DNA of 64,000 nt from Eledone cirrhosa (taxonomy: Eukaryota), in NCBI GenBank assembly GCA_964016885.1, contig OZ024742.1, positions 321,656,001 to 321,720,000 on the forward strand, in the 5' to 3' direction. Position 1 is the stretch's first letter, and every line of letters starts with the position of its first letter. The notes beneath the pieces were generated by a model, which saw nothing but the letters and a program-made list of their open reading frames with translations, was not told the DNA's origin and did not search any database. Of the stretch, positions 1 through 64,000 are shown piece after piece. The translations under genes were made by a program, and so were the position numbers.

Positions 1-188
1 CTACTATTACCACCGCCACCACCACCACCACCACCACCACTGCCAATCAGTGTCAAAATATTTGCTACTCAATGGTTTAAATATTAGTCTTTCCCGTGTA
101 AACATCGTTGACTGTTCTTTATTACGACTCAGTTTACTTCAGCCTCGTACTCTGGTTAAACATAATACAGGATATCTCAATAAACTAC

Positions 189-191
189 CAT

Positions 192-275
<84 letters not shown>

Positions 276-294
276 AACTACTACTACTACTACT
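189..294. repeat. (CTA)n microsatellite
   Basis: Direct reading; explains the poly-L and poly-Y ORFs. Confidence 0.95.
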
Positions 295-473
295 ATGGCT
301 CGCCTAAGTCACCTAAATGAAATCTCTCTGATTTTTTTACCCCAACTTTTCAGTCGTAATTTGTTTCTATCATGTTTACGATCGAGGAAAACAACATGTA
401 CAAATTCTGAAGAAACAAATCAAAACAACCTGAGTGACCGCTTTTTTTTTAACACGGGCACGAATGTAAATTA

Positions 474-511
474 GCGCTTGCGGCCCGCCTCGAAAAGGAT
501 GCCTATCCCTG
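474..511. mobile_element. Possible solitary terminus of a hAT (Charlie-like) DNA transposon
   Basis: The reverse complement reads CAGGGATAGGCATCCTTTT...GCGGGCCGC next to TCTAG, resembling Charlie-type TIRs and target sites. No partner end seen. Confidence 0.35.
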
Positions 512-519
512 GTCTAGTC

Positions 520-752
520 GTTAAGGTGTTGGAGTTGCGATCTTAATTTTGATTCCTTTTCATGTTGCTCCAGTACGCTCAGCTGGAAATCAATACCAAC
601 TATAGCTGGGAGTTAACTCCGCGATGGATAGGCGTCCTGTCCATGGGGAGAATCTTGTACTCCCAGTCACTTAACTTAACGCCGATGAAAAATGGGACCG
701 GGGATAAGCCCTCGTCGGAAAGGCCTGATGGCTTGGGACAGAGTTTAACTAT
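520..752 (+). mobile_element. Degenerate SINE-like element
   Basis: Contains GCTCCAGTACGCTCAGCTGG and GCGATGGATAGGCGTCCTGTCCA...CAGTCACTTAACTTA. A shorter related copy lies at ~29950-30042. Confidence 0.45.
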
Positions 753-1107
753 TTTTTTTATATATGTACACTCGAAAAATTAATATATGAGTACCGTAAG
801 TAAATGAATGGTTCGGATGATGGGTGGTTGGATGGATGGGCTGGGGTTGAATTGGTAGGGGATGGATTGGTTGAATGGATGGATAGAGGAATAAATGATG
901 TGATTGATGGTTAGATGGATGGTTGGATGGATGTCAGTCCAGTGGCTGTAGCCCTTTTAGCTACACCAAATAAGCAATATATAAATAAATATATGGTCAT
1001 GGGGTAATATGAGAGATTGAATGGTAAGTCGGGTGATTGGTGGAGATGGGCTCTTTGGAATAGGCTGTATGTCTGTCAGTCATACTCTTTTAATATGATA
1101 AAATAAC

Positions 1108-2300
<1,193 letters not shown>

Positions 2301-2697
2301 CTAATAATAAACAGCAATAAAACGCACATGACATCTATGTATGGTCAGCACTTTATCATTTATCTAGACAATTGGAGCTCGACCGATTGGACGTAATCCC
2401 CTGACATGCTCGTAACACTTTCTTTGGAATCAGAAGGAATTTTGACACGTCGTTCTTTCTGAGCTGCTCTGCTCTTTATGGGGTTTTAAGTATGAAGAGT
2501 GGTAGAACATCTTCCTGTCTGATAGATGTAATGGCTATGGGGCTTAAGTCCTAATGTTAGATGTGGTTGTGTGAGGATGGGGATAGATGGGTGGTAGGTG
2601 GGTCGATGTTGTGGTGTTGGTGGTAGTGATGTTAGTCTTCTGGACTTCTGGCATTTTGGTATTGTTGGTTTTAATGGTTGCAAAGACATACACACGT

Positions 2698-2751
<54 letters not shown>

Positions 2752-2836
2752 ATACATGTATATATACGCGTACATACAAATATTCATATATACACACATA
2801 CATACATACAAACATACATACATATATATAAATATA

Positions 2837-2921
<85 letters not shown>

Positions 2922-2924
<3 letters not shown>

Positions 2925-3111
2925 AGAAAGTATGACCCCGACGGCAGAGCTCAAGCCGTTTCGACGGATTTCTGGACTAAATTGCCGTCGAAACGGCTTG
3001 AGCTCTGCCGTTGGGGTCATACTTTCTCCTATTACCCACTCTACTACCCAAAGTATTGAGTAGTCTGGTGCGTTTTGGTCCATCTGGTTCCTTACCACAA
3101 CTCCTTCGTTA
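2922..3111 (+). mobile_element. Short fold-back element family A in (TA)n, carrying the 3' half of a hammerhead ribozyme
   Basis: ~45-bp inverted arms (GGAGAAAGTATGACCCC...GGGGTCATACTTTCTCC) plus an ~80-bp tail. Other copies at 3124-3272, 33466-33627, 38702-38897 and 42433-42507. Confidence 0.75.
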
Positions 3112-3269
3112 TATATATATATAGGAACGAGTAGGACCCCGACGGCTGAGCTCAAGCCGTTTCGACAGCCGTCGGGGTCCTACTCGTTCCTATTACCCAC
3201 TCTACTACCCTAAGTATTGAGTACTTTGGTGCGTTATGGTCCACCTGGTTCCTTACCACATTTCCTCCG

Positions 3270-3326
<57 letters not shown>

Positions 3327-3433
3327 TAGATAGATAGATAACCCATGCTAGCGTGGAAGATGGACGTTAAACGATGATGATGATGATGATATATATATAC
3401 ATATATACATACATATTATACATACATATATAC

Positions 3434-3464
<31 letters not shown>

Positions 3465-3597
3465 CACACACCACACATTCAGAGAGAGGGAGAGAGAGAG
3501 GGGGGACTGCCCCATAAATGTAGGAAGCCCGCAAAAGAATCTATTGAATATCGAAACTAACATTCAATTGAATTTCTGAGTGTTCTACTGCTACAAC

Positions 3598-4123
<526 letters not shown>

Positions 4124-4198
4124 AAATAAATGTGTGTGGAAAACAGTGGCCAAAAACAAGATGGAGAAGGAGGAGGGGGAGAAGAAGATGATGTTGAT

Positions 4199-4617
4199 GT
4201 CGATGGTGATGATTACAGCCGTGGTTATGATGATGATGGTGACGATGGTGATGATTACAGCCGTGGTTATGATGATGATGGTGACGATGGTGATGATTAC
4301 AGCCGTGGTTATGATGATGATGGTGACGATGGTGATGATTACAGCCGTGGTTATGATGATGATGGTGACGATGGTGATGATTACAGCCGTGGTTATGATG
4401 ATGATGGTGACGATGGTGATGATTACAGCCGTGGTTATGATGATGATGGTGACGATGGTGATGATTACAGCCGTGGTTATGATGATGATGGTGACGATGG
4501 TGATGATTACAGCCGTGGTTATGATGATGATGGTGACGATGGTGATGATTACAGCCGTGGTTATGATGATGATGGTGACGATGGTGATGATTACAGCCGT
4601 GGTTATGATGATGATGA
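4199..4617. repeat. 42-bp minisatellite, ~10 copies
   Basis: Unit GATGATTACAGCCGTGGTTATGATGATGATGGTGACGATGGT. Confidence 0.9.
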
Positions 4618-4988
4618 TAATGCGAAGATGTTGATAATGATGATGATGATGAAGCTAATGGTTATAGTTGTGGTGATGATGATGATGATGACGACGACAT
4701 TGGTAAAGTAAAACAAGAAAGGTGACGAAGTAAGAGGAGGAGGAGGAGGAGGAGGAGGAGGAGGAGGAGGAGGAGGAGGAGGAGGAGGAGGAGGAGGAGA
4801 GATAGAGGGAGAAGTTATTGGTCAAGGAGAGAGAAAGCGGATGGCAACGGAGAAACTGATAAAGTAGGTAAGTGTGTGTTTATGTATGTGTGTTAGTTTG
4901 TGAATGTGTATATGTGTATGAATATCTATATATCTATGTGTGTGCGTGTGAATGTGCATGATTCTGTATGTGTGTGTGCTCCACTCTT

Positions 4989-5038
<50 letters not shown>

Positions 5039-5040
<2 letters not shown>

Positions 5041-5130
5041 GGTTGCCCCAGAACATGTATACACACATTTGTACAGGCAATATTTATTAGAATGCTGTTG
5101 AAGTATGTATACATTTTGGGGGACACCCTG
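5039..5130. mobile_element. ~90-bp MITE with CAGGGTGTCCC..AAAATGTATACAC-like TIRs (Tc1/mariner type), at TA tracts
   Basis: Terminal inverted repeats. Similar copies at ~10035-10106, ~30124-30198 and ~42588-42686. Confidence 0.7.
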
Positions 5131-5198
5131 TTTATGTATATATATATACATATATATATACATATATATATACATATATATATACATATATATATATG

Positions 5199-5229
<31 letters not shown>

Positions 5230-5234
5230 TTGTG

Positions 5235-5299
<65 letters not shown>

Positions 5300-5361
5300 G
5301 TATGTGTATGTATATATGAGGTGTAGTTAAGATGCTACTTTTGATGTGTGTGTGTCTGTGA

Positions 5362-5467
<106 letters not shown>

Positions 5468-6029
5468 ATGTATGTAATGTGTGTAATATATGATGTGTAG
5501 TTACGACGCTACTTTTGATGTGACCGCACATCTTCTATTCTGAGTGGCAGCCATGACAGATACGAGCATTCTCACTACAAACAAGAAAACCATCCCCACT
5601 GCCACCAGACGCCACCATCGCCGTCGTCATCACCATCAACATCAACATCGACATCGTTACTATATCACCTAAGCAATCACAATCGTCATCACGAACTACA
5701 GTACTGACCGCCATAAGTATCACCATGAACACCACAACCACCTCAAGCACCTAACACTGTTACTCACCACCACCACACACACACATCATCACCAAGACCA
5801 ATACCCTACCCCACCGTACCACACCCCACCCCACAATAGCTGCACAGTACCATAGCAATTACAAAGTCTCTAATACTGATAGAAAGTCGCCAACACAAAC
5901 GACCACCACCCTCATAGACAACACCGGGCCAAATACATCGTCACCACGAAAACAACGACGACGACGACCACCACCACCACCACCAACGCTAACACCATCA
6001 TCAGAAACACCACCAACCCCACCACCACC

Positions 6030-9000
6030 ACCATCAACACCACCACAAACGAACACTACCAGCAACCCCACCACCGCCACCATCAACACCACCACAAACG
6101 ACCACTACCAGCAACACCGCCACCGCCACCATCAACACCACCACAAACGACCACTACCACCAACCCCACCACCGCCACCATCAACACCACCACAAACGAC
6201 CACTACCACCAACCCCACCACCGCCACCATCATCACCACTACAAACGACCACTACCACCAACCCCACCACCGCCACCATCAACACCACCACAAACGACCA
6301 CTACCACCAACCCCGCCACCGCCACCATCAACACCACCACAAACGACCACTACCACCAAACCCACCACCGCCACCATCAACACCACCACAAACGACCACT
6401 ACCACCAACCCCGCCACCGCCACCATCAACACCACCACAAACGACAACTACCACCAACCCCACCACCGCCACCATCAACACCACCACAAACGACAACTAC
6501 CACCAACCCCACCACCGCCACCATCAACACCACCACAAACGACCACTACCAGCAACCCCGCCACCGCCACCATCAACACCACCACAAACGACCACTACCA
6601 CCAACCCCGCCACCGCCACCATCAACACCACCACAAACGACCACTACCACCAACCCCGCCACCGCCACCATCAACACCACCACAAACGACCACTACCACC
6701 AACCCCGCCACCGCCACCATCAACACCACCACAAACGACCACTACCAGCAACCCCGCCACCGCCACCATCAACACCACCACAAACGACCACTACCACCAA
6801 CCCCGCCACCGCCACCATCAACACCACCACAAACGACAACTACCACCAACCCCACCACCGCCACCATCAACACCACCACAAACGACAACTACCACCAACC
6901 CCACCACCGCCACCATCAACACCACCACAAACGACCACTACCAGCAACCCCGCCACCGCCACCATCAACACCACCACAAACGACCACTACCACCAACCCC
7001 ACCGCCACCATCAACACCACCACAAACGACCACTACCACCAACACCGCCACCGCCACCATCAACACCACCACAAACGACCACTACCACCAACACCGCCAC
7101 CGCCACCATCAACACCACCACAAACGACCACTACCAGCAACCCCGCCACCGCCACCATCAACACCACCACAAACGACCACTACCACCAACACCGCCACCG
7201 CCACCATCAACACCACCACAAACGACCACTACCACCAACCCCGCCACTGCCACCATCAACACCACCACAAACGACCACTACCACCAACACCGCCACCGCC
7301 ACCATCAACACCACCACAAACGACCACTACCACCAACACCGCCACCGCCACCATCAACACCACCACAAACGACCACTACCACCAACACCGCCACCGCCAC
7401 CATCAACACCACCACAAACGACCACTACCACCAACCCCGCCACCGCCACCAACAACACCACCACAAACGACCACTACCACCAACACCGCCACCGCCACCA
7501 TCAACACCACCACAAACGACCACTACCACCAACACCGCCACCGCCACCATCAACACCACCACAAACGACCACTACCACCAACACCGCCACCGCCACCATC
7601 AACACCACCACAAACGACCACTACCAACAACACCGCCACCGCCACCATCAACACCACCACAAACGACCACTACCACCAACCCCACCGCCACCATCAACAC
7701 CACCACAAACGACCACTACCAACAACACCGCCACCGCCACCATCAACACCACCACAAACGACCACTACCACCAACACCGCCACCGCCACCATCAACACCA
7801 CCACCAACATCACCACCACCAACACCGCCACCGCCACCATCAACACCACCACAAACGACCACTACCACCAACACCGCCACCGCCACCATCAACACCACCA
7901 CCAACATCACCACCACCAACACCGCCACCGCCACCATCAACACCACCACAAACGACCACTACCACCAACACCGCCACCGCCACCATCAACACCACCACAA
8001 ACGACCACTACCACCAACCCCACCACCGCCACCATCAACACCACCACAAACGACCACTACCACCAACCCCACCACCGCCACCATCAACACCACCACAAAC
8101 GACCACTACCACCAACCCCACCACCGCCACCATCAACACCACCACAAACGACCACTACCACCAACCCCACCACCGCCACCATCAACACCACCACAAACGA
8201 CCACTACCAGCAACCCCGCCACCGCCACCATCAACACCACCACAAACGACCACTACCAGCAACCCCGCCACCGCCACCATCAACACCACCACAAACGACC
8301 ACTACCACCAACCCCGCCGCCACCATCAACACCACCACAAACGACCACTACCACCAACCCCGCCACCGCCACCATCAACACCACCACAAACGACCACTAC
8401 CACCAACACCGCCACCGCCACCATCAACACCACCACAAACGACCACTACCACCAACCCCGCCGCCACCATCAACACCACCACAAACGACCACTACCAGCA
8501 ACCCCACCACCGCCACCATCAACACCACCACAAACGACCACTACCACCAACCCCGCCACCGCCACCATCAACACCACCACAAACGACCACTACCACCAAC
8601 ACCGCCACCGCCACCATCAACACCACCACAAACGACCACTACCACCAACCCCGCCACCGCCACCATCAACACCACCACAAACGACCACTACCATCAACAC
8701 CACCACAAACGACCACTACCACCAACCCCAACACCGCCACCATCAACACCACCACAAACGACCACTACCACCAACCCCGCCACCGCCACCATCAACACCA
8801 CCACAAACGACCACTACCACCAACCCCGCCACCGCCACCATCAACACCACCACAAACGACCACTACCAGCAACCCCGCCACCGCCACCATCAACACCACC
8901 ACAAACGACCACTACCACCAACCCCAACACCGCCACCATCAACACCACCACAAACGACCACTACCAGCAACCCCGCCACCGCCACCATCAACACCACCAC

Positions 9001-9095
9001 AAACGACCACTACCACCAACGCCGCCACCGCCACCATCAACACCACCACAAACGACCACTACCACCAACCCCAACTCCGCCACCGCCACCACCAA
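6030..9095. repeat. 49-bp C/A-rich minisatellite, ~60 copies
   Basis: Unit ACACCACCACAAACGACCACTACCACCAACCCCGCCACCGCCACCATCA; AAACG recurs at 6096 and 6145. Confidence 0.95.
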
Positions 9096-9272
9096 CAATA
9101 TCCTCGTAAACCACTCTCACCGCCGCCGCCATGACGTGAAGGTAATATCTCTCAAAATGAACTCCGCCCAACAATATTTTGGCAGTTGTAAGCTGTTTAT
9201 ACCGGGATGTGACGGATATAGTATACAAACATCTGTAGATATATATAAACAGATGAAAGGGAGAGGAATATT

Positions 9273-9426
<154 letters not shown>

Positions 9427-9502
9427 GCGCGCGTGTGTGTTTGTATTGTGTGCGCAGGTCATGAAATTTTGTTTAGTATGGCTGGTTTTATATACATATA
9501 TC

Positions 9503-9537
<35 letters not shown>

Positions 9538-9592
9538 GTGTGTTTGTTTGTGTATGTGTGTGTGCCTGTATGTGTGTGTATTCTGCTAGAGA

Positions 9593-9636
<44 letters not shown>

Positions 9637-9692
9637 TCTCTCTCACAGAACACACACACATACAGGCACACACACATACACACACACATACT

Positions 9693-9732
<40 letters not shown>

Positions 9733-9789
9733 AATATATATATATAACTGTAAAAATTGCCTCCTGAGTTTTGTTTGTTCATTTTTCAA

Positions 9790-9874
<85 letters not shown>

Positions 9875-10103
9875 TGTTTGTGTGTAATTAAGGATAGTTT
9901 CCAGGAGAGTATCGAGATATAACCACAGTTAAATAACATACTTAATATGTTAAAGAATAAGAATATTCAAATATTCATTATATCAGACTGTTTCATATGA
10001 CTGAAATTGTTATAGTCCTGTAGAAGTCAAAAATGTCCCCCCAAAATGTATACAGACGTTGACTAGAAGTCTTTTGAAGTCAGTATACATTTTTTGGAAC
10101 ACC

Positions 10104-10176
<73 letters not shown>

Positions 10177-10279
10177 CTGTGTGTGTGTGGGGGGGGGGGG
10201 GCAATCATAGCGCAATCATTCCTTGGGTGCGAATTTGATTCCAACTATACATCTTTCTATCTGTCTATATTCCTATATG

Positions 10280-10310
<31 letters not shown>

Positions 10311-10713
10311 ATACATATCCACCGACCGTCACCAACATCTCACCATCACATCCACCCCCATATACGCTACAGGCCAGTACATCCCCTTGATCCTTCCCAC
10401 CAATCAAAACAACTCATTTTGTCAAACTCTTGAAACTCTGACTTTACCACATAGCATGTATTTCATTTTCTTATAGCATTTTAAGAGGGTCCGTCGAGCT
10501 GGCGATTATTGAGTCGGGTAGGATCGATATAGATCGAACCTTGCGCTGATCAGTGTCGAACGCGCGTCACCATAAATTCAATGAAGGAATAATCAATCGT
10601 CCTTGTTATCCTTTCAATACACTCTGTATAGCTCTACACCTCATCACAGAAGTGAACCTAAACATCGAGTGCTCTGCCGGGTGAACCTGCAGTAACTCCT
10701 AGTTACACCCCCT

Positions 10714-10766
<53 letters not shown>

Positions 10767-10891
10767 ATATTATATTTAATTAGAAAGTAAACAACACAAT
10801 ACAACTACTCCATTAGTGGAGTAGTTGATTAAATAGCTCTGTATTATACATAGAGCACTCTTTTTTCCTTTACTGTTTCTTCGGAAATACT

Positions 10892-10961
<70 letters not shown>

Positions 10962-11868
10962 GTATATATAGAGAGAGAGGGGTGAGAGTGAGAGAGAGAG
11001 TTAGATGGATAGAGAGATAGATAAATGAATGTCTACGTGTGCGGGTGTTTGTGCCCGTGTATGTGTTTACGTTTTTGCCTGTCAGTGTTTATCTCCTGTA
11101 GTTTAGCAGTTCAACAAAAAGTGGTACATAGGAGAGAGTGTAGGTAAACACTAAAAGTACAAAAATTTCAGTGCTACATGAACACACCAGACTATAACAT
11201 GATGGTAAAATAGACAACAGAAGTTAAAATATCTAAACATAGGAATAACTCGGCACTTAAATAAATTAGGGAGGTTACAGAAATAGAATTAAGAAAACCT
11301 AGGTTGAACAGAAAACATGAATGGAATAACAACAGCCATACACAAACTCACACTAGTGATCAAATATAGAATATAAATATACACAGATGCAATAACAACA
11401 TCCACACACTAGTAACCAAAAATAGAATATAAACACATAAACACACGCAGACTCAGAGACGAACACACGAGCTTCCACCAAACAGAATACACGCACACAA
11501 GGATGCGCCAACAGAGACAACAACAAAAAAACGAACGTTATAGAAACACAACGGGAAGAAATCATTAAAGATGTCACAAAAACAAAAATATGTGTGATGA
11601 AAGAAGTTTGAGAACATTTGAGAAATTATATTTATATTCATAACTTTAACTGTTGGTCAATCAATGATAAACATTGGTTGCCAGAGAAATTATTTATAAG
11701 AATATAAAGATATACTGAACTAAAGCGAAGACCAAACCAAACCAAACAGTGCGTGTGTTTTATTATTATTTTTGCCAATATTAGGACAACATGACCCCCC
11801 CCCCCCCGCCAAATATAACAATATCTGTTTGAACACACGATTTTATATCAAAAACCTTGCAAAACAAC

Positions 11869-11964
<96 letters not shown>

Positions 11965-12242
11965 CTTCACAGTTTCCATCCACCGACCAAAGATTTTCTT
12001 TCACAACAAAAACACATTGGCCAACCGGAGGGTAGACACAGAAATCGTTTACATTAAAAGATATGGTGCTCCTGCATGGCCTTGACTTTCGCCGTGATAG
12101 CTTTTAACGAATTAACCTGAAGAACACAAGAATTCAAGAATTGGTTAATTGATGAAGATGGTGGGAAATTTTTTTAAAATTCTCTATTCAATAGACTATA
12201 ATATATGTAATGATTGTCTTGAGTTGTTTAGTTATATATACG

Positions 12243-12856
<614 letters not shown>

Positions 12857-13064
12857 TTTATTTAGGTTTGTTGGTTCACCACTGGATAGAATTGGTCATT
12901 CTGTATGGTCAATCTTGATGTAATATTATGGAGAGTACTCAACGTAATGCAGTTCACCCGTCTTCGTTTGTGTAGTTAGCGGTGCTAATACGGAGTTAAT
13001 TATTATAAATAAAATAACAGGAGGCTGGACTGACCAGTTCTGCCTCCTGTTATTTTATTTATAA

Positions 13065-14054
<990 letters not shown>

Positions 14055-14505
14055 AAGATTGTAATATTTTTAATAAAACCTGCGGTTATAAGTTGTTTGT
14101 TTCATAGCTTTATTTACTTAACAATAAACACCACCACACCTCGTATAATTCTGTTCTTAGCTATATTGTGTACGTACGTACGTATAATGCATGTATATTT
14201 GTATTTGCACGTTGCTTAATGCATCATTAGGTTTATGAAAGTAAATTATTAATTACAAGAAGAGGACAGAGCGTTTGAGAGTTAACGATCAGAACAGCCA
14301 TTGCGATGATATATATAGAAATATATATAGAGAGAGATAGTAAAAAAAAAGTCAAGATGAGACAGTGATAGTCTAGAAATTATGGATCTAGGAAATGTTT
14401 GTACCAAATGAGCTGCAAATAAATTATAAAAATATGTAAGAAAATGTAATTTAAAAGTTTTAAATTCGACTATTTGTCTAAAAGGACGACTGTTCCTTAT
14501 ATATA

Positions 14506-14665
<160 letters not shown>

Positions 14666-14853
14666 GATAACAAGTTATCGTTGTAGGTAATCCACTTAGA
14701 GGTAGTCCAGATCAACGAAACAATTGTCAGCACTGTGAATAAAGCCCTTATTGTACAGCCAACCGTGTTACACTTATGTCTTGAATTTTATATATATATA
14801 TATATATATAGTAATAATAAGAAATGTAAAGACTAAAATCCGAAGATTTATTT

Positions 14854-14904
14854 AGTTTCAGAAGATCCCGTTAAGGGTGAAAGTAGCGATTCTTTGCTTT
14901 AACT
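14854..14904 (+). ncRNA. Hammerhead-like fold with CAGAAGA core variant (family C)
   Basis: AGUUU-CAGAAGA-UCCC GUUAA GGGU-GAAA...UGCUU-UAACU. Other copies at 54606-54656 (-) and 54746-54796 (+). Confidence 0.5.
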
Positions 14905-14920
14905 TTAATCTGTTATTTTA

Positions 14921-14970
<50 letters not shown>

Positions 14971-14979
14971 ATAAATCCT

Positions 14980-15720
14980 AACATCTGCTGTACATTCTTT
15001 CATGGTCCTTAGTTCTTGGTGAAACTCTCCTTGTTCTTCGCTTAGGTTACAGAGGCTATCTGAAAAATGATCTAAATGACCATGGCGGTAATGCCATGAT
15101 TCTCTTTTTCATCTGATTCTCTTTTGACAGTTAAGTTACAAAAAGAAGAAAGCATATTCTCCACAAGTTCACCATAATTATCAGACTTATAGTTTCAAAG
15201 GAAATTTTTCACAGTCACACAATAAGATGGCTATGAACGTGCCTCAATGTTGTCCATTTAAGCATGGAAACGCTTGCCTTCCATGAGGCACTATATTTGC
15301 AGTCAATTGATAATACATGCCTTCAGCTTTTCTATGGTTAACCCAGGAAATTTTCTACATATATAAAGCGTTTATAAAGTGTTTCATCAAACCTGGTTTG
15401 ATATGCTGTGATGGTAATATCAGCATTTATCTGTCAACCAAATGACAATATTTTTTCCAACCATCATGTTTTCTCTCAGAAGTCAATATCTTGTTCAGCT
15501 TTAGTTCTATTATCCCAAAGATATATTAGGTGCACTGATCAAGGATAAAGTTTGTCATCCTCAGATTCACACAGACCCCTCAATGGCGGTCTCGGTATGA
15601 TGTCTTTTTTAGAGCATTAATGAACGTAAGCAGAGTAAGTGGGTATATACTGATATAGACTCAGCTATGTTGTACATTCTGATGAGATACCTGTTCCATC
15701 ATCCAACCATCTCCCAGAGT
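14980..15720 (-). pseudogene. Decayed DDE transposase, Chapaev3/CMC-like
   Basis: Minus-strand fragments translate to LWDNRTK, ILPSQHIKPGLMKHFINAL, KFPGLTIEKLKA and HGHLDHFSDSLCNLSEEQGE-FHQELRTM. These match the PLHIKLGLMK and HLDFFP..SDEQGERFHQ motifs. Many stops and frameshifts. Confidence 0.6.
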
Positions 15721-15960
15721 TACCCCAAGAAGATAATAAATCAGTTACTGACAAAGAAAGCATATCTGGTTGAAGAGATTTTGAATGACTGTCATCAGTT
15801 GAAGAAGTCAACAGGAAGTCAACACGAATTCAACAGGAACAACAAGCATAAAGGACTAAAATCTTTCGAATAAATTGTCATAATTGTTAGTTTAAAGAGC
15901 TAGGAGAAAAAGCATTACTGTTATTATCTATCTATGTATGTCTGTCTATCTGTCTATCTG

Positions 15961-16980
<1,020 letters not shown>

Positions 16981-17010
16981 CTATCTATTTATCTATCTAT
17001 CTATCTACTA

Positions 17011-17460
17011 ACCTGGCCTGGCAGTGCTACCGAGGAGCTCTACCCGCTCGAGACAAGCTATACAGACACGGGCACCCGAGCAGGGATCCCTCGAAAAAGA
17101 TCTGTCCGAGATGCGTTCGGGACGAGGAAACCCTCGCGCACGCATTCGTACACTGCCCAAGCGTTACCGACCTGTGGAGCTATGCAGAAGGACTACTGTC
17201 ACGGGTGGGACAAATCCGGTTGACCACCGAGTCCATTATTGCGATCAAACCGCCACCTTCCTTCAAAAACGAAGGAGAGGCGGTTTTCCTCTGTGTAATG
17301 GCTATGGTGAAAGAGGCTATATGGTAGACGAGACTGAAAGGGCTGAGGTCAGACACCTTTCTCTCCGGCGAACAACTGGTTCGCTTCTTCAAATGTGGCA
17401 AGGATGGACCGAGTGGTTGGGCCTTGTCTCTATATAAACTTGTGGCAAATAAAGAAATAT
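17011..17460 (+). mobile_element. Second truncated, internally deleted L1/Tx1-like copy
   Basis: LAWQCYRGALPARDKL...CPRC; ends CTTGTGGCAAATAAAGAAAT then TATC. Confidence 0.85.
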
Positions 17461-17754
17461 ATCTATCTACCAACCTACCTATCTAACATTCTAGCTAGCT
17501 AGGTACTTATCTATCTATTTATCTACGTATCTATCTACCTATCTCTTTCTCTATATATATATTTATATATCTGTCTGTCTACTTGTCTGCTTGTGTGCCT
17601 GTCTGTCTGCTTGCCTGTCAATTTAACTGCCTATAGCTATCTATTTATGTATAAGAACAGCAACAATAATAACAAGTACGAATCCCAGCAGCAGTCCGGA
17701 ATAGATAGAAAAACGTCATCGTAAATTCATAGATGTTTGATAATGATTATAGAT

Positions 17755-17938
17755 GGATTGGTAGTATCGGTAGAGAGTCAGACGCCATGCTTTGACGCAT
17801 AGACTTACGGCCCTTGCCACTCTGAGTTCAAATCCCGCGGAGGTTAACTTTGCCTTTCATCCTTACGGGGTCGATAAAATAAAGTACCAGTAATGCACTG
17901 AAATTGGTGGCCGTGTGCCAAAAGTAGAAACAATTATA
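17755..17938 (+). mobile_element. tRNA-derived SINE (B-box GAGTTCAAATCC plus CCTTTCATCCTTACGGGGTCGATAAAATAAAGTACCAG core)
   Basis: Other copies at ~31780-31885 (+), ~46215-46365 (-), ~46388-46565 (-), ~49257-49382 (+), ~51575-51700 and ~57360-57460 (-). Confidence 0.75.
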
Positions 17939-18175
17939 GTTTATATAGGAGAAAATTATTGTAACTGATTTAAATGTTTGTAAAATGAAATACTGTGAAA
18001 GCTGGAATGACAAAATGAAACTCTAGGTTTCAATCACCTTTTCATAGAATGTTGTAATCAGAAAAATTATTAAGTTCAATATTTTGCTATAAACCACATA
18101 CTTTTTGACATGTTCTATACTAGTGTACATATGTATGTGTGTGTACGAAACTTTCTCTTTATACAGATATATATG

Positions 18176-18306
<131 letters not shown>

Positions 18307-18344
18307 GAGAATAAACGTGGTGCGTGGTTGCTAATGGGTTACAT

Positions 18345-19260
18345 ATGAATAAAGTTAGTCCTTCATCAGTGATCTTCCAACCATCATTGGTATTTCATCG
18401 CTTTAAAGACCATATACGTCCGGTTGGTGCGAGCAACGGCTAAAAAAAGTCGTTGGGACACGTAAATAAAGGGGACACGAGTGTAAACAAACAAAGATGG
18501 TGAAGCAACGAAAAGTGAGGAAGAAGGAGTCAAGTCCCAAATTTCTATGAATTTAAATTCGGTGAAATCGTGAACGAGAGAGAATAAAGACCATCAAACC
18601 TGGTTGGAATGTGAGCAAGGAAGGAATTCCGTACAGGTCTAACGGGAGGAAGAAGGGATCTAGTCTGTGATATTTACACATATTTTTTTCCCCGCTGTGA
18701 CACGTCTATTTCGTTCTTACTGCTTCCTCTTTCTCTGTATCTTTACCCTCTCTAGCAGTCACTCTCTCTGTTAGTCTCTTCCTCACCCTTCACTCACTCA
18801 TTCTCTGTTACTACCTCTCCTCCTCCTCCTTCTTCCCGTTTGACCTGTGCGTAATTCTTTTCTTTCGCACCCTTGGTCTGGCAGGTCGCTTTTTTTCTCT
18901 CTCTCGTCTACGATTTCACAGAACTTACGTTCACCGAATTCACAGACTAGATCCCTTCTTCCTCCCGTTAGACCTGTACGGAATTCCTTCCCTGCTCACA
19001 TTCCAACCAGGTTTGATGGTCTTTATTCTCTCTCGTTCACGATTTCACCGAATTTAAATTCATAGAAATTTGGGACTTGACTCCTTCTTCCTCACTTTTC
19101 GTTGCTTCACCATCTTTGTTTGTTTACACTCGTGTCCCCTTTATTTACGTGTCCCAACGACTTTTTTTAGCCGTTGCTCGCACCAACCAGAGGTATATGG
19201 TCTTTAAAGCGATGAAATACCAATGATGGTTGGAAGATCACTGATGAAGGAGTAACTTTA

Positions 19261-19266
<6 letters not shown>
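18345..19266. repeat. Long inverted repeat (~325-bp arms, ~270-bp spacer) between (TA)n tracts
   Basis: 18345-18670 is the near-perfect reverse complement of 18940-19266. Confidence 0.9.
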
Positions 19267-19301
<35 letters not shown>

Positions 19302-19484
19302 CTCCTTACGTAGAGAACAAAACGTTGAATAATGCCGCTAATTTTAGTGGCAATTCGACATGTTTATAATATCCAGCTTTTATCAGCGACCTGATTTGCG
19401 TGTGTGTCACTTTAACGGCTTGACCGCATGCGTTGGGCAGGGAGCATAATATTTACTTGCTATACCTTATAGCGTGGAAATAGG

Positions 19485-19565
19485 GCTGTCTGAAGATTCA
19501 TTTCTTTCCATTGGAAATTCGTTGGATTTCCAATCTTTCGGAATGATGAAACCGTCGGTAACAGC
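19485..19565 (+). ncRNA. Type I hammerhead ribozyme, copy 1
   Basis: Stem I GCUGU/ACAGC; core CUGAAGA; stem II UCAUUUC/GGAAUGA with inner UUGGAAAUU/GAUUUCCAA; GAAACCG-U-CGGUA. Predicted cut after 19560. Confidence 0.85.
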
Positions 19566-19941
19566 ATCTGAACAGGTGATTATTTAATCATTTTTTAATT
19601 TATTTAGAAAATTGTTTAATAACCGTTTGTTTCGCTACTTTTATATTGTTCTGGTATCTCGAATTAGTGCCATTGAACCACATGTATTATAAACAACTTG
19701 AATATTTCTACAAGTACATTGTACCTGTTGAGGTATCCATCCACTTCTATAATTTATTCTCCTTACGTAGAGAACAAAACGTTGAATAATGCCGCTAATT
19801 TTAGTGGCAATTCGACATGTTTATAATATCCAGCTTTTATCAGCGACCTGATTTGCGTGTGTGTCACTTTAACGGCTTGACCGCATGCGTTGGGCAGGGA
19901 GCATAATATTTACTTGCTATACCTTATAGCGTGGAAATAGG

Positions 19942-20022
19942 GCTGTCTGAAGATTCATTTCTTTCCATTGGAAATTCGTTGGATTTCCAATCTTTCGGAA
20001 TGATGAAACCGTCGGTAACAGC
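19942..20022 (+). ncRNA. Type I hammerhead ribozyme, copy 2
   Basis: Same sequence as copy 1; predicted cut after 20017. Confidence 0.85.
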
Positions 20023-20398
20023 ATCTGAACAGGTGATTATTTAATCATTTTTTAATTTATTTAGAAAATTGTTTAATAACCGTTTGTTTCGCTACTTTTA
20101 TATTGTTCTGGTATCTCGAATTAGTGCCATTGAACCACATGTATTATAAACAACTTGAATATTTCTACAAGTACATTGTACCTGTTGAGGTATCCATCCA
20201 CTTCTATAATTTATTCTCCTTACGTAGAGAACAAAACGTTGAATAATGCCGCTAATTTTAGTGGCAATTCGACATGTTTATAATATCCAGCTTTTATCAG
20301 CGACCTGATTTGCGTGTGTGTCACTTTAACGGCTTGACCGCATGCGTTGGGCAGGGAGCATAATATTTACTTGCTATACCTTATAGCGTGGAAATAGG

Positions 20399-20479
20399 GC
20401 TGTCTGAAGATTCATTTCTTTCCATTGGAAATTCGTTGGATTTCCAATCTTTCGGAATGATGAAACCGTCGGTAACAGC
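20399..20479 (+). ncRNA. Type I hammerhead ribozyme, copy 3
   Basis: Same sequence as copy 1; predicted cut after 20474. Confidence 0.85.
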
Positions 20480-20551
20480 ATCTGAACAGGTGATTATTTA
20501 ATCATTTTTTAATTTATTTAGAAAATTGTTTAATAACCGTTTGTTTCGCTA

Positions 20552-20590
<39 letters not shown>

Positions 20591-20594
<4 letters not shown>

Positions 20595-21280
20595 AAGAAT
20601 TCATATCTAGTAACATATATATACATACAAATGCATATCGATGCTAGCAAATATATAGGTTTTGTCTTAATAACATTGTGGTTCAATGCATGGGGTTGTA
20701 GAACAATAATATAAGAGACGTAAAATAAGAAAATTATAAAATTAACTTACTTACTAAAATATCACTTCCAACTAATTAGTTTCTGGAATGGAGTAGATAC
20801 ATCTTCCGAAGAAGGTGTAGAGAAACATCCCCTCATCAGGAAAGTCAATTCTCATATAAGTTTCCAGGCAAAGCGAGGACACTGGAAGCTTATTAAAAAA
20901 TAAATCAGTGAATAGGAAATAGCAAAGCGTGGACTTAATTACTAGCCATTGAGAAAATCACTGCCTCTGTGTCCGTGGCAAATTCAAAAAGAATCGAACA
21001 CGTGACATCGAGGTCAATCGGTGGAAAGTGGGTTGTTAATAAGACAGCGGCCAGCCTACTACTGTAACAGCAGTCATGGCCAGTATTGCTCGACAAAAGA
21101 TTTGGAGATAATAATAAAGAATTTATATCTAGTAACATATATATACATACAGATGCATATCAATGCTAGCAAATATATAGGTTTTGTCTTAATAACATTG
21201 TGGTTCAATGCATGGGGTTGCAGAACAATAATATAAGAGACGTAAAATAAGAAAATTATAAAATTAACTTACTTACTAAA
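20591..21280 (-). mobile_element. Second retrozyme/pLTR-like element: 522-bp unit x ~1.3
   Basis: ~167-bp direct repeats at 20591-20758 and 21113-21280 with an HHR between them; flanked by (TA)n. Confidence 0.7.
20764..20845 (-). ncRNA. Type I hammerhead ribozyme with cUUCGg-capped stem II
   Basis: Minus strand: ACUUUC-CUGAUGA-GGGGAUG...CUUC-UUCG-GAAG...CAUUCCA-GAAAC-UAAUUA-GUU-GGAAGU. Confidence 0.75.
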
Positions 21281-21450
21281 TATATATATATCTATCTAAT
21301 ATAGAAATGGCTTCTACAGGAATGATTTCTCCCGAATGAAACAGTTCTAGTCCTGTAGAAGCCATTTCTATATTATATATTAAATATTTATACTCTGCTA
21401 TTGTTATGTATTGAGTACCTTACTTACTGTGGTTACCCCCGATTGAACCC

Positions 21451-21528
<78 letters not shown>

Positions 21529-22178
21529 CTATATATAGTTGGTACATATTTAAGTATATATGTTTGAATATATATATATAAATATTTGCGTGTGGTATAT
21601 ATATACACACACAAATATTTTTCTTTCCATTCCCCACAACTACCTCACCTATCATCACCCTCCCATTCCCTTCTCACATCTCTCCATGTCTCAGGCTGCT
21701 TTTCCATACCTTACACACACCCGTCCTTTACTTTTCAACTTTCACTTTCTGTCTGTCTGTCTCTCTCCCTCCTCTCTCTCTCCCTCTCTCTCCCTCTCTC
21801 TTTACACCGCCCTATATCTCCTCATCCCTCCGACCCCTTCATTTTTGACGTCCATCTTGCTTCAAAGTTCAGTGTAACACTAATCCGTCTTATTTCCTAT
21901 AAATAAGGCTTTACAGGATGAAACGGGTCAGCTGAGCTCAGAGAAAACGAGTGAAGGCACACACATAAACACACATAAACACACATAAACACACATAAAC
22001 ACACACACGTGTCAGCGTTTGGGCGAGTGTGAACGTATGCGAACGTGTGTGTGTCCTTTTTTCTTTCTGTGTGCGTGTGGGTGTAAGTGTGCATGCGCAA
22101 TGCACATGCGCAAAGACACAAACGGTCAGACGAGCACAAATGCATATATATTGACACAGACAGTCACACACACACACA

Positions 22179-22269
<91 letters not shown>

Positions 22270-22294
22270 ACGCACACACACACACACATACATA

Positions 22295-22329
<35 letters not shown>

Positions 22330-22528
22330 GAAAGAGAGAGAGAGAGATACATAATACATAGATACTTACATGCATAGATAGATAGATAAATGAATGCTAC
22401 ATACATACATACATACATACATACATACATACATACATTCACACATACATATACACATACATACATTCATACATGCATAAACACGCATTTGTCCCATGTC
22501 CATATAGAGCAAAGCTCTTTCATGTACA

Positions 22529-22575
<47 letters not shown>

Positions 22576-22644
22576 CCATACTAACATAAAAGCATACAAG
22601 ATGGTTGTGGGCGTAGAAACAGATGGGTGTTGCGATACAATAAT

Positions 22645-25600
22645 GTAGTTTGGTGTGGTGTGGTGTGGTTGTGTGGTGTGGTGTGGTTGTGTGGTGTAGT
22701 GTGGTGTGGTGTGGTTGTGTAGTGTAGTGTGGTGTGGTTGTGTGGTGTAGTGTGGTGTGGTTGTGTGGTGTGGTGTGGTGTGGTGTGGTTGTGTGGTGTG
22801 GTGTGGTGTGGTGTGGTGTGGTTGTGTGGTGTAGTGTGGTGTGGTTGTGTGGTGTAGTGTGGTGTGGTTGTGTGGTGTGGTGTGGTGTGGTGTGGTTGTG
22901 TGGTGTAGTGTGGTGTGGTTGTGTGGTGTAGTGTGGTGTGGTTGTGTGGTGTAGTGTGGTGTGGTTGTGTGGTGTAGTGTGGTGTGGTGTGGTGTGGTTG
23001 TGTGGTGTAGTGTGGTGTGGTTGTGTGGTGTAGTGTGGTGTGGTGTGGTGTGGTTGTGTGGTGTAGTGTGGTGTGGTTGTGTGGTGTAGTGTGGTGTGGT
23101 GTGGTGTGGTTGTGTGGTGTGGTGTGGTGTGGTTATGTGGTGTAGTGTGGTGTGGTTGTGTGGTGTAGTGTGGTGTGGTTGTGTGGTGTGGTGTGGTGTG
23201 GTGTGGTGTGGTGTGGTTGTGTGGTGTAGTGTGGTGTGGTTGTGTGGTGTAGTGTGGTGTGGTGTGGTGTGGTTGTGTGGTGTAGTGTGGTGTGGTTGTG
23301 TGGTGTAGTGTGGTGTGGTGTGGTGTGGTTGTGTGGTGTAGTGTGGTGTGGTTGTGTGGTGTAGTGTGGTGTGGTGTGGTTGTGTGGTGTAGTGTGGTGT
23401 GGTTGTGTGGTGTAGTGTGGTGTGGTGTGGTGTGGTTGTGTGGTGTAGTGTGGTGTGGTTGTGTGGTGTGGTGTGGTGTGGTGTGGTTGTGTGGTGTGGT
23501 GTGGTGTGGTGTGGTTGTGTGGTGTAGTGTGGTGTGGTGTGGTTGTGTGGTGTAGTGTGGTGTGGTTGTGTGGTGTAGTGTGGTGTGGTGTGGTGTGGTG
23601 TGGTGTGGTATAGTGTGGTGTGGTTGTGTGGTGTAGTGTGGTGTGGTGTGGTGTGGTGTGGTTGTGTGGTGTAGTGTGGTGTAGTTTGGTGTGGTGTGGT
23701 GTGGTGTGGTTGTGTGGTGTGGTGTGGTGTGGTTGTGTGGTGTAGTGTGGTGTGGTGTGGTGTGGTGTGGTGTGGTGTGGTGTGGTGTGGTGTGGTTGTG
23801 TGGTGTAGTGTGGTGTGGTGTGGTGTGGTGTGGTGTGGTGTGGTGTGGTGTAGTGTGGTGTGGTTGTGTGGTGTAGTGTGGTGTGGTTGTGTGGTGTAGT
23901 GTGGTGTGGTGTGGTGTGGTTGTGTGGTGTAGTGTGGTGTGGTTGTGTGGTGTGGTGTGGTGTGGTGTGGTTGTGTGGTGTGGTGTGGTGTGGTGTGGTT
24001 GTGTGGTGTAGTGTGGTGTGGTTGTGTGGTGTAGTGTGGTGTGGTGTGGTGTGGTTGTGTGGTGTAGTGTGGTGTGGTTGTGTGGTGTAGTGTGGTGTGG
24101 TGTGGTGTGGTTGTGTGGTGTAGTGTGGTGTGGTTGTGTGGTGTAGTGTGGTGTGGTGTGGTTGTGTGGTGTAGTGTGGTGTGGTTGTGTGGTGTAGTGT
24201 GGTGTGGTGTGGTGTGGTGTGGTGTGGTATAGTGTGGTGTGGTTGTGTGGTGTAGTGTGGTGTGGTGTGGTGTGGTGTGGTTGTGTGGTGTAGTGTGGTG
24301 TAGTTTGGTGTGGTGTGGTGTGGTTGTGTGGTGTGGTGTGGTGTGGTTGTGTGGTGTAGTGTGGTGTGGTTGTGTGGTGTGGTGTGGTGTGGTGTGGTTG
24401 TGTGGTGTAGTGTGGTGTGGTTGTGTGGTGTAGTGTGGTGTGGTTGTGTGGTGTAGTGTGGTGTGGTTGTGTGGTGTAGTGTGGTGTGGTGTGGTGTGGT
24501 TGTGTGGTGTAGTGTGGTGTGGTTGTGTGGTGTAGTGTGGTGTGGTGTGGTGTGGTTGTGTGGTGTAGTGTGGTGTGGTTGTGTGGTGTAGTGTGGTGTG
24601 GTGTGGTGTGGTTGTGTGGTGTGGTGTGGTGTGGTTGTGTGGTGTAGTGTGGTGTGGTTGTGTGGTGTAGTGTGGTGTGGTTGTGTGGTGTGGTGTGGTG
24701 TGGTGTGGTGTGGTGTGGTTGTGTGGTGTAGTGTGGTGTGGTTGTGTGGTGTAGTGTGGTGTGGTGTGGTGTGGTTGTGTGGTGTAGTGTGGTGTGGTTG
24801 TGTGGTGTAGTGTGGTGTGGTGTGGTGTGGTTGTGTGGTGTAGTGTGGTGTGGTTGTGTGGTGTAGTGTGGTGTGGTGTGGTTGTGTGGTGTAGTGTGGT
24901 GTGGTTGTGTGGTGTAGTGTGGTGTGGTGTGGTGTGGTGTGGTGTGGTATAGTGTGGTGTGGTTGTGTGGTGTAGTGTGGTGTGGTTGTGTGGTGTAGTG
25001 TGGTGTGGTTGTGTGGTGTAGTGTGGTGTGGTTGTGTGGTGTAGTGTGGTGTGGTGTGGTGTGGTTGTGTGGTGTAGTGTGGTGTGGTTGTGTGGTGTAG
25101 TGTGGTGTGGTGTGGTGTGGTTGTGTGGTGTAGTGTGGTGTGGTTGTGTGGTGTAGTGTGGTGTGGTGTGGTGTGGTTGTGTGGTGTGGTGTGGTGTGGT
25201 TGTGTGGTGTAGTGTGGTGTGGTTGTGTGGTGTAGTGTGGTGTGGTTGTGTGGTGTGGTGTGGTGTGGTGTGGTGTGGTGTGGTTGTGTGGTGTAGTGTG
25301 GTGTGGTTGTGTGGTGTAGTGTGGTGTGGTGTGGTGTGGTTGTGTGGTGTAGTGTGGTGTGGTTGTGTGGTGTAGTGTGGTGTGGTGTGGTGTGGTTGTG
25401 TGTGGTGTAGTGTGGTGTGGTTGTGTGGTGTAGTGTGGTGTGGTGTGGTTGTGTGGTGTAGTGTGGTGTGGTTGTGTGGTGTAGTGTGGTGTGGTGTGGT
25501 GTGGTGTGGTGTGGTATAGTGTGGTGTGGTTGTGTGGTGTAGTGTGGTGTGGTGTGGTGTGGTGTGGTTGTGTGGTGTAGTGTGGTGTAGTTTGGTGTGG

Positions 25601-28498
25601 TGTGGTGTGGTGTGGTTGTGTGGTGTGGTGTGGTGTGGTTGTGTGGTGTAGTGTGGTGTGGTGTGGTGTGGTGTGGTGTGGTGTGGTGTGGTGTGGTGTG
25701 GTTGTGTGGTGTAGTGTGGTGTGGTGTGGTGTGGTGTGGTGTGGTGTGGTGTGGTGTAGTGTGGTGTGGTTGTGGTGGTGTGGTGTGGTGTGGGTGGTGT
25801 GTGTGGTGTGGTGTGGTGTGGTGTGGTTGTGTGGGGTGTGTGGGTGTGGTGTGGTGTGGTGTAGTGTGGTGTGGTTGTGTGGTGTAGTGTGGTTGTGGTT
25901 GTGTAGTGTAGTGTGGTGTGGGTTGTGTGGTGTGGTGTGGTATGGTTGTGTGGTGTAGTGTGGTGTGGTTGTGTGGTGTGTGTGGTGTGGTTGTGGTGTG
26001 GTTGTGTGGTGTTGTGTGGTGTGGTTGTGTGGTGTGGTGTGGTGTGGTGTGGTTGTGTGGTGTGGTGTGGTGTGGTTGTGTGGTGTGGTGTGGTTGTGTG
26101 GTGTAGTGTGGTGTGGGTTGTGTGGTGTGTGTGGTGTGGTTGTGTGGTGTGTGTGGTGTGGGGTGGTGTGGGTGTAGGTGTGGTGGTGGTTGTGTGGTGT
26201 GGTGTGGTGTGGTGTGGTGTGGTTGTGTGGTGTAGTGTGGTGTGGTTGTGTGGTGTAGTGTGGTGTGGTGTGGTGTGGGTTGTGTGGTGTAGTGTGGTGT
26301 GGTTGTGTGGTTGTGTGGTGTGGTTGGTGGTGTAGTGTGGTGTGGTGTGGTGTGGTGTGGTGTGGGGTGTGGGTAGTGTGGTGTGGTTGTGTGGTGTAGT
26401 GTGGTGTGGTGTGTGGTGTGGGTGTGGTGTGGTTGTGTGGTGTAGGGTTGGTGTGGGTGGTGTGGTGTGGTGTGGTGTGGTGTGGTTGTGTGGTGTAGTG
26501 TGGTGTGGTTGTGTGGTGTGGTGTGGTGTGGTTGTGTGGTGTAGTGTGGTGTGGTTGTGTGGTGTGGTGTGGTGTGGTGTGGTGTGGTTGTGTGGTGTGG
26601 TGTGGTGTGGTTGTGTGGTGTAGTGTGGTGTGGTTGTGTGGTGTAGTGTGGTGTGGTGTGGTGTGGTGTGGTTGTGTGGTGTAGTGTGGTGTGGTTGTGT
26701 GGTGTGGTGTGGTGTGGTTGTGTGGTGTAGTGTGGTGTGGTTGTGTGGTGTGGTGTGGTGTGGTGTGGTGTGGTTGTGTGGTGTGGTGTGGTGTGGTTGT
26801 GTGGTGTAGTGTGGTGTGGTTGTGTGGTGTAGTGTGGTGTGGTTGTGTGGTGTGGTGTGGTTGTGTGGTGTAGTGTGGTGTGGTTGTGTGGTGTGGTGTG
26901 GTGTGGTGTGGTGTGGTTGTGTGGTGTGGTGTGGTGTGGTTGTGTGGTGTAGTGTGGTGTGGTTGTGTGGTGTGGTGTGGTGTGGTGTGGTGTGGTTGTG
27001 TGGTGTAGTGTGGTGTGGTTGTGTGGTGTGGTGTGGTGTGGTTGTGTGGTGTAGTGTGGTGTGGTTGTGTGGTGTGGTGTGGTGTGGTGTGGTGTGGTTG
27101 TGTGGTGTGGTGTGGTGTGGTTGTGTGGTGTAGTGTGGTGTGGTTGTGTGGTGTGGTGTGGTGTGGTTGTGTGGTGTGGTGTGGTGTGGTGTGGTGTGGT
27201 GTGGTTGTGTGGTGTAGTGTGGTGTGGTTGTGTGGTGTGGTGTGGTGTGGTTGTGTGGTGTAGTGTGGTGTGGTTGTGTGGTGTAGTGTGGTGTGGTTGT
27301 GTGGTGTAGTGTGGTGTGGTTGTGTGGTGTGGTGTGGTGTGGTGTGGTTGTGTGGTGTAGTATGGTGTGGTTGTGTGGTGTGGTGTGGTGTGGTTGTGTG
27401 GTGTAGTGTGGTGTGGTTGTGTGGTGTAGTGTGGTGTGGTTGTGTGGTGTAGTGTGGTGTGGTTGTGTGGTGTGGTGTGGTGTGGTGTAGTGTGGTTGTG
27501 TGGTGTAGTGTGGTGTGGTTGTGTGGTGTAGTGTGGTGCGGTTGTGTTGTGTGGTGTGGTGTGGTGCGGTTGTGTGGTGTGGTGTGGTGCGGTTGTGTGG
27601 TGTGGTGTGGTGTGGTTGTGTGGTGTAGTGTGGTGTGGTTGTGTGGTGTAGTGTGGTGTGGTTGTGTGGTGTAGTGTGGTGCGGTTGTGTTGTGTGGTGT
27701 GGTGTGGTGCGGTTGTGTGGTGTGGTGTGGTGCGGTTGTGTGGTGTGGTGTGGTGTGGTTGTGTGGTGTGGTGCGGTGTGGTTGTGTGGTGTAGTGTGGT
27801 GCGGTTGTGTTGTGTGGTGTGGTGTGGTGCGGTTGTGTGGTGTGGTGTGGTGCGGTTGTGTGGTGTGGTGTGGTGTGGTTGTGTGGTGTGGTGCGGTTGT
27901 GTAGTGTGGTGCGGTTGTGTGGTGTAGTGTGGTGCGGTTGTGTTGTGTGGTGTGGTGCGGTTGTGTGGTGTGGTGTGGTGCGGTTGTGTGGTGTGGTGTG
28001 GTGCGGTGGTGTAGTGTGGTGCGGTTGTGTGGTGTGGTGTGGTGTGGTGTGGTGCGGTTGTGTGGTGTGGTGCGGTTGTGTGGTGTGGTGTGGTGCGGTT
28101 GTGTGGTGTGGTGTGGTGCGGTTGTGTGGTGTGGTGTGGTGCGATTGTGTGGTGTGGTGTGGTGCGGTTGTGTGGTGTGGTGTGGTGTGGTTGTGTGGTG
28201 TGGTGCGGTTGTGTAGTGTGGTGCGGTTGTGTGGTGTAGTGTGGTGCGGTTGTGTTGTGTGGTGTGGTGCGGTTGTGTGGTGTGGTGTGGTGCGGTTGTG
28301 TGGTGTGGTGTGGTGCGGTGGTGTAGTGTGGTGCGGTTGTGTGGTGTGGTGTGGTGTGGTGTGGTGCGGTTGTGTGGTGTGGTGCGGTTGTGTGGTGTGG
28401 TGTGGTGCGGTTGTGTGGTGTGGTGTGGTGCGGTTGTGTGGTGTGGTGTGGTGCGATTGTGTGGTGTGGTGTGGTGCGGTTGTGTGGTGTGGTGTGGT
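22645..28498. repeat. (GTGTG)n-derived satellite with 18/23-bp higher-order units
   Basis: GTGTG pentamers interspersed with GTT, GTA and GCG variants; explains the 1793-aa HTTP ORF. Confidence 0.95.
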
Positions 28499-28852
28499 CC
28501 ATGACTTGTGACAAAAGTTTATAAATATTTAGGTGGTGGTGCTGCTGATGTTGTTGTCGTTGTTGCTACTGGTGTTGTTATCAATGTTGTTGTTACTGTC
28601 GTTGTTGTTGTAGTTTAGACCGGTCTGATTTGATTCGGTAGATCTCATGATCAAAGACATTTTAGTCGGGACTATCCGGTCTATTGACAGGGATCGGTCA
28701 GATACAGTACTTTGCCATATCTCTTCTGGCTCTCTACGTTGTGTGTTCAGATCCCGCCAAGATAAACTTTGCTGTTCAGCCTTTCCAGATCGATAATATA
28801 GTATCTTTTTATTACTGTTGTCGATTCTTCCACTATATCTTTCCGATACTTA

Positions 28853-28953
<101 letters not shown>

Positions 28954-29081
28954 CACTCTCTTTCTCTCTCTCTCTCTTCTCCCTCTCTCTAAACTCTCTT
29001 TTTATCTACCTTTATCTCTATTTCCTCTCTTAATCTCTCTACCGCTCTGCACCTCTATCTATTTATCTATCTACCTGCCTA

Positions 29082-29191
<110 letters not shown>

Positions 29192-29213
29192 AATATATAT
29201 ATATATACAGTAT

Positions 29214-29282
<69 letters not shown>

Positions 29283-29309
29283 CTCTCTCTCTCATCTTTC
29301 TCGGGGGTG

Positions 29310-29560
29310 GGGTGAACACGATCAATGTTCCTTCGGTGGTGGCAATTGCAGGACGTCTAGACATTGGGGTCATCTTCAAACCACTCCCGTCTCCTAAATT
29401 CAGCTGCCACTTTTGCACTGTTGATAAACCGTCAACCCCTAATTTAGCAACCATGTTAGCACAAATATCCTTGGTGGGACTAAACCCTTTTTTTGCTGGT
29501 ACTTGTCCATTTTCAGGTGACGTTTGAAGACTACTTTGAACAGTCAGACGTCAGTTTCCT
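29310..29560 (-). pseudogene. Mariner-like transposase N-terminal remnant
   Basis: Frameshifted translation [26 protein letters not shown]...[20 protein letters not shown] resembles the mariner HTH and EDDPRSGRP region. Confidence 0.55.
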
Positions 29561-30052
29561 GAAGAAAACTATGTAGTTATTAATACAATTTGAAATTAAT
29601 GCATGCAAGATTTAGCAACCTAGCCTCATTCCTTCATAGGCAGCCTATGAACTTTTCATCTCACCCTCTAACTTCCACAACAATTATTATTACGAAGCAT
29701 GGGACTACATTCCACTCCACTCTCACACTCCACATAGCATGAGTCCTAATCATGCTGGCTGAGAACAATTTTCTTAATAGTTAATAGCTCGTTAAACGTT
29801 CAACCCTCCCATAATTAACCATTCATGACACAATTAAAACAAAATTATTTAAATATATCCATGTTTTTATAAATTCTCTGTAAATACACACACATACACA
29901 CATATATATATATATGTATATATATTTAATATGTATGTATGCATAATTTCTTTTCACGCTGCTCCAGTCCACTCAGCTGGTGATTAAGTTAACTCTGAAA
30001 CGGACAGTCAGGGGAGTCTTGTGCTATCAGTCGCTTAACTTATATACAGACA

Positions 30053-30113
<61 letters not shown>

Positions 30114-30217
30114 ATGTGTGTGTGTGCCCCAAAAATGTATACACATTTAAACAACAGTCTAATCAAAGTGTGTATACATTTTGGGGACCCCCACCCTGTA
30201 TATATATGTATACTTAT

Positions 30218-30288
<71 letters not shown>

Positions 30289-30353
30289 CACGCATATATA
30301 TATATACACACACATATATATATATATACATACACGCACATATACATATATAT

Positions 30354-30431
<78 letters not shown>

Positions 30432-31023
30432 TATATAAATATATATATATACACACACGCATATATATATATACATTTATGCGTGTATATGTTTATTTTC
30501 ACTACATCTCATACCTCCTCTCTATTTATATATTGAAGTGTTTTCAATATTTATATATTTGAAGTGTTTTAATAGAATAGAATTATTTTCCCACGAGATT
30601 GCTGCATATTGCAACATTATAGACACAATACTGTTATATAAATATGTGTTGACATCTGTACATTAAATATACTAGGGAACCACGCAGTCTATGCTACAAG
30701 ATTAATAAATAGACAATTAGAATTACTTCTCCAAATTTAATTACAAGTTTATTTTCATATCTGTTATTTTACTAGATTTTTCTCCTGTGTATTTAAAGGA
30801 ATAATTGCATGTGTATGTATGTATGCATGTATGTATGTATGTATGTATGTATGTATGTATGTATGTATGTATGTATGTATGTATGTATGAAGTTTTCGCA
30901 ATACGAAGACCGAAAAGACCACATATCATGGTAGCACCAATGCATGTTTTGGCGCATTGTTAGCTGGATATATACATACATGTATATTTATATATATATA
31001 TTTGTATATATATATATATGTAT

Positions 31024-31357
31024 ATTATTAAAAATGTAAGCTATCGCCGTATTTTGACTAAAGAAATTAGAGAAATTATTTAGCCTGATAGTAGGGTTAA
31101 GAACCCTCGAAGAAATGGAAAAAGATGAGTATTGACGTACATGGGAGTCGAACTATTTACACCAACACATCACCATAATGTGTTGGTGTAAATAGTAGCA
31201 CAGTGGTCCGGATAACCAAAGATGTGGGTTCGACTCCCATGTACGTCAATACTCATCTTTTTGTATTTCTCCGAGGGTTCTTAACCCCACTATCAGGCTA
31301 AATAATTTCTCTAATTTCTTTAGTCAAAATACGGCGATAGCTTACATTTTTAATAAT
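31024..31357. mobile_element. Fold-back element with a tRNA-like Pol III unit at its centre
   Basis: ~130-bp inverted arms; A-box-like TGGTGTAAATAG (31184), B-box GGTTCGACTCC (31227), T-stem GTGGG/CCCAT, T5 at 31258-31262. Confidence 0.65.
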
Positions 31358-31415
31358 TTCAAACCCACTCGCTGTTTCGAAAATATTCTTACTTGATATA
31401 TGTTTATATATATAT

Positions 31416-31447
<32 letters not shown>

Positions 31448-31498
31448 TTATTTATTTATATATGCGCGTGTGTGTGTGTGTATTGTGTGTGCATCTGC

Positions 31499-31561
<63 letters not shown>

Positions 31562-31889
31562 CGAAGGTCATCTGTTCCAAGGCTGGATAATATCCCAACA
31601 CTGGATAATATTCATCATTATTATTGTTATTACTATGCGTCAAAGCAACAATAATAATAATTGTTTCTACTTTAGGCACAAGGCCAGCAATTACCCAGTG
31701 CAGTACCAGTAATGCACTGGGTAATTGCTGGCCTTGTGCCTAAAGTAGAAACAATTATTATTATTGTTGCTTTGACGCATAGAGGTTAACTTTGCCGTTC
31801 ATCCTTACGGGGTCGATAAAATAAAGTACCAGTAATACACTGAGATAATTGCTGGCCTTGTGCCAAAAGTAGAAACAATTATTATTGTT

Positions 31890-33354
31890 GGTCTCATTCT
31901 TCCGCACTTTTCAGTTCTGCATGTTTTACCCTCTCTATTCAAGACATTTCTGCAGGCCACTCTATCTGCTGCACATGATTCAAGATTTTTGTAGGATATG
32001 TTAAGGTATTTTAAGTCCGCTTTTAGAGAGTCTCTGTATGTCCTCCTTGGCTTACTATTTCTTGGGAATGCGTCCGTCCCCCATACGAATCATGTGACCT
32101 GTCCATCTTAACTGATTATCAATAAGCATAGCTTGAATAGATCTAAATTTTGCCCTAACAAGAATCTCAGTGTCTGGAACGAATGTGTTCCAGCTTATTT
32201 TGAGTATATGCCGGGGGCATTTTTGGTGAAACTGCTCCAACATCTTAATATGCGGTAAGTACAGCGTCCATGTCTCGGATGAATACGAAAGTACGGAGAG
32301 TACACAGGAGACGTATATCTTAGTCCCGAATTTAATGTGACGTTGTGACTAGAATTTAATTTATAGTCGACCAAAGGCATTCGCGGACTTTTGTATACGA
32401 GATGTAATTTCAGTATTCCTTTTGCCATCAACTTGCATCCTACTGCCAAGGTATTCAAAGGAGGTCGCCGTCCTTAGCTTTGAACCCTTAACGCATGCAT
32501 TGTGCCCTTAACGAAATGCATCAACTAGCAACAGCAGGTTGATGTATCACAACAGTCTTTTTTTTAATAAATAAAAAACCGAACACATCACAAGCAATGT
32601 CGAGATCACTAATCAGGCTTTGTAAAACGTCCTTAGTGTGACTTATTAGGTCGCAATCATCTAGAAGGTCACGGATCAAAGAGGTGAAGACTTAAGATTT
32701 GAATCTCATTCTAGACAAATTGAACACATTGCCTGAAGAGCGATATCGGACTGTTAATGTTCCAAAGGCATTTGACAACATCGCTTCAAAATAGATAGCA
32801 AAGAGTGTTGGTGCTTCAATGTTGCCCTGATTTACTCTATTTTCCACTGCGAATGGTTCTGAAAGAGCACCACCAAACTTTATATGGGCCTTCATATCCT
32901 TATGAAGGGCCTTAATCAGATTCACAAACTTTTCAGGAAAGCCAAATATTTTCAACACCAACAACAATGCAGTCTTGTTAACAGTGTCGAATGCTTTGCT
33001 GAGCTCTACTAAGCATTCAACCCCATGTTTTGCCCTGTGAATTTTTCTTGTAGCTTGCGGATAGTGAAAATCATATCAACTGTCCCGCGTTCGGAGCGAA
33101 ATCACACTGTGATTCTGACACAGCTCTAGGAACGATGGATTTGTGAAGACGTTCTGGAAGAACATCCGAGAGTACTTTCCACCAACGATAACAAACATAT
33201 GCCGCCGCGAAAGTTACCACATAAATCTTTAGGTCCAGATTTAAGTAGTGATGAAAAAATAGCATCGACCCAGTCCTGTAGTACCTCCTCCGCTCCCAAC
33301 AAAAGTAGTGAGTGAAGCATTTGGATCGTTCTTTTTCCACCAAATCCCAATATT

Positions 33355-33355
<1 letters not shown>
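31890..33355 (-). pseudogene. Decayed RTE-clade LINE (RT and C-terminal part)
   Basis: ORF fragments SESQCDF, GFPEKFVNLIKALH, NQGNIEAPTLFAIYF, LEQFHQKC..HILKISW, QLRWTGHMIRMGDGRIPKK. Confidence 0.85.
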
Positions 33356-33435
<80 letters not shown>

Positions 33436-33679
33436 GTATGTAACGTATGTTATATATATATATATAACAAAGAAAGTGTGGCAAGAAACCAGGTGCACCA
33501 TTGCGTACCAGAGTACTCGATACTTAGGGCAGTAGAGTGGGTAATAGGAAAAGAGTCAGGATCCGTGTTCGGATCTAGCTCTCGAAACGGCCGGAGCTCA
33601 GCCGTCGGGGTCCTGACTCTGTTCCTATATATATATATGTATATATATATATATGTGTGTGTGTGTGTATACATATATG

Positions 33680-33713
<34 letters not shown>

Positions 33714-33717
33714 TATG

Positions 33718-36700
33718 TCAAGTTGCTCTTGAGTGCTACTGGTAACATGTAACCCAGTACAACCTGTCTCATGGTCGGGTCTTCGCCGACTAAACCGGCA
33801 ACCCCACCAAGCTTGCTTGGTGGGGAGGGTGATATTTTGACACCCTGCTGGATGAAATACAAGACCCGGCAAAGGGCGGAGGAACTCAGCATAGTCAACG
33901 GCCTTCTAAATAGTACTTTTTTTCTTTTCTTACCTGGGAGTGAAGGGACCCCAGTTGTTGTCACAACACCTTTCTAGGAGAGGGAAACTCCGAAAAAAAA
34001 CCTGCGGATTCGGAAGCATCCGATGATGTTGACCAGTTCTCTTTTTCGGGTAGTGTTTTCTATGCTCAGAGAGTGGGATTGGTCGAGTGCAAGGCCTTTC
34101 CCCACTTAAAAAACCTTCAAAGCACAGGCATCACTTGTTCAGGATCTGTTACAGGTTCGTGTGGCTGGCCGTAGCCTAAAATTGCACCAAACTCTATGAT
34201 GACAGATGATAATCTTGAAGTCAATGGCAGTAAGGGCTCTGTAACTTATTGTGAAGGGTCTGGCTCGCAGGTGTCGCATGGCACCGCAGCGTGAGCCCGG
34301 TCGTCATCCTACAACTGCAAAGAGGTTCAAACCTCTGAATATTGGATGCTGCAATGTAAGAACTTTACTTGATTCTCAGTCCAGTGAAACTCGCCCTGAA
34401 AGAAGATCTGCTTTGGTGTCGAGGGAACTCAATTGCTATAGCATGGATATCGTTGCTCTTTTAGAAATGAGATTGGCAGGTGAGGGTCAATTCACAGAAC
34501 AGAAGGGAGGATATACCTTCTATTGGAGTGGTGGAGCAGTGGGTTGTAGGAGAGAGGCAGGGGTCGCATTTGCTGTCAGGAATGGAATCGTCTCAAAGCT
34601 GTAAAATCTTCCTTGTGGATTCAATGATCGGATAATGTGCATGAGAGTCCCTCTGATTCAAAACAGCTTTGTGACTCTGGTCAGTGTGTACTACGCTCCT
34701 ACTATGTGTGGCCAGTGATGATGAAAAACTAAGTTTCTACATGTCTTTGAGAGACGTCATCCATGGTATACCTTATGCAGACAAGATTTCATCCTTGGTG
34801 ATTTTAATGCACGTGTTGGTAATGACTGGGAAGCTTGGAGTGTGATGGGCAAGCATGGAGTAGGTAAGTGCAATAACAATGGCCTACTTCTGTTGCAGAT
34901 GTGCACTGAGATGGATCTTGTTGTTGGGAACACGCTCTTTCAGCAGAAAGACAAATATAAGACAACTTGGATGCATCCAGGTTCTAAGAAGTAGCACCTT
35001 ATTGACTTTGTTTTAACGAGGAAACGTGATATCAGGGATATTACATTGGTTCGTGTATTGCGAGGCGCGGAATGTTGGTCTGGTGCGCGCCAAATTTCAA
35101 TTTGTTGTGAAGCCCAAAGTAAGGGGGAAGAAGGTTGCACTTCCAAAACTACTAAACGTGGCTCGTCTGAAAACAGAGAAGGTCAGAGCTGAGCTGTCGA
35201 AGTCCCTTGAGTTCATGGAATGTGAAAACACGTGGGAATCATTGAAGAAAACCGTCTATGATGTTAGTGCTGGAGTTTTGGGCCATACCAATAGAAAGCA
35301 TAAAGACTGGTTCGATGAAAATGATACAGTGATCCAGACCTTGCTTGAAGAGAAACAAAAAGTGCTGACATCATTGTTGTGTGAGACACGTTCTGCAACA
35401 TCGATTGAGAGCCATGCAGGATACCTGGTGGAGCCAAAAGTCTGATGAAATCCAGACGGCCTCAGATAGACATGATACAAAGCTCCTATGCAGTCTGCTC
35501 AGGGAGGTGTATGGTCCGACCGGGTCACAAATATCACCACTTCGCTCCAGGGACGGCAAGGAATTGCTCAGAGATCCGAAGGAAATCCTGATCAGGTGGC
35601 ATGACCAATTTGATGAGCTTCTCTACAGACCATCAGAAATTGATGATGAGTTCATCTGGTCGATTCCATCAAGACCTACAAAGCTGGCAATGGCTGATCC
35701 TCCTTCATTTGATGAGGTGGCGAAGGCCATTGTCAAATTAAACAGCGGCAAGTCATTTGGAATGGATGGACTGAGTACCGAGATTTTCAAGTGTGCTGGT
35801 GATAATTTCTTAAACCGACTCACTGATCTCTTTGTGAATGTTTGGAATGAAGAAGATGCGCCACAGGACTGGAAAGATGCATTGATGGTGGTACTTTACA
35901 AAGGAAAGGGAGCCAAAGATGACGGTGGCAACTACATGGGTATCTCGCTGCTATCTGTGGCTGGGAAGATCTTGTTCAGGATATTGTTGGACAGATTGAT
36001 ACAACACATTGCTGTTGAGGTACTTCCTGAGTCCCAATGTGGCTTTAGGAATGGCAGAGGCACTGTTGACATGATCTTCTCGGCCAAACAACTTCAAGAG
36101 AAATGCATTGAGCAGCGCATGGACTTATACCAAGTTTTTGTACGATCTGACATAAGCATTTAACACCGTTAATCGGAAGGCTTTGTGGGTTATTTTGGAG
36201 AGATTAGGCTGTCCTGAAAAGTTTGTGAACATTCTGAAACTCTTCCACGATGACATGCAGGCATGGGTGAATGTTGGAGGTAAACTGTCTGAACCAATCT
36301 CGGTTGAAAATGGTGTCAAGCAGGGTGATATACCTGCACCAACTTTGTTTGCGTTGTATTTCGCAATGGTGTTCTTCGTGATCTTCAGGGATTGTCAACA
36401 CAGTATCTATCTCAGATATCGCACTTCCGGCAAGCTGTTTAACCTTAGGCGTCTCACTGCCAACACTAAGTTAAAGAGTACCTTATGGATTCTTTTTCCA
36501 ATGCGTGCAGTGCTTTGGGACTGACAATCAGTCTGAAGAAGACTGTCGTCATGTACCAACCTGCTCCGGATAAAGTTTTCAATTAACCCTCCATACACGT
36601 ATACGGTCAAAAACTGAAGGCTGCTGACACATTTGTGTATTTGGAGAGTACTCTGAGTGTGGTCTGTTCTCTGGATGCAGAAGTTGGTCTACGTGTTAGT

Positions 36701-37567
36701 GAGGCAAGTGAGTCATTTGGAAGGCTCAACGACCGTCTTTGGTGCAGGCGAGGGATCACAATGAGGACCAAGGTGAGAGTGTATGCTGCATGTGTACTGT
36801 CAGCATTGCTGTATGCATGTGAGACATGCGTTGCCTACAAACGGCATATCCACAGAATGGAACGGTTTCACCAGCAGTGTCTCAGAATGATGCTCGCTAT
36901 CAAGTGGCAGATGCATGTGAGTGATGTTGAGGTCCTTGAGAGAAGTGAGTGTCGGAGCATTGAGAGTATCATCCACCAACAGCGTTTGCGATGGACCGGA
37001 CACCTCTGCAGAATGGAGGATGATCGAATCCCAAAACAACTCTTGTATGGCGAACTTTGTGAGCCAAGGCTTCGATTCAAGGATTGTGTAAAGGACTCAT
37101 TGAAAAAAAATGGCTTAATGATGGCTGACTGGGAGATAGAAACTCTTGAAAGAGAAACTTGGCGTGGAATGATGAATGATGGGGTCCATAATTTTGAGGA
37201 CAGACGCATAGAGCACGAGAAGATCAAAAGGGATGTGCGTAAGCAATGCCCTGGTGTATCTCTCGAAACGATCGGTGTCTCCATTGAATTGAAGTGCCCT
37301 GAGTGTGGAAAAATTTGCTTGAGCAAATCTGGTCTCAGGAGCCACAGTCACAGCCAGGTTCAAAGAGAACCAGTGAACTACGATCTCCACGGTGTTGTGA
37401 GGGTTCACGGGCAACCTGATGCGGGACCTCAAGCCAGGGAGATCCATAGTTGTCGTCAGTGTGTGAAGGAGTGCAAGTCTCTAGCAGGCTTGAAAAGCCA
37501 TATCCGAGCGTCCCACATCTGAATCTGACAAGCAATTGCAATACTCTTGGCAGAGTTTGCAGCCATC
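33718..37567 (+). mobile_element. Near full-length decayed RTE (BovB-like) LINE: 5' UTR, APE endonuclease, RT, two C2H2-like fingers
   Basis: NIGCCNVRTL..RPERRSALV (EN); LPESQCGFRNGRGTVDMIF and VKQGDIPAPTLF (RT); CPECGK...HSHS and CRQC...HIRASH. Broken by stops and frameshifts. Confidence 0.92.
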
Positions 37568-37612
37568 ATATATATATGTATGTATGTGTATGTGTGTATA
37601 CGTATAGATGTA

Positions 37613-37677
<65 letters not shown>

Positions 37678-37761
37678 GTATATATATATATTCTAAGGCG
37701 GGTAAAATTCCCGAGATCCATGGATGAGTTCTCTCCACCGGTCTCTGCCCCTCATTATCGC

Positions 37762-37814
<53 letters not shown>

Positions 37815-37899
37815 TGCACGTGTGTGTGTGTGTGTTAAGGGCGGAAGAAGCGATTCTTTGCTTAAATTTTAATCTGTTCTTATAATAAATATATATATT

Positions 37900-37968
<69 letters not shown>

Positions 37969-37985
37969 GTGTGTGTATATATATA

Positions 37986-38088
<103 letters not shown>

Positions 38089-38178
38089 ATATGACACCGC
38101 CAATATACGACCTAAGGAACAATTCATAGCTACTCCATCTTTTCTCAGATGTGTATGTTTATGTATGAACACACACAC

Positions 38179-38215
<37 letters not shown>

Positions 38216-38216
38216 C

Positions 38217-38295
<79 letters not shown>

Positions 38296-38440
38296 ATATA
38301 TACATACATGGAAAGTTATATTTAAATTGTTGGGTTACAACTACTAAATATTTATAACTGATATAAAAGCACTCAACAAGTATTTGGAGTATATTTACGA
38401 TATTAAATAAATGGAAACTATATTTATAAAACCATATTTA

Positions 38441-38502
38441 TTTCATTATATATATTTCAGGGATATCATATTAACAATATGTTATGCCTTCTTCAGACAA
38501 AA
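38441..38502 (-). ncRNA. Type I hammerhead, family B
   Basis: UUUUGU-CUGAAGA-AGGCAUA...UAUCCCU-GAAAUAUAUAUA-AUGAAA. Confidence 0.65.
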
Positions 38503-38894
38503 TACAATATAGACAGTTTTATAGATAAATAGATTTGACATACCGTTCAACATCGACTTGTATTTGAAAAATCAACTTTTTCAAATAGACTAAAATCCAA
38601 AGAGGGCTCGATAAGGAAAATATATATGAAATATATAAGAACCGTAGAGCAAATATTTATTAAAATATATATATATATATATGTGTGTGTGTATATATAT
38701 ATAACGAAGGAAATGTGATAAGGAACCAGATGGGCCATAACACACCAAAGTACTCAATACTTAGGGTAGTAAAGTGGGTAATAGGAACGAGTAGGACCCC
38801 GACGGCTGAGCTCAAGCCGTTTCGACGGCATATTTTAGTCCAGAATTAGCCGTCGAAACGGCTTGAGCTCAGCCGTCGGGGTCCTACTCGTTTC

Positions 38895-38984
<90 letters not shown>

Positions 38985-39179
38985 TATACATATATACATA
39001 TATATATATATACATATACAAGTTAATATAAATTAATATATATGATAAAACACAAATACCAACATATAAGTGTTTGTATTGTAAATGACTAAGTTAGCTA
39101 GATTGAAAAATACTAATTATATATATACATATATATATATGTATATATATGTATATATATATATATATATATGTATATG

Positions 39180-39289
<110 letters not shown>

Positions 39290-40566
39290 CATACATAAAC
39301 ATACACATCTGAGAAAAGATGGAGTAGCTATGAATTGTTCCTTAGGTCGTATATTGGCGGTGTCATTCATGACCAAATTATAAACCTAAATGGTACCGAG
39401 CTATAAATACACCATATATATATATGGAGGATATTAATCATCATAACAGACACACCAGAAGACCTCGAGATGGTTAAAGGAGATCTAACAAATAGCAGAC
39501 GACTACAATGCAACTGCCACATCTTGTAAACTTTACTTCAAATGTCATATCAGCTGTAAAAGTTTAACAGTTTCTATTTCCCGTATCATTTAGAATAGCC
39601 CCTCTCTATTGCGGTTATAATTACATACATATGTGTTTATATGTATGGTCCCGTAACTCCTGATAGAGTCGTAGGGGCGCCGTAGTGACATACGACGTTT
39701 CTTGGGCATTTTAAGCCTGGCGGAGCCCATCCCTCTCTCCAGACCTACCCATCTCTATTACAAACAGTTAACACTGTTCAGAACATTCCCATTAAGCTGG
39801 TGTTTGCAACATAACTTAACAAAGGTTCTTACAGAATCTTATGACGGGAAGCTTTTAGATAAATATAATATGTAGGAACACAGGATCGTGTATGCCTGCA
39901 GGGGTGACCCTTTAAGAGAAACACCTTAGGCCACCTATTGGCAGTCATAAAATATGGGGTTTTATTGCTATTGCCACGAATTATTCCGCAATGTCGAAAC
40001 CATATTGAAGCCTGTAAAATAATTTTTGATTTCTTTTCTCAAAAAACCAAGGTCGAGCTTTACACCAGATTGACTTCTGCACAGAAACACATATAGTCGT
40101 GGGTGAGAGTGTGTGCATGAGGATGAAAGAAAGAGGGGGAGCAGAAAAGAAAGAAAGATAGAAAGAAAGAAAGAGATACAGAAAAAAGAGAATTATGAGA
40201 AAGAGAGAGATTAAGATAAAGGTACATTCATAATATTTTTCACCAAAAATGTTTTTCAATTTCTAACAATTTTCTTTCTCGCTTCTCTCTCGCTCTTTCT
40301 CTTCCTCTCGTTCTCTTACTATCTACATTTCTTTTTTTCCTCAGCCTCTTTCTCTCTCACACCCTCACTCTCTCTCTCTCCCTCCCCATCCCACTCACTC
40401 TCTCTTTCCCTCTTCACATATTACTTCAGGCATTGTGACCTTCATTTTCTGGGAGTTAACGTGACAATACTAATTGATTTTATATGTGTACACACACACA
40501 CATACACACACGCACACACACGCATACACACATGTATATAAATACACATATATACATATACATATA

Positions 40567-40763
<197 letters not shown>

Positions 40764-40916
40764 TACATACATACATATATACATATATATAACAGCAGGC
40801 GCATCCACACATATATTTATGCGCTGTTTCGGATATATAGAGATATAAAACGTATATATCAATGAAGGTAATAATAATAATAATATTTATAATAATTGAT
40901 TCTATATTTAATAATG

Positions 40917-41825
40917 TTTTCTTTATTAACCACAAGGGTTTACATAAAGTAGACATTAAGGACAGTACAGGACAATACAGGACGGTACAAATGGGCATTT
41001 CTGCGTGTAAAAAAAACAGAGGATGAAATAAAATAACAAAGAAAAATTCCCCAATAGGGGGGAGACTTCCGAGGGACATTTGTGGAGAAAGCCCAGTAAA
41101 AAGCCACAATGACCCTGACCACCAAGGCAAGTGCCCTCTCCCAGTTTTCCACCTTTAATTTACAGATATATACTCAGAGTAGGCCCATTCACTCGGGCCA
41201 TTCTTGCTTCTCTCACCCATCTTTCAACAAAATGCTGGGAAGAGAGCACTTCCCTCTCTGCCCTGATTTTCCTTTTCAGATGAAATTTGAAAAAGTCAAT
41301 CAGAACATCACCGAAGAGGTAAGTGCTCGTCTTCAGCCCTTTCAAGCGTGTCCACCATACTATCTCTTTCGCCATGGTCACTATACAGATAAAAACTGCC
41401 TGCCCTTCCCGGCTAAAGGAGGAGGGCGGGGCAATCCTCACGATGGACTCAGATGATAGCTGGATCCGTCCTACACGTGACAGCAGGTGTTCGACATAAA
41501 CCCACAAGTCAGCAATGCTCGGACACTGGACGAGTGCGTGCAGGACGGTTTCGTCGCCCTGTGCGCATCTCGGACATGCCCGGCTGACGGCACCTCCATG
41601 CCTGTAAAGTTTATCCCGAACTGGCAAAGCACCCCAGTAGCACTGCCAGGCCAGGGATTTCTGGAAGTTGTCCATAGGCCCCGGCCCGAAAGTCCTTCCG
41701 AAGAGATTGGCTAGTTGATTTTCGTCGACGCCTAGAGTTTCTCCAAGTACGTCGTCGCTCTTCCCCTCCACTAATCCCCTATAGAACGCCAAGGTGGAGT
41801 TTCCACCGATCACATTGCCCGATTG
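40917..41825 (-). mobile_element. 5'-truncated L1/Tx1-like copy, nearly identical to the 58656-59583 segment
   Basis: ORF 41160-41813 matches the last 217 aa of ORF2; same 3' UTR; degenerate (ATT)n tail. Confidence 0.93.
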
Positions 41826-41990
41826 ATTTCTTTATTGGCCACAAGGGCTGACATCGAGAAAAACATTACAGACGACACAGTACGGTACAGGACGGTACGA
41901 TGTGGGTTTTGTGCGTGTAAAGATTTTTATTATTTATATAAGAAACGAAAAAGAAAAAAGACACAGAAACATATATTTAATAATAGTAAA
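41826..41990 (-). mobile_element. 3' UTR fragment of a related LINE subfamily
   Basis: Minus strand ends CCCTTGTGGCCAATAAAGAAATC and shares GTACCGTCCTGTA with the main 3' UTR. Confidence 0.65.
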
Positions 41991-42130
41991 AAAAACACTC
42001 AAATGCAACGAGAATATTTTGATGCAAAGTTCACATAAAGTGCCGAATACATTTGTACATAATAGAATGAGGGAGAAATTCACAGCATATGTAATATATA
42101 TATATATATATATATATCTCTATCTATCTA

Positions 42131-42234
<104 letters not shown>

Positions 42235-42370
42235 CGAGCGTATTTATATGTAAAAGGTAAACAGAAATTACAACACAAATGGTACAGTATATGGAAGGAA
42301 TATATTTGTTTAACGCTTCAAATAGCAGTAGGAGGATATTCACATTTCGGACGCTAGTCCTTCATCAGAA

Positions 42371-42435
<65 letters not shown>

Positions 42436-42504
42436 AAAAGAGTCAGGACCCCGACTGCTGAGCCCCGGTCATGGTCAACCTTGTTCCTTACCACACTTTC
42501 CTTG

Positions 42505-42567
<63 letters not shown>

Positions 42568-43248
42568 GATTTGGGTATATATATATATAGGGTCACCCAA
42601 AAAATGTATACACACTTCAACACCATTCTAATAATATATTGCCTGTACAGGTAATAACTGTGTATACATTTTCTGGGTACACCCTGTGTATATATTATAC
42701 TATAAACATTTATATACATAGGTATATGCATATTTTATATATTCTTTTACTAGTTTCAGTCATTAGATGCGAACATGCTAAGGCACATACATATTGCATA
42801 CACATGCACACACATATAATACATATAAATATACACATACATGGGCATACAAATACATGAAACTTAAGTATCTATGCATATATGTTTAAATAAGTACACG
42901 TGTGTACAAATAAATAGGTATGTATATACGAATATACATATTTATGTATATACGTATATATATATTTATGTATATTCGTATATTTATATATATATATATA
43001 TATGAACGTACGTATGCATGTATATATGTACTTATGTATGTATGTATGTATGTATGTATGTATGTATGTATGTACTTATGTATGTGTGCATGTATTAGCA
43101 TAGCTCTCTATACATACATATGCATATACCATCACGTAAGCATACACAGACACACACGGACACACAGATACACAGACCCACTGACACATACAGACTCACA
43201 GAGACATTCACGCAAACACATACACAGACACAGACACAAACACAGACA

Positions 43249-43286
<38 letters not shown>

Positions 43287-43738
43287 GTAAGAGTGAACGA
43301 GAGTGTGTGAGGAATTACGATAACGATGAATAGCATCGGGGTTATTCGGTACAGTATGATGGTAAAATTAATCAGAGGAACACAACAGAATGTGACGTAG
43401 TTGGGCTGAAACCCCTGTCACCGTAAATAGACGTAAAACGATACTGAAGACTTGATTATGGAAGCCTTGAAGCGTCATTACCAACTTCTTGGTTTTTTCT
43501 GTAATTTTTTTTGTTTCTTTTATAATCATTAATTTTTTTCATGTGTGAATGTATCTCCCTCTCTCTCTCTCACTCTCTCTCTCTCTACCTCTCTCTCTCG
43601 CTCTCTCTTTCTCTTTTTTTTTCCAAGGGAAGCTAAGAAGTTCACGGAACTGGAAGAGAATACGTATAAATGGGTGAGTGCATGTACATATAGAAATGTA
43701 AGTATATATGTATGAAAGTATATACATACTTGCACACA

Positions 43739-43823
<85 letters not shown>

Positions 43824-44093
43824 CACACACATATATATATATATATATATACATGCATATACACATATATATATATAAATACATATACACACATATATAT
43901 ATATATATATGTCTAGATATATATATTTATATATATGTATATATATATATATGTGTATATAAATATACATATATGTGTGTATTTTCATTTATACCTTGCA
44001 TCTTTTTTTTACATCATGATTTATGAATGAAAGAGGTTATTTTTAAAGTGCATTTATATATTGATACGCATAGACACATGTATATATATATAT

Positions 44094-44173
<80 letters not shown>

Positions 44174-44211
44174 TGTATATATATATATTGTGTGTGTGTC
44201 TATATATATAG

Positions 44212-44305
<94 letters not shown>

Positions 44306-44346
44306 ATATATATATATATATATTGTGTGTGTGTCTATATATATAG

Positions 44347-44388
<42 letters not shown>

Positions 44389-44543
44389 ATGTGTGTGTGT
44401 GTGTAACACATATATAGTAATATATGTGTTCATGTTTTTCCTTATTGATAATTTCTAACGTTGATATGCAAATATGATACAAAAGCATACATGCTTATAT
44501 GTGTATGTATACATATATATACATATTATATATATATATATAC

Positions 44544-44595
<52 letters not shown>

Positions 44596-44679
44596 CATAT
44601 TCATATGTAAACATCAGCCCCTATATTGTAAATGAATATCTGTGAATATATGAATATAATCATGTTATATACAAGTATA

Positions 44680-44777
<98 letters not shown>

Positions 44778-44807
44778 AAAGAGGGAGAGAGTGATTTTTA
44801 GATAGAT

Positions 44808-45180
44808 ATATTTCTTTATTAGCCACAGGGGCACAAAAGAAGGGGACAAATACAAAGGGGGAAGTTTACATACAATAAAAACGTGTAAAATGTTATCACA
44901 GATGGAATTTAAAAGTTAGTCGATTTTCCCCAATAGAGGGAGACAGTTTATATGGGTAACACAGACCCCCGAAAAAAATGTGCAACCCTCATCTCCAGGA
45001 GTACGAAGAGCTTGTACTCCTTTCCTCTCCTCCTCCTTTTCCTCAACCTACAGGCTGATATAGAGAGAAGGCCCATTCACTCGGGCCATTCTCGCCACTT
45101 TCACCCACCTTTCATAAAACTTGCTGGGGTACAGCACCTCTCTCTCCATCCTGATTCTTCTTCCAAAGTGGTATTTGAGA
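44808..45180 (-). mobile_element. Short 3' fragment of L1/Tx1-like LINE with TATC-type flank
   Basis: RIRMEREVLYPSKFYERWVKVARMARVNGPSLYISL; ends CCCCTGTGGCTAATAAAGAAATATATCTATC. Confidence 0.8.
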
Positions 45181-45332
45181 CCTCATGGGGTGCTAAACGA
45201 ATTCCCTAATTCGAGCATATCTATATATGAAGTCTAGGGAATATTTATGCATGCACATATACATGTATACATGCATATATATATGAGTATGTGTGTATGT
45301 GTGTGTGTGTGTGCCTATATGGATATGTATCA

Positions 45333-45368
<36 letters not shown>

Positions 45369-45808
45369 TATGTGTGCATGTATGTATGTATGTATGTATG
45401 TATGTATGTATGTATGTATGTATAATGTATGTATGTATATATATATATACCACTCGCACTCCAGACACTCCACTTCATCCCTTCCATTCTACTTTACTCA
45501 GGAGAAAGAAAGCAAGAAAAAAAGAATGGAAAGAAAAGCTGAAATCGGTCAGATCATCGATCGAAGGTGAATCAGGACAAATTCATATGTATGTATATAT
45601 ATATATACATATATATATACATTATTGTATATATATATATGTGCTCTGTGTATATATATATATATACAACAATATAATTGTTTACTTAAAGTATATTAGA
45701 CGACATGCATTTGTAAATCCACAAGTGTGTAGAAACCCGTTGTGAAGCTTTCAAGTATCTACGCATGAATATTTATATTCTTCATATACACGTATATACT
45801 CACGCACA

Positions 45809-45900
<92 letters not shown>

Positions 45901-45955
45901 TATATATATTAAAATACAAATATTAATAAAATAGATGTTCTTTTGATCAATTACA

Positions 45956-46006
45956 TTTTATTATACATATTTCGGATGTACAACAGTACGTCCTCATCAG
46001 ACAAAA
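45956..46006 (-). ncRNA. Type I hammerhead, family B variant
   Basis: UUUUGU-CUGAUGA-GGACGUAC-UGUU-GUACAUCC-GAAAUAUGUAUA-AUAAAA. Confidence 0.7.
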
Positions 46007-46077
46007 TATAATGATACATGACATACCCTGAGATGTTAAATGGTTAAGATTTAATCAAGGTAGTGATTAACCCTATA

Positions 46078-46170
<93 letters not shown>

Positions 46171-46599
46171 GTGTGTGTGTGTGTATTATGTATGTATGTA
46201 CATAGACAGGAAGAAAATTAATCGTTTCTTTCTAATTTAGGCGCAAGTCTAGCAATCTTAGGGCAGCGAGAAATCGATTATATCGAACAGTTTACATTAC
46301 AGATACTTTGTTTTATGATCCATGGAAGGGTGAACCGTAAAGATGACCTCGGTGTGATTTGAAACTAAATAATAATAATAATGTAATAATTGTTTCTACT
46401 TTTGGCACAAGGCCACCAATTATCCAGTATATTACTGGTACTTTATTTTATCGATCCCGTAAGGATCAACGGCAAAGTTAACCTCGGTGGGATTTGAACT
46501 CAGACCGTAAAGGGACATAATTATGCTGGAAAGCATGGCGCACGACCCTCTGCTGATACTGCCACACAAGGACAACAATTTTGAGGGAAGGGAAAATCG

Positions 46600-46860
46600 A
46601 TTAAAGTGGACACCTTCAAGTACCTAGGCACCACTTTTAGTCAGGACGGCAGATCAGTAACAGGAAATAATGCTATCACTTTGCCTGGACTCTTCTCACA
46701 TGACGCAGCTGAAATCGTACGGAAAAGTAACGCCATTATTTTTCCAATGAAGCTCAAATTGTACAAGTCCCTGGTGACTTCGATCCTTCTGGACTTTTAC
46801 AGCCGACATGGAGCATTTCACCACAAGTACCCCAGAAGGCTGCTTCAAATATCCATCTAT
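46600..46860 (+). pseudogene. Small non-LTR RT C-terminal fragment
   Basis: FKYLGT...KLKLYKSLVTSILL...FHHKYPRRLLQIS. Confidence 0.55.
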
Positions 46861-46899
46861 AATATGATTTATAAGCAGTATAGTAAATTAGCTTAATTA

Positions 46900-47935
46900 G
46901 ATGTTAAGTTAGAGGAGTTACCTCTCAGGTGTCTCATATTGGTGCCATTATCCTGAACTTATCCTATTCGTTGGCAACATGTTATCTGCGTGGTCCTTTG
47001 TGTATTCAAAAGAGTTACAGTATGTGGGGGTGTTTTATTTTAAGATAAGCTGTTTTATTACAGAAAGGGGTGGACTATTATCTTACAGGTGAGTAATAAA
47101 TGTCAGGAGTAATTAGTGACATCGTATGATGTTGTTTTGATATAGGTTTTGACGTTTATTTCTAGTGTGTGAGGAGTTAGTGATTTTGAATTGTGTAGCT
47201 GGATGCATTGGTGTCCCTATAAGAATATTACATTCTTTCTACAGCTTAAAGTATTGTTATTAGTACATTAGTGTTGTGATTTACATTGTATTCTGGATAA
47301 ATAGAATCAATGTTGTTGTTGAAACTAACCCCACCAAGGACTTCGTTATAATAACTCCCATAGTCATTGAAGATAACTTTATTGCTGAGTACCTAGAGAT
47401 TCTTAATGAATCTTTACAATTCAGTTGATTACAGAGTGTGAGTAGTTAGGCTCTTTATTAATATATGTTAAGTTCTTGTTTATTTTATGGTGCGGTTTGA
47501 AGAATCCACCGTACAGTTCAAGGGTTACATATAGGAAGTTATACCCGAGAGATATTTTCAAGCCCATGCTTGTAATGAAGGACCGACCTTATTGTCTTTC
47601 TTCTAAGTTCTAGTTGATGTTGTGAACCATTAACAGGGCGTCGTCTCTACATAAAATTCCCACCGGCAGGTCCTGGAATTCCTCTTATAATTTGTACATT
47701 AGATACATGCCACTATGAGATGAGTCGATAGAGCCCATAGTGATGTCAATTATTTACCCTATCTTGACGTATGCAGTACCTTTCTCCGAGCTCGGTTATT
47801 CATATTCTTGCTGCTAATACTATTTTAGTTAGGTCTGACTTTGTTGAGAAGGGTAAGGGATATTGCAGGATAATAGTCATCAATGTCAAACTATATGAAT
47901 TGCGATATGGTTTTGGTTTTTTTAACTTCTGGGAA
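46900..47935 (-). pseudogene. Decayed Penelope-like reverse transcriptase
   Basis: Minus-strand fragments FI*FDIDDYYPAIS, DITMGSIDS, GI.CRDD (GLYRDD-like), MGLKIS..NFLYVTL and YINK. Confidence 0.7.
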
Positions 47936-48020
47936 CCAGTCATATATATATATGTATGTGTGTGTGTGTGTGTAAAAGGTAAACAGAAATAACAACACAA
48001 TCGGTACAGTATATATATAT

Positions 48021-48021
<1 letters not shown>

Positions 48022-48053
<32 letters not shown>

Positions 48054-48230
48054 GTTTAGCGTCTATCTTCCACTCTAGCTTGGGTTAGACGGGAGTTGTC
48101 CCAATTTGAGGCAAGGTTGGTCGGGTCACCGTGTCTCGCTCGTATAGGACTATCTGGCAGGTTTTCTACGGCTGGATACCCTTCCTAACACCAACCACAT
48201 TTACAGTGTGGACTGGGATCTTTTTACCAT
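48022..48230 (-). mobile_element. SINE-like element with (GAT)n tail
   Basis: Minus strand: GTGGTTGGTGTTAGGAAGGGTATCCAGCCGTAGAAAA...GGAAGATAGACGCTAAACGATGATGAT. The same tail occurs at 3341-3390 (+). Confidence 0.6.
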
Positions 48231-48389
48231 GTTACCTATACAGCCACATTATATATATATATATATAGTTATACTTTGGCAGTGTCATGCTGCCAATAAA
48301 AACACTCGCACCTGTTGAGTTTCACTTCAATTTATTATTATAATTTCTCTGTCGGTTAGTTTAATAACCGGATAGTTATTTAGCTGTTG

Positions 48390-48438
48390 GTTGTCAAAGC
48401 TCTTTCGTCACACATTCTGTGACTTCCTCAATGACTAC
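48390..48438 (-). ncRNA. Degenerate minimal hammerhead at a probable PLE 3' end
   Basis: GUAGUCA-UUGAGGA-A-GUCACA/UGUGAC-GAAAGAGCUU-UGACAAC (C3U core change). Confidence 0.5.
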
Positions 48439-49046
48439 TTTTGTTACTCTACATCTGCTCTTTGTTCTGTTCTACACCATCCGTCCCTTGCATTGTGGAT
48501 GGAGAAAATAAAGTAGCTATCATTTACTAAGAAAAAGATTGATATAATCGATTGATTGTAAACCCTTGAAGGTGTATGTGGCCACTTTCCAAAGAGAGAA
48601 AACAGCAAAAGCTTAATAGATTCATAGAATTATACAATAGCGGAATAAAGGTATATAAGAATAAATAAGTAAAAGTATAAACGAATTTGAATTGGTGAGG
48701 GTAATCGATGAATCGATGAGACTGAAAGATGAAAGACACCTTAAGTGAAACTATTTTTAGAGATGTATGGTGTCGTAGTTGAAATAAAGCCCAGAGACAA
48801 TGAGAAACAGTAAACAATAACAACAAGAATAACAACAACATCAACAACAATAAACAACATGAATATTAATAAACAACAACAAAAACAAAAACAACAGCAA
48901 CAGAAACATTAACAGCAAAAACAACAGCAACAATATTGACAACAACTGCATCAACAACAACAACAACAACAACTTGAACATCAACACCACGACCCACAAC
49001 ATCAACAACATTAAGAGCAACAAAATCATCATCACCACCATCACCT

Positions 49047-49080
<34 letters not shown>

Positions 49081-49599
49081 CGGTAGCAACAGCAGTAACA
49101 ACAACAACGTGAACAACACAATTATCACCACCACCTCCAACAACAACTACTACAACAACAGCAACAATAGCAACATCAACAACATCATTATCTCCACTAC
49201 TACTACTAACAACATCACAAATAATATCTTTATCAAATTATATTATTATTATTTACGTTCTGAGTTCAAATCCTGCTGAGGTTAACTTTGCCTTTCATCC
49301 TTACGGGGTCGATAAAATAAAGTACCAGTAATGTACTGGGTAATTGCTAGCCTTGTGCCAAGAGTGGAAACAATTATTATCATTACTGGCGACTGACTTG
49401 TGAAGACGTATAGTTGTGAGCTCCTGAAGATTGGGTTATTCTAGGTGGTTTGAATTGTGATTTGTGGAAAATATTTTGCTGTTAACTGTGAATAGGGTGC
49501 CATGCATTGCCCCCAGAAAAAGCTCTCCATAATATTGGGGCCTTTGTTTTTGGCGCTCACAAGCGCTTACAAAATGAAGTTGACTTGCCCATCCACGCC

Positions 49600-51279
49600 C
49601 AACCAGCAATCACGTGACAACGACTCGCATTTGAGTCTAAACATCGAAAATAGAAGCACCGCCGCGATCACCACCACCAACGTCACCACTGTCACCATCA
49701 CCACAACAAACAGGAGGGTCGCCGTCTCCAGGAACTGCAACAATAGTAACAGCAGCACCAGCAGCAACGGTAGCGACAACAATGGAAGCAACAGTAGCAA
49801 CAACTTCAACAACAACAATAGCAACAGCAACAACAACAACAACGACGACGACAACAACAACAACAAGAAGAGCAAAGACAATAAAAACAACAGCAGAAGC
49901 ATCAACAATGGCAAATACGACAATAACAAAAGCAACAATAATGAAAATGACTACAGGAACAACGACAACAATAACAGCAACAAGAACAACAACAAAGCCA
50001 CTAAACTAATAGTCCCGGACATTAAAAAAAATGACGATCTCTTAACATAAGCCGGCCAATTAATTAAGCGGCAAATTACAAAAACCGAAATAGTCGTCCA
50101 TCCCAAGGTGTTGGCGGCAGAAGAAAAGAAAAACTTCATTTACAGAACTGTTGCGAAAAAATCGAGATGGGCAGAATTAACACCTCAAAGTAGATACAAA
50201 AGACCACTGAAACGCATTATGTCCGATATAGAGCATATTGCCAGAGCCAAGCAATACGCGACCATTTTAGTTCTCTTCAAAACCGAAGCGCTGGCCATCG
50301 AGCATTCTGTGTTCCCTCTCCGGACAGACCAATACATATTATACCCTTTGTACCAAGGAAGAAGAACCGTAAGGGTCAGGAGAGCAGGATTAGACATCTG
50401 GTTAGTACTAGGCTGTGTAATACGAGACGGTAGGACACAATATTAGAAGTCCCGGAGAGAACATTAGTCGGGGATATGTCTGGAAATTCTGTAACACATT
50501 AAATCAGAAAAGATGGAGAACATCCCTGACCTCATAGGATGGCGTGGTGCTAAACGTGATAATTAAGGGCAACCCGTTGTCATTTCTGCAGAGAAACGGG
50601 ATACTTATGAGCTTTTTGCTCTCAACAGAAGAAGAGGTAACACAGAACCCCTTTGCTGTCAATACCAGGGTCTCAACAGGCACAACAACAGCGAACATCA
50701 ACAACTGCGGCGCCAATCCCACTAGCAGCAGCAACATAACCAACACCACCTCCACCAACAACAACAACAAACTCCAGTCACCCCCCACCCCCTCCACGGG
50801 GTCCGTCAAAAAGTTCTCCTTCTCCCCCTCTCTTTCTCCCTCCTCCGTCTCCTCTAAAGAAGCACAAATAGACACCCACACAAACACTCCCACTTACATT
50901 CGAAGCTGATTCCACAGACACCGGGTCCTCCTCATCTCCACGTGAAGATGAGGGGAAACCCCAAAACCAAACCGAAGACGAAAATAACACAAACATATCT
51001 GGCTTCACACACACAACAGAAAACGCAGACACCACACACAACAACTCAAACACCACCAACACTACCACCAGCAACACATCCACACAAACACAAACACACA
51101 CTACTACAACAACCAGCTACACAGACACCAAACCTCGTGGTAGTAAGAAGAGCCAACGAAGAACTAATTGCCTTTATAGCACAAAGCAAAGATTTAGACA
51201 GAGATGGGGAGATCTTTGCCACCAACACTCCTTTAATGTGAGCCCTGTCTGGCTAATAAAGAAAGCATTATTATTATTA
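49600..51279 (+). mobile_element. ORF1-only (HAL1-like) non-autonomous L1/Tx1 relative, decayed
   Basis: YRTVAKKSR...KQYATILVLF...LRTDQYILYPLYQGRRTVRV aligns with ORF1 of the LINE at 62.4-63.9 kb. It ends GCCCTGTCTGGCTAATAAAGAAAG(CATT)(ATT)n with no ORF2. Start uncertain. Confidence 0.7.
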
Positions 51280-52164
51280 CAATGAATTTAGTTTTTATTA
51301 TAAACACAGAGAGAACATTTATAAAGACGGTCTTGAGTTACCGTTAGTTGTTACTATTGTTGTAGTTGTTACTTTTGTTCTGTCTGGGGTCAAACCCTTA
51401 TAGAACTGACCTATAAAATAAGACATTCTAACAATGGCCATAATGTTCTAATACTTTTCGTTGTTGTTCTTTAGCACCAGATCAACCATGATCCAACAGA
51501 CCTATAAAATGAAAATAGGCAATCCGGCCGTGACCATACTATGTTGATGTAGATGGTGATTAAATATGGTCGATGTCAATTTTGCTTTTCATTCTTTCGG
51601 GGTTGCTGAAATAACGAACCAGTCCATGGTGTCTGCTGGAATTGTAAGAGCGTAAGGTGAAATGCTTTGCGGTTTCCGTTCTGAGCTCAAACCCACTGAT
51701 ACTTAATATAATATATTCCGGGGTGCTCTAATTCTAGAAAATATAAAGATGGGTTGGTCTCGGCTGGAGCGTCTTTAATCATGCGGTTGTTAATTCAATC
51801 TAATCTAATCTGGCCGAGTTTACACTCGCAAATAAGAAAAACCAGGGCCGCCCCTAAGAGTATTGGATTTGGTGTACTTCATATTTGTTTCGGTCGCTGA
51901 ATCCAATCAGGAGTCGCTGCTTCTCCTGAAGGTCAATAGTTCTCTTCTAACTCGAGTGGGAGCATATTTCCATTGTTAATTTGCATTGATCATCTGCAAG
52001 GCCGCATTGTTCTCTGAACCACTACACCAGTCTTTCGATGCGTGCAGCTGGAACTACTGCCACCCATGATTTGGCAGGATTTTTTTTTCTTTTTAGATGG
52101 TAGTTGACTCTTATGAGTTTTTCCGCCCTTTGTCAGGTTTTGTTTTTTGTCCTGCAGTGTGTGC

Positions 52165-52290
52165 AAAATCACCCTCCTCACCAAGTAAACTTGGTGAGGT
52201 TGCCGGTTTAGTCGCCGACGACCTGACCATGCGACAGGTTGTACTAGGTTACATGCTACCAGTAGCACTCGAGAGTGACCTGACAATTCA
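52165..52290 (-). mobile_element. RTE 5' UTR fragment
   Basis: Reverse complement of ~33718-33840. Confidence 0.75.
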
Positions 52291-52743
52291 AGACAACAAC
52301 AATACAATATAATGTGCACATCCTTACTACTTGTGACTAAATAGTTTAGAAATTTGCTTCGTATTTATATGGTCCCTAATTCGATCCCACTATCATCTAC
52401 CGTCTCTTCGACCGAAACCTTGTTTATAAAACTGGGTAGGTAGAAACCCGTCGAGTGGATTGCGTATATACTACAAAGGTACAGCTTTCTTATATATCAT
52501 GTCATGCTGAATCTCCCTGAGATTTAAGTTAAATGTATACGTGACTGTAGAATGCTCAGCCACTTATACTATTATTTAAAAAATCGACTGTACCTGTAAT
52601 TCAAAGGGACAGCTTTGTCATAAACTGAATTCACATGAGAATAACGTTAAGACTACACGTGTCTGTGCAATATTGAGCCACTTGCACGTGAATTTTCTCG
52701 AACAAGTAGTTGCGTTGATTGGAACAACTGAGAAAAAATATAA

Positions 52744-52774
<31 letters not shown>

Positions 52775-53190
52775 TATATATATGTATGTGTAAATATACA
52801 CATATGAACGCCCACATACACAAACACCGACACAGATAGATAAACGCTCATACAAGCACATACAGTGACATACATACTTACACGCACAGACACACAAACA
52901 CTGATAAATGCCCATACACACACATACACTCACACACACACACACACACTAACACAAACACACATTCAAATACACATAGAGATGCATACGGTGGCATACA
53001 GATATACAGATACATGCACACAGTCTAATGCATACAGCCATGCACACACAGACCTAAAAACACAACAAACACATACACGCACACACTCACACACATATAC
53101 ACACATATATGCACGTATATGTACATATATATATACGTACACACATACACAAATACAGTTATAATTAATTGTATTTGTGTATGTATGTAC

Positions 53191-53232
<42 letters not shown>

Positions 53233-54039
53233 GTACACACATACGTGCATATATGTGTGTATATATGTGTGTATATGTGTGTGGGTGGGTGTAGTGCTAG
53301 AATTCTTACTAGTGTCATTCGGTACATGTTTATTGATTGGTTGCTCCAGTAATTTGGTCAAAATGACCTCTTACCACCCAAACACCACCCATACCCACAA
53401 AAATAAGTACTTATACGATGTAAGATAGAGGTACACGCACACACACACACACACGTAAGAAGAGAAATCCCCGCACGCACACATACACACACACACACGT
53501 AAGAAGAGAAATCCCCGCACGCACACATACACACACACGTAAGAAGAGAAATCCCCGTACGCACACACACACACACACACGCGCATACACACGTATACAC
53601 AAAGAGACATACCCACACATGCATACACAAACAGACATACACACACTCACACAAACACTCATATGGAAAGCAAGCCCGGCAGCACACATACGTACACACA
53701 CCCACACATATGCCCACACACACACGCGCGCACACGCACGCATACACAAACAGAGATACACAAAGTCATACTAACATGCACATACACACGTAAGAAAAGA
53801 AACCCGCACGCACACACACGCACACCACGCACACATGCGCAAACGAACGCACAAACGAACGCACACATACACATAGACTTACACACACACATACACACAT
53901 GTACACTAACAGTCGCAAGAAAAGAAAGCCTTGCACGCACATACGTGCCCGCGCACACCCGTACACTCAACAGCAGCAACAACTGCAGCAGCAAGAGTAA
54001 CAACGGTGTATGGTCAACTGAAACAACAACAAAAGAACA

Positions 54040-54245
54040 ACAACAGCAGTACCCTCACCACCACCATCACCATTAGCACCAGCAACACCAACAACAACAA
54101 CAACAGCAGTACCCTCACCACCACCATCACCATTAGCACCAGCAACACCAACAACAACAACAACAGCAGTACCCTCACCACCACCATCACCATTAGCACC
54201 AGCAACAACAACAACAACAGCAGCAGTACCCTCACCACCACCATC
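54040..54245. repeat. 60-bp minisatellite x ~3.4
   Basis: CAACAGCAGTACCCTCACCACCACCATCACCATTAGCACCAGCAACACCAACAACAACAA repeated. Confidence 0.9.
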
Positions 54246-54500
54246 ATCTGGACTTAGTTTATTTCGTGTTACAAATGTTTCGCCGGCATGTACCTCGAGA
54301 CATGGTCCTTGTATGGATCTGGCTGATTCTACTTCTGCGGGTTCTTTCAGACACGGGTGTTTCGTCCGGAGCAAATTTTATCAGACACCCGTGTCTGAAA
54401 GAACCCGCAGAAGTAGAATCAGCCAGATCCATACAAGGACCATGTCTCGAGCTACATGCCGGCGAAACATTTGTAACACGAAATAAACTAAGTCCAGATG
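54245..54500. ncRNA. Palindrome carrying two divergent hammerheads (54265-54355 minus; 54390-54480 plus)
   Basis: 116-bp arms, 24-bp spacer; CGUGU-CUGAAAGA...GAAAC-AUUU-GUA-ACACG, then AATAAA. Confidence 0.75.
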
Positions 54501-54522
54501 CATCACTGATTTTTCGTTTTCT

Positions 54523-54588
<66 letters not shown>

Positions 54589-54594
<6 letters not shown>

Positions 54595-54897
54595 TAACAG
54601 ATTAAAGTTTAAGCAAAGAATCGGTGCTTTCACTCTTAACGGGATCTTCTGAAACTAAAAAGATCAATCTGTGAACGCAGAAGTAAATATTTCGAAAAAC
54701 GTTGCAACCGAAGGAAAACAGGAAGACGATACTTTGATTTTTTTTAGTTTCAGAAGATCCCGTTAAAGGTGAAAGCAGCGATTCTTTGCTTAAACTTTAA
54801 TAAATATTTGCTCTAGGGTTCTTATGTATTTGATATATATTTATCCTTATCGAGCTCTCTTTGGATTTTAGTCTTCACATTTATTATTATTACTATA
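54589..54897. mobile_element. Fold-back element family C with two CAGAAGA-core hammerhead-like folds
   Basis: ~60-bp inverted arms (54601-54661 and 54741-54801). Fragments also at 14811-14921, 37834-37880 and 38588-38665. Confidence 0.65.
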
Positions 54898-54913
54898 TAA
54901 ATATATATATATA

Positions 54914-54970
<57 letters not shown>

Positions 54971-55138
54971 ATGTGTCTATATAATATACCAATGCTCCAA
55001 TGGATGCTTGTCTACGTAATCCCAGATCTTAGATAGGTACAACTGAAGCGGAGAGCTTAAGCCTGATTACACCCTAACTCGGTGACTGTGGCGTGGCGAT
55101 AAAACCAGCACTGACAACCAACTAACATTGAAATTAAG

Positions 55139-55174
<36 letters not shown>

Positions 55175-55218
55175 CGATATATTAACAAATGGAAACTATA
55201 TTTATAAAACCATATTTA

Positions 55219-55279
55219 TTTCATTATACATATTTCAAGGACACCAAGTCAAATTATGGTGTGCTTTCATCAGATAAAA
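55219..55279 (-). ncRNA. Type I hammerhead, family B
   Basis: UUUUAU-CUGAUGA-AAGC-ACACCA/UGGUGU-CCUU-GAAAUAUGUAUA-AUGAAA. Confidence 0.7.
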
Positions 55280-55655
55280 TATAATATAGATCAGTTTTAT
55301 AAATAAATATTGACATACCCTTAAAGAATGCGACCATTTCTGTTGGAAGCTCCCGGATAGTGGGGTTATAAATTTATTTATACTATTATGCAAATTAGTG
55401 TCGGATATTTTTAGATCACAGTAGATTTAAAATAAGCCGTTGGGGTATGGAGAAAGGGAAAGAAAAGAAAGAGAAAAAAAAGAGAAGAAAAAAAAAGAAA
55501 AATATATATATATATATATATAGGGATATTCAATTTGTCGGTAATTCAACAAATATAAATGTTTATAACTGATTCAGAGCATTCGACAAGTTTTCTGGAG
55601 TATAATATACAATCATATTAAATAAATGGAAACTATATTTATAAAACCATATTTA

Positions 55656-55712
55656 TTCTATTATATATATTTCAAGGGTACCAAAATTTTGGTACGCTAT
55701 CATCAGATAAAA
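55656..55712 (-). ncRNA. Type I hammerhead, family B
   Basis: UUUUAU-CUGAUGA-UAGC-GUACCA/UGGUAC-CCUU-GAAAUAUAUAUA-AUAGAA. Confidence 0.7.
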
Positions 55713-56311
55713 TACGAAGTGTGTTTAATAAATTTTGACATAATCAAGGAGAATATACCTTAACGGTTCAAGTTTTCCTTGGATAGTGAAGGGATAAGAG
55801 AAGAAAAATTATTAAGATGAATATGCAAATGAGGTTTAGGTAAAAGGGCTGAAAAAAACGTTATTTTAGACGCTATGGAAAATTTAAATAATTATGATAA
55901 GTGATTGTATGCGTATGAAAGAAGAGAAAGGAAGAAGAGCTAGCATTTACGTTTTATTTAAATTATTTAAACATACATATTTAAACATATACATATTTAA
56001 ATTATTTAAACATATACATATATATATACATATATGCATGATGGTTGCCGAACACTGTACGGCTAATAAATCGGGCTGTTTGTTTACAAACAAACCGAGC
56101 ATTATAATAAATGTTCGGTAAACCCATATACATACTACTGTACGTCTGTATACATATATGTATGTACGTATACATACTTATATTTAAGTATCAGCCGTAC
56201 TAAGAGTGAGAAATGAAATTTCATTTTTTCCATTTATCGATATGCAAATTAGGCTGCCCAGCCGTTAATATGCATAAGGAAAGTATATACTTTCAAATGT
56301 TCAATCGACTG

Positions 56312-56367
<56 letters not shown>

Positions 56368-56424
56368 ATACCATGAATAACAAATCTACAATCAAACCTC
56401 ATAAATTTATGGGAACAAATTCAA

Positions 56425-57341
56425 TCTATATATATAAAACTGTGGTTGTCTGTCTGTCTATCGATTTTTGGCACACATCTCCTCTTAGAATCTCTCACAG
56501 AATTGCACCGAAATTGCTATACTTGTACATTGAGCCCTAGCGAAGACATCGGAAAAAAAAATTTCAAATTGACCCACCCTATGTGACGAAATCGAATATA
56601 ATGTATCGATTTTTGAGCGTAAGTTATCAGTTATTTCCCTTTGTTCTGTTTACATTGAGCGTCTTACGTAAAAAATTACGCTGGCTTTCTCAGCGTTTTG
56701 TCGAGCCAGCAAAATATTGACCTGCAAAATTCATCAGTTCGAACACTAAGCTTCCGTTTTGCTTCATTTCCATTTAAAAGCATTTTAAAACAATATTTTT
56801 ACTTGAAAACAAGTCTATTTAAAGACTACGTAAAACAAGCAAATATTTCGTCGCTAGGCGTGCAGACAGACAGTCGTGCAGACAGACAGTCGTGCAGAGA
56901 GGTGATATACGCGTGCAGACAGATAGTCGTGCAGAGAGGTGATATAGGCGTGCAGACAGACAGTCGTGCAGAGAGGTGATATAGGCGTGCAGACAGACAG
57001 TCGTGCAGAGAGGTGATATAGGCGTGCAGACAGACATAACTGATAATTTGGTTACGCTAATGTTTTTCTCTGCGTTGCAGTGTTTACATTTTCGATCTTT
57101 GTTAATAAATAACCAGTGCAGTTTCTATCCCCAGCATCCTCTTTTGTTATAACATTCGGGTTATCGTTATGTTTTCTTAACTTCATAAGGCATATTGTTG
57201 GTTGAGGGAATATTAATCAAAAACACCACATGCAAGTCTGCACAGTAGACACTACAGTTTTTAAGCCAAGAAAGAAACTTAACATTGTAACTTTAACACA
57301 GCTACTGAGCGACCCCGAGCAACGCCGGGCTTTACTGCTAG
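56425..57341 (+). mobile_element. Non-autonomous Helitron with internal 37-bp minisatellite
   Basis: A|TCTATATATATAAAA 5' end; 3' hairpin CCCGAGCAACGCCGGG ending 8 nt before CTAG|T; tandem unit AGGCGTGCAGACAGACAGTCGTGCAGAGAGGTGATAT at ~56856-57035. Confidence 0.8.
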
Positions 57342-57899
57342 TTGTTATATAAAAGAAAACTGCAAAAGATACCTGGATGACGGTGGGATTTAAACTCAGA
57401 GAGCAGAGAGCCGCAAAGCATTCTATGCGAAGTTCTAATAACACTGCCAATTCGCTGCCTCTGCATTATATATAAGGGTTTTTTAAAACTCTATCTGATC
57501 TTATAGTTATCGCCATGCTTGATTTTATTTATTTATTATTTATTTATTTATTATTTATTCATTTATTTATTTGAATTTTAAACAAATCTAGAGAGAGAGA
57601 TTTGTGATGCTAATTGCAATTAATAAAAGTTTTCGAACACGCTCTATTTTATACATGAAACCGAGACCAGCTCTGACTTGATTAGCCCCAAACAGACTTT
57701 GACTTTTTAAAAACTACTATATGGCAATATGACTAAAACTTTCACTTCACAATTACAAGATTTCGTTTTTGATTCCACTGCGTTTCATCGTGGTGAAGTG
57801 TGTTTCACTATTACCTCAAGTCGACCCAAACGATTTGAATGAAACCGGGTAGACGGAAACCGTGCTGAAGGACGGTTTACGTCTGATTCAAAAGTCTGG

Positions 57900-58362
57900 T
57901 TTCTTTAATACACTCTCTCAAGCTAATTCACTGTTTTGTCATACACTTTGAGACACTGTTAATCTGTTTTGTCATGTACTGTCACGCTGATTCTCTGATC
58001 TGTAATAAACTATCACGCTAATTCCCAGTTTTATCATACACTTTGACACGCTGATTCTCTGATTTATCATACTCTGTCACACTGATTCTCTGATCTGTAA
58101 TACACTGTCAAGTTAATTCTCTGTTTTGTCATACACTCTGACACACTGATTCTCTGATTTATCATACTCTGTCACACTGATTCTCTGATCTGTAATACAC
58201 TGTCATGCTAATTCTCTGTTTTGTCATACACTTTGACACACTAATTATCTGTTTTGTCGTACACACTGACACGCTGATTCTCTGATTTGTCATACACTGT
58301 CACGCTGGTTTTCAGTTTTATCATACACTCTGTAACGCTAATTATCTGTTTTGTAATACACC
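57900..58362. repeat. Diverged ~27-31-bp minisatellite
   Basis: Recurring CACTGATTCTCTG(A/T)T...TCATACAC units. Confidence 0.75.
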
Positions 58363-58609
58363 CTACCATACAGACTATGTGGGTGTAGTTCAGTTGATCG
58401 AACAAGTGAATAGTCATCGTTGAAATTGACTGTGTTTTAATATTTCTATTATTGTGTAATGTAACGATATTGAAAGTAATAATATATCAACCAGAAGGAA
58501 GAAAACCACACCCCAAAGTTTTATCCAAATAAATTGCAAAAATGTTCATCTGGTATGGCCGAGCCCCACCCTCAGCTTCACTCAAGCCTAAGGCAAGAAA
58601 GCGTGGCTG

Positions 58610-58657
<48 letters not shown>

Positions 58658-58916
58658 TTTCTTTATTAACCACAAGGGTTTACATAAAGTAGACATTAAG
58701 GACAGTGCAGGACAATGCAGGACGGTACAAATGGGCATTTCTGCGTGTAAAAAACAAAAACAGAGGATGTAACAAAAATAACAATGAAAATAACAATGAA
58801 AAATTCCCCAATAGGGGGGAGACTTCGGAGGGACATTTGTGGTGAAAGCCCAGTAAAAAGCCACAATGACCCTGACCACCAAGGCAAGTGCCCTCTCCCA
58901 GTTTTCCACCTTTAAT

Positions 58917-61900
58917 TTACAGATATATACTCAGAGTAGGCCCATTCACTCGGGCCATTCTTGCTTCTCTCACCCATCTTTCAACAAAATGCTGGGAAGA
59001 GAGCACTTCCCTCTCTACTCTGATTTTCCTTTTCAAATGAAATTTGAAAAAGTCAATCAGAGCATCACCGAAGAGGTAAGTGCTCGTCTTCAGCCCTTTC
59101 AAACGTGTCCACCATACTATCTCTTTCACCATGGCCACCAGGCAGATAAAAACTGCCTGCCCTTCCCGGCTAAAGGAGGAGGGCGGGGCAATCCTCACGA
59201 TGGACTCAGATGATAGCCGGATCCGTCCTAAACGCGACAGCAGGTGTTCGACATAAACCCACAAGTCAGCAATTTTCGGACACTGGACGAGTGCGTGCAG
59301 GACGGTTTCGTCGCCCTGCGCGCATCTCGGACATGCCCGGCTGACGGCACCTCCATGCCTGTAGAGTTTATCCCGAACTGGCAAGGCTCCTCGGTAGCAC
59401 TGCCAGGCCAGAGATTTCTGGAAGTTGTCCATAGGCCCTGGCCCGAAAGTTCTTCCGAAGAGATTGGCTAGTTGATTTTCGTCGACGCCTAGAGTTTCCC
59501 CAAGTACGTCGTCGCTCTTCCCCTCCACTAATCCTCTATAGAACGCCGAGGTGGAGTTTCCACCGATCACATTGCCCGATTGGTCGAGGGCTGTGAGCGC
59601 CTGAAGACATTCCAGTCTCCAGGCGCTCCCTCTCGGTCTTCGCTTGACCCAGGACTGCAGCTCCGTCAAGGAAACGAGCTGGGGAAAAACGCGTCTAGCA
59701 AACGGCGACCACACCTGATCACCGTCGAGGAAGAGGTGGAGATGTCGTAGCCTGAGCGCGTGCCTGCGCATCATCAGCCACGGCATGCCCAGCCCTCCAC
59801 GTAGCGGGTGTTGACAACAGATGGACCGCCTGACCATCGGAGCACGTCCCTTCCACAAAAAGCGAAAGAGCAAACGCTCCAGCGCAGTCAGGCGAGGCTT
59901 AGGACAAGGTACGACGGTTAGGCGGTAGCAGATGACAGACGCGATGTACGCGTTAGCCACCTCCGCTCGACCTTTCAGGGATAGCTTCCTCTCCGCCCAT
60001 TTCTGGGTGAGAGAAGCCACCCTGCTCGTCACCTCGTCCCAGTTTTTGTCCGTCTGGAGGTCCGGACCGAACCAGACCCCTAGCAATTTAACCGGTCCGT
60101 CCGTCCAGCGCCCGACGACGCTGTTGGACGGCATGGACCTGCCTCTCCAGGTGCCGAGCTGCAGGCCCACTGACTTTTCCTGGTTGATCATTGCTCCTGT
60201 CACCGCTTCGTATTCTCTTAGTGTAGTGCCGATCGCCTCGATGTGTTTGGCGTTCGACACCACTACGGTGACATCGTCCGCATATGCTGACACGGATCTT
60301 CCGCATCCTAGTTCGCGCGGGACTCCCCTCAACGTCTCCAGTTTGTGCAGTAATGGCTCGAGCGTCAATACGTACAAGAGGGACGAGAGGGGACATCCTT
60401 GGCGGACCGAGCGCATGATGTTGAACGGTTCCGACAGGTGACCGTTCACTCTCACCACAGAGCAGATGTCGCTGTGCATGGCAGCGATCCAGCCTCTGAA
60501 GACGGGCCCAAAGCCAGCCGCCCTCAGGACTGCCGCTAGGTAACGATGGTCGACCCTATCGAAAGCTTTCGACTGATCTAAATTGATCAAGGACCCACCC
60601 GTGCCAGGTTCCCTAGCTACCCTCTCTACGATGTATCGCATGAGGTGGAGGTTGTCGTGGATGGATCTGTCGGGAATGGCGCATGTCTGCGCCTCTCCCA
60701 CCAGACCACCAACGACAAGCGCCAACCTCTTTGCTAGCACCTTGGCCAAAATCTTAAACTCTGTGTTTAGCAGAGTTATGGGCCGGAAATTGTCTATGTT
60801 ATCCCCCTTGTTCGGATCCTTTCTCAGCAGTGCCACCGCTCCTCGGCTCACAGAACTGGGAATTCTCCCGTTCTGTTGCCAGTTGCAGTAGACGTCCGCC
60901 AAGAGGCCTCCGAACAAGTCTGGCATCTGTACGTAAAGTTCATAGGGCAGACCATCCAAACCAGGCGATTTACCCCTTGTGCAGCCAGTCATTGCCTCCC
61001 TTACTTCAGCGGCTGTTATCGGCTTTTCGCAACACTTCGCCTCAGTGGCCGAGAGCTGCGGCAGTCCGTCGAGGTAGACACTAAAGTCCATCCCTCTACC
61101 CGGCCCCCCGCTGCCCCCGAACAGCTGAGCGAAGTGTCGCTGAAAAGCTTCACACATTTGCCCGGGATCGAGTAGCATGCGCCCGTCGTGGTCCACCAAA
61201 GACCGGATCGTGGCTTTGTTGCCACGACGCGCCTCCGCCACTCGGGCCCATTGAACGGCTTTCGTCCCCTCGTGTCTGAGAGCACGCACCCTAGCTCTGA
61301 CAACGCAGCCTTCGTGCTTTGCATTGAAGAATTGGTCAAGGGCCAATTTCGCCGCAAGCACGTCGGTCGCAATGCCTTTGCTAAGCGCCTCGTCTAATTT
61401 TCTAACTAGTTCTCCCTCTGCTCTATTTTTCTCTATTGCTAAAGCCTTACTAAACCTAATCGATTCTATTCTAATCGCTCTTTTCAGAGCAAACCACCAC
61501 TTGTTGTTGACGATGGCCCCCGTCAACGCCCGCTTAACTAGTTCGCTAATCCGGTCTCTGTAGGCCTTGCGCGCTGGTAAGGACGCGTTTAGCTTCCAGT
61601 AGCCGGGTCCTCGTCTATGAAGCCTATCTAGGTCAAGCACACAGATCACGAATTTGTGGTCCGTGTAGCTGACTATCTTGAATTGTGGACAGCCTATGCT
61701 AGACCTATCTATTTCCCTACAAAATACTCTATCTAGATATGATCTGGATGACCCTATGCGGTTTGTCCAAGTCCACATTGGCACATTCGGGAAATCCAAT
61801 CGGTACCTGTCAGACAGTTCAAAACGCCTGAGCAGGTTGGTGAGGCTCTTGCACCCTCCACCCCTATCCGCTAATCCCACACAGTCCCAGCGTGCATCTA

Positions 61901-62336
61901 AGATCCCGTTCCAGTCGCCCACTAACACTAAAGAGCGGGACGTTCCAAGAAAGGTCTCCAGACGCCGGAAGAAATCAGGCCGCCCTGCTCCTGTCGGGGC
62001 ATAGACGGCCACTAGCCTGAAAGCTTGCCCGTCTCCGCTGGTCACGTCCAGCACCACCAGCTTACCCTCTGGGTCCAGGAAGATGGCCCGTATGGCGAGA
62101 TCCAAACCTCTCCGAAAAAGCACAGCAACTCCTCCACCCGATCCAGGACGGCTGGGAGATGCGTACACATCGTAGCCGCCGAAGATCGGTGCGAAGGCCC
62201 GTGCTTCGGAGATTCTGGTCTCGCTGATGGCCACTACATCTATGTTTAGTGACCTGAGGTCGTTGAGCAGGTGACCCTGCTTCCATGACGACCCCAAGCC
62301 ACGCGCATTTATGCTGCCTATTCTGAGTGAGGTCAT
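58917..62336 (-). CDS. LINE ORF2: APE endonuclease, reverse transcriptase, C-terminal Cys/His finger (1139 aa)
   Basis: SINARGL, AISET, GDWN, SYLDRV, TDH (EN); KSPGLDG, FRPITLLN, LDQSKAFDRV, RQGCPLS, YADD (RT); CPRC...H...C. Confidence 0.95.
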   Translation of the reverse strand: MTSLRIGSINARGLGSSWKQGHLLNDLRSLNIDVVAISETRISEARAFAPIFGGYDVYASPSRPGSGGGVAVLFRRGLDLAIRAIFLDPEGKLVVLDVTSGDGQAFRLVAVYAPTGAGRPDFFRRLETFLGTSRSLVLVGDWNGILDARWDCVGLADRGGGCKSLTNLLRRFELSDRYRLDFPNVPMWTWTNRIGSSRSYLDRVFCREIDRSSIGCPQFKIVSYTDHKFVICVLDLDRLHRRGPGYWKLNASLPARKAYRDRISELVKRALTGAIVNNKWWFALKRAIRIESIRFSKALAIEKNRAEGELVRKLDEALSKGIATDVLAAKLALDQFFNAKHEGCVVRARVRALRHEGTKAVQWARVAEARRGNKATIRSLVDHDGRMLLDPGQMCEAFQRHFAQLFGGSGGPGRGMDFSVYLDGLPQLSATEAKCCEKPITAAEVREAMTGCTRGKSPGLDGLPYELYVQMPDLFGGLLADVYCNWQQNGRIPSSVSRGAVALLRKDPNKGDNIDNFRPITLLNTEFKILAKVLAKRLALVVGGLVGEAQTCAIPDRSIHDNLHLMRYIVERVAREPGTGGSLINLDQSKAFDRVDHRYLAAVLRAAGFGPVFRGWIAAMHSDICSVVRVNGHLSEPFNIMRSVRQGCPLSSLLYVLTLEPLLHKLETLRGVPRELGCGRSVSAYADDVTVVVSNAKHIEAIGTTLREYEAVTGAMINQEKSVGLQLGTWRGRSMPSNSVVGRWTDGPVKLLGVWFGPDLQTDKNWDEVTSRVASLTQKWAERKLSLKGRAEVANAYIASVICYRLTVVPCPKPRLTALERLLFRFLWKGRAPMVRRSICCQHPLRGGLGMPWLMMRRHALRLRHLHLFLDGDQVWSPFARRVFPQLVSLTELQSWVKRRPRGSAWRLECLQALTALDQSGNVIGGNSTSAFYRGLVEGKSDDVLGETLGVDENQLANLFGRTFGPGPMDNFQKSLAWQCYRGALPVRDKLYRHGGAVSRACPRCAQGDETVLHALVQCPKIADLWVYVEHLLSRLGRIRLSSESIVRIAPPSSFSREGQAVFICLVAMVKEIVWWTRLKGLKTSTYLFGDALIDFFKFHLKRKIRVEREVLSSQHFVERWVREARMARVNGPTLSIYL

Positions 62337-62371
62337 GTTTAAAATAGAGTGGAAAAGATGGGAAAGACCAC

Positions 62372-63933
62372 TTACCGTACTTTTGGTAGAGGAGGGATGG
62401 TTTTTACATCCCTTTTCACTTGATCGTCTGGTGAAGGGACCGTTGAATCGTCCCTTCGGCTGGTCGTCGGCTCTTCTAAGAGAATGTCTGAATATACTCT
62501 TCGATTAATGGTTCCTCCTAGGTCCCTGAAATCACCAACTGCGTTGGGGAATTTCGTTTTAATGTTTGTGTATTGTTTCTGTGCTATTTTTAGCAGTCTT
62601 ATGTTAGTTGGCGTTTTGATTGGTGCTGGTATTATGTAGTCCTGTTGTGAAATGTCTGTGTGTTCAATTATGTAAGTCATTAGTTTCTTGTTGTGTGTAT
62701 TTATTGCCGTGCATTTGTTTTTCTGGGGGTGGGGTGGGGTTCTGCTATTTTCTTGTCGTTGTTGCTGGGTGTGTGTGTTTTGTTGTTGTGTTTGCGATGT
62801 TGGTGCTTGTTGAAGGTGTTGTTGGCGGTGGTGATGGTGGTGCTGGTGTGGGTGGTGATGGTGTTGGTGGTGTTGCTGCTGTGGGTCTCTTTGCAGTAGA
62901 CTTTACCCTTTTCTCATTTCTTTCCTCCCTTTTCAAAGGCGACGATGCGCTGCTTCTGCGTTTGTGCCTTCTTGCGACCTTTTGCCATCCCTCTCCCACC
63001 TCACACTCCATGTCTGATTCTGTGAGGTCGGGGAGGGGTACCAGCTCCACTCTTTCACTTGTTGTTGTTGGTGATGTTTGCACTGGAGTCTCTGTTGCAG
63101 CTGCATTTGGTATTGCTGTTGTTGTTGTTAATATTTCCACTGCTGCTGCTGTTTTTGATTTCCGTGGCGTGGGTATGGGTGCCACGGACCTATCGTTCCT
63201 GGTTGCCGCTTGTCCTGTTGCTGGTAGCCGTGGAGCCGGATTCGGAAGGAGGGGGGTTTTCTCCTTTCTCAGGGTCTTCTCGTTGCAGAAGGCCCTGAGG
63301 TGAGTCTTCGATCCACAGCGAAAGCATTTCGGGCGTTTGCCCTCAACACTTATGGGCAGTTGAGTGCCGTTATCGAAGTCTATCACATCCGGGATAGCTT
63401 CGATGCACTCCTGGTTGGTTTGGATTAGCATCTCAATGGAGGAGCCGACCCAATCTTCTCTTACTTTTTTCTGTACTTGCAGTACAGTTGTTTTGTCCTC
63501 GATTCCGATTAGGACAGACGCGGCCAGCCAAGAAGGGGTCATTCCGGGGGGGACGTGGGTCAGTTTGACCCTCACAATTTTTTGCCCGCAGTAGGAGGGC
63601 ACCAACACCATTTCCTCGCTCCTTAGGGTCACTACTGATTGGGCCTTTGCCTCCTGGGGTGTGGCAAAAAGTACGTCTACGGTGGCATATTTTTTTGCCT
63701 CGGGTGATGTGCGTTTTCCGCTGCCACACAGACCCCAAGGCTTTTTGTATTTGGGCCTCTGTGGCTCTTTCCACCCTACGGGATTTTGTACTTACTGTAC
63801 GGTACGTGACCGTACAGTGCTCTTGGGTTTTGAAAAATTTTTCCGCTGCCTTGCAGATTGCTCGGTGTCCGTTCTTTGTCACCATCTTCTTCGCTTCCTC
63901 TAATTCCTCATTTGTTATGAGGATTGTTTCCAA
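62372..63933 (-). CDS. LINE ORF1 (gag-like, CCHC zinc knuckle), split by frameshifts or stops
   Basis: Pieces 63433-63933, 62745-63632 (CFRCGSKTHLRAFC) and 62372-62680. One shift falls at an A7 run near 63690-63696. Confidence 0.7.
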
Positions 63934-64000
63934 GTTTTTCGCAATACCTGCAAATGAGATTGGTTTTTCTCTGCTGTTGTTGTTGTCGTCAGAGCTGCTG

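Follow-up and report, generated by a model that had tools for sequence, protein, structure and literature searches.

How a short sequence without coding capacity comes to stand in identical head-to-tail copies inside a microsatellite is the question raised by positions 19291-20560 of the window (the 64,000-nt stretch of Eledone cirrhosa DNA analyzed here). Repeat analysis of the window placed an array of 2.8 copies with a period of 457 bp and exact bounds at these positions. In a self-comparison offset by one period, 813 of 813 bases were identical, and the match could not be extended beyond the array. The longest listed stop-to-stop frame in the array was 69 codons; the 457-nt unit has G or C at 162 of its 457 bases (GC of <50%), no protein coding and no LTR organization, and insertions of it end in (TA)n. 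Tracts of (TA)n at 19264-19294 and 20556-20591 each overlap the array by TATA. The first-pass annotation of this DNA, which had described ~2.8 identical 457-bp units without an open reading frame (ORF), flanked by (TA)n with a TATA overlap at both junctions, was accurate on all these points, and the cuts it had predicted (after 19560, 20017 and 20474) are correct by motif register. The parts of the array are as follows, with unit positions counted from the predicted cut:

19264..19294, no strand: left (TA)n tract, whose final TATA is shared with unit site B and serves as the 5' junction
19291..20560, + strand: one-armed insertion of the putative retrozyme, made up of unit positions 188-457, 1-457, 1-457 and 1-86
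19485..19565, + strand: type I hammerhead motif 1, predicted cut after 19560 (sequence, motif scans and local stem I pairing)
19561..20017, + strand: cut-to-cut monomer 1, 457 nt, predicted circle
19748..19753, + strand: site B, unit 188-193, the family's second fixed 3' end; other copies at 19291 (the 5' junction here) and 20205
19942..20022, + strand: type I hammerhead motif 2, predicted cut after 20017 (motif scan)
20018..20474, + strand: cut-to-cut monomer 2, 457 nt, identical to monomer 1
20399..20479, + strand: type I hammerhead motif 3, predicted cut after 20474 (motif scan)
20556..20560, + strand: site A, unit 82-86, UAUAU after a U-rich run, the fixed 3' end used here; internal copies at 19642 and 20099
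20556..20591, no strand: right (TA)n tract, overlapping site A, the putative priming end

Several other repeats lie around the array. On its left, 19017-19263 (+) is part of a repeat of very high copy number, which carries a CUGAUGA motif and terminates in (TA)n; a similar copy ends near 18593, a related end lies near 18023-18070, and paralogues have short and long end types, again resembling Penelope-like elements (PLEs). On its right, a second hammerhead-like motif with a long stem II (~20770-20845, -) belongs to a high-copy repeat whose end is at the right (TA)n; several hammerhead-bearing elements seem to have accumulated at this TA tract. Farther away, an uninterrupted 1195-codon frame at 58920-62504 (-) resembles an endonuclease-RT ORF2 and is presumably Tx1-like; it has an upstream ORF at 62748-63791 (-) and fragments at 15891-17327 and 41163-41831. 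Broken RT-bearing LINE fragments at 34245-37519 (+) are ones we take to be RTE-like, and a 49-bp minisatellite (~63 copies) and a 5.8-kb (TGGTG)n-type array occupy 6009-9084 and 22651-28498. A scan of the window for bacterial promoters and terminators, a model not relevant to this host, returned nothing.

The motif GCUGU-CUGAAGA-stem II-GAAA-CCGUCGG-UA-ACAGC occurs three times in the array (cores at 19490, 19947 and 20404). With CUGANGA, GAAA, UH and helices I to III present, it has the elements of a type I hammerhead, with a U10.1.U11.1 mismatch at the base of stem II. The full type I hammerhead previously annotated in each unit stands as to the three motifs and their intact core; the U.U pair had been missed, and the single-U closure drawn for stem III is impossible. 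As a monomer, stem III would consist of A15.1-U16.1 plus 2 bp and a 3-nt loop (+0.4 kcal/mol), a marginal form compared with the calculated dimer duplex (-11.3 kcal/mol). Rfam, the check on hammerhead models suggested in that annotation, gave no hammerhead match for the motif even at E ≤ 10. The motif is thus non-canonical, both in its U.U at 10.1-11.1 and in lacking an Rfam match. U10.1-U11.1 and U3-A8 variants are known in natural hammerheads (Perreault et al. 2011, PMC3088659; Cervera & de la Pena 2014, PMC4209133), and an axolotl retrozyme with a U.U stem II base is reported to be weakly active as a monomer and to cleave more efficiently in dimeric form (PMC7229834). Predicted pairing of stem I depended on context: its probability was ~1 with 80-100 nt of upstream sequence, 0.06-0.48 with 130-300 nt and ~0.2 in the full closed circle, in which the active fold was predicted to cost ~6 kcal/mol. 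This off-state could protect a circle from re-cutting. The predicted fold of the whole monomer had z = -5.2 (0 of 100 shuffles folded as well), and 98% of cells were paired across eight unit variants in a consensus fold. Compensatory covariation among these variants fell short of significance: it was seen in 2 of 143 pairs, and 144 of 500 shuffles reached that level.

To establish the extent of the family, the 3.0-Gb genome was searched with a 21-nt core and with the unit. The core had 535 exact copies, and its reversed control had none; the unit search gave 1502 first-look candidates, of which 38 were scored and all 38 were arrays. Full units in these 38 arrays were 99-100% identical, except one at 95% with a 20-nt deletion; older subfamilies were 84-97% identical, and subfamilies overall spanned 84-100%. 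The unit was also present in sequencing runs of three studies, one possibly of the assembly's own sample. The 457-bp unit is a young, dispersed, non-coding mobile family and not an artefact or a chance motif, the latter because of the 535 core copies against none for the reversed control and the z score of the fold. This upholds the earlier inference of a dispersed retrozyme family: by its dispersal, tandem units and lack of coding, the family would be classed from its sequence as a non-LTR retrozyme.

Insertion structure was analyzed at 124 loci (38 from the unit search, 27 from the 100 core matches listed, 1 beside a PLE and 58 from end patterns), after two of 126 fetched loci (L230 and L236) were dropped for having no match of ≥40 nt. 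The first 66, chosen without regard to their ends, form an end-blind set. The end-selected set leans to A because only 12 loci were taken on a B-end match alone (from 111 B-end matches, 100 of them listed). In the end-blind set, 97 of 103 outer ends fell at site A or site B, which together make up ~6% of the unit length. All 44 one-armed arrays ended, in the hammerhead sense, at A (29 loci) or B (15 loci), with (TA)n or a TA-rich repeat directly after. The window array is one of these, with its 3' end at A and a 5' junction that uses the TATA of B. Its ends had been read as a free permutation lying ~86 and ~188 nt from the cut register; the offsets hold, and the permutation does not, since both are fixed sites of the family. 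Likewise, the permuted ends in (TA)n that a genome-wide search had been expected to find are ends at two UAUA sites, which lie 82 nt and 188 nt beyond the cut. Most ends sit in (TA)n, where a target-site duplication is unreadable. The 5' ends of one-armed arrays showed a mild cluster (8 of 44 at unit positions 186-207, P = 0.001, for an interval picked post hoc).

The remaining 80 of the 124 loci were two-armed, with the arms head to head, a feature that the first-pass annotation had missed. In the 73 two-armed loci with both ends typed, 72 paired A with B, one was A/A and none was B/B; the other seven had an end elsewhere or at a contig edge. The same rule held in the end-blind two-armed loci (n = 32; 31 A/B, 1 A/A, 0 B/B; P = 1.5 × 10−8). 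Inner junctions, as placed by BLAST boundaries, were spread over the whole unit, with an overlap of 1-5 nt in 43 of 71 and a blunt join in 14 of 71; arm lengths graded continuously, and inner ends varied. Of the six UAUA tetramers, only A and B are predicted to be unpaired in the circle (P ≥ 0.84, against ≤ 0.23 for the rest), and both were still unpaired in the eight-sequence consensus fold.

This pattern resembles that of PLEs, whose insertions are reported to include a truncated copy in inverted orientation and to have a tail on just one side (Craig et al. 2021, PMC8557442; Arkhipova et al. 2013, PMC3846280). According to Frangieh et al. 2024 (PMC11167929), the anole PLE protein (PAc), a predicted dimer, extends both strands in vitro, and two internal RNA start sites define the tail. 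The genome yielded 10,597 GIY-YIG candidates. Among these, a Neptune-like RT plus GIY-YIG element (L099) is a young family, with 91 scored copies at 98-100% amino-acid identity and many 775-codon frames. The reverse strand of its 3' region carries a U3-A8 minimal hammerhead motif with an ACCGGU palindrome, identical in 60 of the occurrences counted in fetched loci. The element has two (TA)n ends (6949 and 3107 exact matches), 79 and ~145 nt past its own hammerhead motif, and in the first 47 Mb of contig C1 these paired as 26 A/B, 2 B/B and 0 A/A (n = 28). Its first end site lies 79 nt past the cut, compared with 82 nt for the retrozyme. CACUUUCUA precedes its second end site; the counterpart at retrozyme site B is CACUUCUA.

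Having no ORF, the unit lacks the RT plus GIY-YIG ORF of an autonomous PLE. Its two fixed 3' ends and inverted 5'-truncated arm are those of a PLE-mobilized element, in a genome with a young autonomous PLE of the same pattern, and mobilization of the family by PLE-type machinery is very probable. The earlier proposal of a PLE RT acting in trans is supported in this sense by the fixed ends, the A/B pairing (72 of 73) and the 26 of 28 in the Neptune-like element. No homology was found between the unit and the 3' region of that element (180 of 200 shuffles scored as well) or between the unit and 50 PLE loci of the families sampled, and an origin of the unit from a PLE pLTR was not found among them. 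At least two other hammerhead-bearing families use the same (TA)n target. Because homology is nil and other hammerhead families share the target, the Neptune-like family is only a candidate, and its choice as the specific partner enzyme is tentative, at rather less than an even chance.

Some further loci illustrate the company kept by these elements. A divergent copy of the unit 1.5 kb behind a PLE ORF (L100) was considered as PLE-derived and rejected, being a separate insertion in (TA)n. At L184:1285-1990, the unit is joined at a 4-nt microhomology just past the predicted cut of another hammerhead element, and the far end is an inverted arm of that other element; a template switch and an insertion with target deletion fit this join equally. 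Another tandem hammerhead repeat of ~511 nt with internal (TA)n lies at L109:8568 and 9079. Short palindromic elements at L105, L115 and L104 are built from two hammerhead-bearing ends in inverted orientation, one terminus long and the other short, and an unrelated hammerhead family at L309 and L311 (467-nt period in L309, no BLAST match to the unit) is also found in opposed orientation.

Array-private variants, which run through all units and both arms, bear on the form of the template. The best-surviving alternative to a circle assigns the insertions to the same PLE machinery and start sites copying an uncleaved, linear multimeric donor transcript, with the hammerhead weak or a passenger. 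Such a template predicts sharing only between units equidistant from the start in the two arms. In 25 two-armed arrays with 12,034 informative bases (arrays of <97.5% identity were excluded from variant counts, and L034, cut by a contig end, was left out of the matched-variant test), 19 variants were array-wide, none was position-matched only and 32 differed between arms. In a separate count, 24 variants occurred in both arms. If singletons are real mutations and not assembly errors, a linear template should have given ~16, 8 or ~4 position-matched variants for donors of equal, half or quarter age, and zero has P = 1 × 10−7, 3 × 10−4 or 0.018, respectively. The palindromic array L162/L163 (G000:C1:156425694-156438640; ~19 + 9 units) has two variants in every one of its 28 units and a T>G at unit position 194 in 6 of 28, in both arms and out of register, as a misread lesion on one template would give. 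Linear copying has support elsewhere: PAc did not need cleavage in vitro, where unprocessed RNA was the main substrate and the anole hammerhead, which needed the protein, was dispensable (PMC11167929); one of nine Xenopus retrozyme dimers cleaved in vitro and eight were inactive (Li et al., 10.64898/2026.07.22.740005); stem I is often predicted to be off; and a homogeneous donor also yields array-wide variants. Against it, new array-wide variants require a monomer bottleneck, none of the sharing is position-matched only, the T>G recurs out of register, and editing of a multimer would mark single units, yet the A>G excess described below is array-wide. A linear donor is therefore unlikely, and a single circular template is the likely one. 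The rolling copy of a circular monomer previously proposed for this locus is borne out to the extent that one monomer template appears to have been copied repeatedly. RNA-level replication would give a similar variant pattern.

One sequencing run (X2) yielded a 487-nt contig (457 + 30) of closed-loop shape, with two differences matching the L055 haplotype and no cover on flanking repeats; in runs X1 and X3 the flanking repeats were far deeper than the unit. This contig was rejected as evidence of a circle, as a tandem DNA array gives the same contig and missing cover proves nothing.

The variant spectrum differed by class. With polarity set by the majority allele, 13 of 26 distinct array-wide sites were A>G on the hammerhead strand, compared with 7 of 106 singletons (P = 1 × 10−6). 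The A>G:T>C ratio was 13:3 array-wide against 7:18 in singletons, and A>G:C>T was 13:5 against 7:14 (P = 0.025). The window array has one array-wide A>G, at unit position 172, in common with two others of the 38 arrays. Ten of the 13 A>G sites were paired, against 67% of all A; their 5' neighbors were A or U in 10 of 13, indistinguishable from background (80 of 127). Under editing and under selection for G.U-compatible changes alike, the asymmetry marks the hammerhead strand as that of the presumed RNA intermediate. The host encodes an ADAR2 orthologue (one exon is 94% identical to that of Octopus vulgaris); the same genome has at least 121 protocadherin N-terminal domains, mostly clustered. 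These two features mark the host as an octopod-like cephalopod; actin and the PLE protein did not resolve its lineage. The excess could partly represent selection for G.U-tolerant changes. Editing is favored because A>G exceeds C>T beyond mutation supply, and ADAR is a reasonably likely origin of the excess. If the excess does reflect editing, RNA edits in a cephalopod would here have a path into heritable DNA.

Later expansion of short PLE-type insertions as a DNA satellite, by unequal exchange or DNA rolling circles with gene conversion between arms, is very unlikely. Local amplification has been proposed by Li et al. (10.64898/2026.07.22.740005), and three variants shared by some units only, either adjacent or periodic (L041, L042 and L162), indicate some DNA-level duplication later than insertion. 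Satellite expansion fits poorly with private variants in both inverted arms of even short arrays, with the continuum of arm lengths and the overlapping or blunt inner junctions, and with a strand-asymmetric A>G excess, which is not what DNA-level processes leave behind. Viroid-like copying of the circle from RNA to RNA, ahead of reverse transcription, would supply both a bottleneck and A>G changes and would also yield array-wide private variants; it is highly improbable given that a motif scan found no minus-strand hammerhead within the array, that diversity in the young subfamily is very low and that A>G dominates the spectrum. An assembly artefact or chance motif, for which the 100% identity of the window units might speak, can be dismissed, as can the single-locus occurrence named earlier as grounds for doubt, given 124 loci with array-specific haplotypes and fixed ends and the presence of the unit in the runs of three studies.

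Taken together, these data make it likely that a PLE-like (Neptune-type) RT copies round a predicted circular 457-nt RNA into (TA)n. A tandem copy would be transcribed on the hammerhead strand, self-cleave (probably as a dimer) and be ligated into a 457-nt circle. The PLE enzyme would cut both strands of (TA)n, and, to judge from the ends, the TA ends would prime at the single-stranded UAUA sites A (82) and B (188). Where both strands are extended, one arm would start from A and the other from B and the arms would be joined head to head, the pattern seen in two-armed loci; extension of one strand, as in the window, would leave a one-armed array. Each arm would go round one and the same molecule for anything between part of a turn and 19 turns, and changes to it, including likely A-to-I edits, would for that reason appear in every unit. 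As TATA is self-complementary, the second target end could pair either with RNA at B, giving an inverted arm, or with cDNA, giving a direct junction. A more specific reading, to which we give even odds, has a dimeric Penelope-type enzyme with one subunit at each of sites A and B on one circle, and ADAR edits that enter the germline and drive the element's evolution. Were this so, each insertion would be a multi-pass read of one RNA molecule, and the two-site geometry would account for the tail and the inversion seen in PLEs at large.

The family shares with metazoan non-LTR retrozymes (PMC7229834; 10.64898/2026.07.22.740005) its non-coding tandem units with one type I hammerhead motif each, low GC, a structured monomer (predicted here) and the presence of PLEs in the same genome; axolotl HHR_Amex2 has the same U.U stem II base (PMC7229834). 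It differs in its 457-nt length with a 51-nt stem II region and in the lack of pLTR homology here, in contrast to Xenopus, where 24 of the 57 families had matches among known elements, chiefly PLEs. Neither of these two sources, in the parts consulted, describes retrozymes with two fixed 3' ends, A/B-paired inverted arms, targeting of (TA)n or variants shared at the level of the molecule. The rolling-circle model for retrozymes is a proposal in both (Cervera & de la Pena 2020, PMC7229834; Li, Clavereau & Pollet 2026, 10.64898/2026.07.22.740005). In the literature on cephalopod retrozymes and octopus hammerhead ribozymes we found no paper on such an element, which the supplements of PMC7229834 and the preprint might list.

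With EN+ PLEs of the Neptune/Nematis type (PMC8557442; PMC3846280; PMC11167929), the family has in common tandem copies with a 5'-truncated inverted arm, a tail confined to one end and insertion into microsatellites; to judge from its ends, it also shares two internal start sites and extension of both strands. It differs in having no ORF, a tail of ~105 nt against 30-40 and arms of up to 19 units, and its putative priming sites match the target by UAUA microhomology, in contrast to the non-homologous start site of PAc (PMC11167929). The short palindromic helix III, suited to dimers, is shared with PLE minimal hammerheads (PMC4209133; PMC3088659), from which the predicted hammerhead of this family differs in its much longer stem II. 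Arkhipova 2013 (PMC3846280) attributed PLE inversion to self-priming on an antisense template. Unlike such self-priming, our data point to two primings on one sense molecule. In L1 twin priming, two primers on one RNA give a head-to-head inversion. The present family would share the two primers on one RNA and shares the inverted head-to-head product; it differs in the fixed position of the second primer and in a first arm that runs past this position, as seen from inner ends spread over the whole unit.

That circular RNA is reverse-transcribed into tandem DNA was proposed in 2014 for PLEs and in 2020 for animal retrozymes; in the sources as consulted it is a model, and the complex tandem and inverted structure of PLEs is listed there as an open problem. 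The fixed-site, A/B-paired, single-template evidence does not appear in the PLE and retrozyme papers as consulted. The family offers precisely located start sites, strict pairing of one end of each kind, a statistical test that favors a circle over a linear template, and a candidate enzyme. It thereby makes a long-proposed copying step testable, with a 457-nt template and one protein as a small in vitro system.

What the first reader, a model, noticed from the sequence alone, without database searches (positions are those of the whole stretch)
20591..21280. Second, apparently unrelated HHR unit (522 nt x 1.3) whose 5' end sits near the ribozyme cut register
It abuts the 457-bp array on the opposite strand. 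The HHR has CUGAUGA, a cUUCGg tetraloop on an extended stem II, a palindromic ACUAAUUAGU stem/loop III and a GUU site. The 167-bp terminal redundancy starts about 10 nt downstream of the equivalent cut position, suggesting the template RNA 5' end was made by self-cleavage. The first stem II pair is G.A, which may be a decay mutation.
Basis: partly seen in the sequence, partly recalled or inferred. Interest (0 to 1): 0.75.

Follow-up and report, generated by a model that had tools for sequence, protein, structure and literature searches.

The report
Hammerhead retrozyme with Penelope-type insertion footprint
This is one copy of a very abundant non-coding repeat that carries a conserved hammerhead ribozyme fold and has two fixed ends in TA runs, so it is likely copied around the genome by a Penelope-like retrotransposon, and most copies run straight through the predicted self-cleavage site instead of starting at it.

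Summary
A 522-nt non-coding unit plus a 170-nt repeat (20589-21280, minus strand) holds a type I hammerhead. Its stem III/cut 18-mer occurs 12,272 times in the genome, and the stems covary across subfamilies down to 73% identity. The C·A mismatch under stem II is a family trait; only the window's G is private.

Copies have two fixed 3' ends in (TA)n, +61 and +181 after the cut. Of 65 two-armed insertions, 62 pair one of each. This is the two-start "tail" signature of Penelope-like elements (PLEs), with a 120-nt tail.

The self-cleavage reading is only weakly supported. Of 220 approaches, 29 stop within +1..+29 (1.7× background), none at +1/+2, and 87% read through. The neighbouring 457-nt array is a distant relative, not unrelated.

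One feature is unexplained. A triplet in loop II (window 20818-20820) is hypervariable. It differs between the 5'-most unit and the next in 21 of 44 arms, but in 0 of 10 inner pairs.

Verdict: a non-LTR retrozyme (non-autonomous PLE), a known kind, with unusually clear mechanistic footprints. The helper PLE, cleavage and RNA are not shown.

The parts
20589..21280 (-). Whole insertion: single arm, unit positions +12 -> 522 -> +181 (numbered from the cut), 1.3 units of a 522-nt non-coding repeat, subfamily A
   Evidence: GC 35%; only ATG ORF of 40 aa or more is 67 aa
21111..21280 (-). 5' copy of the redundant segment (+12..+181)
20764..20845 (-). Type I hammerhead: stem I 20845-20840/20769-20764, core 20839-20833, lower stem II 20831-20826/20790-20785, stem III palindrome 20780-20771, predicted cut 20770|20769 (GUU)
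   Evidence: covariation
20832..20832 (-). Position 10.1: G here (private), C in the family; faces A11.1 at 20784
20818..20820 (-). Hypervariable loop II triplet (unit 472-474; CTA allele in this copy), at the end of a conserved GAGAA/UUCUC complementarity (20853-20849 with 20824-20820)
20709..20709 (-). Short fixed 3' end of the family (+61), inferred second RT start; internal in this copy
   Evidence: loose ends into TA runs at 20709 in contigs of two public runs
20589..20591 (-). Long fixed 3' end (+181), inferred first RT start, joined to (TA)n
21199..21227 (-). Tail motif TGTTCTG...CATTGAACCACA shared with the 457-nt and 483-nt relatives (second copy 20677-20705)
20556..20591 (.). (TA)n target shared tail-to-tail with the 457-nt array; two separate insertions (inferred: 3' ends face each other, whereas arms of one insertion join at 5' ends)
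19291..20560 (+). Neighbouring 457-nt hammerhead array (cores at 19490, 19947, 20404), distant relative; its 3' end (about +81 from its cut) aligns with the +61 short end

Best explanation
The unit is a non-coding, hammerhead-bearing repeat with two fixed 3' ends in TA runs, and it is likely a non-autonomous Penelope-like retroelement (non-LTR retrozyme) copied by the reverse transcriptase and GIY-YIG endonuclease of an autonomous PLE. Shown by sequence: fixed ends at +61 and +181, variable 5' ends, head-to-head two-armed insertions with one end of each kind, tandem arrays without an ORF, and a conserved, covarying ribozyme. Inferred: the helper nicks (TA)n and primes reverse transcription at two internal sites of the RNA, one per DNA strand. 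Both cDNAs run towards the RNA 5' end on a template that is continuous across the hammerhead site (uncleaved multimer or ligated circle), stop at variable points, and are joined to each other or to the target by 1-4-nt microhomology. The window copy is a one-armed product that went once round and stopped at +12. A minority of stops just 3' of the cut may come from cleaved templates. A second hot zone at -57..-85 may mark the transcript start. Cleavage itself is predicted to be slow or dimer-assisted (C·A at the base of stem II, GUU site, palindromic stem III).
For: 251 exact +181/TA junctions and 303 exact +61/TA junctions, 0 in the reversed controls. 62 of 65 simple two-armed insertions are one +181 arm plus one +61 arm; 29 of 29 long-armed ones have both arms of the same subfamily. 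The short arm is not contained in the long arm in 36 of 62, so fold-back copying does not explain them. The same two ends sit at homologous positions in subfamily C, 73% identical with a 558-nt unit. Two internal RT starts bounding the genomic tail were shown in vitro for an anole PLE, using uncleaved RNA (PMC11167929). Tandem/inverted structure and (TA)n targeting are PLE traits (PMC8557442). Ribozyme: 132 of 132 cells paired in 11 variants, and one stem II pair occurs in all four Watson-Crick forms; N7 is the only core base that differs between A and B. Young PLEs with open frames up to 800 aa are abundant in the genome (about 61,000 first-look candidates). One family has the Hydra-clade motifs RWK, DKT and CxCx5C and two fixed TA ends about 107 nt apart.
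Against: No helper was identified: the 3' regions of the PLE families examined do not match a profile of the retrozyme's 3' region. The 120-nt tail is far longer than the 30-40 nt described. Cleavage, transcription and circles are untested. The hammerhead fold is not the predicted MFE (median gap 1-5 kcal/mol). Linear versus circular template is unresolved. The pair counts rest on 11 related sequences that I chose and on a structure read from the window copy.
Confidence: 0.85

Rival explanations
1. One reading: the template RNA's 5' end is normally made by hammerhead self-cleavage, so copies begin at or just after the cut.
For: 29 ends in +1..+29 vs 16.7 expected (rate ratio 1.7, p=0.004, uncorrected); step across the cut 29 vs 9 (p=0.002). 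The window copy starts at +12.
Against: 191 of 220 approaches read through; none of 215 ends is at +1 or +2; windows 438-466, 375-403 and 142-170 are as hot. Among two-armed junctions alone the step is p=0.06. The window junction shares ATAT with the TA flank. RT pausing at stem I would give the same excess. About 12 of the 29 ends are excess, so roughly a 40% chance that this copy's end is cut-related.
Confidence: 0.12
2. The template is a monomeric circular RNA (cut and ligated at GUU) that RT reads round repeatedly, as proposed for retrozymes. This is a variant of the best explanation.
For: Arrays of up to about 10 units. Units of one arm share lineage markers (6 of 345 comparisons discordant) and so do the two arms (14 of 316). 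Inner units are identical at the hot triplet in 10 of 10 pairs. Circles are shown for other animal retrozymes (PMC7229834).
Against: The stop rate is not constant with distance (5.4/kb at 522-783 nt vs 2.3-2.7/kb before). The 5'-most unit differs from the next at the triplet in 21 of 44 arms, mostly CTA->variant (9 vs 1), which one circle cannot give without a template switch. No scar at the cut site (neutral if ligation is clean).
Confidence: 0.3
3. These are only truncated terminal repeats (pLTRs) of an autonomous PLE.
For: Same geometry as PLE ends; PLE ORF fragments lie near the unit in 9 of the first 120 loci.
Against: Among 90 loci picked by 3' end alone, arms that pass the cut run on into the 522-nt unit, up to 3.6 units. 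Nearby ORFs have their own 3' ends and are mostly separated by TA runs. None of 30 sampled stem III hits had a PLE ORF leading into the hammerhead without a TA run between.
Confidence: 0.07
4. A DNA-level satellite or minisatellite with a chance or dead hammerhead.
For: Not detected by Rfam; fold energy no better than shuffles; 8 of 9 Xenopus retrozyme dimers did not cleave in vitro (preprint 10.64898/2026.07.22.740005).
Against: Dispersed, 5'-truncated copies with fixed 3' ends; compensatory changes in stem II.
Confidence: 0.03

Closest known systems
Non-LTR retrozymes of animals (Cervera & de la Peña 2020, PMC7229834; Li, Clavereau & Pollet 2026 preprint 10.64898/2026.07.22.740005)
   Same: Non-coding tandem units with a type I hammerhead, low GC, palindromic helix III, thousands of copies, co-existing PLEs. 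A weak stem II base has a precedent (U·U in axolotl HHR_Amex2).
   Different: 522 nt is above the 150-450 bp of the 2020 paper but inside the 51-972 bp of the preprint. Stem II is very long, with an internal loop. PLE mobilisation there is argued from co-occurrence and pLTR homology; here it shows in insertion anatomy, with no pLTR homology found. RNA and circles are not shown here.
Endonuclease-positive Penelope-like elements; Poseidon of Anolis (Frangieh et al. 2024, PMC11167929); Hydra clade (Craig et al. 2021, PMC8557442)
   Same: Two fixed 3' ends bounding a tail downstream of a hammerhead, inverted 5'-truncated arm, partial tandems, AT-rich/(TA)n targets, read-through of the uncleaved ribozyme.
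   Different: No ORF. Tail of 120 nt vs 30-40 nt described; Hydra-type PLEs in this genome have tails of about 95-112 nt.
Minimal hammerheads in PLE pLTRs (Cervera & de la Peña 2014, PMC4209133)
   Same: Type I topology, palindromic helix III that suits dimeric cleavage.
   Different: Here helix I is 6 bp, helix III can form 3-4 bp, and stem II spans about 49 nt; not a minimal motif.

Membership tests
Type I hammerhead ribozyme | Core CUGANGA / GAAA / UH joined by three helices, helix I open | tested here: met
Type I hammerhead ribozyme | Covariation of stems with a conserved core | tested here: met
   Stem II: 2 of 6 pairs change on both sides, 132/132 cells paired; stems I and III vary on one side or not at all; N7 U/C
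Type I hammerhead ribozyme | Watson-Crick 10.1-11.1 pair (canonical form; recalled) | tested here: not met
   C·A in all subfamilies, G·A in the window; a mismatch here is known in an active variant
Type I hammerhead ribozyme | Self-cleavage | not testable with these tools
   needs an in vitro assay
Non-LTR retrozyme | Tandem non-coding units, each with a type I HHR | tested here: met
Non-LTR retrozyme | GC below 50%, multi-copy | tested here: met
   35% GC; 12,272 motif copies
Non-LTR retrozyme | No LTR, PBS or PPT | not tested
   No PBS/PPT search was made; insertion anatomy is not LTR-like
Non-LTR retrozyme | Expressed as linear and circular monomers | not testable with these tools
   needs RNA data
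Non-LTR retrozyme | Target-site duplication longer than 4 bp when present | tested here: inconclusive
   Ends lie in (TA)n, where a duplication cannot be read
PLE-mobilised element | Tail present at one end only; inverted 5'-truncated arm | tested here: met
   62 of 65
PLE-mobilised element | Sequence homology to the pLTR of an autonomous PLE | tested here: inconclusive
   No match in the families examined; many PLE families not sampled
Autonomous PLE | RT + GIY-YIG ORF | tested here: not met

The most novel reading that the evidence does not exclude
The loop II triplet is a natural switch. The first unit of a source transcript keeps CTA (needed for transcription or full ribozyme activity, or carrying an RNA mark that RT misreads), while downstream units are selected or driven to variant triplets that let RT pass the hammerhead. 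The genome would then record a division of labour between the leader ribozyme and the inner ribozymes of a retrozyme. That would be a direct handle on the open question of what hammerheads do in the PLE cycle.
Probability: 0.3. Interest if true: 0.72.

Novelty: new variant of a known kind. Interest (0 to 1): 0.47.

Why it matters
The papers read treat PLE mobilisation of animal retrozymes as a hypothesis and the role of the hammerhead in PLEs as unclear. This family gives hundreds of young insertions in which the two-start PLE signature sits on a non-coding retrozyme. They show that RT mostly crosses the ribozyme site, in line with the one in vitro PLE study. The 522-nt RNA with defined starts, and a panel of natural triplet alleles, is a ready substrate for cleavage and TPRT tests. 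The element class itself is known, so the value is mechanistic rather than categorical.

Tried and rejected
Rfam, gathering and E<=10: no hammerhead hit. Pfam on two neighbouring PLE ORF pieces: nothing meaningful.

RNA evidence: no RNA holder listed. Four runs of unrecorded kind were laid. Three from one sample hold the family, may be the source of the assembly and are not independent. The fourth gave two low-depth contigs and is not used.

5' ends: my first impression of a strong pile-up near the cut came from score-ranked hits (L001-L030) and from alignments split at the cut. It shrank to 1.7× in pattern-sampled and left-truncated data, so L001-L030 were left out of the stop-rate counts.

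Fold-back origin of inverted arms: rejected. A scar at the GUU junction: none.

Triplet: independent RT error at every pass (my note 3) is not supported, since inner pairs are 0 of 10 discordant. Post-insertion DNA mutation is unlikely, since discordance does not track other differences (5 of 16 vs 10 of 24). Fold energies do not separate the alleles. Distance-to-end did not differ significantly between discordant and concordant arms (p=0.10).

Helper search: the L062-type PLE, a related one at L026 and three Hydra-like families gave no 3' sequence match. Two direct PLE-retrozyme junctions (L055, L120) are too complex to read as helper evidence.

A plus-strand GAAAC...GUC look-alike opposite stem II is absent from subfamilies B and C and was rejected. 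One search used a misregistered structure and was replaced.

Full report
1. Observation. The window lies in a 3.0-Gb, microsatellite-rich genome. On the minus strand, 21280-20589 is a 522-nt unit plus a 170-nt repeat at 98% identity. It has 35% GC and one 67-aa ATG frame as its only ORF of 40 aa or more (not followed up). It holds a type I hammerhead with the predicted cut at 20770|20769. A structural scan gave 4 hits in the window and 0 in 30 shuffles. Rfam found no hammerhead, and the MFE is another fold with z = -0.25. Unit positions below count from the cut (+1 = 20769). Hammerhead numbering, the free N7 position and the canonical 10.1-11.1 pair are recalled.

2. Family. The unit gave 2,314 first-look candidates, and the 18-mer over stem III and the cut has 12,272 exact matches, 0 in the control. 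Subfamilies A (window) and B differ at 32 of 522 positions. Subfamily C is 558 nt and 73% identical, with -22..+61 at 87-95%. Further variants appear. In 11 chosen variants all 132 cells of stems I-III pair, one stem II pair occurs as G-C, C-G, U-A and A-U, and another as U-A and G-C. These sequences are related, so the shuffle control is not a probability. N7 is the only core base that differs between A and B. Position 10.1 is C opposite A in 97 of 99 A and 88 of 88 B segments and in all other subfamilies aligned. The window's G is private, but the mismatch is a family trait. A U·U mismatch at this place is reported in an axolotl hammerhead that cleaves weakly as a monomer and better as a dimer (PMC7229834).

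3. Ends. 3' ends are fixed in (TA)n at +181 (251 exact junctions) and +61 (303). From 180 loci (L031-L120, L151-L180, L211-L270; duplicates and segments under 92% dropped), 62 of 65 simple two-armed insertions are one +181 arm and one +61 arm joined head to head. Most junctions have 1-4 nt of overlap. The other 3 are +181/+181, and two of those are duplicates of one locus. Both arms are of one subfamily in 29 of 29 cases. The short arm is not contained in the long one in 36 of 62, so each arm is a separate copying event. Subfamily C ends at the homologous +80 and +199-202. This matches the two internal RT starts that bound the PLE tail in vitro (PMC11167929) and the tandem/inverted, one-sided-tail, (TA)n pattern of PLEs (PMC8557442). 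The tail here is 120 nt, against 30-40 nt described.

4. Test of the self-cleavage idea. In 219 arms (215 ends, entry points left-truncated, the two query copies excluded), 29 of 220 approaches stop in +1..+29 against 16.7 expected (ratio 1.7, p=0.004), and 9 stop in -29..-1 (step p=0.002). None is at +1 or +2. Windows 438-466 (27 ends), 375-403 and 142-170 are as hot or hotter. The step is p=0.06 for two-armed junctions and p=0.003 for the rest, where TA microhomology can bias positions. The window junction shares ATAT with its flank. So most templates were continuous across the site, as in the anole PLE, where uncleaved RNA was the main substrate. A cleaved minority, or RT pausing at stem I, explains the excess.

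5. Relation to the 457-nt array. Whole-unit similarity is marginal (2 of 200 shuffles). The regions after the cut align clearly (score 85, 0 of 2000 shuffles; control segments 47-65), and the array's 3' end falls on the +61 position. That region was chosen after I saw the whole-unit match. The motif TGTTCTG...CATTGAACCACA occurs 6,300 times (control 0) in at least three spacer types, and further hammerhead units carry it. The two neighbours are distant relatives that inserted separately, tail to tail, in one TA run (inferred).

6. Helper. The genome is rich in young PLEs. One type has Hydra-clade motifs, open frames up to 800 aa, about 61,000 candidates and two TA ends about 107 nt apart. Two related families show about 95 and 112 nt. 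Another PLE has ends about 55 nt apart. None matches the retrozyme's 3' profile. Hydra-type PLEs are the best candidates on geometry only.

7. Unexplained triplet. Position 473 (window 20819) shows all four bases in A and B. It differs between neighbouring units of one arm in 17 of 56 comparisons (background 1.4%) and between arms in 10 of 44. Other polymorphic sites differ in 6 of 345 and 14 of 316. For the triplet 472-474, the 5'-most pair differs in 21 of 44 arms and inner pairs in 0 of 10 (p=0.004). CTA is found in 25 of 36 hammerheads within 45 nt of an arm's 5' end, against 66 of 203 elsewhere (p=6e-5; pattern-sampled only, 13 of 21 vs 38 of 120, p=0.013). All 8 arrays with three or more hammerheads have identical non-CTA inner units. 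The triplet ends a GAGAA/UUCUC complementarity kept in all subfamilies, without covariation. This pairing could be a pseudoknot or an inhibitory fold. These tests were found by exploration and are not corrected for multiple testing, and score-ranked loci are included in the larger set. The likeliest reading is a linear source transcript starting near -85 whose leader unit keeps CTA while inner units carry variants that favour read-through; an RT-misread RNA mark is the alternative.

8. Comparison and novelty. It meets the sequence criteria of a non-LTR retrozyme and works like a non-autonomous PLE; cleavage and RNA are untested. Papers seen: preprint 10.64898/2026.07.22.740005, parts 1-3 of 5; PMC11167929, parts 1-2 of 4; PMC7229834, parts 2-4 of 6; PMC8557442, passages and section 11; PMC4209133, part 1 of 4; PMC2377424, abstract only (internal promoter of Penelope). 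No supplements were read, and they may hold similar retrozyme end data. Seven searches listed no paper whose title or abstract describes two fixed RT-start ends or such a triplet in retrozymes. Most listed papers were not opened, and subscription journals are not covered. Earlier scan notes held nothing on this genome or sequence.

9. Verdict. Interest 0.47.

Noticed in passing
window 21290-21380: Short inverted-repeat element with the 3' half of a hammerhead (GAAAC...GUC) and a truncated core, both ends in TA; looks like a tiny two-armed remnant of another hammerhead family. Similar sequence flanks L020.
   Followed up: no
window 18340-19270: Inverted repeat with 331-nt arms at 98%, both outer ends in TA runs; probably another two-armed PLE-type insertion.
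   Followed up: no
window 31177-31248: Weak tRNA match (33.8 bits); a similar sequence interrupts the unit in L030, suggesting a tRNA-derived SINE.
   Followed up: no
L307, L046, L361-L420: Very abundant young Hydra-type PLEs (RWK, DKT, CxCx5C motifs in the L307 family) with two fixed TA ends; in the L307 type the hammerhead core halves lie about 90 nt apart and lack a canonical stem I.
   Followed up: partly
L062:1685-2850; L026: Second PLE type with C-terminal GIY-YIG, a short hammerhead-like motif in the 3' region and two ends about 55 nt apart.
   Followed up: partly
L055:2022-2260; L120:855-1373: Direct junctions, without TA, between an inverted retrozyme arm ending at +205-207 and the endonuclease region of the L062-type PLE; possible template switches.
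   Followed up: partly
L047:484-1526: Subfamily C arm joined directly to a subfamily B arm in the same orientation; possible switch between two different retrozyme RNAs.
   Followed up: no
L009, L013, L034, L065, L144, L243: Further non-coding hammerhead units (one of about 483 nt) with long stem II; most show the shared tail motif. A superfamily in this genome.
   Followed up: partly
L007, L021, L073, L089, L090: Several other hammerhead families with short stem II, typical of PLE terminal repeats.
   Followed up: no
window 22651-28498 and 5967-9097: Long simple-sequence arrays (TGGTG-type, 5.8 kb; 49-nt ACC-rich unit, 3 kb).
   Followed up: no
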